Notes under the pieces: generated by a model | Databases searched by the model: none | What the model was told of the DNA's origin: nothing | What the model saw: only the letters and a program-made list of their open reading frames with translations | Shown: positions 1 through 64,000 of the stretch, piece after piece | How positions within the stretch are numbered: the first letter of the stretch is position 1 | Layout of the letters: the number at the start of each line of letters is the position of its first letter | From: Baekduia sp. | GTDB taxonomy: Bacteria; Actinomycetota; Thermoleophilia; Solirubrobacterales; Solirubrobacteraceae | DNA: 64,000 bases | Direction: 5' to 3' | NCBI GenBank assembly: GCA_037045385.1 | Contig: JBAOHN010000008.1 | Coordinates: 754,481-818,480, forward strand | Made by a program: the position numbers and the translations under genes

Positions 1-1
1 C

Positions 2-130
2 ACCGTCACCGGCCTGTTCACAGGCGACATGACCGGCGAGTGCTGGTGGATCCAGCCGGGCCGGCCGGCTGAGCCGTTCGCCTTCAAGAACCTTCCCGGC
101 CCACGGGCCGCCACCAACGAGGAGCACTGA
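2..130 (+). CDS. 3' end of an upstream gene (last 42 codons); product not identifiable
   Basis: Frame 2 is open from the window edge to TGA at 128-130 (..WWIQPGRPAEPFAFKNLPGPRAATNEEH*). The start lies outside the window. Confidence 0.4.
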   Translation, partial: TVTGLFTGDMTGECWWIQPGRPAEPFAFKNLPGPRAATNEEH

Positions 131-136
131 CACCGC

Positions 137-1354
137 ATGGACTTCGAGCTGACCGACAAGGCCAAGGACTTCCGCGAGCGGCTGCTCGCCTTCATGGACG
201 AGCGGATCTACCCGAACGAGCCGGTCTGGGCCGAGCAGGTCGCCGCCGACCCGCACGGTCAGCCGCAGATCGTCGAGCAGCTCAAGGCCGAGGCGCAGGA
301 GCGCGGGCTCTGGAACATGTTCCTGCCCGACGAGCACGACGGCGCCGGGCTCTCGAACTGCGACTATGCGCCGCTCGCCGAGATCCTCGGCCGGACCAAG
401 TTCGCCTCCGAGGTCTGCAACTGCAGCGCGCCCGACACCGGCAACATGGAGGTGCTGCACCAGTTCGGCACCGAGGCGCAGAAGCAGCGCTGGCTCGAGC
501 CGCTGCTCGCCGGCGAGACGCGCTCGGCGTTCTGCATGACCGAGCCCGACGTCGCTTCGTCCGACGCGACCAACATCGGTATGCGGATCGAGCGAGACGG
601 TGACGACTACGTGCTGAACGGCCGCAAGTGGTGGACGACCGGCGCGACCCATCCGAACCTCGAGATCCTGATCGTGATGGGGAAGACCGACGTCGACGCC
701 CCCACCTATCAGCAGCAGTCGATGATCCTCGTGCCACGCGACACGCCCGGCGTCGAGGTCGTCCGCGACCTCACGGTCTTCGGCTACCACGACACCGAGG
801 GCCACGGCGAGCTCACATTCACCGACGTCCGCGTGCCGGCCGAGAACATCCTGATGGGCGAGGGCGCTGGCTTCCTGATCGCCCAGGCGCGGCTCGGCCC
901 CGGCCGCATCCACCACTGCATGCGGGCGATCGGCGCCGCCGAGCGGGCGATCGAGCTGATGTGCGCGCGCGCCGACGGGCGCGTCGCGTTCGGCCATCCG
1001 GTCAGCCACTACGGCAACATCAAGGACTGGATCGCCGAGGCCCGGATCGAGCTCGAGATGGCGCGTCTGCTCGTGATGAAGACGGCGTGGCTGATGGACA
1101 CCGTCGGCAACCAGCATGCGCGGATCGAGATCTCCGGGATCAAGTTCGCCGTCCCCAACATCTGCCTGAAGATCATCGACCGTGCGATCCAGGTCCACGG
1201 CGGCGGCGGCGTCTCGCAGGACTTCCCGCTCGCCTACATGTACGCGCAGCTGCGCACGCTGCGGCTTGCCGACGGCCCCGACGAGGTGCACAAGATGTCA
1301 CTGGCGCGGCAGGAGCTGAAGCGGCAGCGGGAGCTGCGCGGCGACGTGCGTTAG
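137..1354 (+). CDS. acyl-CoA dehydrogenase
   Basis: 405-aa ORF with typical ACAD sequence (..[15 protein letters not shown].., ..WWTTGA.., C-terminal ..ADGPDEVH..). Confidence 0.85.
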
Positions 1355-1370
1355 CGAGCCGCCCACACCC

Positions 1371-1419
1371 GTCGATGGTCATCAGATCGCGCGATATGCG
1401 CGATCTGATGACCATCGAC
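1371..1419. terminator. perfect 22-bp inverted repeat (5-nt loop) between convergent genes; candidate bidirectional terminator
   Basis: GTCGATGGTCATCAGATCGCGC-gatat-GCGCGATCTGATGACCATCGAC. It lies between the stop at 1352-1354 (+) and the stop at 1422-1424 (-). No U-tract. Confidence 0.5.
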
Positions 1420-1421
1420 GC

Positions 1422-2801
1422 TCAGGTGAGCGCTGCGCGCACCTGCCGGGCCGCGCGGCGGCCGGACAGGAGCGCCCCGTGGACGGTCGCGCTGTAGTCC
1501 GGTTCGGTCGCCTCACCGGCGAGGAACACGCGCTCCTCGACCGGCTCGGTCAGTGCGCGGCGGTCGGCCGGGGTCGCGCCGACGACCGTCGCCGAATAGG
1601 AGCCGAGCGCGTAGCGGTCGGTCGACCAGGACGTCGTCCGGGTCGCGACCGGATCGGGAACCGACCGGCCGAACATCTCGCGCAGCGTGCGCATCGCCTC
1701 GGCCTGCACCTCGCTGCGGGCGCTCCGCTCGACCGCTCGGCCGAGGTCGCCGCCGTTGAAGCCGACGAGCACCGGGGCGCCGGCGCGCGCGAGGCTGACC
1801 CATTCGGCCCAGGCCCCTGCCCGCGGCCCGACGTACTCGAGCCAGTCGACGTCCTGCGGCCAGAACGGGCGCTCGAACCGCAGGAACGTCTTGCTGAGCA
1901 CGCCCATCCGCAGCCGCTCGACGGCCTCGGCGATCTTCGGCGGGATCGAGAAGCGGAAGTCGATCGACTCGTCGCGCAGGACACCGAGCGGCACCGTCAC
2001 GATCATCGCGTCGGCCAGCCACGCACCCCGGTTGGTCGCCAGATACACCCCGCCGGGTCGCAGGTCGACCCGGCGCACGACGACGCCGAGCCGGACCGGC
2101 ACGTTGCGCGCCAGGTACCGCGGGATCGCGTCGTACCCCCACGGCAGCAGCGCGTCCTCGCCGTCCTCGCCGAACGTCCTGCCGTCGTCGGCGTGCCAAG
2201 CCGACATCCGGCGCGGAGCCTCGCCGAACTCGGTCGTCACCGTGCTGTTCAGGAAGAAGGCGAGGTCGGCGCGCTCGGCGGGGTCGAGCGGCGGGCGCCG
2301 CGCCAGCTCGCGGTCGATCGCGCGCTCGATCGAGATGTCGCGCGGCGCGGCTCCGGCGCGCTCCAGGGCCCGTTCGCTCAGGCGCTGCCAGCGCGCGGTG
2401 TCGGGCTCGGTCAGGCCGGTCGCCCGCAGCGCGCGGTCGACGTACACCTCGCCGGAGTCGTAGGAGGTCCGCAGCACCCGGGCGCCGGCGGTGCGGGCGA
2501 CCTCGGTCAGCGGGTTGCCGGAGGCGCCGTGGATCCACGACGCGCCGACGTCGATCGTCGCACCCGGCCAGCTGCGGTCGGTGCGGATCCTGCCGCCGAT
2601 CCGCGGGCGCGCCTCGAGCACCTCCACGGCGAACCCGGCGGCCCGCAGATCCTGCGCGGCTGAGAGCCCGGCGACACCGGCGCCGACCACGAGCACCCGC
2701 TGGACCGAGCGCCTGATCGGCCGGCAGCCGCTGCCGGCGGACGTCGCCAAGGCGGCTCCGGCGGCACCGGCGAGGAACGTTCGGCGCGTGTGCGGCCCCA
2801 T
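1422..2801 (-). CDS. FAD-dependent amine oxidase with twin-arginine signal
   Basis: N-terminus MGPHTRRTFLAGAAGAALA (TAT-like), dinucleotide-binding VVGAGVAGLSAA, flavin amine oxidase-like C-terminus (..VFLAGEAT..). Confidence 0.8.
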   Translation of the reverse strand: MGPHTRRTFLAGAAGAALATSAGSGCRPIRRSVQRVLVVGAGVAGLSAAQDLRAAGFAVEVLEARPRIGGRIRTDRSWPGATIDVGASWIHGASGNPLTEVARTAGARVLRTSYDSGEVYVDRALRATGLTEPDTARWQRLSERALERAGAAPRDISIERAIDRELARRPPLDPAERADLAFFLNSTVTTEFGEAPRRMSAWHADDGRTFGEDGEDALLPWGYDAIPRYLARNVPVRLGVVVRRVDLRPGGVYLATNRGAWLADAMIVTVPLGVLRDESIDFRFSIPPKIAEAVERLRMGVLSKTFLRFERPFWPQDVDWLEYVGPRAGAWAEWVSLARAGAPVLVGFNGGDLGRAVERSARSEVQAEAMRTLREMFGRSVPDPVATRTTSWSTDRYALGSYSATVVGATPADRRALTEPVEERVFLAGEATEPDYSATVHGALLSGRRAARQVRAALT

Positions 2802-2844
2802 CGGCGGGCACTCTACGGCCGCTCCAAGCGGCCTTTTTCAAGCG

Positions 2845-2898
2845 CCGCAAGGGTTGAATCGCGTTCTTCCGCCGCAGGGTCTGTTTAGGGTTCTCCCG
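2845..2898 (+). repeat. two imperfect 27-bp direct repeats in the hup upstream region
   Basis: CCGCAAGGGTTGAATCGCGTTCTTCCG / CCGCAGGGTCTGTTTAGGGTTCTCCCG (about 19/27 identical, hand count), 32 nt upstream of the hup ATG. Confidence 0.4.
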
Positions 2899-2929
2899 TA
2901 CCGCAGTCCAACGAGGAGAACCTCACGAC

Positions 2930-3208
2930 ATGAACAAGACAGAGCTGATCGATGCTGTCGCCGCCGACAGTGGCCTGAGTGGGGCCGACGCCCGTAGGGC
3001 CGTCGAGTCGCTCCTCGGCACGATCGAGGGCGCGCTGAAGAAGGGCGACGAGGTCGCGATCACCGGCTTCGGCAAGTTCTCGGTCGCCCATCGCGGCGCC
3101 CGTACCGGCCGCAACCCGCAGACCGGCGCCCCGGTCCAGATCGCGGCGAGCAAGGCCCCGAAGTTCTCCGCGGGCGCAGGCCTCAAGGCCAGCGTCAAGG
3201 GCAGCTAG
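2930..3208 (+). CDS. hup: HU family nucleoid-associated DNA-binding protein
   Basis: 92 aa, MNKTELIDAVA...RNPQTGAP.. signature, SD-like GAGGAGAA upstream. Confidence 0.95.
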   Translation: MNKTELIDAVAADSGLSGADARRAVESLLGTIEGALKKGDEVAITGFGKFSVAHRGARTGRNPQTGAPVQIAASKAPKFSAGAGLKASVKGS

Positions 3209-3492
3209 ACGGCGGGCGTTCCGCCCGCTTCCTTTCGGACCGCGATCGTCCAGGGCTCGATGCGTGAGCCCTGGACGAGTCCGGCCGCCCCGTAAGGGTC
3301 GGCCGCGCGGAACGCCTCGGCCTGCTCGGCGCTCTCGAAGACGATCGCCGCGCCGTGCGGCGGATCGCCGAGCGCCCCGGCGAGAACCGATCCGTGCTCG
3401 TTCAGCAGCGCCAGATGCTGCTCTCGGTGTGGGCCGCGGCGCTCGACGATGTCGGGCACGTAGTCGTAGAAGAGGACGGTCAGGCGCTCCAT
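3205..3492 (-). CDS. YciI-like protein
   Basis: 95 aa, ..REQHLALL.. and ..DPY..AGL.. pattern typical of the YciI family. Confidence 0.7.
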   Translation of the reverse strand: MERLTVLFYDYVPDIVERRGPHREQHLALLNEHGSVLAGALGDPPHGAAIVFESAEQAEAFRAADPYGAAGLVQGSRIEPWTIAVRKEAGGTPAV

Positions 3493-3502
3493 GCGCCCGA
3501 CG

Positions 3503-4213
3503 CTACAGGGCGTCGAAGCGCGCTTGGCGCAGCCGTCGCGCGGTCAGCTCCGACCAGGGCTCACCGATCGCGTCGAGCGCTGCCGCCGATCGCTCGTCGT
3601 CGTAGGCGACCCGCCGCAGCGTGACCGCGAGGTCCGGTCCGATCAGCGCGTAGGCTGCGCGGCGGTCGCCGTCCCACGGCAGCCCGACGCTGCCGGGGTT
3701 GACGATCCGGATGCCACCAGCCCCGTCCCGCGCGTACTGCACGTGGACGTGGCCGCCGAGCTGGAGGCGTTCACCGGCACCGGCCAGGACTCGCTCGTCA
3801 TCGCCGGCCGCCGGCGCGAACGCCTCCATGTCGCCGAGCGGTGACGCGTGGCTGATCCGCAGCCCTGCGGTCGCGAGCGTCTGCGGCAGCGCCGCCAGCC
3901 GCTCCACACGAGCGGCGCCGAGCGCTGCGACCGCGAAGGCGCCGGCGCCCTGCACGACTTCGGTTTGCGGCGCGCCGTCCGGCTCTGCCTGCCAGCGCTC
4001 CCAGTTGCCGCGGATCCAGGTCGCAGCGTCACCGAGCGCTTCGAGCCGCCCGACCGTCTCGAGCGGCCAGGCGCCGAACGCTGCGTAGTCGCCTCCGAGC
4101 AGGAAGCGCTCGGCGCCGGCGGCGCGCGCGTCGTCCAAGGTCGCGTCGAGCGCCGGCAGGTTGCCGTGGAGGTCGAACAGCGCGGCGATCATGCTGCTGC
4201 CGAGCCTACGCAT
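3503..4213 (-). CDS. metallophosphoesterase
   Basis: DLHGN near the N-terminus, GDY.., GNWE.., GHVHV motifs of calcineurin-like phosphoesterases. Confidence 0.75.
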   Translation of the reverse strand: MRRLGSSMIAALFDLHGNLPALDATLDDARAAGAERFLLGGDYAAFGAWPLETVGRLEALGDAATWIRGNWERWQAEPDGAPQTEVVQGAGAFAVAALGAARVERLAALPQTLATAGLRISHASPLGDMEAFAPAAGDDERVLAGAGERLQLGGHVHVQYARDGAGGIRIVNPGSVGLPWDGDRRAAYALIGPDLAVTLRRVAYDDERSAAALDAIGEPWSELTARRLRQARFDAL

Positions 4214-4226
4214 ACGCTGACGCCCG

Positions 4227-4826
4227 ATGTCCGGGCGCGTGCTCCTCTCGATCGTCGGGCTCGTGATGCTGTTGGCGGCGTTCGCCTACCTGTCGGCGCG
4301 GCGTTCGATCGAGGCGACTGAGCAGCTCGCCGAGAAGGCCGCGCTCGCGCAGACGGGGCGCGAGATCGACGTCCGCTGCCCTGGACCGATCGCCGAGCGG
4401 TTCGACAAGCCGCTGCTCGAAGGCCAGGTCCGGTTCGACGGCGACGGTGTGCCACTGCCGTACACGAAGCTGTCGCCGAAAGCCTGCAAAGGGCTGCGTG
4501 TGCTCGAGCAGCGGATCACGCGGCTCGATTGGGACTGCCTGCCCGCCACCTTCACTCCAGGGTTCGAGTTGGCGTCGTCAGACGGGACGACCTGCCGCAA
4601 CGAGGAGCCCAAGGCCGCGCTCGGGGTCGCGGTCCTGGCGCACGAGCTGATGCACCTGCGCGGCGTCGCCGACGAGGCGCGGGCTGAGTGCCTGGCGCGA
4701 AAACGGCTACCTGCCGTCGCCGCCGCGCTCGGGCTCGATGAGCGCGAGATCGCCGCGGTCTCGGCGTACCAGGTCAACGTGCTCGGTCCGCAGCTCGGTC
4801 CTCAGTACCAGGGTGGGAGTTGCTGA
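4227..4826 (+). CDS. membrane-anchored hypothetical protein with HExxH motif
   Basis: N-terminal TM helix (LLSIVGLVMLLAAFAYL), several Cys, VLAHELMHLRG (HExxH). Confidence 0.5.
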   Translation: MSGRVLLSIVGLVMLLAAFAYLSARRSIEATEQLAEKAALAQTGREIDVRCPGPIAERFDKPLLEGQVRFDGDGVPLPYTKLSPKACKGLRVLEQRITRLDWDCLPATFTPGFELASSDGTTCRNEEPKAALGVAVLAHELMHLRGVADEARAECLARKRLPAVAAALGLDEREIAAVSAYQVNVLGPQLGPQYQGGSC

Positions 4827-4890
4827 CCGCGGACAGCCTTCGGCATTACCGGTGCTCGGGCGCAGCCCGAGCACGTACTACCGTCGGCAC

Positions 4891-5799
4891 ATGAGCGCTG
4901 AGGCCCAGTACGGCAAGGAGAGCGGCGGCGACGGTTCGTTCAACCGCCAGCAGAGCGCTTTCCGCGAACACGTGACCGAGCGGCCCGAGCCGGGCCGCTA
5001 CCACCTCTACGTCTCGCTCGCCTGTCCGTGGGCGTCGAGGATCCTGATCGCACGGAAGCTCAAGCAGCTCGAGGAGCTGCTGACGGTCACCGTCGTCGAT
5101 CCGATCCGCGACGAGCGCGGCTGGCGGTTCACCGACGAGCCCGACCCGGTCAACGGCTTCGAGTTCCTGGCCGAGGCCTACGAGCAGACCCAGCCCGGGT
5201 TCTCCGACCGTGTCACGGTGCCGGTGCTGTGGGACATCGCCGAGGGGCGGATCGTCAACAACGAGAGCGCCGAGCTGCTGCGGATGCTGAACGGATGGTC
5301 GAGCGACGGCCCCGACCTCTACCCCGAGACGCACCGGGCCGAGATCGACGAGCTGAACGAGCGCATCTACAACACGCTCAACAACGGCGTCTACCGCGCC
5401 GGCTTTGCGACCCGGCAGGCGGCCTACGAGGAGGGCGTCCGCGGCGTCTTTGAGACGCTCGCTTGGCTCTCGGAGCGGCTCGCGGGCCAGCGCTGGCTGG
5501 TAGCCGGCAACGATCAGCCGACCGAGGCCGACTGGCGTTTGTTCGTCACGCTCGTCCGCTTCGACGCGGCCTACGTCGGCCACTTCAAGTGCAACATCCA
5601 CCGGATCGCCGACGACCCGGTGCTCGAGGGCTACCTGCGTGACCTCTACCAGCAGCCCGGGATCGCCGAGACCGTCTCGATCGACCACATCAAGCGCCAC
5701 TACTACGGCACGCACGAGAAGATCAACCCGACGCGGATCGTGCCGGTCGGGCCGACGCTCCACCTCGACGGTCCGCACGAGCGCGACCGGCTCGGTTAG
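4891..5799 (+). CDS. yqjG: glutathionyl-hydroquinone reductase (Xi-class GST, YqjG-like)
   Basis: CPWASR active-site motif. Start moved to the in-frame ATG at 4891, because the track ORF from 4738 overlaps the preceding gene. Confidence 0.8.
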   Translation: MSAEAQYGKESGGDGSFNRQQSAFREHVTERPEPGRYHLYVSLACPWASRILIARKLKQLEELLTVTVVDPIRDERGWRFTDEPDPVNGFEFLAEAYEQTQPGFSDRVTVPVLWDIAEGRIVNNESAELLRMLNGWSSDGPDLYPETHRAEIDELNERIYNTLNNGVYRAGFATRQAAYEEGVRGVFETLAWLSERLAGQRWLVAGNDQPTEADWRLFVTLVRFDAAYVGHFKCNIHRIADDPVLEGYLRDLYQQPGIAETVSIDHIKRHYYGTHEKINPTRIVPVGPTLHLDGPHERDRLG

Positions 5800-6629
5800 G
5801 CGATCTCGAACCTGACCTCCTGCCCGGGCCGCACTTGGGCGGCGAGCGGCAGGTCGTCGTGGACGACGACTCCGATCACGGGGTAGCCACCGGTCGTCGG
5901 ATGGTCTGCGAGCAGAACGATCGGCTCGCCCGATGGCGGCACCTGGATAGCGCCGGTGACGATGCCCTCGGAGCGCAGCTCGCCGTCGCGAGCGCGCGCG
6001 AGCGGCGGGCCGGTGAGCCGGAGCCCGGTGCGGTTGCTGGCCGGTGACGCGGTGTAGGCGCGGCCGTCGAGCCCAGTGGAGAACCAATCGTCGCGCGGGC
6101 CGGCGACGATGCGCAGCGTCACCGGTCCGGCCTGAGGAGTTGCAGGCGTGGCGGCCTCGCGCGGATGGCCGTGCGCGGGGCCCAGCGTGAACCGGTCGCC
6201 GTCACGCAGCGGCGGCGGGCCGAGGCCGGTCAGCAGGTCGGTCGCGCGGCTGCCGAGCACCGGTGGGCCGTCGATCCCGCCGCTGAACGCCACGTATGAG
6301 CGCAGGCCGGCGCTCGCCGCGCCGATCTCGATCAGCGCCCCGGCAGCCACCGCGTGCGCCGCGCCGTGCACCGCCGGCGTGCCGTCGACGGTGATTGCTG
6401 CCGGAGCGCCGGTGACCGCGAAGGTGAGCGCCGTCGCGGCTCGCAGCGCTGGCCCGCGAACCGTCGTCTCGAGCATCGCGTCACCAGCATCGCCGCCGAC
6501 GAGCGCGAGCGCGGCCTCCAGCGCCGGCAGGTCGAGCGCACCGGAGGGCGGCACGCCGATGTGCGCCCAGCCCGGTCGCCCGCGGTCCTGGATCGTCGTC
6601 AGCGGCCCGGCACGGACGACCTCGATCAC
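5796..6629 (-). CDS. pxpC: 5-oxoprolinase subunit C (KipA / allophanate hydrolase subunit 2 family)
   Basis: VIEVVRAGPLTTIQDRGRPG.. N-terminus. The GTG start overlaps the pxpB stop (GTGA at 6626-6629). The track ORF extends spuriously to 7058. Confidence 0.85.
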   Translation of the reverse strand: MIEVVRAGPLTTIQDRGRPGWAHIGVPPSGALDLPALEAALALVGGDAGDAMLETTVRGPALRAATALTFAVTGAPAAITVDGTPAVHGAAHAVAAGALIEIGAASAGLRSYVAFSGGIDGPPVLGSRATDLLTGLGPPPLRDGDRFTLGPAHGHPREAATPATPQAGPVTLRIVAGPRDDWFSTGLDGRAYTASPASNRTGLRLTGPPLARARDGELRSEGIVTGAIQVPPSGEPIVLLADHPTTGGYPVIGVVVHDDLPLAAQVRPGQEVRFEIA

Positions 6630-7251
6630 GCGCGTGGCTCCCGCGTGAAGCGCACGGTCATCCCCGGCTCGAGCAGCGCGGGGCGCTCGCGTTCCTGGTC
6701 GAACAGGACGGCGCCGGTCGTCCCGATCAGCCGCCAGCCTCCCGGCGACTCGCGTGGGTAGACGGCCGAGTACGGCCCGCCGAGGGCGACCGACCCGGCC
6801 GGGACCGACTGCCGCGGCGCGTCGAGGCGCGGCACGGCCAGCAGCGGATCGCCGCCGAGCAGATACGCGAACCCCGGCATGAAGCCGCAGAACGCGACCT
6901 CGTAGCTGGCGGCGACATGCCGCGCCACCACCTCCTCGGGCGACACGCCGGCGTGGGCGGCGACATCGGCCAGATCGGCACCGTCGTAGCGCACCGCGAT
7001 CTCGACCTCGCGTGCCCTGGGACTTTCTGTCGCTGAGCGAGAGAAACTCACATGGCACGCGTCGCGGATCGCTCCGATCGGCGGTGCCTGGGCGCTGAAG
7101 ACGAGCAGGACCGTCTCGTGGCCAGCTACGACATCGGTGAGCTGCGCGCCAAAAGCGGCACGGGCCGCGTCCGCGATCGCGTGCACGGCGGAGTGGCCAG
7201 CGGCCGGCTCGACCAGGACGGCGCGGTCACCGGCGGGGAGGACGGTGACGC

Positions 7252-7255
<4 letters not shown>
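6626..7255 (-). CDS. pxpB: 5-oxoprolinase subunit B (KipI family)
   Basis: ..FCGFMPGFAYL.. and ..GGPYSAVYP..SPGGW.. motifs. ATGA overlap with pxpA. Confidence 0.85.
7012..7058. repeat. 47-nt imperfect palindromic element, copy A (inside pxpB)
   Basis: GTGCCCTGGGACTTTCTGTCGCTGAGCGAGAGAAACTCACATGGCAC. The arms pair at about 18/22 positions. Same design as the copies at 28789 and 29710. Confidence 0.7.
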
Positions 7256-10798
<3,543 letters not shown>

Positions 10799-10816
10799 GC
10801 GGCGAACCCTACGCCG

Positions 10817-12583
10817 CTATGGAAGCCGGACCTCGAAGTCGGCGCCGGTCGTGTTGGCGCCGCCGGGCTGCTCGGCTCCCATCGCGATCAGGCCGACGAG
10901 CGTGCCGATGCCGCTGCCGGTCGGCGCCCCGGCGGCGGCGAGGCAGGCCTTGACGTCGACGGTGAAGCCGATCGTGCGCTCGGCCGCGCGTGAAGCGTCG
11001 GTCGGCGTGTCGGTCGTGACCGTGTCGGCCATCGTGATCGTCGAGAACTGGCTCGGCGCCGTCGCCTGCAGTCCGACGAGATCGGACACCGGGCAGGCGG
11101 TCGGGCGGCCGATCGAGCGGAACTGGCCGTTCTCGAAGTAGGACTCGACGCCGACGCCCCACTTGAGGCCACCGATGTCGAAGTACTCACCCGACTCCCC
11201 GGTCAGTGCGAACCGCTGCGGCCGCCACAGCCGCACCGTCAGCTTGCCGGAGTCGTCGAGCTGGATCGGATTGCCGGCACTCGACCCGGGGGCGTCGCTC
11301 GCGACCGGGTAGCTGACGTTCGTCGGCTCAGCGCCCGGCAGTGCGTACGACGCGAGTGCCGGCGAGGTGACGAAGTACGGCGGGATCGTCATCGGGAGCG
11401 TCGTCACCGCGCCGGCCGCGGTGCGGGCGTTCAGGGTCAGGAGATCGCCGGGGACGACCTGCCCGAAGGTGTCGCTCGCAGACGGCCGCACCGAGGCGAC
11501 GTAGGTTGGGACCGGGTCGCCGCCGCGCGAGATCTGCGCGAGCGAGTTCGGGTCGCTGCCGCCGAGCGGGCTGCACGAGTCGGTGCACCGCGATCCGTGG
11601 AACGTGAACCACGGGTTCTGCGCGAAGCGGTCGCTGCCGCCGTCGATCGGCGGCACGTCGCCGAGGCCGCTGACCTTCGCCGTCGCGCTGCCCGGCGCGC
11701 ACCAGGGCTGACCGGTCGAGCACGTGATCCAGACGTTCGCGAACGGCGTCTGCGACAACGGGTCGATCGTGCGCTGGTTCAGGTAGACGATCATGTTGAG
11801 GCCGGTCTCCTCGGAGCTCGCGCCCAGGTAGCCGTTGATCGACGCGCGCGTCGCCCCGGCGTAGACGTTGACCTGGTTGCGGAAGTGCGGCCGGATCGAG
11901 AAGAACGGGTTGGCGCTGGCCGATCCCTGCGCGGACGCCGGGTCGACGCCGTCGAGCGAGCCGTTGCCGTTGTCGTCGACGTCGACGACGTTCGGCACGC
12001 CGTCGCGGTCGCAGTCGCCGCCCGCGCCGTTCTCGGTCGCCTGCTGGGAGCCACAGTTGCCGCCGGCCTGCCCGGCCTGGCTCGCCTTCGCGCCTGAGTT
12101 CGTCTTGCCGAGCGTGCCGGCGCCTGCCGGCGCGCCCTTGACGAGCTTGACGGCGCCGCTGCCGGACAGCAGGACGGCCTGCTTGGCGAGCGGGGTCTTG
12201 AGCGTCGCGTACCCCTTGCGCAGCTGGATCGCGCCGAGCTTCAGCGAAGCGACCTTGAGCTTGCCGAACCTGACCGACCCCTTGGCGCCCTTTGCGTAGA
12301 GCACGACCGGCCCGAGGTAGCTCCCGTCCGATCCGAGCAACTGGAGCGACAGGCCCGAGACGCTCGCAGGCTTGACCTTGACCGAGAACGCGCCCTTCTT
12401 GAGGCTGCTCGTGACGATCGCGCCCTGTGTCGGGAGCGCCATCACCTTCGCGCCCTTTGGGGCTCCGGAGACGGTTCCGGAGATCGACGTCGACGAGGCG
12501 GCGAGCGCGTGTCCGGGCACGGCCAGCGAGAGCGCAATCAGAGCAACCAGCGAGAAGCGAGGCATCGGCTCGATGTTCGGCAT
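10817..12583 (-). CDS. secreted hypothetical protein with Asp-rich calcium-binding-like loop
   Basis: Signal peptide (..LIALSLAVPGHALA), Lys-rich beta-like N-terminal region, DCDRDGVPNVVDVDDNGNGSLDGVD (thrombospondin type 3-like). Confidence 0.6.
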   Translation of the reverse strand: MPNIEPMPRFSLVALIALSLAVPGHALAASSTSISGTVSGAPKGAKVMALPTQGAIVTSSLKKGAFSVKVKPASVSGLSLQLLGSDGSYLGPVVLYAKGAKGSVRFGKLKVASLKLGAIQLRKGYATLKTPLAKQAVLLSGSGAVKLVKGAPAGAGTLGKTNSGAKASQAGQAGGNCGSQQATENGAGGDCDRDGVPNVVDVDDNGNGSLDGVDPASAQGSASANPFFSIRPHFRNQVNVYAGATRASINGYLGASSEETGLNMIVYLNQRTIDPLSQTPFANVWITCSTGQPWCAPGSATAKVSGLGDVPPIDGGSDRFAQNPWFTFHGSRCTDSCSPLGGSDPNSLAQISRGGDPVPTYVASVRPSASDTFGQVVPGDLLTLNARTAAGAVTTLPMTIPPYFVTSPALASYALPGAEPTNVSYPVASDAPGSSAGNPIQLDDSGKLTVRLWRPQRFALTGESGEYFDIGGLKWGVGVESYFENGQFRSIGRPTACPVSDLVGLQATAPSQFSTITMADTVTTDTPTDASRAAERTIGFTVDVKACLAAAGAPTGSGIGTLVGLIAMGAEQPGGANTTGADFEVRLP

Positions 12584-12613
12584 GGCCAGGGCACGTCCTG
12601 CATCGGACTGGAC

Positions 12614-14047
12614 CTATGTTCCGCAGTAGGTCACGACGAGGTCACCCGGTGCGCCGGGTTCGGCGTAGCGCTCTCGCCCCGGCTTCTCGTCGAACGGTTG
12701 CGTGACGACCCTGAGCAGCTCGCTGAACGGGTCGACGTCACCGGCAGTCGCCGCAGCGAGAGCGTCCTCGACGAGGTGGCTGCGCGGGATGTAGACGGGG
12801 TTGACGCGGTCCATCAGGCCGGCGTCGGGCCCGGCCTCGACCCAGCCGCTCGCCCACTCCGCCAGCTCGGGTGGCGGCCGGTCCCCGCGCGCGACCGCCG
12901 ACAGCCCGCGCAGCGTGCCCGTGTAATCGAGCTCCTGCGCGCGCATCAGGTCGAGCAGGTCGCGGATCAGCTCCTCGCCCTCGGCGGGCGCGGTGGCAAG
13001 CCCGAGCTTGCGGTACATCCCGGCGCGCCAATGCGTGCCGAAGGTCTCGGCGAAGCGGTCCAGCTCGGCGGTCGCCGCCGCGACGGCCTGGTCCGTGTCG
13101 CCCGCGATCAGCGGCACCAACGTCTCGGCGAGCCGGGCGAGGTTCCACTGCGCGACGCTCGGCTGGGCGCCGTATGCGTAACGGCCACTGTGATCGATTG
13201 AGCTGAACACCACCTGCGGGTCGAAGCGGTCGATGAACGCGCACGGGCCGTAATCGATCGTCTCGCCGGAGATCGTCGTGTTGTCGGTGTTCATCACACC
13301 GTGGACGAAGCCGGCGCTCATCCAGAGCGCGACGAGCCGCGCCTGCACCTCGCAGACCGACCGCAGCAACGCGAGGTAGGGGTCCTCCGCATCCGCGGCC
13401 GAGGGGTGGTGGCGGTCGATCGCCTCGTCGGCGAGGCGACGGACTAGACCGGGGTCGTCGTTCCGGGCTGCGTACTCGAAGCTGCCGACGCGCAGATGGC
13501 TCGCCGCCACCCGGGTCAGCACCGCGCCGGGCAAGTCGCCCTGCTCGCGCGCTACCTGCTCGCCGGTGACACAGACGGCGAGCGAGCGCGTGGTCGGGAT
13601 CCCGAGCGCGTGCATCGCCTCGCTGACGAGGTACTCGCGCAGCATCGGGCCGATCACGGCACGGCCGTCGCCGCCCCGCGCGAACACGGTTCGGCCGGAG
13701 CCCTTGAGATGGACGTCGACCAGATCTCCCGCAGGTGTCCTCAGCTCGCCGAGCAGCACGGCGCGGCCGTCCCCGAGCCTCGGAACCGGCATCCCGAACT
13801 GGTGGCCTGCGTATGCCTGGGCCACGGGGTGTGCGCCCGGCGGCTCGGCCGCACCGCTCAGAACATCGACCGTCGACTGCTCCTGCAGGGTTGCCGGGTC
13901 GAGTCCGAGCTCGAGGGCAAGCGGCGCGTTGAGCACGACCAGCCGTGGATCAGGGCAGGCCGCAGGGTGCCACGGTGCGCTCAGCTCCGGGAACCGGTCG
14001 GCGAACCGGGTGCTGAGCGGGAGCGGAGTCGGGCCGGCGAACGGCAC
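12614..14047 (-). CDS. selO: protein adenylyltransferase SelO (YdiU family)
   Basis: AGHQFG motif and kinase-like core. Start set to the in-frame GTG at 14045-14047, because the track extension to 14266 is antisense to the neighbouring protease signal peptide. A TTG at 14128 is not excluded. Confidence 0.8.
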   Translation of the reverse strand: MPFAGPTPLPLSTRFADRFPELSAPWHPAACPDPRLVVLNAPLALELGLDPATLQEQSTVDVLSGAAEPPGAHPVAQAYAGHQFGMPVPRLGDGRAVLLGELRTPAGDLVDVHLKGSGRTVFARGGDGRAVIGPMLREYLVSEAMHALGIPTTRSLAVCVTGEQVAREQGDLPGAVLTRVAASHLRVGSFEYAARNDDPGLVRRLADEAIDRHHPSAADAEDPYLALLRSVCEVQARLVALWMSAGFVHGVMNTDNTTISGETIDYGPCAFIDRFDPQVVFSSIDHSGRYAYGAQPSVAQWNLARLAETLVPLIAGDTDQAVAAATAELDRFAETFGTHWRAGMYRKLGLATAPAEGEELIRDLLDLMRAQELDYTGTLRGLSAVARGDRPPPELAEWASGWVEAGPDAGLMDRVNPVYIPRSHLVEDALAAATAGDVDPFSELLRVVTQPFDEKPGRERYAEPGAPGDLVVTYCGT

Positions 14048-14069
14048 GTCCTCACGGTACCCGCGCGCC

Positions 14070-14098
14070 TTGTGGACGACGCGTCCCCGAGCTACGGT
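14070..14098 (+). promoter_or_regulatory. candidate promoter TTGTGG-17nt-TACGGT for protease gene 14133
   Basis: Identical -35 hexamer and 17-nt spacing as upstream of the paralog at 16058. The -10 fits the actinobacterial TAnnnT pattern. Confidence 0.45.
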
Positions 14099-14132
14099 GC
14101 TGTGACAACGAGATCCAAGGGGGATCAAGGGG

Positions 14133-14765
14133 ATGAAGAACCGTTCGAGGCTGCGCCGGGGCGCGGCTGTCACATTCGCGGCGGCGTTCGGCGCCGCCGC
14201 ACTACCGGCGGCAAGCTCGGCGACGTACGTCGCGCAGACCTGCGCCTTCAGCAAGAAGGCGTTCACCGTCGGCTTTTCCTACGGGTTTCCGAAGGCGTAC
14301 CGCCCGGGTCCCGAGGCGGCGATCGCCGACTGGAGCAACCGCACGAAGGTCGACATCACGCTCGTCGCCTCGGGTGCGCCGGCCGACGTCACGATCTCGT
14401 GGTACAGCCTCGATTACGTCTTCCCGGGAGCACCCGGCAATGCGACGGCGCTCGGCAGGATGTCGGCGCCCTGCCCCTCGAACGGGACGGCGTGGATCGT
14501 GGTCGATGCCGACAACAGCCCGGCCTACCAGCACACCCAGGGCCAGATGACCGCGGTCGTCGCCCACGAGCTGGGCCATGTGCTCGGGCTCGCCGACAAC
14601 AACCAGACGAACGGCTTCTGCGAGGCCAAGGAGGGGTCGGTGACGGTCCGCCGGGCGAGGCCCGCGAACCTGATGAGCCCGGCCGGATTCGTCGGCAACC
14701 AGACCTGCGGGCCAATGTTCGCCACGCAGGGCGAGGTCGACGCGGTCAACGCGCTCTACAAGTAG
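14133..14765 (+). CDS. small secreted zinc metalloprotease, snapalysin-like (HExxHxxGxxD)
   Basis: Signal peptide MKNRSRLRRGAAVTFAAAFGAAALPAASSA, HELGHVLGLAD, Met-turn-like ..NLMSP.., C-terminus ..EVDAVNALYK. Confidence 0.8.
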   Translation: MKNRSRLRRGAAVTFAAAFGAAALPAASSATYVAQTCAFSKKAFTVGFSYGFPKAYRPGPEAAIADWSNRTKVDITLVASGAPADVTISWYSLDYVFPGAPGNATALGRMSAPCPSNGTAWIVVDADNSPAYQHTQGQMTAVVAHELGHVLGLADNNQTNGFCEAKEGSVTVRRARPANLMSPAGFVGNQTCGPMFATQGEVDAVNALYK

Positions 14766-14766
14766 C

Positions 14767-15948
14767 TCAGGGCCGCAGGACGACCTTGAACCACTCGTCC
14801 TTGTCCTTCTGGAAGCGCTCGTAGGCGTCGGGAGCGTCCGCGAGCGGGACGTGATGGGTGGCGAAGTCCTCGACGCCGAGGACGTCGTCACCGGTCACGA
14901 GCGGGAGCAGGTCGTCGGTCCAGCGGCGCACGTTGGCCTGGCCCATTCGGATCGTCAGCTGCTTGTCGAACATCGTCATCATCGGCATCGGGTCGAGCAT
15001 CCCGCCGTAGACGCCGGAGATCGACAGCGTGCCGCCGCGGCGGACGAGCTCGATTGCGAGGTGCAGCGCTGCCATCCGGTCGACGCCGGCGTGATCCATC
15101 AGCGGCTTGGCGAGCGCGTCCGGCAGCAGCCCGACCATCTGGTGAGCGATCTTGCCGACCGGGGCGCCGTGCGCCTCCATTCCGACCGCTTCGAGCACGG
15201 AATCGGGCCCGCGACCGCCGGTCAGTTCGCGCACGTGGGCGACGATGTCATCGCCGGCGCTGAGGTCGAGTCCCGTCACCCCGAGCGCACGGGCGCGCTC
15301 GATCCGGCCCTCGACGAGGTCGATGCCGATCACGTTCTCGATCCCGCGGTGCAGCGCGATCCGGCAGGCCATCTGCCCGATCGGTCCGAGGCCGAGCACG
15401 ACCAGCGAGCCGCCGGCGGGAACGTTCGCGTACTCGACACCCTGCCACGCCGTCGGCATCACGTCCGACAGGAAGAGGAAGCGATCATCCGGCGGGCCTT
15501 CGGGGACCTTGACCGGGCCATAGCCCGCTTGCGGGATCCGCAGGTACTCGGCCTGGCCGCCGGGCACCTGGCCGTAGAGCTTCGTGTAGCCGAACAGGGC
15601 GGCACCGGAACCCTGCTCGTGGACCTGCGTCGTCTCGCACTGCGTCTGCAGGCCCTGGTCGCACATGAAGCAGTGGCCGCAGGAGATGTTGAACGGGACC
15701 ACGACGCGGTCGCCGACCCTCAGCTCGCCGGCCTCCGCACCGACCTCCTCGACGATGCCCATCGGCTCGTGGCCGAGGATGTCGCCGGCCTCCAGGTACG
15801 GGCCGAGCACCTCGTAGAGGTGGAGGTCTGAGCCGCACAGCCCGGTCGACGTGACGCGGATGATCGCGTCGGTCGGCTCCTCGATCCGCGGGTCGTCGAC
15901 CTCGTCGACGCGGACGTCGCGTTTGCCATGCCAGGTCAGTGCCTTCAT
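14767..15948 (-). CDS. zinc-dependent alcohol dehydrogenase (formaldehyde dehydrogenase-like)
   Basis: GHEPMGIVEEVG zinc signature, GLGPIG Rossmann motif, 393 aa. Confidence 0.85.
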   Translation of the reverse strand: MKALTWHGKRDVRVDEVDDPRIEEPTDAIIRVTSTGLCGSDLHLYEVLGPYLEAGDILGHEPMGIVEEVGAEAGELRVGDRVVVPFNISCGHCFMCDQGLQTQCETTQVHEQGSGAALFGYTKLYGQVPGGQAEYLRIPQAGYGPVKVPEGPPDDRFLFLSDVMPTAWQGVEYANVPAGGSLVVLGLGPIGQMACRIALHRGIENVIGIDLVEGRIERARALGVTGLDLSAGDDIVAHVRELTGGRGPDSVLEAVGMEAHGAPVGKIAHQMVGLLPDALAKPLMDHAGVDRMAALHLAIELVRRGGTLSISGVYGGMLDPMPMMTMFDKQLTIRMGQANVRRWTDDLLPLVTGDDVLGVEDFATHHVPLADAPDAYERFQKDKDEWFKVVLRP

Positions 15949-15991
15949 CGCCGGGGTATCCCCGGCCGCGGCCCGGCTGAATCAGAGCAAG

Positions 15992-16020
15992 TTGTGGGAT
16001 TGCCGATGCCTGGTTACGCT
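15992..16020 (+). promoter_or_regulatory. candidate promoter TTGTGG-17nt-TACGCT for protease gene 16058
   Basis: Same architecture as 14070-14098, followed by the conserved leader TGTGACA..CCAA(A)GGGGGAT. Confidence 0.45.
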
Positions 16021-16057
16021 CGTGTGACATCCAGGGGTCCAAAGGGGGATTTGAGAA

Positions 16058-16660
16058 ATGAAGAACCATTCGAGGCTGCGGCGGACCGCTGCCGTCACGT
16101 TCGCGATGACGGTCGGCGCTGCGGCTGTTCCGGCGGCAAGCTCGGCTGCCTGTCCGTTTCCGAAACTGGACTTGACCTGGGCGCGCGGCGTAGGTCTGAC
16201 CGACATGATGATCTGGAACACGACGGTCGCGATGAACGACTGGTCGGCCAGGACGAAGGTCAACATCACGGAGATCGGAGACCAGGCGAGGGCCGACATC
16301 GTCGTCAGCGCGGCCGATGTTCAGGTCTGGCCGATCGGGCAACCTGCGAACGTGAACGCGGTCACGGCACAGAAATGCCAGAACGGCAAGTCCGTCGGCC
16401 AGAAGACGATCGCGTTCGACAACAACCGTCCCGAGGTCTTCGGCTTCAACGACCGGGCACGTCGAACCGCGGCTCACGAGGTCGGGCACGCGCTCGGGCT
16501 CGAGGACAACAACCGGACGGAAGGGACGTGTGGGCCCGGCATCCCGAGGAACGTCACGATCATGACGATTCCTGCCAGTTACACGCCCAACGGCGGAGTC
16601 TGCGGTCCGACTCTCGCGGCGACCGACGACATCAACGGCGTCAACGCGATCTACAAGTAG
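16058..16660 (+). CDS. small secreted zinc metalloprotease, snapalysin-like (HExxHxxGxxD)
   Basis: Signal peptide MKNHSRLRRTAAVTFAMTVGAAAVPAASSA, HEVGHALGLED, ..VTIMT.., C-terminus ..DDINGVNAIYK. Confidence 0.8.
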   Translation: MKNHSRLRRTAAVTFAMTVGAAAVPAASSAACPFPKLDLTWARGVGLTDMMIWNTTVAMNDWSARTKVNITEIGDQARADIVVSAADVQVWPIGQPANVNAVTAQKCQNGKSVGQKTIAFDNNRPEVFGFNDRARRTAAHEVGHALGLEDNNRTEGTCGPGIPRNVTIMTIPASYTPNGGVCGPTLAATDDINGVNAIYK

Positions 16661-17220
16661 CCGGCTCGCGCGCCCGCGAGCAGCGCGCGCGTGATCGCTA
16701 CGACCTCGTCCCCGGACGGCTCGTCGCCGGCGACGAGCGACGGCCAGACCAGCGACATGCCGACATGGACAACCGAGCGCGCCGCTGCAGCGGCGCGCTC
16801 GGCGTCCTCCGGCATCGCTTCGGCGATCAGCTCGCGGACGTGGCGTTCGAGTTCCGACCGCGGTCCGCGTTCCTTGCCGACGAGCAGCCGCAGCGCGACC
16901 TCGGGCTCGCGGACCACGAAGTCGCGTAGCGACTCGACGGCGACCGCCTGCGTCACGAGCGAGCGGACCACGCTGACGACGAGGGCCTCACCGCGGCCGC
17001 GGGCTGCCGATCGCGCCTCGGCGAAGTACTCGCTGCTGAGCTCGCAGAGGACGCCGTCGATCAGATCCTCACGCGTTCCGTACCAGCGGTGGAGCGTGGT
17101 GCGGCCGATCCCGAGCTCGGCGGCGATCGCGCCCATGTCGATCCGCCGGCCATCCATGAACGCCTCGCGGGCGGCGGCCAGCGCGTCGGCGGCGACCGGT
17201 CTGCGGATCGTCTCGGCCAT
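16651..17220 (-). CDS. TetR family transcriptional regulator
   Basis: HTH ..MGAIAAELGIGRTTLHRWYGTRE.. ATG at 17218-17220 chosen. Divergent from the P450 gene. Confidence 0.8.
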   Translation of the reverse strand: MAETIRRPVAADALAAAREAFMDGRRIDMGAIAAELGIGRTTLHRWYGTREDLIDGVLCELSSEYFAEARSAARGRGEALVVSVVRSLVTQAVAVESLRDFVVREPEVALRLLVGKERGPRSELERHVRELIAEAMPEDAERAAAAARSVVHVGMSLVWPSLVAGDEPSGDEVVAITRALLAGARAGYL

Positions 17221-17261
17221 GACTTGGGACAGTCTCGCACAACGCCCCGAATGAAACAAAC

Positions 17262-17291
17262 TTGACATATGTTCCAGCGACGTGCGACTAT
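17262..17291 (+). promoter_or_regulatory. candidate promoter (TTGACA -35, GACTAT-like -10) and 8-bp palindrome ACATATGT; possible TetR operator
   Basis: TTGACA at 17262-17267. TAnnnT-like hexamer about 18 nt downstream, ending about 7 nt before the ATG at 17298. Confidence 0.3.
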
Positions 17292-17297
17292 CGCGGC

Positions 17298-18527
17298 ATG
17301 CCGCAGCTCGCCGACCGCCCCGTCAGCCAGATCGACCTCGGAGACCTCGAGCTCTGGGAGGGCGGGTTCCCGCACGACGTCTTCGATCGCATCAGGCGCG
17401 AGGACCCGGTCCACTGGAGCCCGATGGACAGCTGGCCCGGCGAGCCGGGCTTCTGGTCGATCACCCGACCTGAGGACATCCACGAGATCAGCCGCCGCTG
17501 GCAGGACTTCTCCTCGCAACGCGGCGGCATCGTGTTCACCGATCACGGCACGCCGATCGAGCTGCAGACGCAGATGTTCATCGCGATGGACCCGCCGCGC
17601 CACGACCGCATCAAGGCGCTGTTCCAGCGCGGCTTCACGCCGAAGCGGATCGGCGAGCACGAGCAGCGGATCCGCGAGATCGTGACGACGGTCCTCGACC
17701 GGCTCGAAGGCCGTGACGAGATCGACCTCGTCACCGAGCTGGCGACGCCGGTCGTCAGCCGCGTGATCGGCAGCTTCGTCGGCACGCCGGAGAAGGACGA
17801 CGCTGCCTGGTCTGAGTTCGCCCTGCGCGCGATGGCGTTCGGAGACGAGGACCTTCAGCCCGGCGGCATCGAGACCGTGATGCAGCAGATCCACAAGGCG
17901 TTCGAGGACGGCGGCAAGCTCGTCGCCGAGCGCCGCGAGCAGCCGGCCGATGACCTCACGAGCCTGCTCGTCACCGCCGAGGTCGACGGCGAGGGCCTCA
18001 GCGACGACGAGATCATCATGGGCTTCGCGCTGCTCCAGCTGGCCGGCAACGACAGCACCAAGGCGACCTTCACGAACGGCATGGTCGCGCTGCTCGAGAA
18101 CCGCGAGCAGTGGGACAAACTCGTCGCCGAACCGTCGCGGGCCGAGGTCGCGACCGAGGAGCTGCTGCGCTGGGCGCCCGCGTTCTCGCACTTCCGCCGC
18201 ACCGCGACCCGAGACGTCGAACTGCACGGCAAGCAGATCCGCGAGGGCGACAAGGTCGTCATGTGGTACCCGGCATCGAACCGCGACGAGGCGACGTACG
18301 AGTGCCCGCACCGCTTCGACATCGATCGTGGCGCCGACCACCAGGCGTTCGGCGCCGGCGGCCGCCACTTCTGCCTCGGCACGGCGCTCGCCCGGCTCGA
18401 AATCCGGGTCCTGCTCGAGGAGACCGCGAAGCGTTTCCCGGAGATGACGCTCGCCGCGCCGCCGGTGCCGATCCGGTCGCTGTTCCTCAACCAGCAGCGA
18501 GAGATCCGCGTGGCGCTCAGGGCCTGA
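17298..18527 (+). CDS. cytochrome P450
   Basis: Heme-binding loop FGAGGRHFCLG, EELLRW (ExxR). Start ATG at 17298 (the track TTG at 17262 is also possible). Confidence 0.9.
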   Translation: MPQLADRPVSQIDLGDLELWEGGFPHDVFDRIRREDPVHWSPMDSWPGEPGFWSITRPEDIHEISRRWQDFSSQRGGIVFTDHGTPIELQTQMFIAMDPPRHDRIKALFQRGFTPKRIGEHEQRIREIVTTVLDRLEGRDEIDLVTELATPVVSRVIGSFVGTPEKDDAAWSEFALRAMAFGDEDLQPGGIETVMQQIHKAFEDGGKLVAERREQPADDLTSLLVTAEVDGEGLSDDEIIMGFALLQLAGNDSTKATFTNGMVALLENREQWDKLVAEPSRAEVATEELLRWAPAFSHFRRTATRDVELHGKQIREGDKVVMWYPASNRDEATYECPHRFDIDRGADHQAFGAGGRHFCLGTALARLEIRVLLEETAKRFPEMTLAAPPVPIRSLFLNQQREIRVALRA

Positions 18528-19236
18528 TCGCCAGGAACACGAACGCGAGCGCCAGCGCGAGGTGAACGGCGCCCTGCTGCACCGTGGCGCGCCCGGGCAG
18601 CACCGTCAACGCGCCGACGAGCGCGCTGATCGTCAGCAGCACGATCTGCGTCTCGCCGAGGCCGAGCAGCAGCGGCCCGTCGAGCCAGATCGACGCGATC
18701 GCGATCGCCGGGATCGTCAGGCCGAGCGATGCCACGGCAGCGAACGCGAGCTGGGCCGGTGCGAACTCCGCGCCCGGACGGCTTGTCGTGAACGACGGCA
18801 GGACGAGCGTCAGTGTCGCGAGCGTCGCGACGCTCGTCAGCGCGGTCGCCGCACCCTCGGAGTTGAACTCGGCCTGGCCGTCACGGAGCGCGGCGACGAG
18901 CACCGACAGCCCGACGATGCCGTTGAGCGTGATCATCACCGCGGCGAAGACGGTGTCCCGGGCGAGCGTGTCGGCGGCCGGTCCGCCGGCGGTCATCAGC
19001 GCGACGATCAACCCGACCTCGATCACCGTGACCGCGACCGCGAGCACCAGTGAGCCGTACGGCTCGCCGGCGCGGTGGGCGATGAGCTCGGCGTGCTGGA
19101 CTGCGGCGACGACGCTCGTGGCGAGCAGGAGTCCGCCGAACACCAGCACCAGCGTCCCCGGCTTGCCGCCCCACGTCAGCGCGACGGCGGCGGCCCCGGC
19201 GAGCGGCGTCCAGGTCGTCCATGAGCGGAGCAGCAT
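18517..19236 (-). CDS. CaCA-family (Ca2+/H+ antiporter-like) membrane protein, unusually short
   Basis: Hydrophobic 239-aa ORF resembling ChaA/y4hA-type ionic transporters (..GEPYGSLVLAVAVTVIEV.., ..GLTIPAIAIAS..). Confidence 0.55.
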   Translation of the reverse strand: MLLRSWTTWTPLAGAAAVALTWGGKPGTLVLVFGGLLLATSVVAAVQHAELIAHRAGEPYGSLVLAVAVTVIEVGLIVALMTAGGPAADTLARDTVFAAVMITLNGIVGLSVLVAALRDGQAEFNSEGAATALTSVATLATLTLVLPSFTTSRPGAEFAPAQLAFAAVASLGLTIPAIAIASIWLDGPLLLGLGETQIVLLTISALVGALTVLPGRATVQQGAVHLALALAFVFLAIRP

Positions 19237-19273
19237 CCGCGGGGGAGGCTACCCCCGCGGACCGCCCGCTCGC

Positions 19274-19717
19274 TCAGGTCTCGGTTGTCGTCGTACTCGT
19301 CCCGGTCGGCGGGGTCGTCTGCTGCGGGACGGTTCCCTGCGGCGGGTTCGGCGGTGGGCCGTAACCGTTCGGCGGAGCGCCGCCCGGGCCGCCCTGGCGG
19401 CTGCCGTCCGGCCGGCTCGGCAGGTACTTGCGGCATGCCTTGAACGCCGCCTGCTGCTCCTCGGTCATCTGGGCCGGGCCGCCGCTGCTGGTTCCCGGCG
19501 GCTGGGCGCTCACGCCCCGGTTCTTCAGGCACGCTTCGAACTTCGCCATCTGCGCGCTGCTCTGGGTGGTGCCCGCCCGGTTCTGGCTCCCGCTCGCGGC
19601 AGCGGGCGGCGCCGAGCCGGTCGTGCCGCCGACCGAAGTGCCGCATGCCGCGAGCGGCAGCGTGCAGGCGACGGCGAGCGCCGCCAAAGCGTTCGTTCTC
19701 ATCAGCCGTCGGTGCAT
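19274..19717 (-). CDS. Pro-rich lipoprotein, hypothetical
   Basis: Lipobox-like ..TLPLAAC-G after the basic N-terminus MHRRLMRTNALAALAVA. Confidence 0.55.
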   Translation of the reverse strand: MHRRLMRTNALAALAVACTLPLAACGTSVGGTTGSAPPAAASGSQNRAGTTQSSAQMAKFEACLKNRGVSAQPPGTSSGGPAQMTEEQQAAFKACRKYLPSRPDGSRQGGPGGAPPNGYGPPPNPPQGTVPQQTTPPTGTSTTTTET

Positions 19718-19846
19718 GCCGGGAGGGAACCGCGCAACCCTGGGACGACGCCGAGACCCGGGCCAGAGATCGCCGAGAGGACGCGGGCGTGCGCGCGCCT
19801 GCCAGAAGCGTTACCGTGCCCGCGGCGCTCCCCGCCGCCCCCTGGC

Positions 19847-20953
19847 ATGGAAAGCGATCTGATCCTCATCGTTGTGGTCTGCGCGGCGCTCGCGTTCGAC
19901 TTCACCAACGGCTTCCACGACACCGCCAACGTCGTCGCCACGGCGATCTCGACACGAGCGATGCCGCCGAAGGTCGCGATCGCCGGCGCGGCGATCCTCA
20001 ACTTCGTCGGCGCGTTCCTTTCGCTCGAGGTCGCGGCGGTCGTCGCCAAGGGCGTCGTCGACGCCGAGATCATCACGATGAACATCGTCTTCGCCGGCCT
20101 GATCGGGGCGATCGTATGGAACATCGCGACTTGGTACGTGGGCCTGCCGTCGAGCTCCTCGCACGCGCTGATCGGGGGGCTCGTCGGTGCCGCGTTCTTC
20201 GCCAACGGGCCTGACGCGGTCCTCGGCGACGGCATCCTCAACAAGGTCCTGATCCCGGCGTTGCTCTCACCGGTGCTCGCGTTCGCGGTCGCCGGAGCGT
20301 CGGTGCTGATCTTCTACCGGGCACTCGGTCGCCGCCGGCCCGGCCCGGTCAACCGCGGTTTCCGTCTCGGCCAGGTGATCTCCGGGGGACTGCTCGCGAT
20401 CGCGCACGGCACCAACGACGGCCAGAAGACGATGGGCATCATCGCGCTCGCGCTGATCGCCCACGGCAGCCTCGGGCCGAATGCCGATCCGCCGACGTGG
20501 GTGATCGTCTCGGCGGCGACCGCGCTCGCCGCCGGCACCTGGGTCGGTGGCTGGCGGATCATCAACACGCTCGGCAACCGGATTCACAAGATGGACGCGG
20601 CGCAGGGCTTCGCCGCGCAATCAGGCGGCGCGGTCGTGATCCTGACGGCATCCCATCTCGGCTTCCCGCTGTCGACCACCCACACGATCTCCGGCGGCGT
20701 GATCGGCTCGGGCGCCGCGAAGAGCATCTCGACCGTCAAGTGGGGCGTCGCCGGCAACATGCTCGCCGCCTGGGTGCTGACGCTGCCGGCGGCCGGCCTG
20801 ACCGCCGGTGCCGTCTACGGGTTCACGCGCCTCTTCGGCGAGGGTGCCGCCGGTCCCGTGATCGTCTCTGCGATCGCGGTCGTGCTGCTCGCAGCCGCGT
20901 TCGTTCGCCGCGGCCGCGCCGGCCGCCCGACGACGATGGCGGCGCCGTCGTGA
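19847..20953 (+). CDS. pit: inorganic phosphate transporter (PiT family)
   Basis: NGFHDTANVVAT and HGTNDGQKTMG motifs. ATG at 19847 lies within a much longer spurious track ORF. Confidence 0.9.
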   Translation: MESDLILIVVVCAALAFDFTNGFHDTANVVATAISTRAMPPKVAIAGAAILNFVGAFLSLEVAAVVAKGVVDAEIITMNIVFAGLIGAIVWNIATWYVGLPSSSSHALIGGLVGAAFFANGPDAVLGDGILNKVLIPALLSPVLAFAVAGASVLIFYRALGRRRPGPVNRGFRLGQVISGGLLAIAHGTNDGQKTMGIIALALIAHGSLGPNADPPTWVIVSAATALAAGTWVGGWRIINTLGNRIHKMDAAQGFAAQSGGAVVILTASHLGFPLSTTHTISGGVIGSGAAKSISTVKWGVAGNMLAAWVLTLPAAGLTAGAVYGFTRLFGEGAAGPVIVSAIAVVLLAAAFVRRGRAGRPTTMAAPS

Positions 20954-21186
20954 CCGCCGTCGTCGACTTCCACGCGCTGTTCGAGGTCGTGTACGTCTCG
21001 CTGGCCCTGGGTCTGCTCGTCGCCGTGACGTTCTCGGCGATCCTTTACGGGGCGATCCGGTCGATGGACCTTCGGCGCGAGGGTCACGGTGCTGCGGCCG
21101 TCGGGCTCGCGTTCGTTGCCGCCGTCGCTGCAACCGGGTTGGCGGCGATCGTCGTCTACGGCTTCAACGTCATCACCACCAAATGA
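20950..21186 (+). CDS. small two-helix membrane protein (hypothetical), coupled to pit
   Basis: The GTG start overlaps the pit stop (GTGA at 20950-20953). 78 aa with two hydrophobic segments. Confidence 0.4.
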   Translation: MTAVVDFHALFEVVYVSLALGLLVAVTFSAILYGAIRSMDLRREGHGAAAVGLAFVAAVAATGLAAIVVYGFNVITTK

Positions 21187-21202
21187 CCAGAGGACACCTG
21201 TC

Positions 21203-21829
21203 ATGAGTCGTTTCTCGGAGATCTTCGTCTCGAAGGACCGCGCCTACTTCGACCTGTTCGAAGCAGCGGCGACGAACATGGCGCACGCCGCCGAGATGCT
21301 GAGCACGATGCTCGCCGACTACCCCGACAAGAAGCACCTCGTCGACGACATCCGCGCGACCGAGTCGGCTGGCGACAGCATCACGCATGATTTGATCAAC
21401 CGGCTGAACAACACGTTCGTGACGCCGATCGACCGCGAGGACATCATCGAGCTGGCGTCGTCGCTGGATGACATCACCGACTTCATCGAGGAGGTCGCCG
21501 ACTACCTCGGCCTCTACAAGATCGAGGCGCCGATGGAGCAGGCGCAGCGGCTCGCAGTGATCCTCCACCAGGCGGCGATCCAGATCGAGAAGGCGATGCC
21601 GCGGCTGCGCGACTTCAAGGACATGGACAAGTACACGGTCGAGATCCACCGGCTCGAGAACGAGGGCGACAAGGTTGTCCGCGAGGGGCTCGCCTCGCTG
21701 TTCGAGGGCGGGATCGACCCGATGGTCGTGATCCGCTGGAAGGACCTGTTCGGCCGGCTCGAAGAGGCGATCGACGCCTGCGAGCGGGTCGCGAACATCC
21801 TCAGCGGGATCGTGATCCGCAACAGCTAG
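21203..21829 (+). CDS. DUF47 (PhoU-like, Pit accessory) protein
   Basis: ..TPIDREDI..SLDDITD..LENEGD.. typical of the DUF47/YkaA family. ATG at 21203. Confidence 0.85.
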   Translation: MSRFSEIFVSKDRAYFDLFEAAATNMAHAAEMLSTMLADYPDKKHLVDDIRATESAGDSITHDLINRLNNTFVTPIDREDIIELASSLDDITDFIEEVADYLGLYKIEAPMEQAQRLAVILHQAAIQIEKAMPRLRDFKDMDKYTVEIHRLENEGDKVVREGLASLFEGGIDPMVVIRWKDLFGRLEEAIDACERVANILSGIVIRNS

Positions 21830-21897
21830 TTCCGGGTCGTGACCGAGAAGCGACGAGCCGCAGCGTCGCGAGATGCGAAGCACAACGACCCGCTCGA

Positions 21898-21969
21898 TGG
21901 GCGCGGCGGGTTTCGAACCTGCGACCTCTCGCGTGTGAAGCGAGCGCTCTCCCACTGAGCTACGCGCCC
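21898..21969 (-). tRNA. tRNA-Val: tRNA-Val (anticodon CAC)
   Basis: Folded by hand: GGGCGCG-TA-GCTC-AGTGGGA-GAGC-G-CTCGC-TTCACAC-GCGAG-AGGTC-GCAGG-TTCGAAA-CCCGC-CGCGCCC-A. There is one A-C mismatch in the T stem. CCA is not encoded. Confidence 0.85.
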
Positions 21970-21986
21970 TCAGGGTGCGGTGAAGC

Positions 21987-23633
21987 CTAGCGAGGCCCGT
22001 TGTCGCGGGCGCGGCCGGACTTCTCGGCGTACATCGCCCTGTCGGCGGCGACGAACGCCTCGTCGGCGCTGCTCGTCGCCTGCTCGATCGTGGCGACGCC
22101 GATGCTCGCCGTGACGCTGAGGTGCCTGCCGGCGGTCGCGACGCTGGTCGCCGCGATCGCGTCCCGGAGCTCGGCGGCGATCTGCTCGGCTTCCGGGCGG
22201 CTCACGTTCGCGAGCAGGACGGCGAACTCGTCGCCGCCGATCCGCGCGAGCGCGTCGCCGTCGCGGAGCCGCGCCCGTAGCCGGCCGCCGATCGCGTGTA
22301 GCAGCTTGTCGCCAGCCTGGTGCCCGGCGGTGTCGTTGACCGGCTTGAATCCGTTGAGGTCGAGGACCAGCAACGCCGCCCGCTCGTCGTAGCGTTGCGC
22401 GCGGGCAACCTGGCGGCTGAGCTCCTCGTCGAACCGGCGCCGGTTCCAGAGCCCGGTCAGCGGGTCGTGGTCGGCGAGGTGGTGCAGGGTCGCCTCGAGA
22501 CGCTTGCGGTCGGAGACGTCGGTCGTCTGCGAGACGAAATACAGCGGCCTGCCGCCGCTCGCCCGGACGAGTGCGATCGAGACGACGACCCAGATCTGCT
22601 CGCCGCGCTTGTTCCGATAGCGCTTCTCCATCGAGCATCGCTCGATCTCGCCGGCGAGCAGGCGCCCCACTGCGCGCTGCGTGCTCTCGATGTCCTCCGG
22701 GTCGGTCAGGTCGGTGAAGCCGCGCGTGAGTAGCTCCTCCTCGCTGTAGCCGGTGATCTGGCAGAGCGCCTGGTTGACACGCTGCCAGCGCCCGTCGAGC
22801 CCGACGATCGCCATCCCTCGCGGGGCCTCGTCGAACGCGACTTCGAACAGCTGCTCGGCGGTCTCGGCGGCAACGCGATCGGTGATGTCGCGCGCGACCA
22901 CGTGGAGGTCGGCGACCTCGCCGTTGGGGCCGGTACGGGGGTGGGCGACGCTCTCGACGAGGACCGTCGATCCGTCCGGCCGCCGCATTCTGTGCCGGCC
23001 GGAGAGGGTGTCGGTGCTGGCCGCGATCGCCGTCCGGGCCTCGTCTGTGTCCGGCAGGTCTTGGGGATGGAAGAGCTCGTACGCGGACCGTCCGACGAGC
23101 TCCTCGGGCTCATACCCGAGCAGCCGCCGGCACGCGGGCGAGATGTAGAGGATCGTCCCGTCGGGCGCGATCCGCGCGATCACGTCGAACGCGTCCTCGG
23201 TCAGGTACCGGTAATGCTCCTCGCGGGCCGCGAGCTCGGCCTGCGCCCGGCGCTCGGCGGTGACGTCGCGCGAGACCGCGATGCCGCCGAGGACGGCGCC
23301 GTCGTCGTCGCGCAGCGGCGAGAACTCCGTCACGAAGACGAACCGCTCGTCGGCGCTGACGACCTCGATGCTCGTCGTTTCGCCGCGGAGCGCCGACTCG
23401 TAGCGCGGTGCGTAGCGGTCGAACATGGGTGCCGGCAGGACGTCACGGATGTCGCGACCGGTGATCGTGCTGGGGTCGAATCCGCTGGCGGTGAGCGGCT
23501 TACCGGCCGCCGCGACGATCGTCAGGTCGTGGTCGAACACGACGACGGAGGTGCTCGGGAGCGACTCGAAGACGGACCAGGCCAGACGGCCGGAGGCGAT
23601 CAGGTCGGCGAGTGAGGAATGGGATACGGGCAC
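21987..23633 (-). CDS. PAS-domain diguanylate cyclase (GGDEF)
   Basis: Three PAS-like segments followed by ..RIGGDEFAVLL.. GTG start. Confidence 0.85.
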   Translation of the reverse strand: MPVSHSSLADLIASGRLAWSVFESLPSTSVVVFDHDLTIVAAAGKPLTASGFDPSTITGRDIRDVLPAPMFDRYAPRYESALRGETTSIEVVSADERFVFVTEFSPLRDDDGAVLGGIAVSRDVTAERRAQAELAAREEHYRYLTEDAFDVIARIAPDGTILYISPACRRLLGYEPEELVGRSAYELFHPQDLPDTDEARTAIAASTDTLSGRHRMRRPDGSTVLVESVAHPRTGPNGEVADLHVVARDITDRVAAETAEQLFEVAFDEAPRGMAIVGLDGRWQRVNQALCQITGYSEEELLTRGFTDLTDPEDIESTQRAVGRLLAGEIERCSMEKRYRNKRGEQIWVVVSIALVRASGGRPLYFVSQTTDVSDRKRLEATLHHLADHDPLTGLWNRRRFDEELSRQVARAQRYDERAALLVLDLNGFKPVNDTAGHQAGDKLLHAIGGRLRARLRDGDALARIGGDEFAVLLANVSRPEAEQIAAELRDAIAATSVATAGRHLSVTASIGVATIEQATSSADEAFVAADRAMYAEKSGRARDNGPR

Positions 23634-23757
23634 GCGGATTCCGGAGAAGGGACTGTGGGCTGCATCGGCGCCGGCCGGGCGGCGCTCAAGGCCGTTCTAT
23701 GACCACGCTCAGGAAAGCGCCGCTCGTTGCGGTGAATCCGGCACTAGACTCGCGCCT

Positions 23758-23865
23758 GGTTCCCGGGCGCGGCCCGTGTGACGCCGGCTCGTGAATCAGG
23801 TCAGGTCCGGAAGGAAGCAGCCTTAAGCGATTCCCGGCGGGTGCGCAGCGGTCGCGTCCGGGGCC
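23758..23865 (+). ncRNA. ffs: signal recognition particle RNA (small 4.5S type)
   Basis: The core CAGGTCAGGTCCGGAAGGAAGCAGCC (23797-23822) matches the E. coli 4.5S domain IV / GGAA tetraloop region as I recall it. The flanks pair into one long imperfect hairpin, followed by GTCTTTCTTT. Ends are approximate. Confidence 0.8.
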
Positions 23866-23938
23866 GTCTTTCTTTGCGTCCGGCCCTTGTCGCGCAGTAG
23901 GTTTCCCGCGCTCGTAAACGAACAAGGGGACGGGGAGA

Positions 23939-24556
23939 ATGAAGATGAGATCGATGCGGCGCAGGGCCGCAGCGGTTGGGTTTGCCTGTGCGATCGGAGC
24001 CGCCGCTGTGCCGGCGACGAGTTCGGCGTCGTGCCGCGCCTTCTCCAAGAAGGATCTGGTGATCGGGTGGGACACCAACATCGGCGCCTACATGCGTGGC
24101 CATGTCGATGCGGCAGCGGCGGTGTGGGACGCGAAGACGAATGTCAATTTCACCAATTCGCCTGAACTGGCCACGGTCGACGTGCGCGTGCGGATGATGG
24201 ACATCCAGGCCTGGCCGTTCTCCCAGGCGGCGAACGTCTGGGGCTTCACGACTTGGCCGTGCAACGCTGCCGGCGGGGGCAACGGGCAGTCGGTCGTCTA
24301 CCTCGACACGCAGTACGTCGCTGTCATGACCGGCGCGAAACGAGATGTCTGGGCGCGGAACCTCGCGGCACACGAGATCGGACATGCGATCGGACTCGAC
24401 CACAACCAGGCCAGCTCCGGGAAATGTGCCGACGGAACGGCGAAGCCGACGACCGTCATGTACGACCCCATCGTCAAGTACTCGAACGGCGGCATATGCG
24501 GCTTCTACGAGCCGACGACGGACGACATCAACGCCGTCAACGCGCTCTACAAGTAG
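23939..24556 (+). CDS. small secreted zinc metalloprotease, metzincin-type (HExxHxxGxxH)
   Basis: Signal peptide ..AAAVGFACAIGAAAVPATSSA, HEIGHAIGLDH, ..TTVMYDP.., C-terminus ..DDINAVNALYK. Confidence 0.8.
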   Translation: MKMRSMRRRAAAVGFACAIGAAAVPATSSASCRAFSKKDLVIGWDTNIGAYMRGHVDAAAAVWDAKTNVNFTNSPELATVDVRVRMMDIQAWPFSQAANVWGFTTWPCNAAGGGNGQSVVYLDTQYVAVMTGAKRDVWARNLAAHEIGHAIGLDHNQASSGKCADGTAKPTTVMYDPIVKYSNGGICGFYEPTTDDINAVNALYK

Positions 24557-24662
24557 CGGTCGCGCCGATCCGGGCGCAGGTCGTCGGAACGGAATGCGGT
24601 GTAAGGTGGCCCTCGCACAGGTGCTCGCAGGGGGCGACGCCGCTTCCTGACAGGGGACCACA

Positions 24663-25274
24663 ATGAGGATCAGACGCGCCGCTCAGGCGATGGCGCTCGC
24701 AACCGGCCTGGCGGCAGCGATGCCCGCCGCTTCCGGTGCTGCGGTGCCGTACAACGGTTGCAAGTGGCCGAAGCGGACGTTGACGTACGGCGTCAGCAGC
24801 AACGTGCCGGCGAACGTCAAGTGGTACATCGGCGAGGCGGCGAACGCCTGGACGAACGCGACCGTGATCAACTTCAACGTCGGCGACTGGGCGACGGCGA
24901 ACGTCAGGGTCCAGGTCGACGACATCCAGTCGGCGCGATGGGGCGTGACCAGCCCGACCGCAGGTGCCGTGACCCGCACCACGTGTCCCGGCGGCAAGAC
25001 GTCGGTCGCGGAGGTCGTGTTCGACCGCGAGTGGCTCGCGCGCAACCCGATCCAAGACGATCTCCGGCTCGGATCGGTGCACGAGTTCGGGCACTCGCTC
25101 GGCCTTGCGCACAACAACCTCGCCTCGGGCAACTGCTTCAGCAGCGCCCGGCCGGTCTCGGTCATGTCCGAGTTCCCCTCGATCCACAACGGCGTGATCT
25201 GCGGTCCGGTCTGGCCTTCGCAGACCGACATTGACGGCATCAACTCGCTGTACAACGGCACGCCCTGCTCCTGA
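24663..25274 (+). CDS. small secreted zinc metalloprotease, metzincin-type (HExxHxxGxxH)
   Basis: Signal peptide ..LATGLAAAMPAASGA, HEFGHSLGLAH, ..VSVMSEF.., ..TDIDGINSLY.. Confidence 0.8.
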   Translation: MRIRRAAQAMALATGLAAAMPAASGAAVPYNGCKWPKRTLTYGVSSNVPANVKWYIGEAANAWTNATVINFNVGDWATANVRVQVDDIQSARWGVTSPTAGAVTRTTCPGGKTSVAEVVFDREWLARNPIQDDLRLGSVHEFGHSLGLAHNNLASGNCFSSARPVSVMSEFPSIHNGVICGPVWPSQTDIDGINSLYNGTPCS

Positions 25275-25369
25275 GTCCGAGTGCGCGGGGCTGGGTTGAC
25301 GAGGTGTCAACGCCGCCCTACCCTTCAGCGACGCCGGTGGGGAGCCGGCACTCAACCCAGGGGGATTCG

Positions 25370-25981
25370 TTGTCCAGCAAGACCACGCGCGCCTGCGTCG
25401 CCGCAGCCGCTACCGCGACCGTCGTCGCCGCACTGCCCGCCGCCGCCGAGGCCGCGCCGACGCCGTCCATCGGCTGCAAGCTCGGCGGCGCGAACCAGAC
25501 CTGGAACTACAACTCCTACGGAATCGGCCGCAACATGTCGGCCGTGTACGCGGCGGCCGAGGCGGCGTCGATGTGGTCGAACGCGACCGACATCAATTTC
25601 ACGATTGCCAACTACGGCTACAAGGTCAACGTCGACATGATCGACCTCCAGGCGTGGCCGTACAGCCGGGCTGCCAACGTCGCGGGCTTGGTGCCCGGTG
25701 GCATCTGCTCGAACGGAGTCCGGCAGGGCGAGGTGGCGGTGCTCGGCGACACCGAGTACTTCAACCGCGCCAGCTACGACATGATGAAGCAGGTGATGCT
25801 GCACGAGTTCGGCCACGCGATCGGGCTCGGGCACAACGACGCGACCTCGGGCGAGTGCAGCCCCGGTGTCCCGAAGCCGGTCTCGGTGATGCACTCGCGG
25901 ATCGAGTCGCAGGTCAGCGCGACGTGCGGCCCGCTCGCCCCGGCGGCCGACGACATCACGACCGTCAACAACCTCTACTGA
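25370..25981 (+). CDS. small secreted zinc metalloprotease, metzincin-type (HExxHxxGxxH)
   Basis: HEFGHAIGLGH, ..VSVMHSR.., ..DDITTVNNLY. TTG at 25370 (after SD-like CAGGGGGA) gives a normal signal peptide. The track start is GTG at 25304. Confidence 0.75.
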   Translation: MSSKTTRACVAAAATATVVAALPAAAEAAPTPSIGCKLGGANQTWNYNSYGIGRNMSAVYAAAEAASMWSNATDINFTIANYGYKVNVDMIDLQAWPYSRAANVAGLVPGGICSNGVRQGEVAVLGDTEYFNRASYDMMKQVMLHEFGHAIGLGHNDATSGECSPGVPKPVSVMHSRIESQVSATCGPLAPAADDITTVNNLY

Positions 25982-25988
25982 GCGCGGC

Positions 25989-26034
25989 CCGCCGAGTCCC
26001 GACGGCCCCGCTCGCGGGGCCGTAGACTCGGCGG
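25989..26034 (+). terminator. two-tier GC hairpin after the protease cluster, abutting the dnaX start
   Basis: Outer stem CCGCCGAGTC/GACTCGGCGG encloses CGGCCCCG-ctcg-CGGGGCCG. No U-tract. It ends 3 nt before the dnaX GTG. Confidence 0.4.
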
Positions 26035-26037
26035 CCC

Positions 26038-27690
26038 GTGGACGCCGGACCTTCGCTCTACCGCCGCTACCGCCCGCGCACGTTCGCGGACGTCGTCGGG
26101 CAGGAGCACGTCGTCCGCACGCTGCGCAACGCCGTCGAGTCCGGGCAGGTCCATCACGCCTACCTGTTCGTCGGCTCGCGCGGGACCGGCAAGACGTCGA
26201 TGGCGAAGATGCTCGCGGCATGCCTGAACTGCGAGCGCGGGCCGACGACCGACCCGTGCGGCGAGTGCGACTCCTGCCAGGCGATCGCCGCCGCGACGTC
26301 GCTCGACGTGATCGAGATGGACGCGGCGTCCAACAACTCGGTCGATGACATCCGCGACCTGCGCGACTCGGTGCAGTTCGCGCCGGTATCGGGCCGCTCG
26401 AAGGTCTACATCCTCGACGAGGCGCACATGCTCACGCCGCAGGCGTGGAACGCGTTTCTCAAGACGCTCGAGGAGCCGCCGCCAAACACGGTCTTCGTGC
26501 TCGCCACGACCGAGGCGCACAAGATCATGGACACGGTCGTCGACCGGTGCCACCGCTTCGACTTCCACCGGCCGACGGTCGAGCAACTCGTCACGGTGGT
26601 CCGTCGCGTCGCCGAGCGCGAGCAGATCGAGATCGCTCCCGACGCGGCGATGCTGATCGCCCGTGGGGCGACCGGCTCCTACCGCGACGCGCTCGGCACG
26701 CTCGAGCAGCTCCTGACGTACGCCGGTGCGCAGATCGCCGCCGCCGATGTCGCCGCCGTACTCGGCGTCTCCGACGACGAGCTGCTGTTCGGAGCGATCG
26801 ACGCGATTGCCGGCGCCGAGGCCGCCGACTGCTGGCGCGTGGCTGCCCGTCTCGCCGAGTCCGGGCGGGACGCACGGCGGTTCATCGAGGATCTCGAGGC
26901 CCACGCGCGCGACCTGCTCGTCGTGCAGACGCTGGCGGCGGTTCCCCCGCAGCTGGCGACGACCGAGGACCGCGACAGGCGGCTGCTCGAGCAGGCGCAG
27001 CGCTCGCCGGGCACGGCGATCATCCGCCTGCTAGATCTGCTTGGCGCCGCGCTCCACCGGATCAAGGATGGCGGCGACGAGCAGACCCAGCTCGAGATCG
27101 CGCTCGTCAAGGCGGCATCGCCGCAGATCGATCCGACCACGAAGGCCCTGCTGGCGCGGATCGAGCGGCTCGAGCAGAGCGCGCCGGCGCCCGCGCCCGC
27201 GGAGGCGATGATGACGACGGAGGCGCCCGCGATGGCGCCCGAACCAGAGGTCGTCAGCGAGCCGGTCGCTGTTACTGCGGCGCGGGCAGTCCCTGCCGCG
27301 CCGGCGGCCGCACCCGATCTCGCCTTCATCGAGGAGCTCTGGCCGGCGGTCATCGACGCGATCCGCGAAGAGCATCAGCTAGTGGCCGTCAGTGTCGGTG
27401 ACGCGCGCCCGACCGCCCTGCAAGGCGGCGAGCTGACGCTGACGTTCCCACCGGACAAGGGCTTCCAGCGCCGTAAAGCCGAGTCGACCGAGGGGCGCCA
27501 GCTGATTGTGAACGCGGTCCGCAGCCTGACCGGCGCAGGCGTGAGCCTCGCGTTCACCTCCGGCGAGCTGCCCGATTCGGGTGGCGGCACGGGGGTGCTC
27601 AGCGAGGAGGACCTGGTCGACCGGCTGCGGGCCGAGTTCGACGCCGTTGACGATGCCCCTGCCGGGGGCGCCCCCGAAGGAGCCGCGTAG
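26038..27690 (+). CDS. dnaX: DNA polymerase III subunit gamma/tau
   Basis: ..YRPRTFADVVGQEHV.., Walker A GSRGTGKTS, zinc module CGECDSC, Ala/Pro-rich C-terminus. Confidence 0.95.
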   Translation: MDAGPSLYRRYRPRTFADVVGQEHVVRTLRNAVESGQVHHAYLFVGSRGTGKTSMAKMLAACLNCERGPTTDPCGECDSCQAIAAATSLDVIEMDAASNNSVDDIRDLRDSVQFAPVSGRSKVYILDEAHMLTPQAWNAFLKTLEEPPPNTVFVLATTEAHKIMDTVVDRCHRFDFHRPTVEQLVTVVRRVAEREQIEIAPDAAMLIARGATGSYRDALGTLEQLLTYAGAQIAAADVAAVLGVSDDELLFGAIDAIAGAEAADCWRVAARLAESGRDARRFIEDLEAHARDLLVVQTLAAVPPQLATTEDRDRRLLEQAQRSPGTAIIRLLDLLGAALHRIKDGGDEQTQLEIALVKAASPQIDPTTKALLARIERLEQSAPAPAPAEAMMTTEAPAMAPEPEVVSEPVAVTAARAVPAAPAAAPDLAFIEELWPAVIDAIREEHQLVAVSVGDARPTALQGGELTLTFPPDKGFQRRKAESTEGRQLIVNAVRSLTGAGVSLAFTSGELPDSGGGTGVLSEEDLVDRLRAEFDAVDDAPAGGAPEGAA

Positions 27691-28101
27691 ATGCCTCAGC
27701 CTCAGAACCTCCAGAAGATGCTCGCCCAGGCCCAGGAGATGATGGCCGCCCAGCAAGAGGCGCAGGAGCGTCTCAAGGACGAGTCGGTCGACGCGTCGGC
27801 GGGCGGTGGGATGGTCAAGGTCACGATCAGCGGCGACATGCAGATCAAGTCGCTCACGATCGACCCCGACGCGATCGATCCTGACGATCCTGAGATGCTC
27901 GAGGACCTCGTGCTCGCGGCGGTGAACGAGGGTCTGCGGCAGGCAGCGCAGCTCGCCGAGCAGGCGACGTCCGGGTCGGGCGGAGCGGACTTCGACCCGA
28001 TGGCGGCGCTCGAGTCGCTCGGGCTCGGCGGGCCTGCACCGGGCGGTGCCGGGGCGATGAACCGCGCGCAGCGCAGGGCGGCGCAGCGTAAGGGCAAGTA
28101 G
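27691..28101 (+). CDS. ybaB: YbaB/EbfC nucleoid-associated protein
   Basis: ..MLAQAQEMMAAQQEAQERL..GGMVKVTISG.. Canonical position between dnaX and recR. Confidence 0.9.
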   Translation: MPQPQNLQKMLAQAQEMMAAQQEAQERLKDESVDASAGGGMVKVTISGDMQIKSLTIDPDAIDPDDPEMLEDLVLAAVNEGLRQAAQLAEQATSGSGGADFDPMAALESLGLGGPAPGGAGAMNRAQRRAAQRKGK

Positions 28102-28104
28102 CGC

Positions 28105-28728
28105 GTGCTCGCACCTCCGGTCGAGCGCCTGATCGCCGAGCTGTCGCGTCTTCCCGGCATCGGCCAGCGGACGGCGCAGCGGCTCGCGTTCCACATCCTG
28201 CGCGCCGACGCCGAGCAGGCCGGCGCGCTCGCTGCGGCCATCGGCGAGGTCCGCGAGCGGATCGGCTTCTGCCACATCTGCTTCAACCTGGCCGAGAAGC
28301 CGGCCGACGGTTCTCCGTTGGTCTGTCCCGTATGCGCCGATGCCCGTCGCGACACGGCGGAGATCTGCGTCGTTGAGGAGTTCGGCGACGTGCTGCCGAT
28401 CGAGCGCACGCACGAGTTCCGCGGCCGCTACCACGTGCTCGGCGGCGCGCTGTCGCCGATCGACGGCGTCGACCCCGAAGACCTGCGGCTCGACGAGCTG
28501 TACGCGCGCGTGACCGGCTCAGACGGGGTCCGCGAGGTGGTCATCGCGACCAACCCGACGACGACCGGCGAGGCGACCGCGCTGCACATCGCCCGCGTCC
28601 TCGGCGAGCGGGCCCCTGATGTGGTCGTGACGCGCCTCGCCTCCGGTCTGCCCGTCGGTGGCGACCTCGAGTACGCCGACGAGCTGACCCTCGGCCGCGC
28701 CTTCCTCGGCCGCCGCACGATCTCCTGA
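28105..28728 (+). CDS. recR: recombination protein RecR
   Basis: HhH ..[14 protein letters not shown].., Cys4 CHICFNL..CPVC, Toprim region. GTG start. Confidence 0.95.
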
Positions 28729-28788
28729 GCGCCGGCGCAGCGGCGCCGCAACTGTGTCTGGAGTCGCCGCAGGCGCGGCGGTTTGCTC

Positions 28789-28835
28789 GTGCCATGCGAC
28801 TTATGCCGCTGGAGGCGGCAGAACTCACAGGGCAC
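28789..28835. repeat. 47-nt imperfect palindromic element, copy B (5' flank of the DUF559 gene)
   Basis: GTGCCATGCGACTTATGCCGCTGGAGGCGGCAGAACTCACAGGGCAC. About 36/47 identical to copy C (hand count). Confidence 0.7.
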
Positions 28836-29720
28836 GAGCAGGTGGCGCGGATCGCCTCAACGCAGGATGGCCTAATCACGACTGCTCAGCTGCGGGCTGC
28901 CACCGGCAGCCGTCACGCCCCGAGTGACTGGGCGGCACGTGGGCTGGTTCACCGGCTGCATCTCGGCGTCTACGCGGTCGGGCACACGGCGCTGACGGTG
29001 CGCGCGCACCGGCGCGCCGCGTTGCTCGCGATCGGGCGCGGGGCGGCGCTGAGCCATTGGAGTGCATCTGCGCTGCTGAACATGCAGCGCAGCGAGCCCG
29101 ACGTCGTCCATGTCGGCGTCTCGTCCGGCCGCGTCGTCTCTCGACCGGCCATCGTGGTCCACCACCTGCACTCGCTACGCCCCGGCGATGTCACCGTCGT
29201 CGATGGGGTTCGCTGCACTACGGCGGCGCGCACGCTCGTCGACCTGGCCGGCAAGAAGGAGTGCCGGAACCTCAAACGGCTCTGCGAGCAGACGGAGTTC
29301 CTCGGCCTCCTCGACCTGCCGGCGATCGCGGAGACGATCGAACGCATGAGCTACCCACACGGCTCGAGGGTTCTCCGCGAGTTGCTCGCGATCACGACGC
29401 TCGGCACCTCGAAGGCCGGCAGCAAGTTCGAGCGCCGCGTGCTCAAGGCCATCCTCGACGCTCCCCTCGGTGATCCGGTTCTCCAGCAGCCGTTCGACCT
29501 GCCCAGCATTGGCCGCATCTACGTCGACTTCTACTGGCCCGAGCACAACCTCGTCGTCGAGGCCGACGGCCCGCATCACAAGCTCCCGCTCCAGCGCGCC
29601 AAGGACATCGTGCGCGACGAGGCGCTTGCAGCGATCGGCGTCCCGGTCGTCCGCATCCCGCAGGAGGACTTCGACGCCGATCCGCGCGGCCAGATCGCCC
29701 GCATCGCATCTGCGATGTGA
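28794..29720 (+). CDS. DUF559 (Vsr-like endonuclease fold) domain protein
   Basis: C-terminus ..VDFYWPEHNLVVEADGPHHKLPLQRAKDIVRDEALAAIGVPVVRI.. typical of DUF559. The first 16 codons lie inside palindrome B, so the GTG at 28842 is an alternative start. Confidence 0.75.
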   Translation: MRLMPLEAAELTGHEQVARIASTQDGLITTAQLRAATGSRHAPSDWAARGLVHRLHLGVYAVGHTALTVRAHRRAALLAIGRGAALSHWSASALLNMQRSEPDVVHVGVSSGRVVSRPAIVVHHLHSLRPGDVTVVDGVRCTTAARTLVDLAGKKECRNLKRLCEQTEFLGLLDLPAIAETIERMSYPHGSRVLRELLAITTLGTSKAGSKFERRVLKAILDAPLGDPVLQQPFDLPSIGRIYVDFYWPEHNLVVEADGPHHKLPLQRAKDIVRDEALAAIGVPVVRIPQEDFDADPRGQIARIASAM

Positions 29721-29756
29721 CTTTCGCCGCGAGGAGCGGCAGAAGTCACAGGCCAC
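29710..29756. repeat. 47-nt imperfect palindromic element, copy C (3' flank of the DUF559 gene)
   Basis: CTGCGATGTGACTTTCGCCGCGAGGAGCGGCAGAAGTCACAGGCCAC. It contains the DUF559 stop codon (29718-29720). Confidence 0.7.
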
Positions 29757-29782
29757 GCGGGGGATACCATGGCTCGCTCCCC

Positions 29783-31048
29783 ATGGAGCGCACGATTGTC
29801 ATGAAGTTCGGCGGCACCTCGGTCGCTGACGCGGAGCGGCTGAAGAACGCCGCGCGCAAGATCGTCGCCAAGCGCGAGGAGGGCTACGGCGTCGTCGCCG
29901 TCCTGAGCGCGCGCGGCAAGGAGACCGACCGGCTGATCGCCGATGCGTTCGAGGTCTCCCCGGCGCCCGACCCGCGCGAGATGGACATGCTGTTGTCGAC
30001 CGGCGAGCGCGTCAGCTGCGCGCTCTGCGCGATGGCGATCAACGACCTCGGCCACCGCGCGATCAGCCTCACCGGCTCGCAGGCCGGGATCGTTACCGAC
30101 ACGAGCCACACGAAGGCGCGGATCCTCGACGTGCGCGCTGACCGCATCCGCGAGGCCCTCAGCGAGGACCACATCGTGCTCGTCGCCGGCTTCCAGGGTG
30201 TCTCGACCGCCAAGGACGTTACGACCCTCGGCCGTGGCGGCTCGGACACGACCGCCGTTGCACTCGCGGCGGCCGTCGGCGCCGAGGAGTGCGAGATCTA
30301 CACCGACGTTCCTGGCGTCTTCAGCGCCGACCCGCGGATCGTCGCCAACGCCAAGAAGCTCGACGTCGTCAGCTTCGACGAGATGCTCGAGATGTCGGCC
30401 TCCGGCGCCGGCGTGCTCCAGCTCCGCAGCGTCGAGTACGCCCGCAACCACGGCGTGCGCGTGCACTGCCGCTCGAGCTTCGACCACCGTGACGGGACGC
30501 GCGTCGTCTCACAAGAGGAAGCGAAGGATCATCCGATGGAGAACCCGCTGATCACCGCCGTGACCCACTCGCGCAGCGAGGCGCGCGTGACGCTCGTCGG
30601 CGTGCCCGACAGCCCCGGCGTCGCCGGGCGCGTGACGACCGCGCTCGCGGACGCCGGCGTCAACATCGACATGATCATCCAGAACGAGCCTCGCTCCGAG
30701 GGTGCGCTGGCGGAGCTGTCCTTCACGGTCCCGCAGGACGACGCGCAGGCCGCTGGCGCTGCGCTCGCGCCGATCGCGAGCGAGCTCGGGATCGGCGTCG
30801 AGACCGACGACGGGATGGGGAAGGTGTCGATCGTCGGCGCCGGGATGAAGTCCCACCCAGGCGTGGCCGCGACGGTCTTCAGCGTGCTCGGTGAGGCCGG
30901 CATCAACATCGAGATGATCTCGACCTCGCCGATCCGGATCTCCTGCGTCGTCGCCGGCGATCGTGTCGATGACGCGGTCACGGCGCTCCACGACGCGTTC
31001 GAGCTGAGCGGCGAGGACACGATCCAGGTCGAGGACCCGTTCGCATGA
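29783..31048 (+). CDS. ask: aspartate kinase
   Basis: ..VMKFGGTSVAD.. and two C-terminal ACT domains. ATG at 29783 chosen (the track starts at GTG 29717 inside palindrome C). Confidence 0.9.
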   Translation: MERTIVMKFGGTSVADAERLKNAARKIVAKREEGYGVVAVLSARGKETDRLIADAFEVSPAPDPREMDMLLSTGERVSCALCAMAINDLGHRAISLTGSQAGIVTDTSHTKARILDVRADRIREALSEDHIVLVAGFQGVSTAKDVTTLGRGGSDTTAVALAAAVGAEECEIYTDVPGVFSADPRIVANAKKLDVVSFDEMLEMSASGAGVLQLRSVEYARNHGVRVHCRSSFDHRDGTRVVSQEEAKDHPMENPLITAVTHSRSEARVTLVGVPDSPGVAGRVTTALADAGVNIDMIIQNEPRSEGALAELSFTVPQDDAQAAGAALAPIASELGIGVETDDGMGKVSIVGAGMKSHPGVAATVFSVLGEAGINIEMISTSPIRISCVVAGDRVDDAVTALHDAFELSGEDTIQVEDPFA

Positions 31049-32079
31049 GCGGCTACAAGGTCGCCGTCGTCGGTGCCACCGGCGCGGTCGGCAGCAGGAT
31101 GCGCCAGCTGCTGCGGAGCCGCGACTTCCCGTTCAGCGAGATCGTCCCGTTCGCGTCCGAGCGCTCGGCGGGAAAGACGCTCGACGATGGGCTGACGGTC
31201 CAGGGACTCGTCGATGACGAGCGTCTTGACGGCTTCGACGTCGCGATCTTCTCCGCGGGCGGCGGCGTGTCCAGAGAGTGGGCGCCGAAGTTCGCCCAGC
31301 ACGGCGCGATCGTCGTCGACAACTCGAGCGCGTTCCGGATGGACGACGATGTGCCGCTCGTCGTCGCCGAGGTCAACCCCGAGGCGCTCGACCAGATCGG
31401 CAAGGGCATCGTCGCCAACCCGAACTGCACCACGATGGCGATCATGCCGCCGCTGAAGGCGCTACACGACCGCTTCGGCCTGCGCGCGCTCGTCGCGACC
31501 AGCTACCAGGCAGCAGGCGGCGCCGGCCAGCAGGGGATCGACGAGCTGATGGCGCAGATCCCGGTACTCGCCGGGCACCCCCAAGAGCTCGCGGACGACG
31601 GCGCCCAAGCGGCGCGCCGCGTCGAGCCGAGCACCTTCTCGAAGCCGATCGCGTTCAACGTGATCCCACTGCTCGGCACGCCTGACGAGAACGGGTACAC
31701 CGACGAGGAGATGAAGCTGCAGAACGAATCACGCAAGATCCTGGGCGTCCCGGATCTCGCCGTGTCACCGACCTGCGTGCGCGTGCCGGTCGTCGTCGGC
31801 CACGCGATCGAGGTCCGCGCGACGTTCGAGCGCGAGCCGTCGGTCGCGGAGGCGCTCGAAGCGATGGCCGCCCACGAGGGCGTCGAGCTCGACGACGTGC
31901 CGACGCCGCTCGAGTGGGCGGGCCGTGACGAGGTCGTCGTCGGCCGCGTGCGCAAGGACCTCGCCGACCCGAACGCGCTCAACATGTTCGTCGTCGGCGA
32001 CAACCTGCTCAAGGGTGCGGCGCTGAACACGGTGCAGATCGCCGAGCGTCTCGTCGAGCGCGGCCTGCTGACACAGTGA
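31045..32079 (+). CDS. asd: aspartate-semialdehyde dehydrogenase
   Basis: VAVVGATGAVG, active-site ..NPNCTT.. ATGA overlap with ask. Confidence 0.95.
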   Translation: MSGYKVAVVGATGAVGSRMRQLLRSRDFPFSEIVPFASERSAGKTLDDGLTVQGLVDDERLDGFDVAIFSAGGGVSREWAPKFAQHGAIVVDNSSAFRMDDDVPLVVAEVNPEALDQIGKGIVANPNCTTMAIMPPLKALHDRFGLRALVATSYQAAGGAGQQGIDELMAQIPVLAGHPQELADDGAQAARRVEPSTFSKPIAFNVIPLLGTPDENGYTDEEMKLQNESRKILGVPDLAVSPTCVRVPVVVGHAIEVRATFEREPSVAEALEAMAAHEGVELDDVPTPLEWAGRDEVVVGRVRKDLADPNALNMFVVGDNLLKGAALNTVQIAERLVERGLLTQ

Positions 32080-32151
32080 TTTGACAAAAACCGGCCTATA
32101 GCGCATCCTTCCTCAGGCAGCGCGCAGATCGTCCAGCTTGTGGGAGGCGGC

Positions 32152-32188
32152 GCGCGGTGGCGGCCTCGGGGGAGGGCCGCCGCCGCGC
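32152..32188. terminator. 14-bp GC-rich hairpin between convergent asd and the ABC permease
   Basis: GCGCGGTGGCGGCC-tcgggggag-GGCCGCCGCCGCGC (one G-U pair). Confidence 0.4.
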
Positions 32189-32208
32189 TACGCCGCGCCG
32201 GACGCGTG

Positions 32209-32979
32209 CTACCCGCTGACCGCGGCGCGCCGGTAGCGCCGGACGGCGAGCGGCGCGAAGACCGCGATCAGCCCGAACGACCAGAGGAAGCCGAAGAGCA
32301 CGTCGTTGCCGGTGTCGGTTCCGAGCCAGAGGCCACGGATCGCATCGGTCACGATCGTGAACGGGTTGACGCCGGCGAACCACTCGAGCGGCGCCGGCAT
32401 CGTCTCGGCCGGGACGAAGATGCTCGAGATGAAGGTCAGCGGGAAGACGGTGATGAAGCCGAGCGTGTTCGCTGCCTCGGTCGAGGAGACGAGCATCCCG
32501 AGCAGCGCGAAGATCCAAGAGAACGCGTAGCCGAAGAGGATCAGCAGGACTATCCCGAGCAGCACGTCGGGAGCGCCGCCGTGGAAACGGAAGCCGACGA
32601 TGTAGCCGGTCGTGATCAGCACCAGCATCGAGACGAGGTTGGTCGCAACGTCGGCGAGCGTCCGCCCCGCGAGGACCGCGGGCCGCGCCATCGGCAGCGA
32701 GCGGAAGCGATCGATCAGGCCCTTGTGCAGGTCCTCGTTGAGCCCGAGCGCCGTCACGAACCCGCCGAACGCGATGTTCTGGACGATGATCCCGGGGATC
32801 AGGAAGTCCTCGTAGCTGCCGAAGCCGGGCGTCCGGATCGCGCCGCCGAACACGTAGACGAACAGCAGCGTGAACATGATCGGCTGGATCGTGAACGCGG
32901 TCCACAGTTCCGGATTGCGCTTGAGCCGCGTGAGGTTGCGCTCGGCGACGATCAGCGTGTCCTGCACGGTGCGGGCCAT
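32209..32979 (-). CDS. ABC-2 type transporter permease (DrrB-like)
   Basis: 256 aa, about six TM helices. Start overlaps the stop of the ATPase gene. Confidence 0.8.
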   Translation of the reverse strand: MARTVQDTLIVAERNLTRLKRNPELWTAFTIQPIMFTLLFVYVFGGAIRTPGFGSYEDFLIPGIIVQNIAFGGFVTALGLNEDLHKGLIDRFRSLPMARPAVLAGRTLADVATNLVSMLVLITTGYIVGFRFHGGAPDVLLGIVLLILFGYAFSWIFALLGMLVSSTEAANTLGFITVFPLTFISSIFVPAETMPAPLEWFAGVNPFTIVTDAIRGLWLGTDTGNDVLFGFLWSFGLIAVFAPLAVRRYRRAAVSG

Positions 32980-33953
32980 CAGCGGCTCCCCTCCTCTGCG
33001 TCGCCGTCTTCCTCGGCGGCTCGTCCGGTCAGTGTCAGGAAGACGTCATCGAGCGTCGGCCGGCGGAGCGCGAGGTCGTCGACGTCGATGTCCGCCCCGC
33101 CGAGCAGCCGGACGGCCTCGACGATCGCGCCGCTGCGCTCGCGCACATTCACGTGGACGACCGCGCCGTCGATCACCGGCGGCTCGGCTCCCATCGGCGC
33201 GAGCGTCTCCGCGGCGCGGGCGGCGTCGCTCTCGCTGACGAGGTGCACGTCGAGGCGCTCGCCGCCGACGCGGTCCTTGAGCTCCGTCGCGGTGCCCTCG
33301 GCAATCACGCGCCCGTGGTCGATCACGACGATCCGGTCGGCGAGCCGGTCGGCCTCGTCGAGGTACTGCGTGGTCAACAGCACCGTTGTGCCGTCGGAGA
33401 CGAGCGTCTCGATCGTCTCCCAGAGCGCGATCCTGCTGCGCGGGTCGAGCCCGGTCGTCGGCTCGTCGAGGAACAGGACCGGCGGCTTGGCGACGAGCGC
33501 AGCCGCGAGGTCGAGCCTGCGGCGCATGCCGCCGCTGTAGGTCTTGGCCGGGCGGCTCGCGGCGTCGGACAGCGAGAAGCGCTCGAGCAGCTCGGTTGCC
33601 CGGGCAGTCGCGACGGCGCGGCTCATCCCGTAAAGACGGCCGACCATGATCAGGTTCTCCGCGCCGGTCAGGTTCTCGTCGACGGCGGCGTACTGGCCCG
33701 CCAGGCCGATCTCCTCGCGCAGCGCTGCGGCGTCGCGCTCAACGTCGAGCCCGGCGACGGTCGCGCTACCGGCGTCGGGCTCGAGCAGCGTCGTGAGCAC
33801 ACGGACGCAGGTCGTCTTGCCGGCGCCGTTCGGTCCGAGCAGGCCGAGCACGGTCCCCTGCTCGACGGTCAGGTCGACGCTGTCGAGGGCGCGTACGTCA
33901 CCGAAGCGCTTGCTGAGGCCGGTGGCCGTGATCGCCGGGGCGGTGGCGGGCAT
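32979..33953 (-). CDS. ABC transporter ATP-binding protein (DrrA-like)
   Basis: Walker A GPNGAGKTT, signature YSGGMRRRL, Walker B VLFLDEPT. Confidence 0.9.
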   Translation of the reverse strand: MPATAPAITATGLSKRFGDVRALDSVDLTVEQGTVLGLLGPNGAGKTTCVRVLTTLLEPDAGSATVAGLDVERDAAALREEIGLAGQYAAVDENLTGAENLIMVGRLYGMSRAVATARATELLERFSLSDAASRPAKTYSGGMRRRLDLAAALVAKPPVLFLDEPTTGLDPRSRIALWETIETLVSDGTTVLLTTQYLDEADRLADRIVVIDHGRVIAEGTATELKDRVGGERLDVHLVSESDAARAAETLAPMGAEPPVIDGAVVHVNVRERSGAIVEAVRLLGGADIDVDDLALRRPTLDDVFLTLTGRAAEEDGDAEEGSR

Positions 33954-34011
33954 GGCGGGACACGATAGGAGTCGCGCCCTACCGAGCTATGGGGAGATCG
34001 GGCCGGCTGCG

Positions 34012-34305
34012 TCAGCCGCGGCGTGTCGTGAGCGTGCGGCTCTTGGCCTGGGCGCCGCTGACGGTGACGCGCAGCTTGGTGCGCAGCGACGGTGTCTTCT
34101 TGAGCTTGATCGTGCCGGTTGCGCGGCAGGCGCCGTTCTTGGTTGAGAGGCGCAGCGTGGTCTTGTAGGTCTTGCCGCCGAACGCGGTTGTGGCCTTGAC
34201 GCTCCCGCTGCAGCGCTTGCCCTTCTTGAGCGCCAGCTTGGCGTTGAGCGTGATCGTGCGACCGGAGAGGCGGGCCTCGATCAGCGGCGGCGTGACCACG
34301 GGTGG
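34012..34305 (-). repeat. conserved 3' module (C-terminal domain coding), copy in P1
   Basis: About 294 nt from the stop codon. Contains the 45-nt string CTTCTTGAGCTTGATCGTGCCGGTTGCGCGGCAGGCGCCGTTCTT (34096-34140), identical in P1-P4. Confidence 0.85.
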
Positions 34306-35937
34306 CGGATCGTTGCGGACGGCCGGCGCCGGCGGGTCGGTGACGCTGACCACCGAGCTGCGCGTCGCGGAGTTGCCGGCGGCGTCGGTCGCGGTGACGC
34401 TGACTCGGTACTCGCCGGTAGCGGCGAATGTGTGGCTGGGCGATTCGCCGGTCGCCGAAGTGCCGTCACCGAAGTCCCAGCGGACGCTCCTCATCTCGGA
34501 CCAGTCGTCGGAGGCTTCGGCCGAGACCGGCACTTCCTCGCCGGTGGTCGCTTGGTCCGGCACCGAGAGCGCCGACACCTGCGGCGGGCCGAAGTCAGCG
34601 ATCGCCGCGTGGACCGAGTACCGGCCGCTGGCGGTTGAGGTCCACGCGATGGCCACGTTGCCCTTGAGGTCGCTCTGGGAGACCGGCGTCGAGCTGAGAT
34701 CGACAGACGAGCCTGGAATCGGTGCCGGATCTGCCCAGGCACCGGTCGCGCTGTCGCGGACGGTGATGCCGATGCCCCTGGCACCGGTCACACGGGTCTG
34801 GGCGACGCCTGCAATCGCTCCGGACGGGAGCGGGACGAGATCGGCGAGTCCCCAAGAGGCGTCGGCGACCGGTGTGACCTGCTGCAGCTCGCCCCAACCG
34901 CCGCTCGCGGAGAAGATCCGCGTAGATGTTCCTGCGTGGACCGTCAGGAGGTCGTTGTTCACGATGCTGTTCAGATCGACGGCGAGCCAGGAGACGAGAA
35001 GGTCCCCGCCGCCGAGCGGAGCGACCGACGGTGCGACGTCGAACCAATCGTCGCTGGCGGCGTCGACCGGTGCATCCCAGCTGCTACCGGCCGAGCGCCT
35101 CAGCACCCACGCGGCTGCGTCCGGGCCCGGGTCCGCGAACCAGGTCGCCACCTGACCGCCCGCTCCGTCGCTGACGAGCTTGAGCAGCGCTGCGCCGCCG
35201 GGCTTGCTGAAGCTCTCGGGCACGCTCCAAGTGCTCTGGCTCGAGTCGTAGGTGGTCGTGCCGATGCCGCTACCGCTCCCGCTGTCGAGCGTGAACGCCA
35301 CGGTGATGTCGCCGTCATCGACGATCGCCCGGGGGTTCGACACCGCCAAAGAGCCCGACACGATCTCGCCGGCCGGCCATTGCCCCCCCTGCCCGGCTCG
35401 GCGGGCGGCGACGACGTGCCCGCCGTACTCGCGCCAGATCAGGGTCTGCACGCCGGATCGATCGGTCAGCAGCACAGGATCGGTCGACTCGGCGCCGTTG
35501 TTGCCTCCCGGCGTGTCCGAAAGCCGGTCGGTTGATGTCCACTCCCCCGTAGCGGCGAGCCGGGTCGAGGTCTCGATCTTGGTCACGCCTCCGACGGTCC
35601 GCGACCAGGCGACCGTGACGTCGTTCGACGCGCTCACGGTGATCGCCGGGTTTCCCAGCGCCGCTCCAGGCCCGCTGATCTCCTCTCGTGCCGACCAGCT
35701 CGTATCGCCGGGCGAACGGCGGCTCGAGTACACGTGGGACGCCGCGTCGTCGCCCTCGCCGATCCAGGCTGCGTGCGCCGTCCCGCCGCCGTCGAACCGC
35801 ACCGTCACGCCACCGCCCTGGTGGTCGGGGTCGCCGAGCAGTTCCTCACCGCCGACCCACGGAGCCGCTGATGCGGAGCTCGCAGCGAAGGCCGCGAGCA
35901 GGGTTGCGATGAGCGTGGCGAGAGGCCGGGTACGCAT
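34012..35937 (-). CDS. array paralog P1: secreted repeat/PKD protein with conserved basic C-terminal domain
   Basis: ATG at 35937 gives the signal peptide MRTRPLATLIATLLAAFAASSASA. PKD motif WDFGDGTSATGESPSHTFAATGEYRVSVTATD. Tail ..IEARLSGRTITLNAKL..TLTTRRG. The track ORF over-extends to 36126. Confidence 0.85.
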   Translation of the reverse strand: MRTRPLATLIATLLAAFAASSASAAPWVGGEELLGDPDHQGGGVTVRFDGGGTAHAAWIGEGDDAASHVYSSRRSPGDTSWSAREEISGPGAALGNPAITVSASNDVTVAWSRTVGGVTKIETSTRLAATGEWTSTDRLSDTPGGNNGAESTDPVLLTDRSGVQTLIWREYGGHVVAARRAGQGGQWPAGEIVSGSLAVSNPRAIVDDGDITVAFTLDSGSGSGIGTTTYDSSQSTWSVPESFSKPGGAALLKLVSDGAGGQVATWFADPGPDAAAWVLRRSAGSSWDAPVDAASDDWFDVAPSVAPLGGGDLLVSWLAVDLNSIVNNDLLTVHAGTSTRIFSASGGWGELQQVTPVADASWGLADLVPLPSGAIAGVAQTRVTGARGIGITVRDSATGAWADPAPIPGSSVDLSSTPVSQSDLKGNVAIAWTSTASGRYSVHAAIADFGPPQVSALSVPDQATTGEEVPVSAEASDDWSEMRSVRWDFGDGTSATGESPSHTFAATGEYRVSVTATDAAGNSATRSSVVSVTDPPAPAVRNDPPPVVTPPLIEARLSGRTITLNAKLALKKGKRCSGSVKATTAFGGKTYKTTLRLSTKNGACRATGTIKLKKTPSLRTKLRVTVSGAQAKSRTLTTRRG

Positions 35938-35941
35938 CGGA

Positions 35942-36235
35942 TCAGCCGCGGCGGGTCGTGAGCGCGCGGGTCTTCGCCTGGGCGCCGCTGACGGTGATAC
36001 GCAGCTTGGTGCGCAGCGACGGTGTCTTCTTGAGCTTGATCGTGCCGGTTGCGCGGCAGGCGCCGTTCTTGGTTGAGAGGCGCAGCGTGGTCTTGTACGA
36101 GCGGCCGCCGAAGGCGGTGGTGGCACGCACGGTGCCGCTGCAGCGCTTGCCCTTCTTGAGCGTGAGCTTGGCGTTGAGTGTGATCGTGCGGCCGGAGAGG
36201 CGCGCCTCGATCACCGGCGGGGTCACAACCGGCGG
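35942..36235 (-). repeat. conserved 3' module, copy in P2
   Basis: 36084-36220 matches P3 38002-38138 at 135/137 nt (hand count). Confidence 0.85.
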
Positions 36236-37855
36236 CGGGTCGTCTTCGCTGCCGTCATCGGCCGGCGGCGCCGGCGGGTCGCTGACGGCGATCATCCGCG
36301 TCTCGGTCGTCACGTGCCCGGCGTTGTCGATCGCCGTCACGCGCAGCGAATAGGTACCGGCCGCCGCGTACACGTGCGAGGCGGCTTCGCCGCTCGCCGA
36401 ACCGCCGTCGCCGAACTCCCACGCGGTCGACGCGACCCCGGACAGCGTGTCCGATACGCCCGCCGAGACGGCGACGCGCTCGCCGGTCGTCGCCGTTGCC
36501 GGAACGCTGAGCCCGTCGATGTCGGGGGCATCTCCGTCGCCCTCAGCGACGGCGACCGTCAGCGTCGGCGTGTCGGCGCGCAGCAGCGTGATCGCCGCGT
36601 TGCCGTTGTCGTCGAGCGCGGAGCCGAGCAGGCCGTTCGGCCCGACGCTGCTCGCCTCGCCGAAGAACGGGTCGATGTCGCCCCATCGGCCTCCGGACGG
36701 GCGGAACGCCGAGCCAACCTTGACCGAGCCGCCGTCCAGGATCGCGACCGCGGCGAGCATGTCGCCGTGCCGGTTGACCGAAAGCATCGGGGCGCCGGTC
36801 CAGGCGCTGGCGACCGGTTCTGGGTCGCCCCAGGCCTGCGCGTCGGCGTCGAAGGTCGCGGTGGTGACGTGGGCCTCGTCGGCGAAGTTGCCGCCGTTGA
36901 ACTCCTGCCAGACGACGACGAAGTTGCCGTCGGCATCGGCTCGGGCCTGACCGAAGTAGGTGTTCGGGCCGTTCTTGAACAGGGTGTGCGGCGGCGACCA
37001 CGTGTGGTCCGCGCTCATCGTCGCCGCGTTGATCCCCGTCGACGAGGGGGAGTTCCAGACCGCGACCGCGCGGCCAGCCGAATCGATCGCCGTCCCAGCG
37101 GAGATGTCGTTGCCGTCGGAGAACCCGGTCGTCGCGCCCGACCACTCACCGGTTGCCGGGTCCCGGAGGGCGTAGCGGAGGTGGTTGCCGTTGTCGTAGT
37201 GCTGCCACGAGGCGATCGCGTTGCCGTTCGGCGCGAACGAGAGTGCAGGGTCGCCCTGGCCGGTATCGGGCTCGTCGAAGGTCTCTGCGAGCGTCAAAGC
37301 ATCGGCGCCTGCGGGGAACCGCCAGAGCCGTGAGCGCCAGTCGCCGCCGCCCGTCGATCCGGTCGTGAGGAAGTAGACGCCGTCCGGGCCGCTCGCGATC
37401 GCGCTGCCGGTGAACATTTCGCCCGGCTCGGTCGCCGACGTCGCGGGCGTCCAACCCTCGTTCGGGTGGGAGATGGCGTACTCGCCTGTGCCGTTGGCCA
37501 GGAGCCAGAGCACGACCGCCGTCCCGTCCGGGCCGACGGCGACGCGCAGGTTGGTGTCGAACACGGCGATGTTCGAGTCCGGGTCCGAGACGACGCGCGC
37601 CTCGCCCCAGGTCCCGTCAGCCTCGCGGACCCTCGCGAATGCGCGCCGCAGTCCGCCTGCGATCTGGTTCCAGGCTACGACCACGCGCCCGTCAGGTGAC
37701 GTGGCGACATTCGCGTAGTGGGCGGCACCGCTCTCAGCGGAGAACGTCTGGGCCGGTTGCCAGACCGGCTCGAGGCCGGCGGCCGATGCAGCCGTCGTGC
37801 CTGCGGCCAGGGCGGCGGCAGTCAGCAGGGCGGTGGTGGTCAGGCGAGCGCGCAT
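35942..37855 (-). CDS. array paralog P2
   Basis: Signal peptide MRARLTTTALLTAAALAAGTTAASA, PKD WEFGDGGSASGEAASHVYAAAGTYSLRVTAID, conserved tail. The stop lies 4 nt from the P1 start. Confidence 0.85.
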   Translation of the reverse strand: MRARLTTTALLTAAALAAGTTAASAAGLEPVWQPAQTFSAESGAAHYANVATSPDGRVVVAWNQIAGGLRRAFARVREADGTWGEARVVSDPDSNIAVFDTNLRVAVGPDGTAVVLWLLANGTGEYAISHPNEGWTPATSATEPGEMFTGSAIASGPDGVYFLTTGSTGGGDWRSRLWRFPAGADALTLAETFDEPDTGQGDPALSFAPNGNAIASWQHYDNGNHLRYALRDPATGEWSGATTGFSDGNDISAGTAIDSAGRAVAVWNSPSSTGINAATMSADHTWSPPHTLFKNGPNTYFGQARADADGNFVVVWQEFNGGNFADEAHVTTATFDADAQAWGDPEPVASAWTGAPMLSVNRHGDMLAAVAILDGGSVKVGSAFRPSGGRWGDIDPFFGEASSVGPNGLLGSALDDNGNAAITLLRADTPTLTVAVAEGDGDAPDIDGLSVPATATTGERVAVSAGVSDTLSGVASTAWEFGDGGSASGEAASHVYAAAGTYSLRVTAIDNAGHVTTETRMIAVSDPPAPPADDGSEDDPPPVVTPPVIEARLSGRTITLNAKLTLKKGKRCSGTVRATTAFGGRSYKTTLRLSTKNGACRATGTIKLKKTPSLRTKLRITVSGAQAKTRALTTRRG

Positions 37856-37859
37856 CGGG

Positions 37860-38153
37860 TCAGCCTCTGCGGGTGGTGAGGGTTCGGCTCTTCGCTTGGC
37901 TGCCGCTGATCGTCACGCGCAGCTTGCTGCGCAGCGACGGGGTCTTCTTGAGCTTGATCGTGCCGGTTGCGCGGCAGGCGCCGTTCTTCGAGGCGAGGCG
38001 GAGCGTGGTCTTGTACGAGCGGCCGCCGAAGGCGGTGGTGGCGCGCACGGTGCCGCTGCAGCGCTTGCCCTTCTTGAGCGTGAGCTTGGCGTTGAGTGTG
38101 ATCGTGCGGCCGGAGAGGCGGGCCTCGATCACCGGCGGAATCACGACCGGCGG
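37860..38153 (-). repeat. conserved 3' module, copy in P3
   Basis: See the P2 copy. The 45-nt identical string is at 37944-37988. Confidence 0.85.
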
Positions 38154-39791
38154 CGCGTCGTCCGCATCGTCGGCGTCATCCGCCGGCGGCGCCGGCGGGT
38201 CGCTGACCGTGATCGTGCGAGTCGTCGTGGTCGACTGGCCCGACAGGTCGGAGCTCGTGACGCGAACCGTGTAGGTGCCGCCGGCGGCGTACGTGTGCCC
38301 GACCGAGGAGCCGGTCGCCTCCGAGCCGTCGCCGAACGACCAGTTCGTGGTCTCGACACCCGACCAGAGGTCGAACGGGGAGACAGAGAACGACACACGC
38401 TCCCCGGCGACCGCCGTCTGCGGCACCGACACCGCGCTGAGCGTCGGACCGAACGCATCACCGACTACGACCGCGATTGTGGTGTCGGTTGTGGCCCAGG
38501 CGGCAAAGGCGTTGCCGCGACGATCGGTTGCTATCGCCGGGATACCCGGCACCGGACCGGTCGCGATCGGGTTGGCCGAGGACAGCACCTCACCGGAGCC
38601 GAAGTCGCCGCCGCTCGGGCGGTGGAGCCCGACCAGCGCAGGAACGCCGCCGTCGATCCCGAAGACGACCGCGGTGATGTTGCCCGACCCGTCTGCGGTC
38701 AGTGTCGCGGCGCCGCCGTTCGGGCCGATGAGATCCTCGGTCGGCGACCACTGACCGGTCGCGGTGTCGAAGGTCGTCATCAGCGCGCGCGGGAGCAGCA
38801 AGTCGTCGGAGAAGTCGAACTCCTGCCAGAGCGCGACGAACTGCCCGTCGTGGTCGGCGGCGATCCGCGTCAGCACCGCATTCGGCCCGGCTACGAACTT
38901 CGAGCCGCCGTCGGTCCAGACTCCGGAGCTGCCGTCGAGGCTGGCGACGTGGACGTCGGTCGCGGTCCCTGAGGACCAGACCATCGCCGCGTCGCCGTCG
39001 TCGTTGAACGCGAGCGCCGGGTCCTGCGTGCCGTTGCCGTCGGTCGTGGCGATCGTCGCGATCGGCGACCAGTCGCCGTTGCCCGCGTCGTAGGTCGCGC
39101 CCTGCATCTCCGGGGTCCCGGAGTACGGGTTCTTCCACCACGTGGCGACGGCGTCGCCGTGCGAGTTGTAGGCCAGCCGGGGGTTCGCGTAGCCGGCGTC
39201 GTCCGGCAGGTCGATCTCGCCCGTGACCGAGAAGTCGTCGCTGCCCGCGGGGCGCGTGCGGATGCGCAGCCGCTTGTCGCCGCTCAGGTTGCTGAGGTTC
39301 ACGCCGGCCATTGCCGAGCCTGGCCCGGCGACCGTGTAGCCGCCTTCGAAGCTCTCGCCGCTGTCGGCGAAGGAGGCCGCGGTGCTCCACTGCGACGAGC
39401 CCGGCTGACGAGTGCTCGCGTAGACGACCGAGAAGTCGCTGTTGCCGAACGCGACGCTCGCGGAGCCGTCTGCGGCGGTCGCGAGCTGGTACGAGCCGTA
39501 GCCGGAGATGTCGATGCCGGCCGGGGAGATGTAGCTGACCGGCGTCCAGGCGCCGGCGGCGATCCGCGTGCGCTGCGCGAGCCGCAGGTGGCTGCCGTCG
39601 CTCTGCGCCCAGATCACCGAGACGGTTCCGTCGTCGGCGGCGGAGATCTTTGGCCAGCCGGTGGCGGCTGCCGGCGAGGAGATCGGCTCAGGCGTGCCCC
39701 ACGAAGGCGCTGCGGCGCCTGCACTCGGTATCGGCGCGGTGCAGGCGGCAGCGGTGAGCAGAGCAGCGAGGAACGGACGGCGCGAGGTCAT
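37860..39791 (-). CDS. array paralog P3
   Basis: Signal peptide MTSRRPFLAALLTAAACTAPIPSAGA, PKD WSFGDGSEATGSSVGHTYAAGGTYTVRVTSSD, conserved tail. The stop lies 4 nt from the P2 start. Confidence 0.85.
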   Translation of the reverse strand: MTSRRPFLAALLTAAACTAPIPSAGAAAPSWGTPEPISSPAAATGWPKISAADDGTVSVIWAQSDGSHLRLAQRTRIAAGAWTPVSYISPAGIDISGYGSYQLATAADGSASVAFGNSDFSVVYASTRQPGSSQWSTAASFADSGESFEGGYTVAGPGSAMAGVNLSNLSGDKRLRIRTRPAGSDDFSVTGEIDLPDDAGYANPRLAYNSHGDAVATWWKNPYSGTPEMQGATYDAGNGDWSPIATIATTDGNGTQDPALAFNDDGDAAMVWSSGTATDVHVASLDGSSGVWTDGGSKFVAGPNAVLTRIAADHDGQFVALWQEFDFSDDLLLPRALMTTFDTATGQWSPTEDLIGPNGGAATLTADGSGNITAVVFGIDGGVPALVGLHRPSGGDFGSGEVLSSANPIATGPVPGIPAIATDRRGNAFAAWATTDTTIAVVVGDAFGPTLSAVSVPQTAVAGERVSFSVSPFDLWSGVETTNWSFGDGSEATGSSVGHTYAAGGTYTVRVTSSDLSGQSTTTTRTITVSDPPAPPADDADDADDAPPVVIPPVIEARLSGRTITLNAKLTLKKGKRCSGTVRATTAFGGRSYKTTLRLASKNGACRATGTIKLKKTPSLRSKLRVTISGSQAKSRTLTTRRG

Positions 39792-39862
39792 CGTCCTCCA
39801 GTGATCGGCCGCCGGTCGCCGCCCCTTCAGGCGACGCTGGACGACTTTGGACGCGGCTGCGG

Positions 39863-40156
39863 TCAGCCGCGGCGGGTCGTCAGCGTGCGGCTCTTGGTCT
39901 GGCTGCCGCTGACGGTGACGCGCAGCTTGGTGCGCAGCGACGGTGTCTTCTTGAGCTTGATCGTGCCGGTTGCGCGGCAGGCGCCGTTCTTGGTCGCGAG
40001 GCGAAGCGTGGTCTTGTACGAGCGGCCGCCGAACGCGGTCGTTGCGCGCACGGTGCCGCTGCAGCGCTTGCCCTTCTTGAGCGACAGCTTGGCGTTGAGG
40101 GTGACCGTGCGGCCGGCGAGCCGCGCCTCGATCAGCGGCGGGTTCACGACCGGTGG
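39863..40156 (-). repeat. conserved 3' module, copy in P4
   Basis: The 45-nt identical string is at 39947-39991. Confidence 0.85.
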
Positions 40157-41740
40157 AGCGTCGTCGTCCGAGTCATCGTCCGGCGGCGCCGGCGGGTCGC
40201 TGACCACGATCGTCGCCGACCGTGACGCGCTGTTGCCGGACTCGTCGGTCGCCGTGACGGTGACGTCGTATGTCCCGGCGGCGAACGTGTGCGACGCGGA
40301 TGCGCCGCCGGCCGACCGGCCGTCGCCAAAGTCCCAGTCGTAGCTGATGTCGCTCCAGACATCCGATGCGGACGCGTGCATGGTCACCGGAACGCCACTG
40401 ACAGCGCTCGCCGGCACCGACACCCCGGAGAGGCTCGGTGCCGAGCCATCGAGCGCGGCGACGTTGACGCGTTCGCCGGACCCGTCGACCCACGTGACAA
40501 GGCCGTTGCCGAGCCCGTCGAGGTCGCCGCGGACGAGGCCGTAGTTGTAGTTGAAGCTGAACTCGTCGACCGCGAGGCCGGAGTCCCACGCCGAGGCGCC
40601 GTGCGCGAGCAGTGCGCCTCCGACGCCGGGGAGCTGCGCGCCGTCATTCGCGCCGAGCATGGAGACGAAGGCGTCGCCAGCCGCGTTGGTGTGCACGGAC
40701 GGCATCCCGCCGAGGTTCGGCGTCATGTTGACCTCAGGTCCCCAGCCCCCGGCTCCGGGCTCGAAGGAGCGCCGGATCGCGGTCGCGCTGTACATCGAGG
40801 TCATCCGCTGGTAGGTCGCGACGAACCGGCCGCCGGGAAGGGCGCCGACGCTGGCAAGCAGCTCTGGGCCGGTGCCGATCTGATCCGCGGCGCTCCAGTC
40901 GCTCGACCCGGCGGGCAGATACGCCGCCGTCGCGATGTCATCGCCGATCCAGACCGCCGTCGCGCTGCCGTCGGACGCGATGTCGACGCCCTGATGAAAG
41001 GCGTTGCCGGTCATCGTGGTGATGTCGTCCGCCTGCTCCCACGAACCGGCCTCCGCGCCGAAGCGGGCGGCGCGGAGTGCCTTCTGACCACCCACGTTCG
41101 CGATCCAGAAGGCGACGCCGGAGCCGTTTCGGTTGACAGCCGCCGCAACGCTGTTCAGCCCGGTGGCGTCGCTCTGGGCGAGCTCGGTGACCGGGCCCCA
41201 ACCGGTGCCGTCCGCGTCACGCACGCTGAGCCGCACCGTGTACGAGCCGGCGTCGTCGTTCGTCCAGACGGCCACCATCCGGCCGCCGGGGAGCGGAGCG
41301 AGCGACGGCCCGGTGTCGTTGCCGACACCGGGCTCGACCGGCGTGGGGGTGCTCCACACGCCGCTGCTCTTGGTCTTCGTGGCGGTCCACAGCTCGGAGG
41401 AGCCGGACCAGGCGACCGTGACGTTGCCGTGATCGTCGACCTCGGTCACGTACTCCTGGTTGAGGCTCGCAGCCGGGCCCGCGACCTCGGTGGTTGCCGA
41501 CCAGGTTCCGCTCGAGCTACGCGAGTCGTTGACGAGGGCTAGATCGTTGCCACGCTGCTCGAAGCGCAGCACGTCGACGGCGCCGTCGGGGCCGCCGGCG
41601 ACCTCGGGGAAGCCGGTCACGCCGCCCGCAGCTTCGAACGAGTGCGGCTCGGTCCAACCGGCGGCGCCCGCGACCGGGGCGGCGGCCGCGCAGGCGGCAG
41701 CGGTGAGCAGAGCAGCGAGGAACGGACGGCGCGAGGTCAT
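39863..41740 (-). CDS. array paralog P4
   Basis: Signal peptide MTSRRPFLAALLTAAACAAAAPVAGA (first 17 codons plus RBS identical to P3), PKD WDFGDGRSAGGASASHTFAAGTYDVTVTATD, conserved tail. Confidence 0.85.
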   Translation of the reverse strand: MTSRRPFLAALLTAAACAAAAPVAGAAGWTEPHSFEAAGGVTGFPEVAGGPDGAVDVLRFEQRGNDLALVNDSRSSSGTWSATTEVAGPAASLNQEYVTEVDDHGNVTVAWSGSSELWTATKTKSSGVWSTPTPVEPGVGNDTGPSLAPLPGGRMVAVWTNDDAGSYTVRLSVRDADGTGWGPVTELAQSDATGLNSVAAAVNRNGSGVAFWIANVGGQKALRAARFGAEAGSWEQADDITTMTGNAFHQGVDIASDGSATAVWIGDDIATAAYLPAGSSDWSAADQIGTGPELLASVGALPGGRFVATYQRMTSMYSATAIRRSFEPGAGGWGPEVNMTPNLGGMPSVHTNAAGDAFVSMLGANDGAQLPGVGGALLAHGASAWDSGLAVDEFSFNYNYGLVRGDLDGLGNGLVTWVDGSGERVNVAALDGSAPSLSGVSVPASAVSGVPVTMHASASDVWSDISYDWDFGDGRSAGGASASHTFAAGTYDVTVTATDESGNSASRSATIVVSDPPAPPDDDSDDDAPPVVNPPLIEARLAGRTVTLNAKLSLKKGKRCSGTVRATTAFGGRSYKTTLRLATKNGACRATGTIKLKKTPSLRTKLRVTVSGSQTKSRTLTTRRG

Positions 41741-41811
41741 CGTCCTCCTGTGATCGGCGGCGGGCGCCAGCGTCCAGAGGTGCTGGTGGACGACGTTGGA
41801 CGCGCTTCCGG

Positions 41812-42105
41812 TCAGCCACGGCGGGTCGTCAGCGTGCGGCTCTTGGCCTGGGCGCCGCTGACGGTGACGCGCAGCTTGGTGCGCAGCGACGGTGTCTTCT
41901 TGAGCTTGATCGTGCCGGTTGCGCGGCAGGCACCGTTCTTGGTCGCGAGCCGGAGCGTGGTCTTGTACGTGCGCCCGCCAAAGGCGGTCGTCGCGCGCAC
42001 GGTCCCGCTGCAGCGCTTGCCCTTCTTGAGCGTGAGCTTGGCGTTGAGGGTGATCGTGCGGCCGGAGAGGCGGGCCTCGATCACCGGCGGAATCACGACC
42101 GGCGG
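41812..42105 (-). repeat. conserved 3' module, copy in P5
   Basis: Same module with a few substitutions (for example GGCAGGCACCG). Confidence 0.8.
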
Positions 42106-43719
42106 CTTCGGGTCGTCCGAGTCGTCGGCGTTGTCGTCGCGGGCCGGCGGAGCGGGCGGGGCGCTGACGACGAGCTGCCGGGTCTGCGTGGCCGAGTGCC
42201 CGACGGCGTCGGTTGCGGTTACGCGCACCGAGTAGGTGCCGGCGGCGCTGTAGGCGTGTGAAGCAGATTCCCCGGTCTTGCGAGCGCCGTCGCCGAAGTC
42301 CCAGGAGACCGAGTCGACGTCGGACAGGACGTCGAACGCCGACGCGCTGACCGGTACCTGCTCACCGACCGTTGCGGTGGCAGGCACCTCGACATCCGAG
42401 ATCGCCGGAGGCGCGCCGTCGCCGGTCGCGATGACGAGCGTGCCGTCGGCCCGCTCCCAGGCCATCGCGACATCGCCGTGCGCGTCCGCGCCGATGCCGG
42501 CTCCGTCGAGCAGGCTGATCGTCTCGCCGGCGAACTCGGTGTCGTCGGCCCAGCTCGTCCCGAGCGGCTCGCGCACCGTCGTGCCGACGTGGATGTCCAT
42601 GAAGCTCGACCCCGAGAACTGGGCGCCGAAGATCGAGCCGTCCGGGCGCTGCGCAAACGAGGGCACGACCGTCATCCCGTTCCCGTCACCGAAGGCCGCG
42701 GGCGCTGCGAACGCGCTGTCGTCCCGGCCGATCGACGTGTGGCCCGAGCCGTAGGACATGCCGTCGGTCGAGATCCAGGTCACGATCAGCGAGTCGCTTG
42801 CGTCGAACCCGAGCCAGCCGCTGACCGACTGCGCCTCGGGTGCCTGTTCGGCCGCCGTCCACGTGCCGTTCAGCCGGCGCGCGAACGTGGCCTTCGAGAC
42901 CCAGTTCGGCGAAGAGCCGGTCTGCTGGATCCAAATCGCGCCGAGCTGGTCACCGGCCGCGTTGACGGCGAACTTGAGGCCGTAGCCGCTGTCGGGCGCT
43001 CCGACCGTGAGATCGGTCGGGGGGCCCCAGCTCTGCGACCCGGCGGCGCGCTCGGCGACGATCTGCCGCTGCGAGCCGCCGCTCTGCTCGCGCCAGCCCG
43101 CGGTCAGCGAGCCGTCCGGGAGCGCGACGATCGCCGGGTCGTAGCCGGGCGCCGAGTTGACCGGCTCTGGCGGCCCCCACTCGCTGCTCCCCGGCGCGAG
43201 CGCGCGCAGATAGACCCGATCGCCGTTGTAGATCGCGTACGTGGTGCCGTCCGGGGCGGTGGTGAAGTTCGTCCCCCCGGAAGCGACGTTCGGGTCCGAC
43301 AGCGTCTCCTGCGGCCCCCACGTTCCACTGTCGCGGTCGAGCCGGCGGACGGTCGCCTTCCAGGTCGAGCCGTCGTTGACGGTCAGGCCGAGAAGGAGGT
43401 CACCGTCTGCCGTGGTGGCGGCGTTCACGCCGGTCGGGGTTTCGCCGTTCTCGCTGATGAACTGGGTCGGTCCCCAATCGCCTCCGGCACGCCGGAACCG
43501 CGCCTTGAGGCGTTGCTGCCCACCGTTGCTGATCGCCCAGCCGGCGAACAGGTCGCCGGACGGCGTCATGTAGCCGATGATCCCCTGGCCGTCGGCCTCG
43601 CCGGGAGCTGTGACTGCGACCGGCGTCTGCCAGGTCGGCATCGGCAGGTCTGCGGCAGCGGGCGCCGCGCAGGCGACCGTCGCGGCGATCGTGGCAATTG
43701 CAGTCGGGTGAACGCGCAT
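41812..43719 (-). CDS. array paralog P5
   Basis: ATG at 43719 (MRVHPTAIATIAATVACAAPAAA) is preceded by CCGATCAC as in P3/P4. The alternative GTG at 43764 overlaps the P6 stop. PKD WDFGDGARKTGESASHAYSAAGTYSVRVTATD, conserved tail. Confidence 0.8.
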   Translation of the reverse strand: MRVHPTAIATIAATVACAAPAAADLPMPTWQTPVAVTAPGEADGQGIIGYMTPSGDLFAGWAISNGGQQRLKARFRRAGGDWGPTQFISENGETPTGVNAATTADGDLLLGLTVNDGSTWKATVRRLDRDSGTWGPQETLSDPNVASGGTNFTTAPDGTTYAIYNGDRVYLRALAPGSSEWGPPEPVNSAPGYDPAIVALPDGSLTAGWREQSGGSQRQIVAERAAGSQSWGPPTDLTVGAPDSGYGLKFAVNAAGDQLGAIWIQQTGSSPNWVSKATFARRLNGTWTAAEQAPEAQSVSGWLGFDASDSLIVTWISTDGMSYGSGHTSIGRDDSAFAAPAAFGDGNGMTVVPSFAQRPDGSIFGAQFSGSSFMDIHVGTTVREPLGTSWADDTEFAGETISLLDGAGIGADAHGDVAMAWERADGTLVIATGDGAPPAISDVEVPATATVGEQVPVSASAFDVLSDVDSVSWDFGDGARKTGESASHAYSAAGTYSVRVTATDAVGHSATQTRQLVVSAPPAPPARDDNADDSDDPKPPVVIPPVIEARLSGRTITLNAKLTLKKGKRCSGTVRATTAFGGRTYKTTLRLATKNGACRATGTIKLKKTPSLRTKLRVTVSGAQAKSRTLTTRRG

Positions 43720-43760
43720 CGGTTCTGTGATCGGCGGGGCGCGCGCGATCTTGCGGCGCG

Positions 43761-44054
43761 TCACCCGCGCCGCGTCGTCAGCGTGCGGCTCTTGGCCTGG
43801 CCGCCGCTGACGGTCACGCGCAGCTTGGTGCGCAGCGAGGGGGTCTTCTTGAGCTTGATCGTGCCGGTCGCGCGGCAGGCTCCGTTCTTCGTCGCGAGCC
43901 GGAGTGTCGTCCTGTACGTGCGCCCGCCGAACGCGGTCGTCGCGCGCACGGTGCCGCTGCAGCGCTTGCCCTTCCTCAGCGTCAGCTTTGCGTTCAGCGT
44001 CACGGTGCGACCGGCGAGCCGCGCTTCGATCAGTGGCGCCGTGACGACCGGCGG
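43761..44054 (-). repeat. conserved 3' module, copy in P6
   Basis: Same module, slightly more diverged. Confidence 0.8.
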
Positions 44055-45728
44055 GCGCACCTCAGGCGGAGGGCTGGGCGGGTCGGTGACGACGATCTCT
44101 CGCGTTGTTCGCGCGGCGTTCCCGAACAGGTCGGCCGAGGTCGCCGTGACGGTGTAGGTAGCGGCCCGTGTGTACGCGTGCGTGACGCTCGCCCCGGTTG
44201 CCGCCGCTCCATCACCGAAGTTCCAGCCGGTCGTCAGCGACGGTGCGAACGTGTCGACCGCGTCGGCCGTCATCGGCACCGGTTCACCGGTCGTCGCCGA
44301 TTCCGGCACGGTCACCGACCGCTGCTCTGGTGCGGTCGCGTCACCGACGACGACCTCGAGGTGGCGGTTCGTTCCGGCATCGGCGCGGGCCCAGGCGATC
44401 GCCGGGTTGCCAGCGTTGTCCAAGGCCAGGGACGGCGGCGCCGCGGCCATCGACAGGACGCCGCCGTAGCCGGGGTCGGCCTCGGTGAAGTCGTCCGACC
44501 CGTCCGGGCGGAAGACCAGGTCGCCGGCGACGCCGGTCACGGCGAAGTCGGTCTGGACACGCGAGAAGTTGACGCCGCCGGGATCTGCCGCCATGAACGA
44601 GATCGCGATGTCGTAGTTGTCGTTGACAGTGAGTGCCGGTCCGCCGGAGAAGCGGGTTCCGGCGTCCAGCGTCTCGAGCGGTGACCACTGGCCGGTCTCT
44701 GCGTCACGGGTCCGCATCCGTGCGCGGCTGGTCGGGTACATGACGTTCGGGTCGGCGTCGAACGTGAGCGTCTGCATCACGAGGACGACGTCGCCGTCAC
44801 GATCGCTGGCGACCTGGCTTAGGATCGCGTTCCAGCCCGGTGCGGTCGCGATCACGGTGCTCCAGGCGGCGCCGGGATCGGCGTCGACCGAGGTCGCCTG
44901 CGGCGTGAAGTCGGTGCCGCGGGTCCAGGCGGCGGTCGCGGCGCCGTCCGGCGTCGTCGCCACCGACAGGAACTCAGGGCCGGCGCCGTCGGTGTCGAGC
45001 GTCGCCGGAGCGCCCCATGTGCCGTGCTCGCCGTCGTAGCGCGCCGCCATCACCGCGTGGTCCGAGGTGCCGTCGAGGTTCTTGCCCCAGACGACCGTCG
45101 CGTCGCCGGCGGCGTTGGTCGACAGTGCGACCTGGCCCGGATGGTCGTTGCCGGGATCGACGTCGGTCGGGGCGCCCCAGGTCGCCGCGTTCGCGTCGCG
45201 GATCCGTACGCGGATGCAGTCGCCACCGTGGTAGCTGCTGTAGGCGAGCATCACTCGGCCGCCGCTGAGCGCCTTCACATCGGCGCCGTGGACGCCCTCG
45301 CCGCTCACGACCTCGGCCGCCTCGGACCATGTCCCGCTGCCGGCAAGCCGGGTACGGGCCTTGATCGCCTCGCTGCCGCTGACCCTCCAGACGACCGTGA
45401 GGTTGCCTGCGTCGTCATAGGTGAGCCAACGACCCCGCGTGTAGACCGACTCGCCCGCAGGCGATACCGGATTGGGTGCCGTCCACTCGCCGCTCGGTGT
45501 CCGCTCGGTGAGGTAGAGCCGATCGCCGGTGCCGTCCGACTGGGTGTATGCGATGACGCGCTGATCGCCGCGCGCGGCGATCAGCGGTTGGTCGAGCGTA
45601 GAGTCGCTCGGGGAAAGCGCGATCGATGGGTTGAACCCGACCGCCTGTGCTGAGATCGGCAACCCGGCGAGCATCGTCGCCACGGCGACGGCGCACGAAC
45701 GGAACAGGGGTAGCCGACGAGGTCGCAT
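43761..45728 (-). CDS. array paralog P6
   Basis: ATG at 45728 with SD-like GGTGAGG that overlaps the P7 stop (the track start is GTG 45740). PKD WNFGDGAAATGASVTHAYTRAATYTVTATSAD, conserved tail. Confidence 0.8.
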   Translation of the reverse strand: MRPRRLPLFRSCAVAVATMLAGLPISAQAVGFNPSIALSPSDSTLDQPLIAARGDQRVIAYTQSDGTGDRLYLTERTPSGEWTAPNPVSPAGESVYTRGRWLTYDDAGNLTVVWRVSGSEAIKARTRLAGSGTWSEAAEVVSGEGVHGADVKALSGGRVMLAYSSYHGGDCIRVRIRDANAATWGAPTDVDPGNDHPGQVALSTNAAGDATVVWGKNLDGTSDHAVMAARYDGEHGTWGAPATLDTDGAGPEFLSVATTPDGAATAAWTRGTDFTPQATSVDADPGAAWSTVIATAPGWNAILSQVASDRDGDVVLVMQTLTFDADPNVMYPTSRARMRTRDAETGQWSPLETLDAGTRFSGGPALTVNDNYDIAISFMAADPGGVNFSRVQTDFAVTGVAGDLVFRPDGSDDFTEADPGYGGVLSMAAAPPSLALDNAGNPAIAWARADAGTNRHLEVVVGDATAPEQRSVTVPESATTGEPVPMTADAVDTFAPSLTTGWNFGDGAAATGASVTHAYTRAATYTVTATSADLFGNAARTTREIVVTDPPSPPPEVRPPVVTAPLIEARLAGRTVTLNAKLTLRKGKRCSGTVRATTAFGGRTYRTTLRLATKNGACRATGTIKLKKTPSLRTKLRVTVSGGQAKSRTLTTRRG

Positions 45729-45736
45729 GGTGCGCC

Positions 45737-46030
45737 TCACCCGCGCCGCGTCGTCAGCGTTCGGCTCTTGACCTGGCCGCCGCTGACGGTCACGCGGAGC
45801 TTGGTGCGCAGCGACGGGGTCTTCTTGAGCGTCGTCCGGCCGGTGGCGCGGCAGGCGCCGCCGGCGGTCGCGAGCTTGAGGTTCGTGCGGTAGCGCTTGC
45901 CGCCGAAGACGACCGTCGCGCTGACCTTGCCTGAGCAGACCTGACCGCGCTTCAGCGTCAGCTTGGCGTTGAACGTGATGATCCGGCCGGCGAGCCGCGC
46001 CTCGATCACCGGGGCGGCGATCGCCGGCGG
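45737..46030 (-). repeat. conserved 3' module, copy in P7 (most diverged of the array)
   Basis: ..VIEARLAGRIITFNAKLTLKRGQVCSGKVSATVVFGGKRYRTNLKLATAGGACRATG..TLTTRRG. Confidence 0.75.
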
Positions 46031-47767
46031 CTTGACGTCCTCGACCACCGTGTCCTCGTCGTCCGCGGCCGGAGCATCGGCCGGCGGCGCCGGCGGCGCC
46101 GGCGGCGGGTCGGCCGCTGCGTCGGTGACGGTCACCTGCCTCGTCGCCGAAGTCGAGTGCCCCTGGAGATCCGAAGCCGTGATCGTCACCGTGTAGGTGC
46201 CGGCCGCCCGGTAGGCGTGGGCGGTGCTGCTGCCGGTCTCAGCGCCGCTGCCGTCACCGAAGGTCCAGGTCACCGCCGCCACGCTCGAGAAGAGGTCGAA
46301 CGGGTCGACCGAGACATCAATCTGCTGACCGGTCTCGGCCGATGACGGGACGGCGATGCCGTCGAGCCGCGGCCCGCTCGCGTCGGACACCGCGAACGCA
46401 CTGTGGACGGCCGGGTCGCCCATCGTCCCGTGCGGGTACACGACGAGGCCGTCGAGGTCGTCGGTGAGCGTGCCGCTCGGCGTGCCGAACTGGACGTTGA
46501 CCGTGCTCGTCGTGATCAGCCCGCGATCGGACCACCCGGACGCGCCGCTCTCGCGGACCGCGAGCCCGGCCTTGAGCGTTGCGCCGTTGTCGTCGGAGCC
46601 GATGTAGGCGAGGCTGATGTCGCCGTGCGCGTTGCGCCACGGCATCGGCGCTCCGCCGAACGGGGTCACCGCCTGTGCGCTGTCCCAGGTGTTCGAGGCG
46701 CCGTTGTAGGCCCGTGCGGTGGGTGACGGGATGTAGTAGCCACCCTGGTCGTTGTACTGCTGGTAGGTGAGGACGACGTTGTCGTCGTTGTCGGGCGTCA
46801 GCGCCGGGATGATCACGGCCGCGCCCGATGCCGGCGTCAGCCGTTCCGGCGTGCTCCAGTTGACGGTGCCGGGTGCGGCGACGGTCGCGTAGACAGAGTT
46901 CTCGGCGGTCGGCTGGCCGGATTGGTTGATGTGGACGTCGCCGTCGCTCCAGACCACCACGAGGGCGCCTCCGGAGGAGATCGCGCCGGCGACCTTGTTG
47001 ACGCCGGCTGTCGCCGCCAGCGCCTCGGTCACACCGGAGCAGACACCGTCGCTGCCACAGCGTTTGGCGCGGACGCCCTGGTCGCCGCCTCCGGTCGAGT
47101 AGCTCCAGAACACTGCGAGCTCACCGCTGTCGTTCGAGGAGACCTGCGTGCTCCAGATGTTGAGCGCTCCCTCGTGGATCGTGTTTTCGACCGACCACGT
47201 CGCCGTCCCGGCGGCGCGCCGCGCGATGACGACGTCGTTGTCGCCGGACTCCTGGCGAATGAAGGCAAGGGCGCTCGAGCCGCCGGCGAGCGCCGTCGCC
47301 GTCCCGCCGTAGACGCCGTCGGTCTGCGGGACCATGTCGTTGAGGCTCCAGCTGTCCCACTCGGTCTCGCCGGACAGCAGCGTGTCGACCTCGGTCTCGT
47401 TCCCGGCGTTCCAGATCACCGAGAAGCTGCCGTCCCGGTTCGCCTGCACCTGCGCGTTGTCACCGACATCCTGGCCGGCGGGAGAGAGCCACTCCGCCGC
47501 GCCCCAGGTTCCGTTCGCGTCGCGAACACGGACGCGGAGGCGCCGGTTCGAGCCGTCGATCTGGAACCAGCCGGCGAGGATCCGGTCGTCGGTTCCGAGC
47601 ACGGCGATGCCCTGTCCCGCGACCTCGCCGGCGGTCGACAGCTGCTGTGTTGCGGTCCACGACGGCGGGGCAGCGGTTGCGGCCGCGGGAGCGGTCGCGA
47701 TCACGGCAGCGGTCAGAAGTAGGGCACGGGCGATCGACACGGGGCTCATCGCCTGATCCATCGGCAT
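45737..47767 (-). CDS. array paralog P7
   Basis: Signal peptide ..MSPVSIARALLLTAAVIATAPAAATA (start could be 47767, 47761 or 47749), PKD WTFGDGSGAETGSSTAHAYRAAGTYTVTITASD, longest acidic/Pro linker, conserved tail. Confidence 0.8.
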   Translation of the reverse strand: MPMDQAMSPVSIARALLLTAAVIATAPAAATAAPPSWTATQQLSTAGEVAGQGIAVLGTDDRILAGWFQIDGSNRRLRVRVRDANGTWGAAEWLSPAGQDVGDNAQVQANRDGSFSVIWNAGNETEVDTLLSGETEWDSWSLNDMVPQTDGVYGGTATALAGGSSALAFIRQESGDNDVVIARRAAGTATWSVENTIHEGALNIWSTQVSSNDSGELAVFWSYSTGGGDQGVRAKRCGSDGVCSGVTEALAATAGVNKVAGAISSGGALVVVWSDGDVHINQSGQPTAENSVYATVAAPGTVNWSTPERLTPASGAAVIIPALTPDNDDNVVLTYQQYNDQGGYYIPSPTARAYNGASNTWDSAQAVTPFGGAPMPWRNAHGDISLAYIGSDDNGATLKAGLAVRESGASGWSDRGLITTSTVNVQFGTPSGTLTDDLDGLVVYPHGTMGDPAVHSAFAVSDASGPRLDGIAVPSSAETGQQIDVSVDPFDLFSSVAAVTWTFGDGSGAETGSSTAHAYRAAGTYTVTITASDLQGHSTSATRQVTVTDAAADPPPAPPAPPADAPAADDEDTVVEDVKPPAIAAPVIEARLAGRIITFNAKLTLKRGQVCSGKVSATVVFGGKRYRTNLKLATAGGACRATGRTTLKKTPSLRTKLRVTVSGGQVKSRTLTTRRG

Positions 47768-47818
47768 TCGGCCGCGCCCGGTCGAGCGATCTGGACGATC
47801 GGCCGGTTCGGCCTCCTG

Positions 47819-48112
47819 CTAGCCGCGGCGGGTGGTCAAAGTCCGGCCCTTGGCCTGCTTGCCGGAGATCGTGACACGCAGCTTGGTACGCAGCGACGGC
47901 GTCTTCTTCAGTTTGATCGTGCCGGTTGCGCGACATGCGCCGTTCTTGGTCGCGAGGCGCAGCGTGGTCTTGTAGCTGCGGCCGCCGAAGGCGGTGGTCG
48001 CCTTTACGGTGCCGCTGCAGCGCTTGCCCTTCTTGAGCGTGAGCTTGGCGTTGAGTGTGATCGTGCGTCCGGAGAGGCGGGCCTCGATCACCGGCGGGAT
48101 GACGACCGGCCG
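47819..48112 (-). repeat. conserved 3' module, copy in P8
   Basis: Same module with scattered substitutions. Confidence 0.8.
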
Positions 48113-49714
48113 GTTGTCGTCATCGCCCGAGTCGTTATCGCTCGGCGGAGCGGGCGGGTCGCTGACGGTGATCGTGCGGGTCGTCGTGGTCGGTTGACCT
48201 CTGCCGTCGGTCGCGCGGACGGTGACCGTGTAGGTGCCCCCGGCCGCGTAGGTGTGGCCGGCCTGCTCGCCGGTCGCGGCGCTGCCGTCGCCGAACTCCC
48301 AGCGCACCGACGCGACATCGGACCAGCGGTCGTCGGCCGAAACCGACACCGGGACGCGCTCGCCGGCGGTCGCGGCTGCCGGGACGCTCAGGTCGCTGAG
48401 CGCCGGGCCTGCGCCGTCACCGAGGGAGACCATCACCGTTCCGTCGGACTGTGCCCAGGCCATCACGACGTTGCCCTCGTCGTCGCCGCTGAGGCCCAAG
48501 CCGGCCATCGCGTAGACCGGCTCACCGTCGAAGCTCTTGGCCATCGACCACTCGCCGCTGTCCGGATCCCAGGCGGCCACGCCGGCTGTGACAGACATGA
48601 TCGATGGGCCGAACGGCAACGCGGCGTAGACGGTCCCGTCGGGCCGGGCGGCCGGTTCGAGCATGCCGCTGAAGATGCCGGTGCCGAGCGGTGCGACCTG
48701 CGCCGACCACCCGGTCTCGCCCGCTCGAAGCACGCTGGCGTAGCCGACGAGGTCGGCGCCGGTGCCCGCGAGGCCGGTCTGGACGAAGTCCCCGCGTGCC
48801 GTCAGCGTCAGGCCTGGGGCCGCGCCCGACTGGTAGATGAGGTCGGGCGGGTTCCAGCTGCCGTCGGCCGAGCGGACGACACGCCGGGCTCCGACGTCGC
48901 CGCCCATCTGCTCGAGCCAGAGCAGCACGGCGGTTCCATCGTCGCGGATCCTGCCTGCGGTCGGGAAGAAGCCGGCGGCTTCCCCGGAGATCGTCGTGAC
49001 GTCACCCCACGCGGCATCCGTTGTCGACCGTGACCTGGCGCGCATCACATGGTGTCCGGAGCCGCCGCTCGTGTCGGTCCAGGCGGCGATCTGCTCGCCG
49101 TCGCCAGCCGCGTAGACCCGGGCGCCGCCCGCGTTGTCGGTTCCGGGGGAGGCGTAGGCCGGCGTGTCGAAGCCCACGGCGCCCCGCTGGCGGACCGCCA
49201 CCGCAGCCCGTGAGGTCGACCCGTCGTTCTCGGTCCAGGCGGCAAAGACCCGGCCCGCGCCGTCGGCCGCGAGCGAAGGCCCCCACGAGCCGTTCACGTC
49301 TCCGAGCTGGTCGGACTCCCACTGCTGCGAGTCGGCGAGGAGCATGGCGACCGTCACCCTCGTGACGCCGCCGTTCGAGACTTGGCCGGCGATGAGGAAG
49401 TCGCCGTCAGAGGAGGCGACGGCGGTGATGTTGCTGACGTCGTCGCCGGTGAGGACCGGCTCCTGGGGCCGCCAATCGCCGCCGGGGTCGCGGACCGCGA
49501 CCATGAACGACTGCCCCAGCTCCCAGCCTGCGATCAGCCGGCCCTGCGGCGTCGCTCGCACGTTGACCGGGGCGTTGTCGAGGGTCCCGACCGCCTGCGG
49601 CGTCTCCCAGACCGGCTGCGGCAGCTTGGCGGCGGCCTGCGCGGTGGCAGCCGTCGCTGTCAGCGCGGCCGTAGCCACGAGCGAGCAGAGCAGGGGGAAC
49701 CGGCGCGCAGGCAT
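47819..49714 (-). CDS. array paralog P8 (promoter-proximal)
   Basis: Signal peptide MPARRFPLLCSLVATAALTATAATAQA, PKD WEFGDGSAATGEQAGHTYAAGGTYTVTVRATD, conserved tail. TAG stop, whereas the others use TGA. Confidence 0.85.
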   Translation of the reverse strand: MPARRFPLLCSLVATAALTATAATAQAAAKLPQPVWETPQAVGTLDNAPVNVRATPQGRLIAGWELGQSFMVAVRDPGGDWRPQEPVLTGDDVSNITAVASSDGDFLIAGQVSNGGVTRVTVAMLLADSQQWESDQLGDVNGSWGPSLAADGAGRVFAAWTENDGSTSRAAVAVRQRGAVGFDTPAYASPGTDNAGGARVYAAGDGEQIAAWTDTSGGSGHHVMRARSRSTTDAAWGDVTTISGEAAGFFPTAGRIRDDGTAVLLWLEQMGGDVGARRVVRSADGSWNPPDLIYQSGAAPGLTLTARGDFVQTGLAGTGADLVGYASVLRAGETGWSAQVAPLGTGIFSGMLEPAARPDGTVYAALPFGPSIMSVTAGVAAWDPDSGEWSMAKSFDGEPVYAMAGLGLSGDDEGNVVMAWAQSDGTVMVSLGDGAGPALSDLSVPAAATAGERVPVSVSADDRWSDVASVRWEFGDGSAATGEQAGHTYAAGGTYTVTVRATDGRGQPTTTTRTITVSDPPAPPSDNDSGDDDNRPVVIPPVIEARLSGRTITLNAKLTLKKGKRCSGTVKATTAFGGRSYKTTLRLATKNGACRATGTIKLKKTPSLRTKLRVTISGKQAKGRTLTTRRG

Positions 49715-49778
49715 CGCTCATGAGGTCGGCAGGCCGAGCGCTGCGGTCGAGCGCAACTGGACGCCCGTCGGATCTGCG

Positions 49779-51452
49779 TCAGCGACCGGCGACGTCGAGC
49801 GCGAATCGCGCGAGCTCGATCGGAAGGGGAGCGGCGCTGCCGTCGGCACGGCGCTCCGAGGCGGTGCCGACGTCGAGGTGCGAGTGCCCGTCGATCACGA
49901 TCGTCCGCTGGCCTGCCGGTGCGGCGCCCATCGCGGGTGCGAGGCCGCGGCCGGCGTCGAGGTTGAGCACCGGGCGTCCGTTGACGCCGGCGGGGTAGCG
50001 CGCCTGCGCGAGCCCGCCGCTTCGGTCACCGAACCCGAACGCCGTCAGGTCGGTGACGATCCGCGTCGGGAAGTACTGCTCGAGGAAGTCGACGTCGTCG
50101 CCGGCGATCGCCCGCGCGAACTGGCGCATGTCGGTGACCTCGTCTCCGGGGGCGCTGTAGGGCCGGCCGTCGGGAGCGAGCAGCGGCGGCTCGGCGAGCG
50201 TCTGCTGCCAGTCGCGCCAGCGGTAGACCGGCGCCGACGGGCCGTACGCGGACGGCGCGCCGAGGCGGCCGCCGCCGAAGACCCCGAGCGTCACCGGTGC
50301 GCCGAACGGCACCGGGAAGTCCTTCGCGGCGATCGGCCCACCGGCCGGCATCCCGAGCCCGGCGCGAAGGATCGTGATCGGCGAGGAGTTGTCGTCGAAG
50401 ACCGATGCGAGCGCGGCGGTGTTCGTCGCGCGCAGCGTGCGGATGTCCGGCTGCCCGGTCAGCGCCTGGATCCAGTTGCCGGAGAGCAGCAGCCCGAGCG
50501 CCGAGTTGAAGTTGTCGTTGCGCGGTAGCTGGCCGATCAGCGACGAGGTCCCTTCCGGTGCCAGCTCGGCGGCGAGGCCGAGGATCGGCACGATCTGGAA
50601 GACCTCTGCGGAGAACGGCGGGCCGCCGGTGATCGTCGGCGCGCCGCCGGTCGCCCCGGCGAGGCCGTCGTTGAGGCCGAGTGCGGTCGTCAGCGGGTTC
50701 GGGTCGCCGCCCGTCGGGATCCTCGAGTCGAGCGTGAAGAAGCCGGCGCACTGCTTGCCTCCGGCGTCATTCGTCGTCTTCGGGTCGCCGTCGAAGTCCC
50801 AGCTTGCGAGCGCGCCGGTCAGCGGTCCGCCGAGCGAGTGCCCGCCGCAGATCAGCTTCTTGGTCCGGTACGACTCGGGCAACTCGCTCGTGATCACCGA
50901 GACCTCGTCGCGGACGGTCTGCGCGAGTCCGACGCGGCTCAGCCAGGCGGTGCGGGCGCCGCTGGCGATCCCGGCGAACCGGCGTCCGCCGACCTCGCGA
51001 TCGCCGAACGCGTAGTCGAACGCAAGCTGTGGGTCACGCGCGGCGCGGGCGCTGAGCACGCCCCAGTGATCCTCGAGGCAGTTCGAGCGGCGCTCGAGCG
51101 CCCAGAACTCGAGCTTCTTGCCGGCGGCGGCCGCGGCGCGGATCGTGTTGCGGCCGGTGATCTCGATCGACTCGGCGCCGGCGAGGATTCCGGGCATCGC
51201 GATCAGCACCGCATCGCTCTTGGTCGCCCGGCGTGGGCCGTTCGCGCTGCGCAACCGCAGGTAAGCGAGCGTGTCGCAGACCGCCGGATGCGCCGGCGTA
51301 CCGGCCGGCATCGGCGCGTCGATCCGGACGACGCTCGCGCTGACGCCGTCGCCGCGCGATGGCAGTGGCGATTCGGTCCGCGCGGCGAACGCGGAGGCCG
51401 GGGCGAGCAGCGCCGTCAGCGCAGCGGCGATCGAAAAACGGAGCGTCGGCAC
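49779..51452 (-). CDS. secreted alpha/beta-hydrolase-like protein (GxSxG)
   Basis: Signal peptide MPTLRFSIAAALTALLAPASAFA. Nucleophile-elbow-like ..ICGGHSLGGPL.. 557 aa. Confidence 0.6.
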   Translation of the reverse strand: MPTLRFSIAAALTALLAPASAFAARTESPLPSRGDGVSASVVRIDAPMPAGTPAHPAVCDTLAYLRLRSANGPRRATKSDAVLIAMPGILAGAESIEITGRNTIRAAAAAGKKLEFWALERRSNCLEDHWGVLSARAARDPQLAFDYAFGDREVGGRRFAGIASGARTAWLSRVGLAQTVRDEVSVITSELPESYRTKKLICGGHSLGGPLTGALASWDFDGDPKTTNDAGGKQCAGFFTLDSRIPTGGDPNPLTTALGLNDGLAGATGGAPTITGGPPFSAEVFQIVPILGLAAELAPEGTSSLIGQLPRNDNFNSALGLLLSGNWIQALTGQPDIRTLRATNTAALASVFDDNSSPITILRAGLGMPAGGPIAAKDFPVPFGAPVTLGVFGGGRLGAPSAYGPSAPVYRWRDWQQTLAEPPLLAPDGRPYSAPGDEVTDMRQFARAIAGDDVDFLEQYFPTRIVTDLTAFGFGDRSGGLAQARYPAGVNGRPVLNLDAGRGLAPAMGAAPAGQRTIVIDGHSHLDVGTASERRADGSAAPLPIELARFALDVAGR

Positions 51453-51495
51453 GGCGCGAGCCTACACTCGACTTAGGGGTTGGTGGAGGAGGCCG

Positions 51496-52404
51496 CTAGG
51501 CGACGGAGCCGACCACGGACGTCGACCAGTCGACGACGCTCGTCGGCTTGACGACGTGCTTGCCGAAGCCGAGTTCCTTCGGCGACAGCCCGAGGGCGAG
51601 GCCGACAAGCTGCGGCAGGTGCAGCACCGGCATGTTCAGGTTCGGGTTGCCGGCGTAGCTCTTGGCGAGCGGCTGCTGCATGTCGAGGTTGAGGTGGCAG
51701 AGCGGGCAGGGCGTGACGAGGCAGTCGGCCTCCGCGTTCTGCGCGTCGGTCAGGTGGCGGCCGGCCTGCGTCAGCGACGCTTCCTTGTTCATCGTGATGA
51801 TCGGGAAACCGCAGCACTTGTGCGAGCCGGCGTAGTCGATCACGGTGCCGCCGAGCGCCTCGATCACCATCCCGAGGTACTGGTCACGCGGGTTCTCGTC
51901 GTCGATCCCGAGCCGGTCGGTCGGGCGGACGATGTAGCAGCCGTAGAACGGCCCGACGCGCAGGTCGGTCAGTGGCCGCTTGACGCGCGACTTCAGCTCG
52001 TCGAGACCGAGTTCTTCCACGAGCACCCAGAGGAAGTTCTTGTTCGCGAGCGCGCCCGACTCGTAGTTCAGGTCATACGTCGCCAGCGTCTCGTTGACCT
52101 GGCCGCGGTACTCGGCCGAGGCGTCGAGCCGCTCCTGCGACTCGCCCTGCGCGCCCTGGCAGGTCGAGCAGATGTTCATCATCACGTCGGCGCCCTCGAC
52201 CTGCTGGGCGAGCGCGAACGTGCGCGCGTTGAGCGTGTCGGCGAGCTCCTGGTTGTGCTCGGCGATCACGCCGGCGCCGGTGCAGCAGGCGCGATCGAGC
52301 GGGACGAGCTCGATGTCGAGCATTGGTGCGACCTTCGCCATCGAACCGTGCAGCTCCGGAGTGAAGCCGCGGCTCACACAGCCGGGCCAGTACGCGACCT
52401 TCAT
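51496..52404 (-). CDS. CCG-domain (HdrB-like) subunit, probable SdhE-type subunit of non-classical succinate dehydrogenase
   Basis: MKVAYWPGC.. with two Cys-rich CCG-type motifs (..CCTGAG.., ..CSTCQG.., ..CCGFP.., ..CPLCHLN..). ATG at 52404 after GAGGAGG. ATGA overlap with sdhB. Confidence 0.75.
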
Positions 52405-53528
52405 GCCTTCGCCTCCTCGGAGACGTTCTCCGCGTTGTCTTCGTCTGTACCTGAGATGTACAGGTTGAACTCGTTGCGCTCGTCGCGGCCGTGGATGGTG
52501 TCGTAGATGTCGCGGACCTCGCGGATGTCCTTCGAGTCGAGCTTGTGCGCGATCAGCGCCGTGCGCGGCGTGACCTTCCCGCGCAGCAGCGCCTTCGTCA
52601 GGAACGGGAGCGTGGAGACGATCTCCTTGACAGCCTTCGGGTGGAACTTCGCGAGGGCGCTGTCGGCGACCAGCGACCTCGGCACGACCTCGGCCTCGGC
52701 AAGCAGGCCGTACTTGCCGACCAGCGTGACGAACGCCGACTCGTGGCGCTCGCCGTTGTTCTGGTCTTCGATGTGGTGATCTTGGCCGGCGCGGCGGCGC
52801 AGGCGCATGATCTGGTTCATCGGCGCGACGCCCTTCGGGCATGCCTCGATGCACTTGAAGCAGTGCGTGCAGTCGTAGATGCCGTGCGGATCCTCGGCGA
52901 GGTCCTTGAGGCGCTCGGCCTGCATCGCGTCGCGTGGGTCACCAACGAAGCGGTAGGCCTTCGCGAGCGCGGCCGGGCCGACGAACAGCGGGTCGACTTC
53001 GAGCGAGAGGCAGTCACCGACGCAGGCACCGCACTGGATGCAGGCCATCGTCTGGGTCACGTCGACCATCGAGAGCCGGTCGACGATGTACTCGCGCTCG
53101 GGCACCGGCTCCTTGCCGATCAGCCACGGGGTGACGCGCTGGATCTTCTTCCAGTGGACCGCGTCCATGTCGACGACGAGATCCTTGATCACCGGCATGT
53201 TGCCGAGCGGCTCGATCTCGATCACGCCGTCCTCGCCGGCGCTCTTCTTGGCGTGGTCGAGGTGGGTGTGGCAGGCGAGCCCGGCCTTGCCGTTGACCTT
53301 CACTCCGCAGGAGCCGCAGATCGCGCCGCGGCAGGAGCAGCGGATCGCGATCGAGCCGTCGGTCTCGTTGCGCGCTTGAAGGATCCCCTCGAGGACCGAG
53401 CGGTGCGGCTCGAGCGAGACGGTGTGCTCATCCCAGTAAGCGGGCTTCCCGGATTCGGGGTCGTAGCGGCGGATCCGGAGCGTGAACTCCTCGGCAACCC
53501 GGCTCACGGGGGCAGGCGCGGACGACAT
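52401..53528 (-). CDS. sdhB: succinate dehydrogenase/fumarate reductase iron-sulfur subunit with C-terminal extension
   Basis: [12 protein letters not shown] (2Fe-2S), [23 protein letters not shown]. 375 aa, which is about 120 aa longer than I recall for classical SdhB. Confidence 0.85.
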
Positions 53529-55223
53529 CTAGTACTTCCTCTCTTCGGGCTGCCACTGGGTGACGGTCACGGGCGCTTCCCCAATCTCAGGGCCGTCGCC
53601 ATTCTTCGTCAGCGTGATGTGCTTCATCCATTCCGCGTCGTTGCGGTCCGGGTAGTCCGAGCGCGACTGCGCGCCGCGCGACTCCTTGCGCTCGAGCGCG
53701 GCGGTCACGATGCACTCCGAGACCTCGAGCATGTACCCGAGCTCGATCGCGCCGAGCACGTCCTGGTTGAAGATCGTGCCCTTGTCGTCGACGTAGGCGG
53801 TCTTCGCCTCGTCCTTGAGCCGCTTGACGACCTCGAGCGCGTGACTGAGGCCCTCCTCGTTGCGGTAGACCGCGACGTTGCGGTTCATCTCGGTGCCGAG
53901 CTCGTCCTTGATCTGCGAGACGCGCTTGCCGGTCTTCGGCCGATCGGTGATCGCCTGGATCTGCGCCTCCTCGTCGGCGAGGCGGCCGTGGCCGGGCGAG
54001 TCCGGCATGTCGAGCCCGTGCGCGCGCTCGGCGGCGTGGGCGCCGGCGCGGCGGCCGAAGATCAGCGTGTCGAGCAGCGAGTTGGCGCCGAGGCGGTTTC
54101 CGCCGTGGACCGAGACGCAGGCCGCCTCACCGGCGGCGTACAGCCCGGGGATCTCGGTGGCGCCGTTGACGTCCGTCTTGATGCCGCCCATCGTGTAGTG
54201 CTGGCCGGGGCGGATCAGGATCGGCTCGCGGGTGATGTCGACGCCGGCGAAGTCCTTGCCGATGTTGACGATCTCGCGCAGCGCCTCGAGCGTGCGCTTC
54301 TTCGGCACGACCGTGATGTCGAGGTAGATGCCCTCTTTGTTCGGTCCGGCGCCGCGGCCCTCGTTGATCTCGGTCTGCTCGGCGCGGCTCACGACATCTC
54401 TAGAGGCGAGCTCGAGCTTGTTGGGCGCGTACTTGTGCATGAAGCGCTCGCCCTCGCCGTTGATCAGGTGCGCGCCCTCGCCGCGGGCGCCCTCGGTGAT
54501 CAAGAGTCCGTTCTCGACCAGGCAGGTCGGGTGGTACTGGATCATCTCCATGTCCATCAGCGGCGCGCCGAGCGCGTACGCCTGGGCCATGCCGTCACCG
54601 GTGCAGATCAGGCCGTTCGTCGTCGGCTTGAACGCCTGGCCGGCGCCGCCGGTCGCGACTATCACGTTCTTGGCGGTGAAGACCTCCATCGCGCCGGTGC
54701 GGATGTCGCGGGCGATGCAGCCGATGCAGGCGCCTGTCTCGTCCTGCAGCAGCGACGTCGTGAACCACTCCTCGTAGCGGTCGACCTTCTCGTGGTACTT
54801 CATCAGCTGCTCGTAGAGCACGTGCAGGATCGCCTGGCCGGTGATGTCGGCGACGTAGGCGGTGCGCTTCATCGACGCGCCGCCGAAGGCGCGCAGGTCG
54901 AGGTTGCCGGTCTCGTTGCGGTGGAAGGTGACGCCGATGTGCTCGAGATGCATGATCTCGTCGGGCGCCTCGGAGCACATGACCTCGATCGCGTCCTGGT
55001 CGCCGATGAAGTCAGAGCCCTTGACGGTGTCGTAGGCGTGCGAGCGCCAGTCGTCGGCCGGGTTGATCGCCGCGTTGATGCCGCCGGCGGCGGCGACCGA
55101 GTGCGAGCGCACCGGGTGGACCTTGCTCATGATCGCGACGGTCGCGCCGGCGTCTGCGGCGGCGGTGGCGGCGCGCTGGCCGGCGAGGCCGGCGCCGAGT
55201 ATCAGGACGTCGTGTTGGGGCAT
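53529..55223 (-). CDS. sdhA: succinate dehydrogenase/fumarate reductase flavoprotein subunit
   Basis: DVLILGAGLAG.., ..RSHSVAAAGGINAA.. (FAD histidyl site region), 564 aa. Confidence 0.95.
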   Translation of the reverse strand: MPQHDVLILGAGLAGQRAATAAADAGATVAIMSKVHPVRSHSVAAAGGINAAINPADDWRSHAYDTVKGSDFIGDQDAIEVMCSEAPDEIMHLEHIGVTFHRNETGNLDLRAFGGASMKRTAYVADITGQAILHVLYEQLMKYHEKVDRYEEWFTTSLLQDETGACIGCIARDIRTGAMEVFTAKNVIVATGGAGQAFKPTTNGLICTGDGMAQAYALGAPLMDMEMIQYHPTCLVENGLLITEGARGEGAHLINGEGERFMHKYAPNKLELASRDVVSRAEQTEINEGRGAGPNKEGIYLDITVVPKKRTLEALREIVNIGKDFAGVDITREPILIRPGQHYTMGGIKTDVNGATEIPGLYAAGEAACVSVHGGNRLGANSLLDTLIFGRRAGAHAAERAHGLDMPDSPGHGRLADEEAQIQAITDRPKTGKRVSQIKDELGTEMNRNVAVYRNEEGLSHALEVVKRLKDEAKTAYVDDKGTIFNQDVLGAIELGYMLEVSECIVTAALERKESRGAQSRSDYPDRNDAEWMKHITLTKNGDGPEIGEAPVTVTQWQPEERKY

Positions 55224-55271
55224 CGAACTGGCAACTCTATAGACGCGCCGCCGCGGAGAACCCGCTGAAAT

Positions 55272-55312
55272 GCTGGGGGTTGGTGTTAGGTGCCCCTAAC
55301 CCCAACCCCAGC
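55272..55312 (-). terminator. about 17-bp hairpin downstream of the M50 protease gene
   Basis: GCTGGGGGTTGGTGTTAGG-tgcc-CCTAACCCCAACCCCAGC (one bulge, one mismatch). It lies between the stop at 55328 and the sdhA start at 55223. Confidence 0.45.
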
Positions 55313-55327
55313 TGAACGGCTGGGGTG

Positions 55328-56506
55328 TCAGCGGACGCGGAGGGCTTGGCGGACGCGGTCGACGGTTACGAGCCCGCGCAGGCCGCCGGCCGCGTCGACG
55401 ACCGGGACGACGCCCCACTGCTGGAGTCGCTCCGATTTCAGCAGCTGCTCGAGCGGCGTCTCACCGGGGATCTGCTCGGGCCCGGGGCCGTGGTCGGCGA
55501 TCAGGTCGGCGGCGGTCAGCATCGGCCGGCCCTGGGCGAGCGCGTGCTCGAGGTGGTCGCGCGGGACGACGCCGATGAAGACCCCGGCGCCATCGATCAC
55601 CGCCGCGGCCGGCGGTGTGTCGGGCGCGCGCGGGTAGGAGTCGAGCGCGTCGGTCGCCGTCGTGAGGTCGGCGAACGTCGGCGGCTCGCGATCCATCACG
55701 TCCTCGGCGGTGACGCCGGTCAGCCGCTCGTGGAATTCGCCGACCATCACGGCGCCGCGGGCGCCCTGCGCGAGGAACCAGCCGAGCAGCATCAGCGAGA
55801 AGCCCGCGATCGAGTCGCTCGTCCACAGCAGGACGAGCCCGCCGGTCGCGATCAGCAGGCCGAACGTGCGCCCGGCGATGCCGGTCAGCCGAGTCGCACG
55901 GCCGCGGCTGCCGGTCAGCTTCCAGATCACCGCCTGCGCCATCCGGCCGCCGTCGAGCGGATAGCCGGGCAGCAGGTTGAAGAGCAGCAGGCCGCCGTTG
56001 ATCAGCGCGAGCCAGGAGCCGAGGACGACGAGCGCGCTATCGGTCTCGGTGCCAGCGAGCGCTTCCGTGAGCGACATCCCGTCCGGCGCGGCGGCGGCCG
56101 TCAGCAGCAGGCAGAGCGCGACGAGGACGACGTTGACCGCGGGGCCGGCCGCGGCGATCAGGAACTCCTCGCGCGCCCGTTCGGGCTCGCGCGAGAGGTG
56201 TGTGAAGCCGCCGAGCACCCAGAGGTCGATGCCGATCACGTCGATGCCGAAGCGGCGGGCGGTCAGCGCGTGGCCGAGCTCGTGCAGCGCGACCGACGCC
56301 GAGAACGCGAGCGCCGCGGCAGCGGCGAGGCCGAACAGCTCGCCCTGTGACGCCGACGGGATCCACTCGTCGAAGTTCGTCGTCAGGAAGACGATCGCGA
56401 GCCCGAGGAAGACGAACCAGCTCGGCGCAGCGCCGATCCGCACGCCGAAGACGTGCGCCAGCGGCATGGTCTGCGGGCGGCGCATCGGGATCATTGTGAC
56501 GCGCAC
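55328..56506 (-). CDS. site-2 protease family (M50) metalloprotease with CBS pair
   Basis: HELGHALTARRFG, multiple TM helices, C-terminal CBS-like region. Confidence 0.85.
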   Translation of the reverse strand: MRVTMIPMRRPQTMPLAHVFGVRIGAAPSWFVFLGLAIVFLTTNFDEWIPSASQGELFGLAAAAALAFSASVALHELGHALTARRFGIDVIGIDLWVLGGFTHLSREPERAREEFLIAAAGPAVNVVLVALCLLLTAAAAPDGMSLTEALAGTETDSALVVLGSWLALINGGLLLFNLLPGYPLDGGRMAQAVIWKLTGSRGRATRLTGIAGRTFGLLIATGGLVLLWTSDSIAGFSLMLLGWFLAQGARGAVMVGEFHERLTGVTAEDVMDREPPTFADLTTATDALDSYPRAPDTPPAAAVIDGAGVFIGVVPRDHLEHALAQGRPMLTAADLIADHGPGPEQIPGETPLEQLLKSERLQQWGVVPVVDAAGGLRGLVTVDRVRQALRVR

Positions 56507-56531
56507 GGCGCTCGCCTGCGACCCGTGCCGG

Positions 56532-58277
56532 TCAGGTGCGCTTCGCGAGCACGGCGCGAGCCGCGATCTGCCTGCCGTCGATCGACAGCTTGACCGCCGC
56601 GGACCTCGCCGGCGCCTTCCGCAGCTTGATCGTGCCCTTGGCCACGCACGCGCTCCTGCCGGCGATCGTCGTTCGCACCAGCCGCAGCGTGGCCCGGTAC
56701 GTACTGCCGCCCACCCGCGTGCGTCCTCGAACCGTGCCCGAGCACCGGGCGGACGCCCGCAGGGCGACTCGAGCGTTGACCGTCAGCGTCTTGCCTTTGA
56801 GGACGAGGTCGAATGCGGGGCGCAGGGCGAGGAGGTGAGGCGCGGGGGCCGGCGCCGGCGTCGGCGCGGGCTCCGGGGCGGTCTGCTCCGGCGCGCTCGC
56901 CGGCGGCTCGCCGGCCGGCGGCCGGGCGCTGCGGTCACCGGTGAGGTCGGCGGCGTAGACGGGGTTGCCGGGGCCGGCGTCGTTCCAGGCGAACGCGAGA
57001 TCGCCGAAGCGGTTGCCGTCGATCGACGCCGGGCCGACGTCGAACGAGGCGTTCGAGACGATCTCGGTCGGCGCCGAGAACGCCGCGCCGAACGTGGGGC
57101 GCGTGGCGTGACCGGCGCCAAAGACGGTCATGTCCGGCGAGTAGCTCCAGAGCGCGTTGGTCGTGCCCGAGATCGTCGGGAAGACCTTGCCGTAGGCCGA
57201 CACGGCGCCGTACGGCGACATCAGCGCGAGCCCGGTCCACGAGCCTGCGGCCGGCCGATCGGCGCTGAAGTTCGCCATCAGCGCGCCGGCCTCGGGGGCG
57301 TTCAGCTTCATCACGGTAACTGTGACGTTGCTGTCCTCATCGGCGACGACCTGGCTGACCCACACGCGCTCGCCCGGCTGCGTGATCGAAACCGGGGTGC
57401 CCCAGCCGCCGCTGGCGCTGCGGGTGTTGGCGCGGAGCGTGTCGGGGCCGTCGCCGCCGGTTTCGTCGAGGTCGTAGACGGCGGTGACCTCACCGTTCGG
57501 CGCGGCGGCGACGTCGATGTTGAACGACCCGTACGCGAGGTCCTCGACGGTCTGCGGAGGATCCCAGTCCGCCGCCGCCGACCCGAGCCGCGCGCTCGTC
57601 ACCGTCGCCGCGTCCGGCTGCTGGTGCCGGCGCGAGTAGACGGCCGTGACGTCGCCTGTGTCGTCGGCGTCGAGCGCGAACGCCTGGAACGTGTCGTCCC
57701 CACCGCCGTCGTCGTCGACGACCAGCTCGGGACCCCAACCGCCGTCGAAGACGCGTGAGCGCATCGCCGCCGAGTAGTCGCCCCAGACTGCGACGAACGT
57801 GCCGTCGGGGCGGCCGACGATGTCGCGGTCGCCGATGTTGCCGGCCCCGTCGAGCTGCTCGGCCGGGCCGAAGGTCGCCGAGCCGGCAGGCCTGACCGCC
57901 GCCTCGATGTGGGTCTGGGGATTGGTGAGCCAGGTGACCGCGACCGAACCGTCCCCTGCCGCAGCGATCCGATAGTCGTTGCGGCTGACGTTCGTGCCGT
58001 CCGCGGAGATCGGCTCAGGGTCGCTCCAGGTGGTCTCGCCGGCGAGCCGGGTCGCGGCGGTCATGCGCCAGTCGCTTCCGTCCTGCTGGTACCAGATGAC
58101 GGTCGTCGAGCCGTCTGGTGCTGAGACGACCTGGGGGCCGTAGACGGTCGCCCCGTCATCCGAGATCTGGACGGGCGCGCGCCATCCACCGGCGGCCGCG
58201 GCCTGTGGCAGCACGACACAGGCGAGCAGGGCGGCGAGGACGGTCGCGCGCAGGCGGGCGTGGGCAGACGCAGGCAT
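56532..58277 (-). CDS. dispersed family member P9: repeat domain plus Pro linker plus diverged C-terminal domain, no PKD
   Basis: Signal peptide ..VLAALLACVVLPQAAAAG, blade-like repeats (..PDGSTTVIWYQ.., ..GDGSVAVTW..). Tail ..LKGKTLTVNARVALRASARCSGTVRGRTRVGGSTYRATLRL..ACVAKGTIKLRK.. is alignable to the array tail. Confidence 0.8.
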   Translation of the reverse strand: MPASAHARLRATVLAALLACVVLPQAAAAGGWRAPVQISDDGATVYGPQVVSAPDGSTTVIWYQQDGSDWRMTAATRLAGETTWSDPEPISADGTNVSRNDYRIAAAGDGSVAVTWLTNPQTHIEAAVRPAGSATFGPAEQLDGAGNIGDRDIVGRPDGTFVAVWGDYSAAMRSRVFDGGWGPELVVDDDGGGDDTFQAFALDADDTGDVTAVYSRRHQQPDAATVTSARLGSAAADWDPPQTVEDLAYGSFNIDVAAAPNGEVTAVYDLDETGGDGPDTLRANTRSASGGWGTPVSITQPGERVWVSQVVADEDSNVTVTVMKLNAPEAGALMANFSADRPAAGSWTGLALMSPYGAVSAYGKVFPTISGTTNALWSYSPDMTVFGAGHATRPTFGAAFSAPTEIVSNASFDVGPASIDGNRFGDLAFAWNDAGPGNPVYAADLTGDRSARPPAGEPPASAPEQTAPEPAPTPAPAPAPHLLALRPAFDLVLKGKTLTVNARVALRASARCSGTVRGRTRVGGSTYRATLRLVRTTIAGRSACVAKGTIKLRKAPARSAAVKLSIDGRQIAARAVLAKRT

Positions 58278-58332
58278 GAGCGTTCCATCGGCAGCTGCGT
58301 CCGATCGGCCTGTCTGCGAGGGTGAGGATGCG

Positions 58333-58953
58333 ATGGATGTCCACGAGCTCGTCGCGCACTACGCCGCCGGGCTGTTCCCGATGGACGACGGAGATGCCGA
58401 TCCGCCGCCGCCCGAGCTGCCGTGGTGGGCGTGCGACCCGCGCGCCGTCTTCGAGCTCGACGACGCGTCGTTGGACGCGTTCGACCGGCGGCTGCGGCGC
58501 TCGCTGCGGGCCGCCCAGCCCGGCTGGCGCCTGACGACCGACACGAATTTCGAGGCGGTGCTCGACCGCTGCGCGCGCCCTCGCGGCGAAGGCGACGGCG
58601 TCTGGCTGACGCCACGAATGCGCGAGCTGTACCGGACGCTGCGCGAGGCCGGGCTCGCCCACACGTTCCAGCTCGTCGACGACAACGACGCGCTCGTCGC
58701 CGGCATCGTCTGCGTCGCGCTCGGCCGCGCAGCGATGCTCGAGTCGATGTGCCACACCGTCCCGCACGCCGGCAACGTGCTGCTCGCGCGGACGCTGCGA
58801 GCGCTCGCCGGTGCCGGCTGCCAGCTCTGTGACATCCAGACACCGACCGACCACACGCTGCGGCTCGGCGCACGGCTGATCCCGCGCGCCGAGTACGAGG
58901 CGCGGCTCGCCGCGGCGCTCAGGCCGCCCGGGACGGCGGACTCAGCCGGCTGA
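58333..58953 (+). CDS. aat: leucyl/phenylalanyl-tRNA--protein transferase
   Basis: ..YAAGLFPM..WW.CDPRAV.. and ..GESMFH-like ..LESMCH.. pattern. ATG at 58333 chosen. Confidence 0.7.
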   Translation: MDVHELVAHYAAGLFPMDDGDADPPPPELPWWACDPRAVFELDDASLDAFDRRLRRSLRAAQPGWRLTTDTNFEAVLDRCARPRGEGDGVWLTPRMRELYRTLREAGLAHTFQLVDDNDALVAGIVCVALGRAAMLESMCHTVPHAGNVLLARTLRALAGAGCQLCDIQTPTDHTLRLGARLIPRAEYEARLAAALRPPGTADSAG

Positions 58954-60387
58954 GCGGTGCAGGTCGACGACTGAGGCGGCGTCCTCGTCCTCGTCGTCGG
59001 GCGGCCGCGGGTCGTCCTCGGGCTGGTGGCGCGTGACCCAGTCCTCGAGCGCCGACGGAAGCCGCGTGCGGCGATTGCCCCAGTGGACCATCACCTGCGA
59101 GCGGGCGACGAGGTCGTGCAGGCAGCGGAGGTCGTCGCGAAGCAGGCCGATCAGGAAGCCGATGCCCAGCACCGTGCTGAAGGGGAAGGCGAGCGCGCGG
59201 ACGGCCGCGTGCCTGGCGCTGAGCGGGCCACCGCTCGTCGAGGAGATCCGCAGCCCCATCAGCGCCTTGCCTGGCGTGCGGCCTGTGATCGTGACCGAGC
59301 CCCAGAGGTAGAGGAACCACCAGACCATGTAGACGCCGAACCAGATCGGGCCGCCGGTCGCGTAGTCCGAGAGCTGCCGGTTCGTGAACAGCTCGAACAG
59401 CGACCGCGCGAGCAGGTTGCCTGCGCTGAACAGCAGCGCGACCATCGCGGCGTCGGCGAAGAAGGCGAGGCTGCGCGCGAGCGGTCCGGCGGGCCAGCCG
59501 GAGGCGTCGACCTTGCCGTCGACCCGGACGGCCGGGCGGACCGGCCGCCGCGCGACGCGGTCGGCAGCGCGCTCGATCAGCACATCGATCCCGAGGATCT
59601 GGCGGCGGGCCATGTCGAGCGTCGCCGAAGCGACGCTCGTCGTCGCCTCGCTGACGATCTTGTCGATCTCGGCGCGCTGGACGATCGCCGGGATGTCGAC
59701 CGATTCGATCTGCTTGTCGAGGTCGATCCGCGAGACGAGCGCATCGATGTCGATCCGGTCGACGACGGCCGCGATGTCGATCCGCTCGATCACGCCGGGC
59801 ACGTCGATTCGCCGCACGACCTCCGCGACGTCGATCCGCTCGATCACGCCCGGCACATCGATCCGCTCGACGACGTCGGCCACGTCGATCCGGCGGACCA
59901 CGTCAGCCACATCGATCCGCTTGACCACATCGTCGACGTCGATCCCGCGTACGAGCTCGGCGACATCGATCCGGCCGACGAGCGCGGCGATGTCGATGCC
60001 GCCGACCAGCTCGTCGAGGTCGATCCGCGCCACCAGCGCGTTCATGTCGATCCGCGAGACCAGCGCGTTCACGTCGACGCCGGCGAGCAGCCCGTTGAGG
60101 TCGAGGTCTGCGAGCAGCGCGTTGACGTCGGCGCCGTCGAGCAGCGCGTTCACGTCGATCCGGGTCAGCAGCTCGTCGACGTCGACCTGTGCGAGCAGTG
60201 CGTTGATGTCGATCCGGCGGACGAGGTCGTCGATGTCGAGCCGCTGCGCCAGCGAATCGACGTCGATCCGCTCGACGAGCGCCTCGACGTCGACGCGCTC
60301 GATCACTTGGTCGGGGTCGACGGCGTCGACCGCCGGCGAGATCAGCGCGCCGAGCAGGCGGCTCGCGGGGGATCGCTCCTCAGCCAT
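58942..60387 (-). CDS. RDD-family membrane protein with N-terminal nonapeptide-repeat array
   Basis: 24 tandem 9-aa units (R-I-D-V-x-x-L/V-V-x) at aa 31-246, then a TM region with ..ITGRTPGKALMGLR.. typical of RDD domains. Confidence 0.8.
   Translation of the reverse strand: MAEERSPASRLLGALISPAVDAVDPDQVIERVDVEALVERIDVDSLAQRLDIDDLVRRIDINALLAQVDVDELLTRIDVNALLDGADVNALLADLDLNGLLAGVDVNALVSRIDMNALVARIDLDELVGGIDIAALVGRIDVAELVRGIDVDDVVKRIDVADVVRRIDVADVVERIDVPGVIERIDVAEVVRRIDVPGVIERIDIAAVVDRIDIDALVSRIDLDKQIESVDIPAIVQRAEIDKIVSEATTSVASATLDMARRQILGIDVLIERAADRVARRPVRPAVRVDGKVDASGWPAGPLARSLAFFADAAMVALLFSAGNLLARSLFELFTNRQLSDYATGGPIWFGVYMVWWFLYLWGSVTITGRTPGKALMGLRISSTSGGPLSARHAAVRALAFPFSTVLGIGFLIGLLRDDLRCLHDLVARSQVMVHWGNRRTRLPSALEDWVTRHQPEDDPRPPDDEDEDAASVVDLHRSAG
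59650..60297 (-). repeat. 24 tandem 27-bp coding repeats (nonapeptide array)
   Basis: RVDVEALVE RIDVDSLAQ RLDIDDLVR ... RIDLDKQIE SVDIPAIVQ RAEIDKIVS. The period was checked against the codon index. Confidence 0.85.
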
Positions 60388-60396
60388 GCGGCGACA

Positions 60397-62070
60397 CTAC
60401 GCGACCGGCGCGTGCCGGTCGACGATCGCGCGGGTGTCGAACCCCGCCGGCAGCGTGCCGTAGTGCAGGCCGCCGTCGCCCGACAGCCTCGTCGCCACGA
60501 ACGCGTCGGCGACCTGCTGCGGCGCGTGACGGAGCAGCAGCGACGCCTGCAGCGCCACTGCCAGCTTCTCGACGACCCGGCGCGCCCGAACCTCGAGCGT
60601 CGCCGCGTCGGTGAACTCACCGGGCAGCGCGGCGACGAACGCGTCGTAGCGCGCGTCGGCGCCGGTCGCCTCGCCGAGCTCGTCGAGCAGCACCTCCAGG
60701 GAGGCCGGCGCCTTGATCAGCGCGCGCAGCGTGTCGAGCGCCATGATGTTGCCCGAGCCCTCCCAGATCGAGCACAGCGGAGCCTCGCGGTAGATCCGCG
60801 GCATCCCGGTGTCCTCGACGTAGCCCGGCCCACCGAGGCACTCCATCGCCTCGAACGCGTGGTTTGGGAAGCGCTTGCAGACGTGGTACTTCGCGACGGG
60901 CGTCGCCAGCCGGGCGAACAGCGCCGCCCGCTCGTCGCCGGCGGCGACCTCGTCGTAGGCGCGGCAGAGCCGCAACGCGAGCGCGGTCGCCGCTTCGGAC
61001 TCGACCGCGAGGTCGGCGAGCACGGTCGTCATCAGCGGCTGGTCGATCAGCGTCTTGCCGAAGGCGCTGCGGTGCTGCGTGTGCCAGATCGCCATCGCGG
61101 TCGCGGCGCGCATCCCGGCCGCAGAGCCGATCACGCAGTCGAGCCGCGTGTGGGCGACCATCTCGATGATCGTCGCAACTCCTCTGCCGGGCTCGCCGAG
61201 CATCCGGCCCCAGGCGCCGCGCAGCTCGATCTCCGAGCTCGCGTTCGAGTGGTTGCCGAGCTTGTCCTTGAGCCGCTGGATCTGGAAGCCGCGGTTGCGC
61301 TCGCCGTCGGGCGTGAACTGCGGCACCGCAAAGCAGCAGAGGCCCTCGTCGGTGTAGGCGAGCATCAGGAAGAGATCCGACATCGGCGCGCTGCAGAACC
61401 ACTTGTGCCCGGTCAGGAGGTGCTCGGCGCCCTCGCCGCCGCCGTTCAACGGCTCGGCGCGGGTCGTGTTGGCGCGCACGTCCGAGCCGCCCTGCTTCTC
61501 GGTCATCGACATCCCGCAGATCGCGCCGGGCTTCTCGCTCGCGGGGCGGAGCGCGCCGTCGTAGCCGGTCGCGGTCAGCCGCGGGATCCACTCCTCGGCG
61601 ATCTCGGGCGTGTGCCGAAGCGCCGGGATCGCGGCGAACGTCATCGTGATCGGGCAGCCGAACCCGGCCTCGGCCTGCGTGCCGGACATGTAGATCGCCG
61701 CGCGCGCGACGTGAGCCCCCGGTCGCGGGTCGTTCCACGGCAGCGCGTGCATCTCGTCGGCGACGCCGCGCGCCATCAGTCGGTGGTAGTCGGGGTGGTA
61801 GTCGACGCGGTCGATCCGCTCGCCGGTCGCGTTGTGCGAGCTGAACCGCGGCTTGTCGCGGTTGGCCTCCGCGCCCCACTGCTGCGGCTCGCCGCCCCAG
61901 AACGCACCGACGCCGGCGGCGCGTTCGTGCGCCCAGCCGCCGCCCTCGCGAGCGACCCCCTCGACCAGCGCGGCGTGGTCGAGGTAGAGGTTGCGGCCCG
62001 TCAGCGGCGGGACCTGGTTCGTGACGTCGTGGGTGGCTTGGTCGGCGCTGCCTGAGACGGTCATCGACAT
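60397..62070 (-). CDS. AidB-like acyl-CoA dehydrogenase
   Basis: 557 aa, ..MTEKQGGSDV.., ..KWFCSAP.., ..IWEGSGNI.. motifs. Confidence 0.85.
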   Translation of the reverse strand: MSMTVSGSADQATHDVTNQVPPLTGRNLYLDHAALVEGVAREGGGWAHERAAGVGAFWGGEPQQWGAEANRDKPRFSSHNATGERIDRVDYHPDYHRLMARGVADEMHALPWNDPRPGAHVARAAIYMSGTQAEAGFGCPITMTFAAIPALRHTPEIAEEWIPRLTATGYDGALRPASEKPGAICGMSMTEKQGGSDVRANTTRAEPLNGGGEGAEHLLTGHKWFCSAPMSDLFLMLAYTDEGLCCFAVPQFTPDGERNRGFQIQRLKDKLGNHSNASSEIELRGAWGRMLGEPGRGVATIIEMVAHTRLDCVIGSAAGMRAATAMAIWHTQHRSAFGKTLIDQPLMTTVLADLAVESEAATALALRLCRAYDEVAAGDERAALFARLATPVAKYHVCKRFPNHAFEAMECLGGPGYVEDTGMPRIYREAPLCSIWEGSGNIMALDTLRALIKAPASLEVLLDELGEATGADARYDAFVAALPGEFTDAATLEVRARRVVEKLAVALQASLLLRHAPQQVADAFVATRLSGDGGLHYGTLPAGFDTRAIVDRHAPVA

Positions 62071-62102
62071 GCGCTCAGTGTCGCATGCCGGTCGCGCTCT
62101 CG

Positions 62103-62396
62103 TCAGCCGCGGCGCGTCGTCAGCGTCCGGCTCTTGACCTGTTTGCCGGAGACGGAGATCCGCAGCTTGGTCCGCAGGCTCGGCGTCTTCTTGAGGCTGA
62201 TCGTGCCGGTGCCGCGGCAGGCGCCGCCGATGGTCTTCAGCTTCAGCGTCGTGCGGTAGGAGCGGCCGCCGAACGCGGTCGTCGCCTTGACCGTGCCGCT
62301 ACAGCGGGCGCCCTTCTTCAAGGTCACCTTCGCGTTCAGCGAGATCGTCCGGCCGGCGAGCCGCGCCTCGATCACCGGCGCGAGCGTCTGCTTGGG
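62103..62396 (-). repeat. conserved 3' module, copy in P10
   Basis: Same module, about 12 kb away from the array. Confidence 0.8.
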
Positions 62397-64000
62397 CTTC
62401 TGCTCCGGTTCGTCGGCATCGTCCGGCGCCGGGGGCGGGTCGCTGACCGTCACGTGGCGTGTCTCGGTCGCGCTGTTGCCGGCGGTGTCTGTGACCGTGA
62501 CGGTCACTGTGTAGGTGCCGGCGGTCGGGTAGGCGTGGGTGGCCGACGCGCCCGAGCCGGTCTCGCCGTCACCGAAGGCCCACGAGACCGAGCCGACGTC
62601 CGACCAGCGGTCGGTCGCCGAGACGGAGACCGGGACCGGGTCGCCGGTCGTCGCCGACGACGGGACCGAGACGGCCGAGACCACCGGCGCCGTCCCGTCG
62701 CCGGCCGCGAAGCCGACCCCGTGGTTGCCCGGCGTCGTGTTCTGTGACCACATCGTCGCGAGGTCGCCGTCCGCCGTCAGGGCAGCGACCGGGCTCGAGC
62801 CGTGGCCGGTCATCGAGAAGGCGTTGAAGACGGTCGCGCTTGCGCCCTCGACGTTCTCGAGCGGACCCCACGAGCCGGTCTGCGAAGACCACTCGGTCGT
62901 GGCGATGCCGAAGTCGGAGATATCGGCGATCGAAGCGCCGTCTGCGAAAACGAGGCGCACGACGCCGCGATCGTTCGAGGTCAGCGTGATCGGTGCGCCT
63001 GCGGTGCCCCGCGGCGTCCGGGCGGCCGTGGACCAGCTGCCCGAACCGGGTTCCACTACCGAGTACCAGGACTCCGCGGCGCCGGTACCGAGGTCGAGCG
63101 CCTCCCATGTCACGACGATGCGGCCCGCCGCGTCGATCGCGAGCTGCGGGATCAGCTGCAACGCGCCGCTGAGCTGGTGGTCGTCACCGAGCGAGCCGTC
63201 GGCGCCGATCGTGCGCGCGAGCGCCTCGAAGTTGCCGTTGACCGAGACGACCGCGGCGGAGCCGTCGTTCTTGAGGACGGCGTCGACCATGCCGGTACCG
63301 CCGCTTGCGACGTTCGCGAAGACCTCGGTCGGCGTGCCTGACCACGTCTCAGAACCGGCGTCCCAGCGCGAGACGTAGCCCTTGGTGACGCCAGAGGTCT
63401 GGCCTTGGGAGTAGAGGATCGCGTCGCCCGACGCGTTGAAGTCGAGAGCGAGCGAGCCGCCAACTGCGTCGACCGTCGGCACGGTGACCGGCGTGCCCCA
63501 ATCCGCGGAGTTGCGTGTGCGCGTGGCGGTGCGGATCTCGTTCGGACCCGAACCCGGCACGACGTAGGCGGCGGTCACGGTGCCGTTCGGCGCCGCGGCA
63601 AAGCCGAGTCCGTAGACGCTGGTGGCGAGCGTCTCGGTGTCGCTCCAGGTGGTCGAGCCGGCGAGCATCGTCGAGGTTCTGAGGTCGGTGAAGTTCGGCG
63701 GCGCCCAGAAGGCGGTCGTGTTGCCGTCCTTGTCGACGACGAGGTCGAAGATCGCAACGTCCTCACCGGCGGGCGACACGTCCTGCGGAGCGTCCCAGGA
63801 GTCGCCGGCTCCGGAGAACCGCCGCACGACGAGCACGTCGTGACCGTTCTTGTGCTCGGCCCACGCAGCCGCGATTGTGCCGTCGTCGCCGGCCGAGATC
63901 CGGTTGTTGACCGACGCGTTCGAGAGCTGGGCGACGTCCGACCCGGGCGCGTTCAGCAGCTCCATCTCGGTCCAGCCGAACGCGCCGGCGGTGGCGGGGA
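62103..64000 (-). CDS. dispersed family member P10 (5' end outside the window)
   Basis: Frame open to the window edge. Blade-like repeats, PKD WAFGDGETGSGASATHAYPTAGTYTVTVTVTD, conserved tail ..VIEARLAGRTISLNAKV..TLTTRRG. Confidence 0.85.
   Translation of the reverse strand, partial: PATAGAFGWTEMELLNAPGSDVAQLSNASVNNRISAGDDGTIAAAWAEHKNGHDVLVVRRFSGAGDSWDAPQDVSPAGEDVAIFDLVVDKDGNTTAFWAPPNFTDLRTSTMLAGSTTWSDTETLATSVYGLGFAAAPNGTVTAAYVVPGSGPNEIRTATRTRNSADWGTPVTVPTVDAVGGSLALDFNASGDAILYSQGQTSGVTKGYVSRWDAGSETWSGTPTEVFANVASGGTGMVDAVLKNDGSAAVVSVNGNFEALARTIGADGSLGDDHQLSGALQLIPQLAIDAAGRIVVTWEALDLGTGAAESWYSVVEPGSGSWSTAARTPRGTAGAPITLTSNDRGVVRLVFADGASIADISDFGIATTEWSSQTGSWGPLENVEGASATVFNAFSMTGHGSSPVAALTADGDLATMWSQNTTPGNHGVGFAAGDGTAPVVSAVSVPSSATTGDPVPVSVSATDRWSDVGSVSWAFGDGETGSGASATHAYPTAGTYTVTVTVTDTAGNSATETRHVTVSDPPPAPDDADEPEQKPKQTLAPVIEARLAGRTISLNAKVTLKKGARCSGTVKATTAFGGRSYRTTLKLKTIGGACRGTGTISLKKTPSLRTKLRISVSGKQVKSRTLTTRRG

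Follow-up and report, generated by a model that had tools for sequence, protein, structure and literature searches.

A basic Ig-like C-terminal domain of Solirubrobacterales propeller proteins as a candidate electrostatic anchor to the cell envelope

Described attachment and sorting modules

Gram-positive surface proteins typically consist of a functional domain, a Pro-rich linker that spans the wall and a C-terminal attachment module, and wall anchors are known at either end of the protein. Proteins of the LPXTG/sortase type carry a signal peptide, a head, spacers, a Pro-rich linker across the wall and, at the C-terminus, an attachment element. The attachment modules of Gram-positive surface proteins have been reviewed, and the LPXTG sorting signal is described in the same work (PMC5817068). 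Cell-envelope proteases of lactic acid bacteria combine a head with a Pro-rich linker and an attachment module at the C-terminus, and PrtB, PrtH and PrtL are attached electrostatically by C-terminal Lys-rich domains with pI >10 (PMC10535647). The phosphates of teichoic acid are bound by the TAB domain of Lactobacillus SlpA, whose strongly positive cleft contains phosphate sites and whose affinity for lipoteichoic acid is micromolar (PMC11181022). In C. difficile, 29 Cwp paralogs share one common CWB2 anchor, and CWB2 as well as SLH motifs bind non-covalently to an anionic secondary wall polymer, with conserved Arg residues implicated in the binding (PMC5817068). A different task is fulfilled by the C-terminal domain (CTD) of T9SS substrates, an Ig-like seven-strand sandwich of ∼80–100 aa that ends varied Sec-exported passengers, often after an Ig-like or PKD domain, and that signals outer-membrane translocation and is cleaved by PorU (PMC4804311). 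The T9SS is found in Bacteroidota only and serves the crossing of the outer membrane (PMC5445135).

The domain described here, referred to below as the tail, ends a family of propeller proteins encoded in a 64-kb window, by which we mean the whole stretch of 64,000 nucleotides that was analysed. The DNA belongs to a Baekduia lineage (Baekduiaceae, Solirubrobacterales, Thermoleophilia, Actinomycetota), a group which we take to be Gram-positive and monoderm, without an outer membrane.

Like SlpA TAB and the domains of PrtB, PrtH and PrtL, the tail is a basic C-terminal module with few acidic residues placed behind a linker, and it follows the same charge logic, with the same function proposed. 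However, TAB consists of two SlpA motifs in tandem with YxY...KxxN phosphate sites, whereas the tail is one seven-strand sandwich that has a Cys pair, belongs to another phylum and has no sequence match to TAB. With the CWB2 and SLH families it shares the presence of many paralogs per genome that differ in their functional parts and have one conserved anchor in common, the partner of the tail being only proposed. In contrast to the CWB2 (∼90 aa) and SLH (∼55 aa) motifs, which come as triplets at either terminus, the tail is single and always C-terminal; it has no Pfam match to them among the families listed and belongs to a different predicted fold class. Resemblance to TAB, CWB2 and SLH would thus lie at most in the way of working, with neither homology nor family membership, and we regard the tail as most likely a structural variant of non-covalent wall anchors. 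The overall layout of the carrier proteins is that of LPXTG/sortase proteins, but the tail has no LPXTG-like motif, hydrophobic helix or short charged tail. To the T9SS CTD it is similar in size, position and general fold class only, and it differs from it in its actinobacterial host, its extreme basic charge and the lack of linked machinery (in five genomic contexts) and of a family match.

Ten tail-bearing paralogs in the window

A sequence-only reading had picked out positions 35942–36235 as coding for a basic C-terminal domain with two Cys. The reverse strand of this interval translates exactly into the quoted peptide of 97 aa followed by a stop codon (35942–35944), and it forms the C-terminal end of a 637-aa ORF, 35942..37855(–), called paralog B hereafter. 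While the place was right, the interval takes in the stop codon and ∼9 linker residues in addition to the folded domain (Table 1). The reading had counted ten such tails. A profile HMM made from an alignment of the window copies (A1) and run against all six frames returns exactly ten (E-values 7e–38 to 7e–50, and 1.4e–37 for the divergent tail of I), all on the minus strand and each closing an ORF, which is far above chance expectation. Eight of the genes (A–H) follow one another with intergenic gaps of, in order, 4, 4, 71, 71, –4, –4 and 51 nt. Clustering on the chromosome is known for some paralogs of the Cwp/SLH type. The tail of G is the most divergent within the array (71% identity to B), and that of I, with 41% identity to B, has a 4-aa insertion and ends in LAKRT. 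Paralog E is MEI2702946.1, a 'PKD domain-containing protein [Baekduia sp.]' from a MAG; C, D and I also have exact matches among database proteins, C being identical to P0002.

Table 1. Features of paralog B and tail-bearing genes of the window (positions are those of the window)
Feature	Position	Strand	Remarks
Paralog B folded basic C-terminal domain	35945..36208	–	residues ∼550–637; HMM E 3e–49; AF2
Paralog B Pro/Asp-rich linker DPPAPPADDGSEDDPPPVVTPP	36209..36280	–	residues ∼526–549; pLDDT ∼50, without secondary structure
Paralog B PKD domain	36281..36523	–	residues ∼445–525; PKD_4 E 7.5e–15
Paralog B acidic beta-propeller body	36536..37768	–	residues ∼30–440; sialidase/lectin-like fold
Paralog B N-terminal signal peptide MRARLTTTALLTAAALAAGTTAASAA	37778..37855	–	hydrophobic; pLDDT <50 for residues 1–25
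Paralog A tail	34015..34290	–	gene 34012..35937; HMM
Paralog C tail	37863..38138	–	gene 37860..39791; HMM
Paralog D tail	39866..40141	–	gene 39863..41740; HMM
Paralog E tail	41815..42090	–	gene 41812..43719/43764; HMM
Paralog F tail	43764..44039	–	gene 43761..45728/45740; HMM
Paralog G tail	45740..46015	–	gene 45737..47767; HMM
Paralog H tail	47822..48097	–	gene 47819..49714; HMM
Paralog I divergent tail	56535..56822	–	gene 56532..58277; HMM E 1.4e–37
Paralog J tail	62106..62381	–	gene 62103..beyond 63998; N-terminus outside window
Tandem co-directional array of eight tail-bearing paralogs A–H	34012..49714	–	

The carriers are laid out as signal peptide, head, PKD domain, Pro-rich linker and C-terminal tail. 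A hydrophobic N-terminal signal peptide is present in 9 of the 10 paralogs, the N-terminus of J lying beyond the edge of the window. The tail had been said to be placed often after a PKD domain; Pfam finds this domain upstream of it in nine paralogs and not in I. It had also been said that an acidic Pro/Asp linker always precedes the tail, of which the Pro-richness holds for all ten proteins and the acidity does not: it is clear in ∼7 of 10, the linkers of A, F and I being weakly acidic or non-acidic. A full-length AF2 model of paralog B is all-beta (pLDDT 82) with a well-modelled tail (pLDDT 83–88), which a disordered linker parts from the PKD domain.

By Foldseek, the body of paralog B is related in fold to the sialidase 1w8o (E 6e–14), and it also matches the seven-bladed PLL lectins of Photorhabdus and 1L0Q, the propeller and PKD unit of an archaeal S-layer protein. 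In the propeller, no residues other than W83, G211 and G261 are invariant among the ten paralogs, which makes a conserved catalytic site unlikely. A role of the body as a sialidase enzyme was rejected, since not a single charged or nucleophilic residue is invariant. The passenger bodies of the window are acidic (pI 4.2–4.6, net charge –25 to –34), and the mature passengers are nearly free of Cys outside the tail.

Fold, relatives and evolution of the tail

The beta-strand-like periodicity noticed in the sequence is borne out by structure prediction, which had been proposed as a check. Modelled alone with AF2, the tail gives a confident sandwich of seven strands (pLDDT 86.9, pTM 0.74) in which residues alternate cleanly, hydrophobic ones facing inward and K, R, T and S outward; it is thus predicted to be an independently folding Ig-like beta-sandwich of ∼90 aa. 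In paralog B the domain contains Cys572 and Cys600 and ends in TLTTRRG. Foldseek against PDB retrieves generic Ig-like sandwiches only among the 50 matches listed, with no match at E ≤1e–3 and no T9SS CTD structure among these 50; the best one is the soluble domain of archaeal FlaF (E 4.6e–3, TM ∼0.6). C27, C55 and P67 do not vary in an alignment of 45 diverse tails, where L8, G10, G59, L63 and the penultimate Arg are conserved in at least 90%; conserved aromatics are few and limited to one F/Y pair, at 37 and 42. The claim of exactly two conserved Cys was therefore correct, the pair being kept without exception by the ten tails of the window and by these 45 relatives. Together with the otherwise almost Cys-free passengers, the pair is consistent with an extracytoplasmic disulfide.

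The tail itself has no family match in Pfam and NCBIfam and no meaningful sequence match in PDB, either as a single sequence or as a profile; a PDB entry titled 'S-layer protein' (7QLD, E 5.7) is noise and represents the self-assembly domain I of SlpA, not its teichoic-acid-binding domain. The 45 diverse tails were scanned singly against Pfam and NCBIfam at E ≤1, which gave 25 listed Pfam families, beyond which come 7 with a single member each, and 12 NCBIfam families, all listed; no family recurs to a meaningful degree. Among the listed ones there are no T9SS models (Por_Secre_tail/TIGR04183, type B CTD) and no CBM families, and the sorting-signal models of NCBIfam match neither the tail nor any of the 45. 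SLH, CWB1, CWB2, LysM, SH3b, WxL, SPOR and SlpA-motif, a list of wall-binding modules taken from (PMC5817068), are absent from the Pfam results of the full proteins and from the families that are listed for the 45 tails. LppM (5 of 45 tails, best E 0.007) and DUF6927 (5 of 45), which do occur among the Pfam families listed, fall far short of their cut-offs and were discarded as noise. Profiles of PKD and Big_x never match the tail, PKD being detected only upstream (residues 443–522 of B). The absence of an LPXTG motif, of a hydrophobic helix and of a PEP-CTERM-like ending, all three claimed earlier, was confirmed in the window paralogs: their last 300 aa lack an LPXTG-like motif, their tails lack a PEP motif, and the maximum Kyte-Doolittle value (19-residue window) does not exceed 1.11 over the last 130 aa. 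Since the attachment element is a folded domain, covalent anchoring by sortase is not expected. A match to a known domain with an unrelated role, which would have spoken against the earlier ideas, appeared in none of Pfam, NCBIfam and PDB; the tail is a real, previously undescribed domain family without homology to known modules.

As had been suggested, protein databases were searched with a profile of the tail. When 1.84 billion representative proteins were searched exhaustively with HMMER at E ≤1e–3, 65 matches were obtained, 64 of them true relatives; the remaining one (P0065), with weak, repeated partial matches, is a false positive. A word-indexed homologue search returned nothing for a single tail and short fragments only for the profile of 45 tails; such an index evidently misses the biased sequence of the tail, for which exhaustive HMMER was required. 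Peptide patterns derived from A1 gave 53 unconfirmed stretches in genome contigs, and 25 loci there match a degenerate DNA pattern for LKKxPxxRTK; these come from unrelated taxa, and none has a tail by HMM. In the real relatives the tail ends 0–5 residues from the C-terminus, the exceptions being obvious fragments and one outlier with 34 residues. About 58 of the 64 have one architecture, a BNR-like propeller (with PKD), and most carriers are 600–680 aa long; members of the family that have no PKD domain, such as paralog I, end in the tail as well. The named sources are the Baekduia sp. MAG, Solirubrobacteraceae MAGs and Nocardioides cavernae, the others coming from metagenome and SRA assemblies. 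From this distribution the domain is real, modular and taxonomically narrow.

That the tail is common to divergent secreted proteins, as the sequence-only reading held, is true of the propellers, which are ∼20–29% identical, and of a few unrelated passengers: two RCC1-repeat propeller proteins (P0015/L029 and P0063), a kelch/glyoxal-oxidase/DUF1929 protein from a Solirubrobacteraceae MAG (P0057) and an unrelated 621-aa protein of cultured N. cavernae (P0059, WP_179620068.1). The tail therefore does not occur in one family only. At the same time, the low diversity of passengers weakens the idea of a general tag, and the tail could have a family-specific function instead of general anchoring.

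The property of the tail that is conserved is positive charge, with K and R interchanging. The high Lys/Arg/Thr content pointed out earlier amounts, in the window tails, to 21–24 K+R and 10–18 Thr in 90 residues with a single acidic one, giving pI 12 and a net charge of +20 to +23. Across the 64 relatives the net charge is +11 to +28 (mean +0.23 per residue, pI 10–12), and the Lys:Arg ratio varies from 2:18 to 26:2. Twelve alignment columns are K/R in at least 70% of tails and thirteen more in 40–70%; the only conserved acidic column is E5. Passengers of >300 aa among the relatives, including the RCC1 and DUF1929 ones, are all acidic (pI 4.1–4.8). With regard to class, the tails are strongly basic, acid-depleted modules on signal-peptide proteins, as is expected of basic anchors.

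Within the window, pairwise identity rises from the propeller (∼20%) over PKD (∼50%) to the tail (∼85%). Synonymous-codon identity, scored at positions sharing the amino acid, is 0.55 in the propeller and 0.56 in PKD, which lies at the codon-usage baseline (0.53–0.55), versus 0.72 in the tail, and it reaches 0.77–0.88 among the tails of neighbours A–E. Since it is raised there only, gene conversion or recent shared ancestry must have been confined to the tail, and much of the homogeneity within a genome could be owed to gene conversion alone. However, some pairs are saturated (F–H 0.51, G–H 0.52, C–F 0.60) and still keep 73–90% identity at the protein level, so purifying selection also acts on the tails. 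For a comparison between genomes we used metagenome Ga0209023, in which four tail genes lie on long contigs that are assumed to come from one genome. Tail identity is 0.85 within the window, 0.76 within the Ga0209023 set and 0.58 between the two, while propeller identity hardly changes (0.29, 0.28 and 0.29 respectively). Paralog J and the second set's L027b form a clear orthologous pair (propeller identity 0.42), which means that the paralogs predate the split of the two lineages; the tails have nonetheless been homogenised per genome. To judge by these sequences, such homogenisation fits tails that would all match one lineage-specific partner.

Anchoring weighed against other functions

We infer that the tail is a new non-covalent, electrostatic anchor to the cell envelope, and put the chances of this function at about even. 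The carriers would be Sec/Tat-exported surface proteins of Baekduia and related Solirubrobacterales. After export, the basic domain (net ∼+20, pI 12) would bind an anionic component of the monoderm envelope, non-covalently and mainly by charge; candidate partners are a teichoic- or teichuronic-acid-like or other acidic wall glycopolymer or, possibly, anionic head groups of membrane lipids. The Pro-rich linker and PKD domain would serve as a stalk that keeps the acidic, fast-diverging propeller head off the cell. If every tail of one genome shares the same lineage-specific partner, tails would stay near-identical through purifying selection and tail-limited gene conversion, and heads would be free to diverge. 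Binding of anionic envelope polymers through basic charge had been one of the two earlier ideas, and it is the best-supported reading, given the charge kept in 64 relatives, the acidic passengers and the Gram-positive-like architecture. The disulfide, the retention at the surface, the anionic ligand and the geometry of stalk and head are what we infer from the same data. A literature search on wall polymers, envelopes or surface display of Baekduia and Solirubrobacterales yielded nothing useful.

Simple charge binding explains neither why the tail is so strictly terminal nor why its penultimate Arg is near-invariant, and these two features are the reason why a sorting or processing role keeps a low probability. 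The tail would then be read by a sortase- or PorU-like transpeptidase or by a secretion system, followed by cleavage or covalent processing, which we consider improbable. Such a signal would account for the extreme C-terminal position throughout the relatives (fragments and the one outlier apart), on four independent passenger types, and for the strong conservation of Pro67, the Cys pair and the penultimate Arg; size and seven-strand Ig-like sandwich agree with the fold class of the T9SS CTD (PMC4804311), and concerted evolution within a genome is expected too if one recognition protein fits all tails. The likeness to T9SS CTD sorting tags, the other idea of the sequence-only reading, nevertheless found little in its favour: neither a T9SS-CTD nor another sorting-signal model is among the Pfam and NCBIfam families listed for the 45 tails, fold matches are generic Ig-like ones, and the T9SS belongs to the outer membrane of Bacteroidota (PMC5445135) while the host belongs to Actinomycetota. 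Nor does the genomic context offer an enzyme. There is no sortase-like or other candidate sorting enzyme in the 64-kb window, and no conserved candidate enzyme, processing ones included, adjoins tail genes in five contexts (the window, L027, L028, L030 and Nocardioides L035). In L027, which shows synteny to the right-hand part of the window, the order is tail gene, AidB, RDD protein, M50+CBS peptidase, PKD-less tail gene and SdhA. The RDD protein and the M50+CBS peptidase were considered as functional partners and dismissed, because the synteny is regional and by descent (AidB and SdhA are kept too) and because the neighbours in L028, L030 and Nocardioides are unrelated; in these three and around the RCC1 carrier (L029), tail genes lie among unrelated metabolic genes. 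Bulk charge that is kept while K and R exchange freely would also be unusual for a recognition signal, and the tail is on few passenger types. A bolder form of the idea, namely an undiscovered dedicated pathway of surface attachment or secretion in monoderm Thermoleophilia with the tail as a folded recognition domain, a functional counterpart of the T9SS CTD with a co-evolving partner, appears distinctly improbable; in such a pathway cleavage or covalent transfer to a wall polymer might take place at the conserved terminal Arg.

Charge as such does not point to the own wall, for it suits any polyanion, and a folded domain of net +20 might bind external polyanions equally well. The tail could act like a CBM that directs secreted propellers not to their own envelope but to extracellular DNA, acidic polysaccharides or uronates, the teichoic acids that other bacteria carry, or mineral and humic surfaces bearing charge, a function that we find unlikely. 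The order of propeller, Ig-like spacer, linker and small C-terminal sandwich does resemble secreted glycosidases with CBMs, passenger folds are lectin- and sialidase-like, and the top fold match, the Micromonospora sialidase, bears a C-terminal galactose-binding module. However, no CBM is among the Pfam families listed for the 45 tails, the aromatics that CBMs usually use are reduced to the F/Y pair at 37 and 42, propellers without conserved catalytic residues leave no enzyme to target, and genome-specific concerted evolution suits a lineage-specific partner better than an environmental polyanion. Self-assembly, in which the basic tail docks onto the acidic propeller of a neighbouring molecule to form an S-layer-like coat or matrix, wall binding being secondary or absent, is again distinctly improbable in our view. 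It draws on the extremely complementary charges of body (–25 to –34) and tail (+20 to +23) in each protein, on the propeller and PKD of the archaeal S-layer protein 1l0q and on the many paralogs in one array, but propellers that are ∼20–29% identical with nearly no invariant surface residues are unlikely to keep a docking site, the RCC1 and DUF1929 passengers would have to dock as well, and there is no evidence for an S-layer in the host group. Finally, the tail might have no special role, being a further Ig-like spacer that is conserved as a by-product of gene conversion in the tandem array. Conversion does occur, as seen from the synonymous identity of the A–E tails (0.77–0.88 versus ∼0.55 in PKD and propeller), yet this explanation is highly improbable: the synonymous-saturated pairs F–H, G–H and C–F keep 73–90% protein identity, unlinked I and J and the carriers of other genomes retain the Cys pair, charge and terminal position, and a net charge of +20 per 90 residues is not a neutral composition.

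Solirubrobacterales have been described as ubiquitous and abundant soil bacteria (PMC11737030). If the tail is an envelope anchor, its HMM would be a sequence signature that marks a set of Solirubrobacterales surface proteins, and a single basic Ig-like sandwich would be a new structural solution to non-covalent wall anchoring. The tail could then also be used as a compact tag to display proteins on the surface of high-GC Gram-positives. The combination of a constant anchor homogenised per genome with ancient, fast-diverging propeller heads is a clean natural case of domain-limited concerted evolution, and this pattern points to a lineage-specific partner in the envelope, which could be traced through co-variation.

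The G+C content of the window is 70.7%. Besides the tail genes it contains dnaX, aspartate kinase, asd, an ABC-2 exporter, Sdh/Frd and AidB, as well as a KatG-like peroxidase, a P450 and SelO, and is otherwise ordinary chromosome.

Concerted evolution confined to the tail

The tail, a basic Ig-like C-terminal domain of ∼90 aa with a Cys pair, is more conserved within a genome (85% and 76% identity) than between genomes (58%) when the array at 34012–49714 is compared with the metagenome loci L027, L028 and L030. The propeller bodies preceding it are ∼29% identical in all these comparisons, within or between genomes. Synonymous-site identity is raised only in tails, those of the neighbouring genes A–E. 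Concerted evolution is confined to a single domain, the tail.

Passenger types and N-termini

Every identifiable passenger type of the tail carriers is a propeller type, including those of P0015 (L029, 7604–10276), P0063 and P0057. A fold model predicts this type for the BNR-like body; other passengers have Pfam matches to RCC1 and kelch/galactose-oxidase-like repeats and, since such repeats are known to form propellers, we count these passengers as propeller-type too. The presence of propeller-type passengers throughout may hint at a common functional theme among the proteins that receive the tail.

Tat-like twin-arginine motifs are present in the signal peptides of four paralogs (see the table), while those of A, B, G and I have no such motif. 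Paralogs C, D, E and I carry a Cys within or immediately past the hydrophobic region (LAALLAC in I, for example), a loose match to a lipobox; N-terminal lipidation is a possibility.

Genes adjoining the tail genes

Paralog I, which lacks a PKD domain, is flanked by genes for an RDD-family membrane protein, whose N-terminal half consists of ∼ten-residue 'RIDVxxLVxx' repeats, and for an M50 peptidase with CBS domains, the only recurrent peptidase near any tail gene. The same two genes neighbour a PKD-less tail gene in L027 (12047–15154), and this common neighbourhood is probably synteny by descent. In the window, a transferase gene lies on the opposite strand between paralog I and the RDD gene.

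Directly upstream of the array and on the same strand is a 557-aa ORF that has a signal peptide, a GxSxG motif and no Pfam match even at E ≤ 0.01; it may encode a secreted alpha/beta-hydrolase-like protein, possibly co-transcribed with the array.

Features of the tail-gene neighbourhood (window coordinates)
Feature	Position	Strand	Remarks
557-aa ORF	49779–51452	−	signal peptide, GHSLGG (GxSxG)
RDD-family membrane protein	58942–60387	−	
M50 (site-2-protease-like) peptidase	55328–56506	−	CBS domains
Leucyl/phenylalanyl-tRNA-protein transferase	58276–58953	+	Pfam Leu_Phe_trans in public gene calls
Paralog C N-terminus	39740–39791	−	Tat-like, MTSRRPFLAALL
Paralog D N-terminus	41689–41740	−	Tat-like, MTSRRPFLAALL
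Paralog H N-terminus	49660–49714	−	Tat-like, ARRFPLL
Paralog F N-terminus	45690–45740	−	Tat-like, RPRRLPLF

Reading frames and gene starts

A 588-aa ORF at 10817–12583 (−) has good coding statistics (GC3 0.93) and no Pfam match. At 35913–36353 (+), 34012–36126 (−) and many more places, real genes are overlapped by long ORFs of high GC3 that are antisense or over-extended; these ORFs were rejected as genes, being artefacts of high G+C. One such ORF, of 704 aa, spans gene A and runs into the tail of gene B; the true start of gene A is the Met at 35937.

Follow-up and report, generated by a model that had tools for sequence, protein, structure and literature searches.

Nine-residue repeats are a feature of the RTX proteins, in which the nonapeptide GGxGxDxUx forms a Ca2+-binding parallel beta-roll in secreted toxins and enzymes. 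Proteins of the alpha-solenoid type (TPR, HEAT, PPR, Sel1 etc.) are built of units of ~30–45 residues, and a 9-residue unit is, to our knowledge, far below the length of any that has been described. The pentapeptide-repeat and hexapeptide (LbH) beta-helices have a period of 5 or 6, and the canonical coiled coil, a continuous helix, has one of 7 or 11. The RDD domain is a widespread but poorly understood membrane domain, with only two disparate reports on its function, one of an antiporter and the other of a protease inhibitor. An RDD protein of Halobacillus andaensis is reported to be a Na+(Li+,K+)/H+ antiporter, with D154, R124, R129 and D158 shown to be essential for antiport (PMC5996927). 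The other, Bacillus subtilis SppI/YteJ, is an inhibitor of the SppA protease and has no salt or pH phenotype (PMC7568657). Common to these and to the protein considered here are a bona fide RDD domain, its R/D/D residues and three hydrophobic helices. However, neither of the characterised proteins has the N-terminal nonapeptide array that distinguishes the present one, which is encoded within a window of 64,000 nts from Baekduia sp. (contig JBAOHN010000008.1, positions 754,481 to 818,480). Its parts and its flanking genes are as follows, in window coordinates.

58276..58953, forward strand: leucyl/phenylalanyl-tRNA-protein transferase (Aat) gene, convergent (Pfam Leu_Phe_trans, E 9e-37)
58942..60387, reverse strand: repeat-RDD fusion gene, 481 aa, from ORF and translation; stop codon 58942-58944
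58945..59103, reverse strand: C-terminal tail, residues 429-481 (AF2 confidence; K+R count)
59104..59493, reverse strand: RDD membrane domain, residues 299-428 (Pfam PF06271)
59494..59544, reverse strand: Arg/Lys/Pro-rich linker, residues 282-298 (alignments of P0312, a stand-alone repeat protein, and of its partner; K+R count)
59545..59649, reverse strand: cap, residues 247-281 (121-sequence alignment; AF2; stand-alone proteins)
59650..60324, reverse strand: nonapeptide array, residues 22-246, 25 units (TRF, 9-mer cutting, AF2)
59650-60297, reverse strand: strict array, residues 31-246, 24 units (9-mers cut from residue 31)
60325..60387, reverse strand: lead-in, residues 1-21, MAEERSPASRLLGALISPAVD (AF2 helix 7-15; alignment to the P0312 lead-in)
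60397..62070, reverse strand: AidB-like acyl-CoA dehydrogenase gene, upstream and co-directional (Pfam AidB_N and Acyl-CoA_dh)

The Pfam RDD match, an in-frame GC3 of 0.94 (overall GC is 0.70) and more than 330 homologs, the best with 73% identity, establish that the repeat-RDD gene is real, and the long forward-strand ORFs that run across it are the usual antisense artefacts of high-GC DNA. Since the AidB-like stop codon is separated from the repeat-RDD start by only 9 nts, co-transcription of the two genes is likely. The aat gene overlaps the other, 3′ end by 12 nts. This neighbourhood is kept in a 71%-identical relative, but was not seen at the loci of distant homologs. It was considered as a functional clue and rejected, as both neighbours accompany the gene only in its closest relative; with nothing but the RDD partner discussed below conserved alongside the repeat, genomic context gives no indication of function. 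Secreted PKD-domain proteins are encoded by neighbouring genes. The source genome also carries a second RDD gene, without repeats.

From residue 31 the array proceeds through 24 successive 9-residue units without a single insertion or deletion, and the extent given for it in an earlier note on this DNA (residues 31–246) is exact. Under a looser rule it begins sooner, since AVDPDQVIE (22–30) and GALISPAVD (13–21) are also in register, and the count becomes 25–26. The lead-in, the last nine residues of which are thus already in repeat register, holds a short conserved hydrophobic helix (LLxALxxxxVD) ahead of the array. The local consensus is R-I-D-V-x-x-L-V-x. R occupies the first position in 17 of the 24 units. 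The conserved Asp that had been claimed for position 3 is there in 23 units (the other has E), and the hydrophobic character claimed for positions 2, 4, 7 and 8 holds for all (I/V/L/M/A) except that one unit has Q at position 7. Pro is confined to position 5, as in RIDVPGVIE (twice) and SVDIPAIVQ, and Gly is also found at positions 1 and 9. With 40 Asp and 12 Glu to 21 Arg and 3 Lys, the array has a net charge of −28. At the DNA level Tandem Repeats Finder detects 21.4 copies of a 27-nt period at 59716–60293. When the N-terminal 290 residues were shuffled 2000 times with their composition preserved, no in-phase run exceeded 6 units, compared with the 26 observed.

The repeat had not been recognised when first noticed, and searches of curated families bear this out. 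Pfam and NCBIfam scans of the present protein and of 105–134 family members gave no model covering it, and no description of it was found in the literature on the RDD family, on RDD with repeats or on nonapeptide repeats. The sole PDB sequence match is to chain 0q of 9e5c (E 3.5e-23, in nine overlapping stretches), a ‘LIM zinc-binding domain-containing protein’ with a long 9-residue repeat region of the (A/T)E(T/A)VEA... type. Though it resembles the array in its period and in its acidic and aliphatic pattern, this chain lacks the conserved R-x-D motif and an RDD domain. It was rejected as a homolog: its alignments tolerate shifts of whole units, being driven by V/E periodicity. Foldseek against the PDB did not return 9e5c, and a literature search on that entry code found nothing relevant. 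The same structure search gave no match at E≤10 for a model of the repeat alone, and for the full model its best was 7t92_A at E 8e-3 with a TM score of 0.2–0.3.

The repeat constitutes a large undescribed family. The repeat region alone matches 1143 cluster representatives at E≤1e-3, and 341 remain when the threshold is tightened to E≤1e-10. Named homologs, few in number, on which the taxonomic spread rests, come from Frankiaceae, Actinomycetes, Ilumatobacteraceae, Microthrixaceae and one Acidobacteriota MAG. Related loci were also sought in genome contigs with a single protein, and none was found there. Across 5517 units from 356 proteins the consensus is R-V-D-V-D-A-L-V-x, with R at 70% for position 1, V, I or L at 92% for position 2, D at 90% for position 3, V, L or I at 89% for position 4, D or N at 76% for position 5, A at 50% for position 6, L, V or I at 93% for position 7 and V, L or I at 88% for position 8, position 9 being free. 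Gly reaches at most 8% at any position, and the information content exceeds 2.2 bits at five of the nine. In the homologs examined a single 9-residue phase per protein holds nearly all motif-matching units; the 9-residue register is nearly always kept in the family, with spacings of 10 and 13 residues in a subset of stand-alone proteins.

Family members have between 7 and 29 units and, in a comparison of the kind the earlier note had called for, fused forms between 9 and 29. The number varies even between relatives that are ~70% identical: by the looser count P0003 and P0004 have 22 units, the present protein 26 and P0002 29. Such differences are what a hypervariable contingency locus, prone to slippage, or a disordered low-complexity spacer with no defined fold would show. 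However, the 27-nt units share only 9–24 of their 27 bases, no word of more than 21 nts recurs exactly in the array DNA, and self-identity at shifts of 27 nts is 60–75%. The array DNA is old and diverged and is therefore unlikely to be a slippage-prone locus. The information content and the phase retained in the fused homologs examined also speak against this reading, as does the uniform AF2 confidence (about 80–88), and it is the least credible of those considered. The suggestion that unit number could vary by slippage survives in its first half only: the number does vary, shifting over evolutionary time and not as a contingency switch, while ongoing slippage is unlikely. Units that have diverged in DNA yet retain the pattern indicate that selection acts on the protein and not on the DNA.

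From its strict phasing the array had been suspected of being a solenoid or fibre-like stalk, and structure prediction supports the former: 25 short helices, without strands, follow one another in a regular, solenoid-like chain, in which each unit consists of a 7-residue helix and a 2-residue Ile-Asp turn (AF2). Two AF2 runs, one on the full-length protein and the other on the repeat alone, agree on this; pLDDT over the array is 59–81 in the former and 79–88 in the latter (83.6 for the model). The pTM of the rod is low, 0.27, as expected of an elongated shape. The array fits textbook helix-capping rules, with Asp as N-cap, Pro in the first helical turn (position 5) and Gly at position 1. This fit of the sequence is independent of AF2. 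Like the alpha-solenoids, the predicted array has tandem helices in an elongated stack, hydrophobic inside and charged at the surface, but its unit is a single 7-residue helix and nine residues in all. Its strict period of 9 sets it apart from the pentapeptide-repeat and LbH beta-helices.

Alternatively, the breaks predicted by AF2 may be artefactual and the array one continuous alpha-helix of ~225 residues, assembling beneath the membrane into multi-stranded fibres or sheets of a coiled-coil-like kind. Two units are 18 residues, or 5 turns, so two hydrophobic seams would result on opposite faces. Helix overwhelmingly dominates the prediction for this region, its hydrophobic positions 4, 7 and 8 have i, i+3, i+4 spacing, and the period of 9 is kept family-wide, as a register-sensitive fibre would need. 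However, a period of 9 is not that of a canonical coiled coil, and simple geometric reasoning has the hydrophobic residues encircling the helix with no classical seam. The Asp recurring from unit to unit, 90% conserved and straight after a hydrophobic residue, is a capping signature and not one of a coiled-coil core. Pro-Gly and Pro-Ala within units, with Gly at positions 1 and 9, also tell against a continuous helix, and both AF2 runs break it at every I-D (pLDDT about 80–88). The continuous helix is accordingly rated as unlikely, and a helix interrupted once per unit is preferred.

An RDD-type transmembrane domain had been placed after the array, and PF06271 does match there, with E 2.2e-16 and 60.8 bits (the cut-off is 24.1) over profile positions 1–136 of 137. 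Residues R305, D312 and D425 are shared by 90% or more of 121 homologs. The predicted helices are 302–335, 347–368 and 391–416, the last one kinked and either a single span or re-entrant (AF2, pLDDT 85–98). The protein thus passes the HMM threshold and has the conserved R, D and D after which the family is named and the approximately three hydrophobic helices of this small integral membrane domain. The tail has an Arg-rich stretch and then an acidic Pro-rich part, with pLDDT 35–54 beyond about residue 460.

The distribution of K and R around the hydrophobic segments is informative for topology: 5 precede TM1 (flank 279–301), 1 is in loop 1, 3 are in loop 2 and 6 follow the third segment. A signal peptide or N-terminal transmembrane segment was sought in the repeat-RDD protein and none was found, and most stand-alone repeat proteins also have neither a transmembrane segment nor a leader. 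With no signal peptide, flanks that are positive inside and stand-alone forms that look soluble, the array probably lies in the cytoplasm. An extracellular stalk or adhesin-like spacer projecting from the membrane would have in its favour that long phased repeats in variable number are typical of surface stalks, and that the PKD-domain proteins encoded nearby are secreted. It would require the export of ~300 residues of large net negative charge with no leader, against the Arg/Lys-rich flank ahead of TM1, which points to the cytoplasm, and the neighbourhood in question is not conserved in distant homologs. Of the two locations that had been left open for a stalk, the cytoplasmic one is thus the most likely, and the extracellular one is very improbable.

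The most instructive feature of the family is its association with RDD, which a view of this one sequence could not have revealed. Among the best 134 repeat matches, 41 have Pfam RDD, and all except 4 of the remaining 93 have no Pfam domain. In 7 of the 7 stand-alone repeat genes examined, the gene overlaps a small RDD gene immediately downstream, which encodes 170–190 aa. In a sample of the phylum an RDD match is immediately downstream and on the same strand in 22 of 24 repeat-carrying genomes; RDD was found in 7 of 14 control genomes. The stand-alone P0312 aligns to residues 11–281 of the present protein and its RDD neighbour to residues 297–443, and the present gene is the fused form of this two-part module, which occurs in a minority of Actinomycetota-type genomes. 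The linker, falling between the two alignments, is the fusion junction of the two modules.

The cap belongs to the repeat module and not to RDD, since stand-alone repeat proteins carry it at their C-terminus; residues 241–281 align to the C-terminal end of P0312. It is part of a long predicted helix, 241–278 (AF2, pLDDT 81–94), and has the pattern IVA-x-ST...LD-x-x-R-x-Q...R-x-V-x-R-x-LRR that follows the array; a D258-x-x-R261-R262-Q263 motif and R281 are near-invariant in the 121-sequence alignment. Coupling to RDD thus appears to be obligate for the repeat module, whether by fusion or through a translationally coupled upstream gene. As the arm is fused to RDD or encoded right before one, the two parts very probably work together.

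Given that one RDD protein is reported as a cation/proton antiporter, the array could be a divalent-cation (Ca2+/Mg2+) binding repeat, like RTX or with EF-hand-like D-x-D sites, which folds or changes shape on binding metal and so acts as a cation sensor or buffer for an RDD cation/proton transporter. Units in the family offer two carboxylate or amide residues each (positions 3 and 5), and the net charge is strongly negative. With RTX the array shares the nine-residue period, a conserved Asp, long uninterrupted arrays and variable unit number. However, as the earlier note had already remarked, it is not RTX-like: there is no Gly-rich turn, the GGxGxDxUx consensus is absent, and neither Pfam nor the PDB sequence search matched any RTX family or protein to it. 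AF2 predicts helices and not a beta-roll, and the array is N-terminal and probably lies in the cytoplasm, with its very low free Ca2+, whereas RTX repeats are secreted. Furthermore, the position-3 Asp is accounted for structurally as an N-cap, and SppI, also an RDD protein, is without a salt or pH phenotype. A Na+/H+ exchanger gene does adjoin the module in 2–3 of 7 metagenome loci, partly syntenic with each other, but a PF00999 (Na+/H+ exchanger) gene is within 5 kb in only 2 of the 24 genomes. The genomic link to Na+/H+ exchange is weak, and a dedicated cation-binding repeat is considered improbable.

The interpretation favoured here, with moderate confidence, is of a fused two-part module in which an elongated, acidic cytoplasmic arm is docked on RDD and has a regulatory or scaffolding role. 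Each unit would fold as a 7-residue alpha-helix and a 2-residue turn, with the invariant Asp of position 3 as N-cap, the hydrophobic residue of position 2 (N′) and the Leu/Val of position 7 (N4) forming a hydrophobic staple, and Arg or Gly at position 1 ending the helix. Positions 4, 7 and 8 would provide the buried face, and the units would stack into a cytoplasmic rod or solenoid that is thin, rigid and strongly acidic. Docking of this rod by the cap helix would be on the cytoplasmic face of RDD, where the conserved R, D and D would sit. The arm, tunable in length, might then regulate the membrane domain or scaffold its partners, perhaps through cations or basic ligands bound at the Asp pairs that recur regularly along it; this regulatory or scaffolding role is put forward with low certainty. 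On balance doubtful is the proposal that the repeat represents a new fold class, a solenoid of 9-residue units that are each a single N-capped 7-residue helix, and with it a cytoplasmic partner dedicated to the gating or regulation of RDD domains.

If that proposal is true, the 9-residue unit would be the shortest alpha-solenoid unit known, and the arm might be, for example, a polyanionic sensor of cations or ligands whose response is set by its length. A phased 9-residue helix-turn repeat without a look-alike in the PDB would widen the known solenoid architectures, and a simple rod of tunable length could interest protein designers. More than 1000 protein clusters labelled ‘hypothetical’ or ‘RDD family’ could gain a domain model. 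For RDD itself, an obligate partner that is both fused and translationally coupled is a classic Rosetta-stone clue and provides a testable pair, and the split and fused forms would, if the proposal holds, be the first handle on the role of RDD in this subfamily.

The repeat-RDD gene encodes a protein that, when cut into 9-mers, yields 24 consecutive nine-residue units from residue 31 with no insertion or deletion. The gene and the two degenerate units directly before the strict ones are:

58942..60387, minus strand: repeat-RDD gene, 481-aa product (ORF translation)
residues 22-30: degenerate in-register unit AVDPDQVIE
residues 13-21: degenerate in-register unit GALISPAVD

Since both degenerate units are in register, a looser unit rule counts 26 units without a break over residues 13-246. 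Across the strict units, position 1 is Arg in 17 of 24 and Gly in four, and position 3 is Asp in all except one, where it is Glu. Hydrophobic residues occupy position 2 (I/V/L/A), position 4 (V/I/L/M), position 7 (L/V/I, with Gln once) and position 8 (V/L/I/A). Of the 225 residues of the array, 40 are Asp and 12 Glu against 21 Arg and 3 Lys, a strongly acidic composition. When the N-terminal 290 residues were shuffled 2000 times with their composition preserved, no in-phase run exceeded 6; Tandem Repeats Finder detected the 27-nt period at the DNA level and Pfam places the RDD domain at residues 299-428 (E 2.2e-16), so that the 24 phased nonapeptide units, at the coordinates given (59650-60297), and the RDD domain described in the earlier note are borne out. 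With GC3 in frame of 0.94 against an overall GC of 0.70, and homologs numbering in the hundreds, the gene is real and the long plus-strand ORFs across it are antisense artefacts of a high-GC genome. Its 3′ end overlaps the convergent leucyl/phenylalanyl-tRNA-protein transferase gene (Aat) by 12 nt (58942-58953), a pairing that recurs at the locus of a 71%-identical relative (L013). Three genes for large, mutually paralogous secreted proteins also lie in the window, and several such PKD genes surround the same AidB / repeat-RDD / Aat block in the closest relative:

62103-63965, minus strand: large secreted protein with PKD domain (Pfam, E 3.5e-18)
56532-58277, minus strand: large secreted protein with no Pfam match, its build resembling the PKD paralog
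47819-49714, minus strand: large secreted protein paralogous to the products of the other two

The repeat arm has no counterpart in Pfam, NCBIfam or the PDB, and no description of the nonapeptide repeat was found in the literature searched. RDD is the sole Pfam match of the window protein, NCBIfam gives none, and when 134 and 105 family members were scanned, neither collection had a model covering the repeat. The sole PDB sequence match is 9e5c chain 0q, a ‘LIM zinc-binding domain-containing protein’ in which acidic/aliphatic repeats of 9 residues also occur; its nine overlapping alignments slide along the array by whole units, so we take them to reflect shared periodicity and not homology. 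The initial impression of an unrecognised repeat unlike RTX is thus upheld. The array does not belong to the RTX, pentapeptide, hexapeptide or canonical coiled-coil repeats, since it lacks a defining feature of each. Though it has a 9-residue period and Asp in common with the RTX nonapeptide, as an RTX-like metal-binding repeat would, the array lacks Gly turns, is predicted to be helical and is probably cytoplasmic. The membrane part is of a known kind: all three RDD family features tested were found in it, so the protein is a true RDD family member.

Two AlphaFold2 runs, one of the full-length protein with 121 homologs and the other of just the repeat region with 105 relatives, both fused and stand-alone, agree on a unit made of a 7-residue helix (positions 4 to 1′) and a 2-residue Ile-Asp turn (positions 2-3). 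Mean pLDDT is 78.7 for the full-length model (59-81 in the array, 85-98 in the RDD domain) and 83.6 for the repeat-only model (uniformly 79-88). The array is modelled as 25 helices in a row, followed by a long helix (241-278) and then the RDD helices; this regular row agrees with the solenoid that had been supposed from the strict phasing. Established helix-capping rules allow the unit to be judged from its sequence, which independently of AlphaFold2 supports the helix-turn reading. The unit Asp falls at the predicted helix N-cap, the hydrophobic position 2 (N′) and the Leu/Val of position 7 (N4) have hydrophobic-staple spacing, Pro is restricted to position 5 in the first helical turn, Gly at positions 1 and 9 marks the C-terminal end, and positions 4, 7 and 8 (i, i+3, i+4) make one hydrophobic face. 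This capping signature, the Pro and Gly residues and the predicted models all disfavour a continuous bifaceted helix forming fibres. To our knowledge the predicted unit, one 7-residue helix per nine residues, is far shorter than that of any described alpha-solenoid. Foldseek found no PDB structure resembling the repeat-only model even at E<=10. Its best match for the full model was marginal, pairing the membrane part with TM domains of the peroxisomal Pex2/10/12 ubiquitin-ligase retro-translocon (7t92 chains A-C; E 8e-3, TM 0.2-0.3); the resemblance is probably one shared by helical bundles in general.

The repeat forms a module that is coupled to RDD. Among the 134 best repeat-bearing representatives of <=720 aa, 41 have a Pfam RDD domain; all but four of the other 93 are without any Pfam domain, and most of them are without a hydrophobic segment. 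At each of the seven stand-alone loci looked up, all on long contigs, the next same-strand gene overlaps the repeat gene by 4-14 nt, and in six it encodes an RDD protein of 168-187 aa (at the remaining locus, L018, gene calling splits the downstream gene in two, and the second piece has the RDD match). A Pfam RDD match lies directly downstream on the same strand in 22 of the 24 repeat-carrying genomes of the phylum sample; of the two exceptions, one is truncated where its contig stops and the other gave no RDD match. The stand-alone repeat protein P0312 aligns to residues 11-281 of the window protein (lead-in, units and cap), and its downstream RDD neighbour to residues 297-443 (32% identity, E 5e-12). 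Taken together, these counts, neighbours and alignments show the window protein to be the fused form of a two-gene module, joined at an Arg/Pro-rich linker (282-298). In an RDD-domain tree one branch (support 82/70) separates the six split partners from 50 fused proteins, a pattern that one fusion or fission could account for, although the fused proteins sampled lean towards the query's relatives. Repeat-less RDD paralogs are usual in each repeat-carrying genome, the window's own included:

G000:C11:93007-93420, plus strand, outside the window: second RDD gene (Pfam E 3.3e-25)

This second gene outscores the window RDD domain against Pfam and the repeat search matched nothing beside it; the repeat-bearing RDD is therefore a specialised paralog.

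Searched by itself against 1.84 billion cluster representatives, the repeat region has 1143 matches at E<=1e-3, of which 341 reach E<=1e-10. Giant proteins are also matched (P0240, 3407 aa; P0124, 4738 aa; P0161, 3996 aa), P0240 having ~71 motif-matching units mostly at 9-residue spacing; they may be either true relatives or periodicity matches. A logo of 5517 units in 356 proteins reads, in %, R70 / V,I,L 92 / D90 / V,L,I 89 / D,N 76 / A50 / L,V,I 93 / V,L,I 88 / variable. The comparison of orthologs that had been proposed does reveal differing unit number: fused proteins have 9-29 units (median 17-18), stand-alone proteins 7-21 (median 14), and protein length tracks this number (r = 0.79). 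Nearly all motif-matching units of each fused homolog inspected share one 9-residue phase, so length changes in whole units. A subset of stand-alone proteins (P0129, P0160, P0162, P0170, P0175, P0180, P0182, P0237 and others) has one 10- and one 13-residue spacing within an otherwise 9-residue array, which may be a conserved kink or insertion.

The DNA units of the window gene are old. Compared pairwise, the 27-nt units have 9-24 bases in common, and the two RIDVPGVIE units are set apart by three synonymous differences. No exact repeated word exceeds 21 nt, and at 27-nt shifts the sequence is 60-75% identical to itself. As the pattern is kept in such diverged units, it is maintained by selection on the protein; the suggested variation by slippage is unlikely, and this is no contingency locus prone to it. 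Both the divergence and the high information content per position speak against a contingency locus or a disordered spacer.

Neither a signal peptide nor an N-terminal TM helix is present in the window protein. Arg and Lys number 5 in the flank before TM1, 1 in loop 1, 3 in loop 2 and 6 after the third hydrophobic segment, and the three positively charged segments each include a short strand in the AlphaFold2 prediction. Their charge suggests a cytoplasmic position for all three and a possibly re-entrant third hydrophobic segment. Of the two places proposed earlier for the stalk, we infer the cytoplasmic one; an extracellular stalk is disfavoured by the lack of a leader, by flanks that obey the positive-inside rule and by stand-alone versions that mostly look like soluble proteins.

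The distribution is patchy. Within the genus of the window, only 3 of the 25 genomes have full-length orthologs, and an even sample of the phylum has the repeat in 24 of 401 genomes and 17 of 248 genera. Named homologs come from MAGs of Frankiaceae, Actinomycetes, Ilumatobacteraceae and Microthrixaceae, with one labelled Acidobacteriota.

Na+(Li+,K+)/H+ antiport has been reported for one RDD protein (PMC5996927), and inhibition of the SppA protease, without a salt or pH phenotype, for another (PMC7568657). Only 2 of the 24 genomes have a Na_H_Exchanger gene at a distance of <=5 kb, and such a gene is close by in 2-3 of the seven metagenome loci, two of them syntenic, a weak, non-zero enrichment that echoes the reported antiporter activity:

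L015 2702-3724 and L018 2720-3910: Na+/H+ exchanger genes beside or near the repeat/RDD pair (PF00999)
L016 1-1106: NhaA gene near the pair
G120:C273:3581-4711 and G421:C1:2700718-2701827: Na+/H+ exchanger genes near the pair (PF00999)

Cation or basic-ligand binding by the regularly spaced D-x-D/N pairs would be an attractive sub-hypothesis, with weak support from this context. What is established is the architecture, the link with RDD and the conservation, the last extending to D258-x-x-R261-R262-Q263 and R281 of the cap helix. The array, a predicted rod or solenoid of N-capped mini-helices, would be docked by this conserved helix on the cytoplasmic RDD face, the site of R305, D312 and D425. 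The repeat arm would be a tandem-repeat solenoid on a known, functionally obscure membrane domain, its acidic, length-tunable form serving as a putative regulator of, or scaffold for, the activity of that domain.
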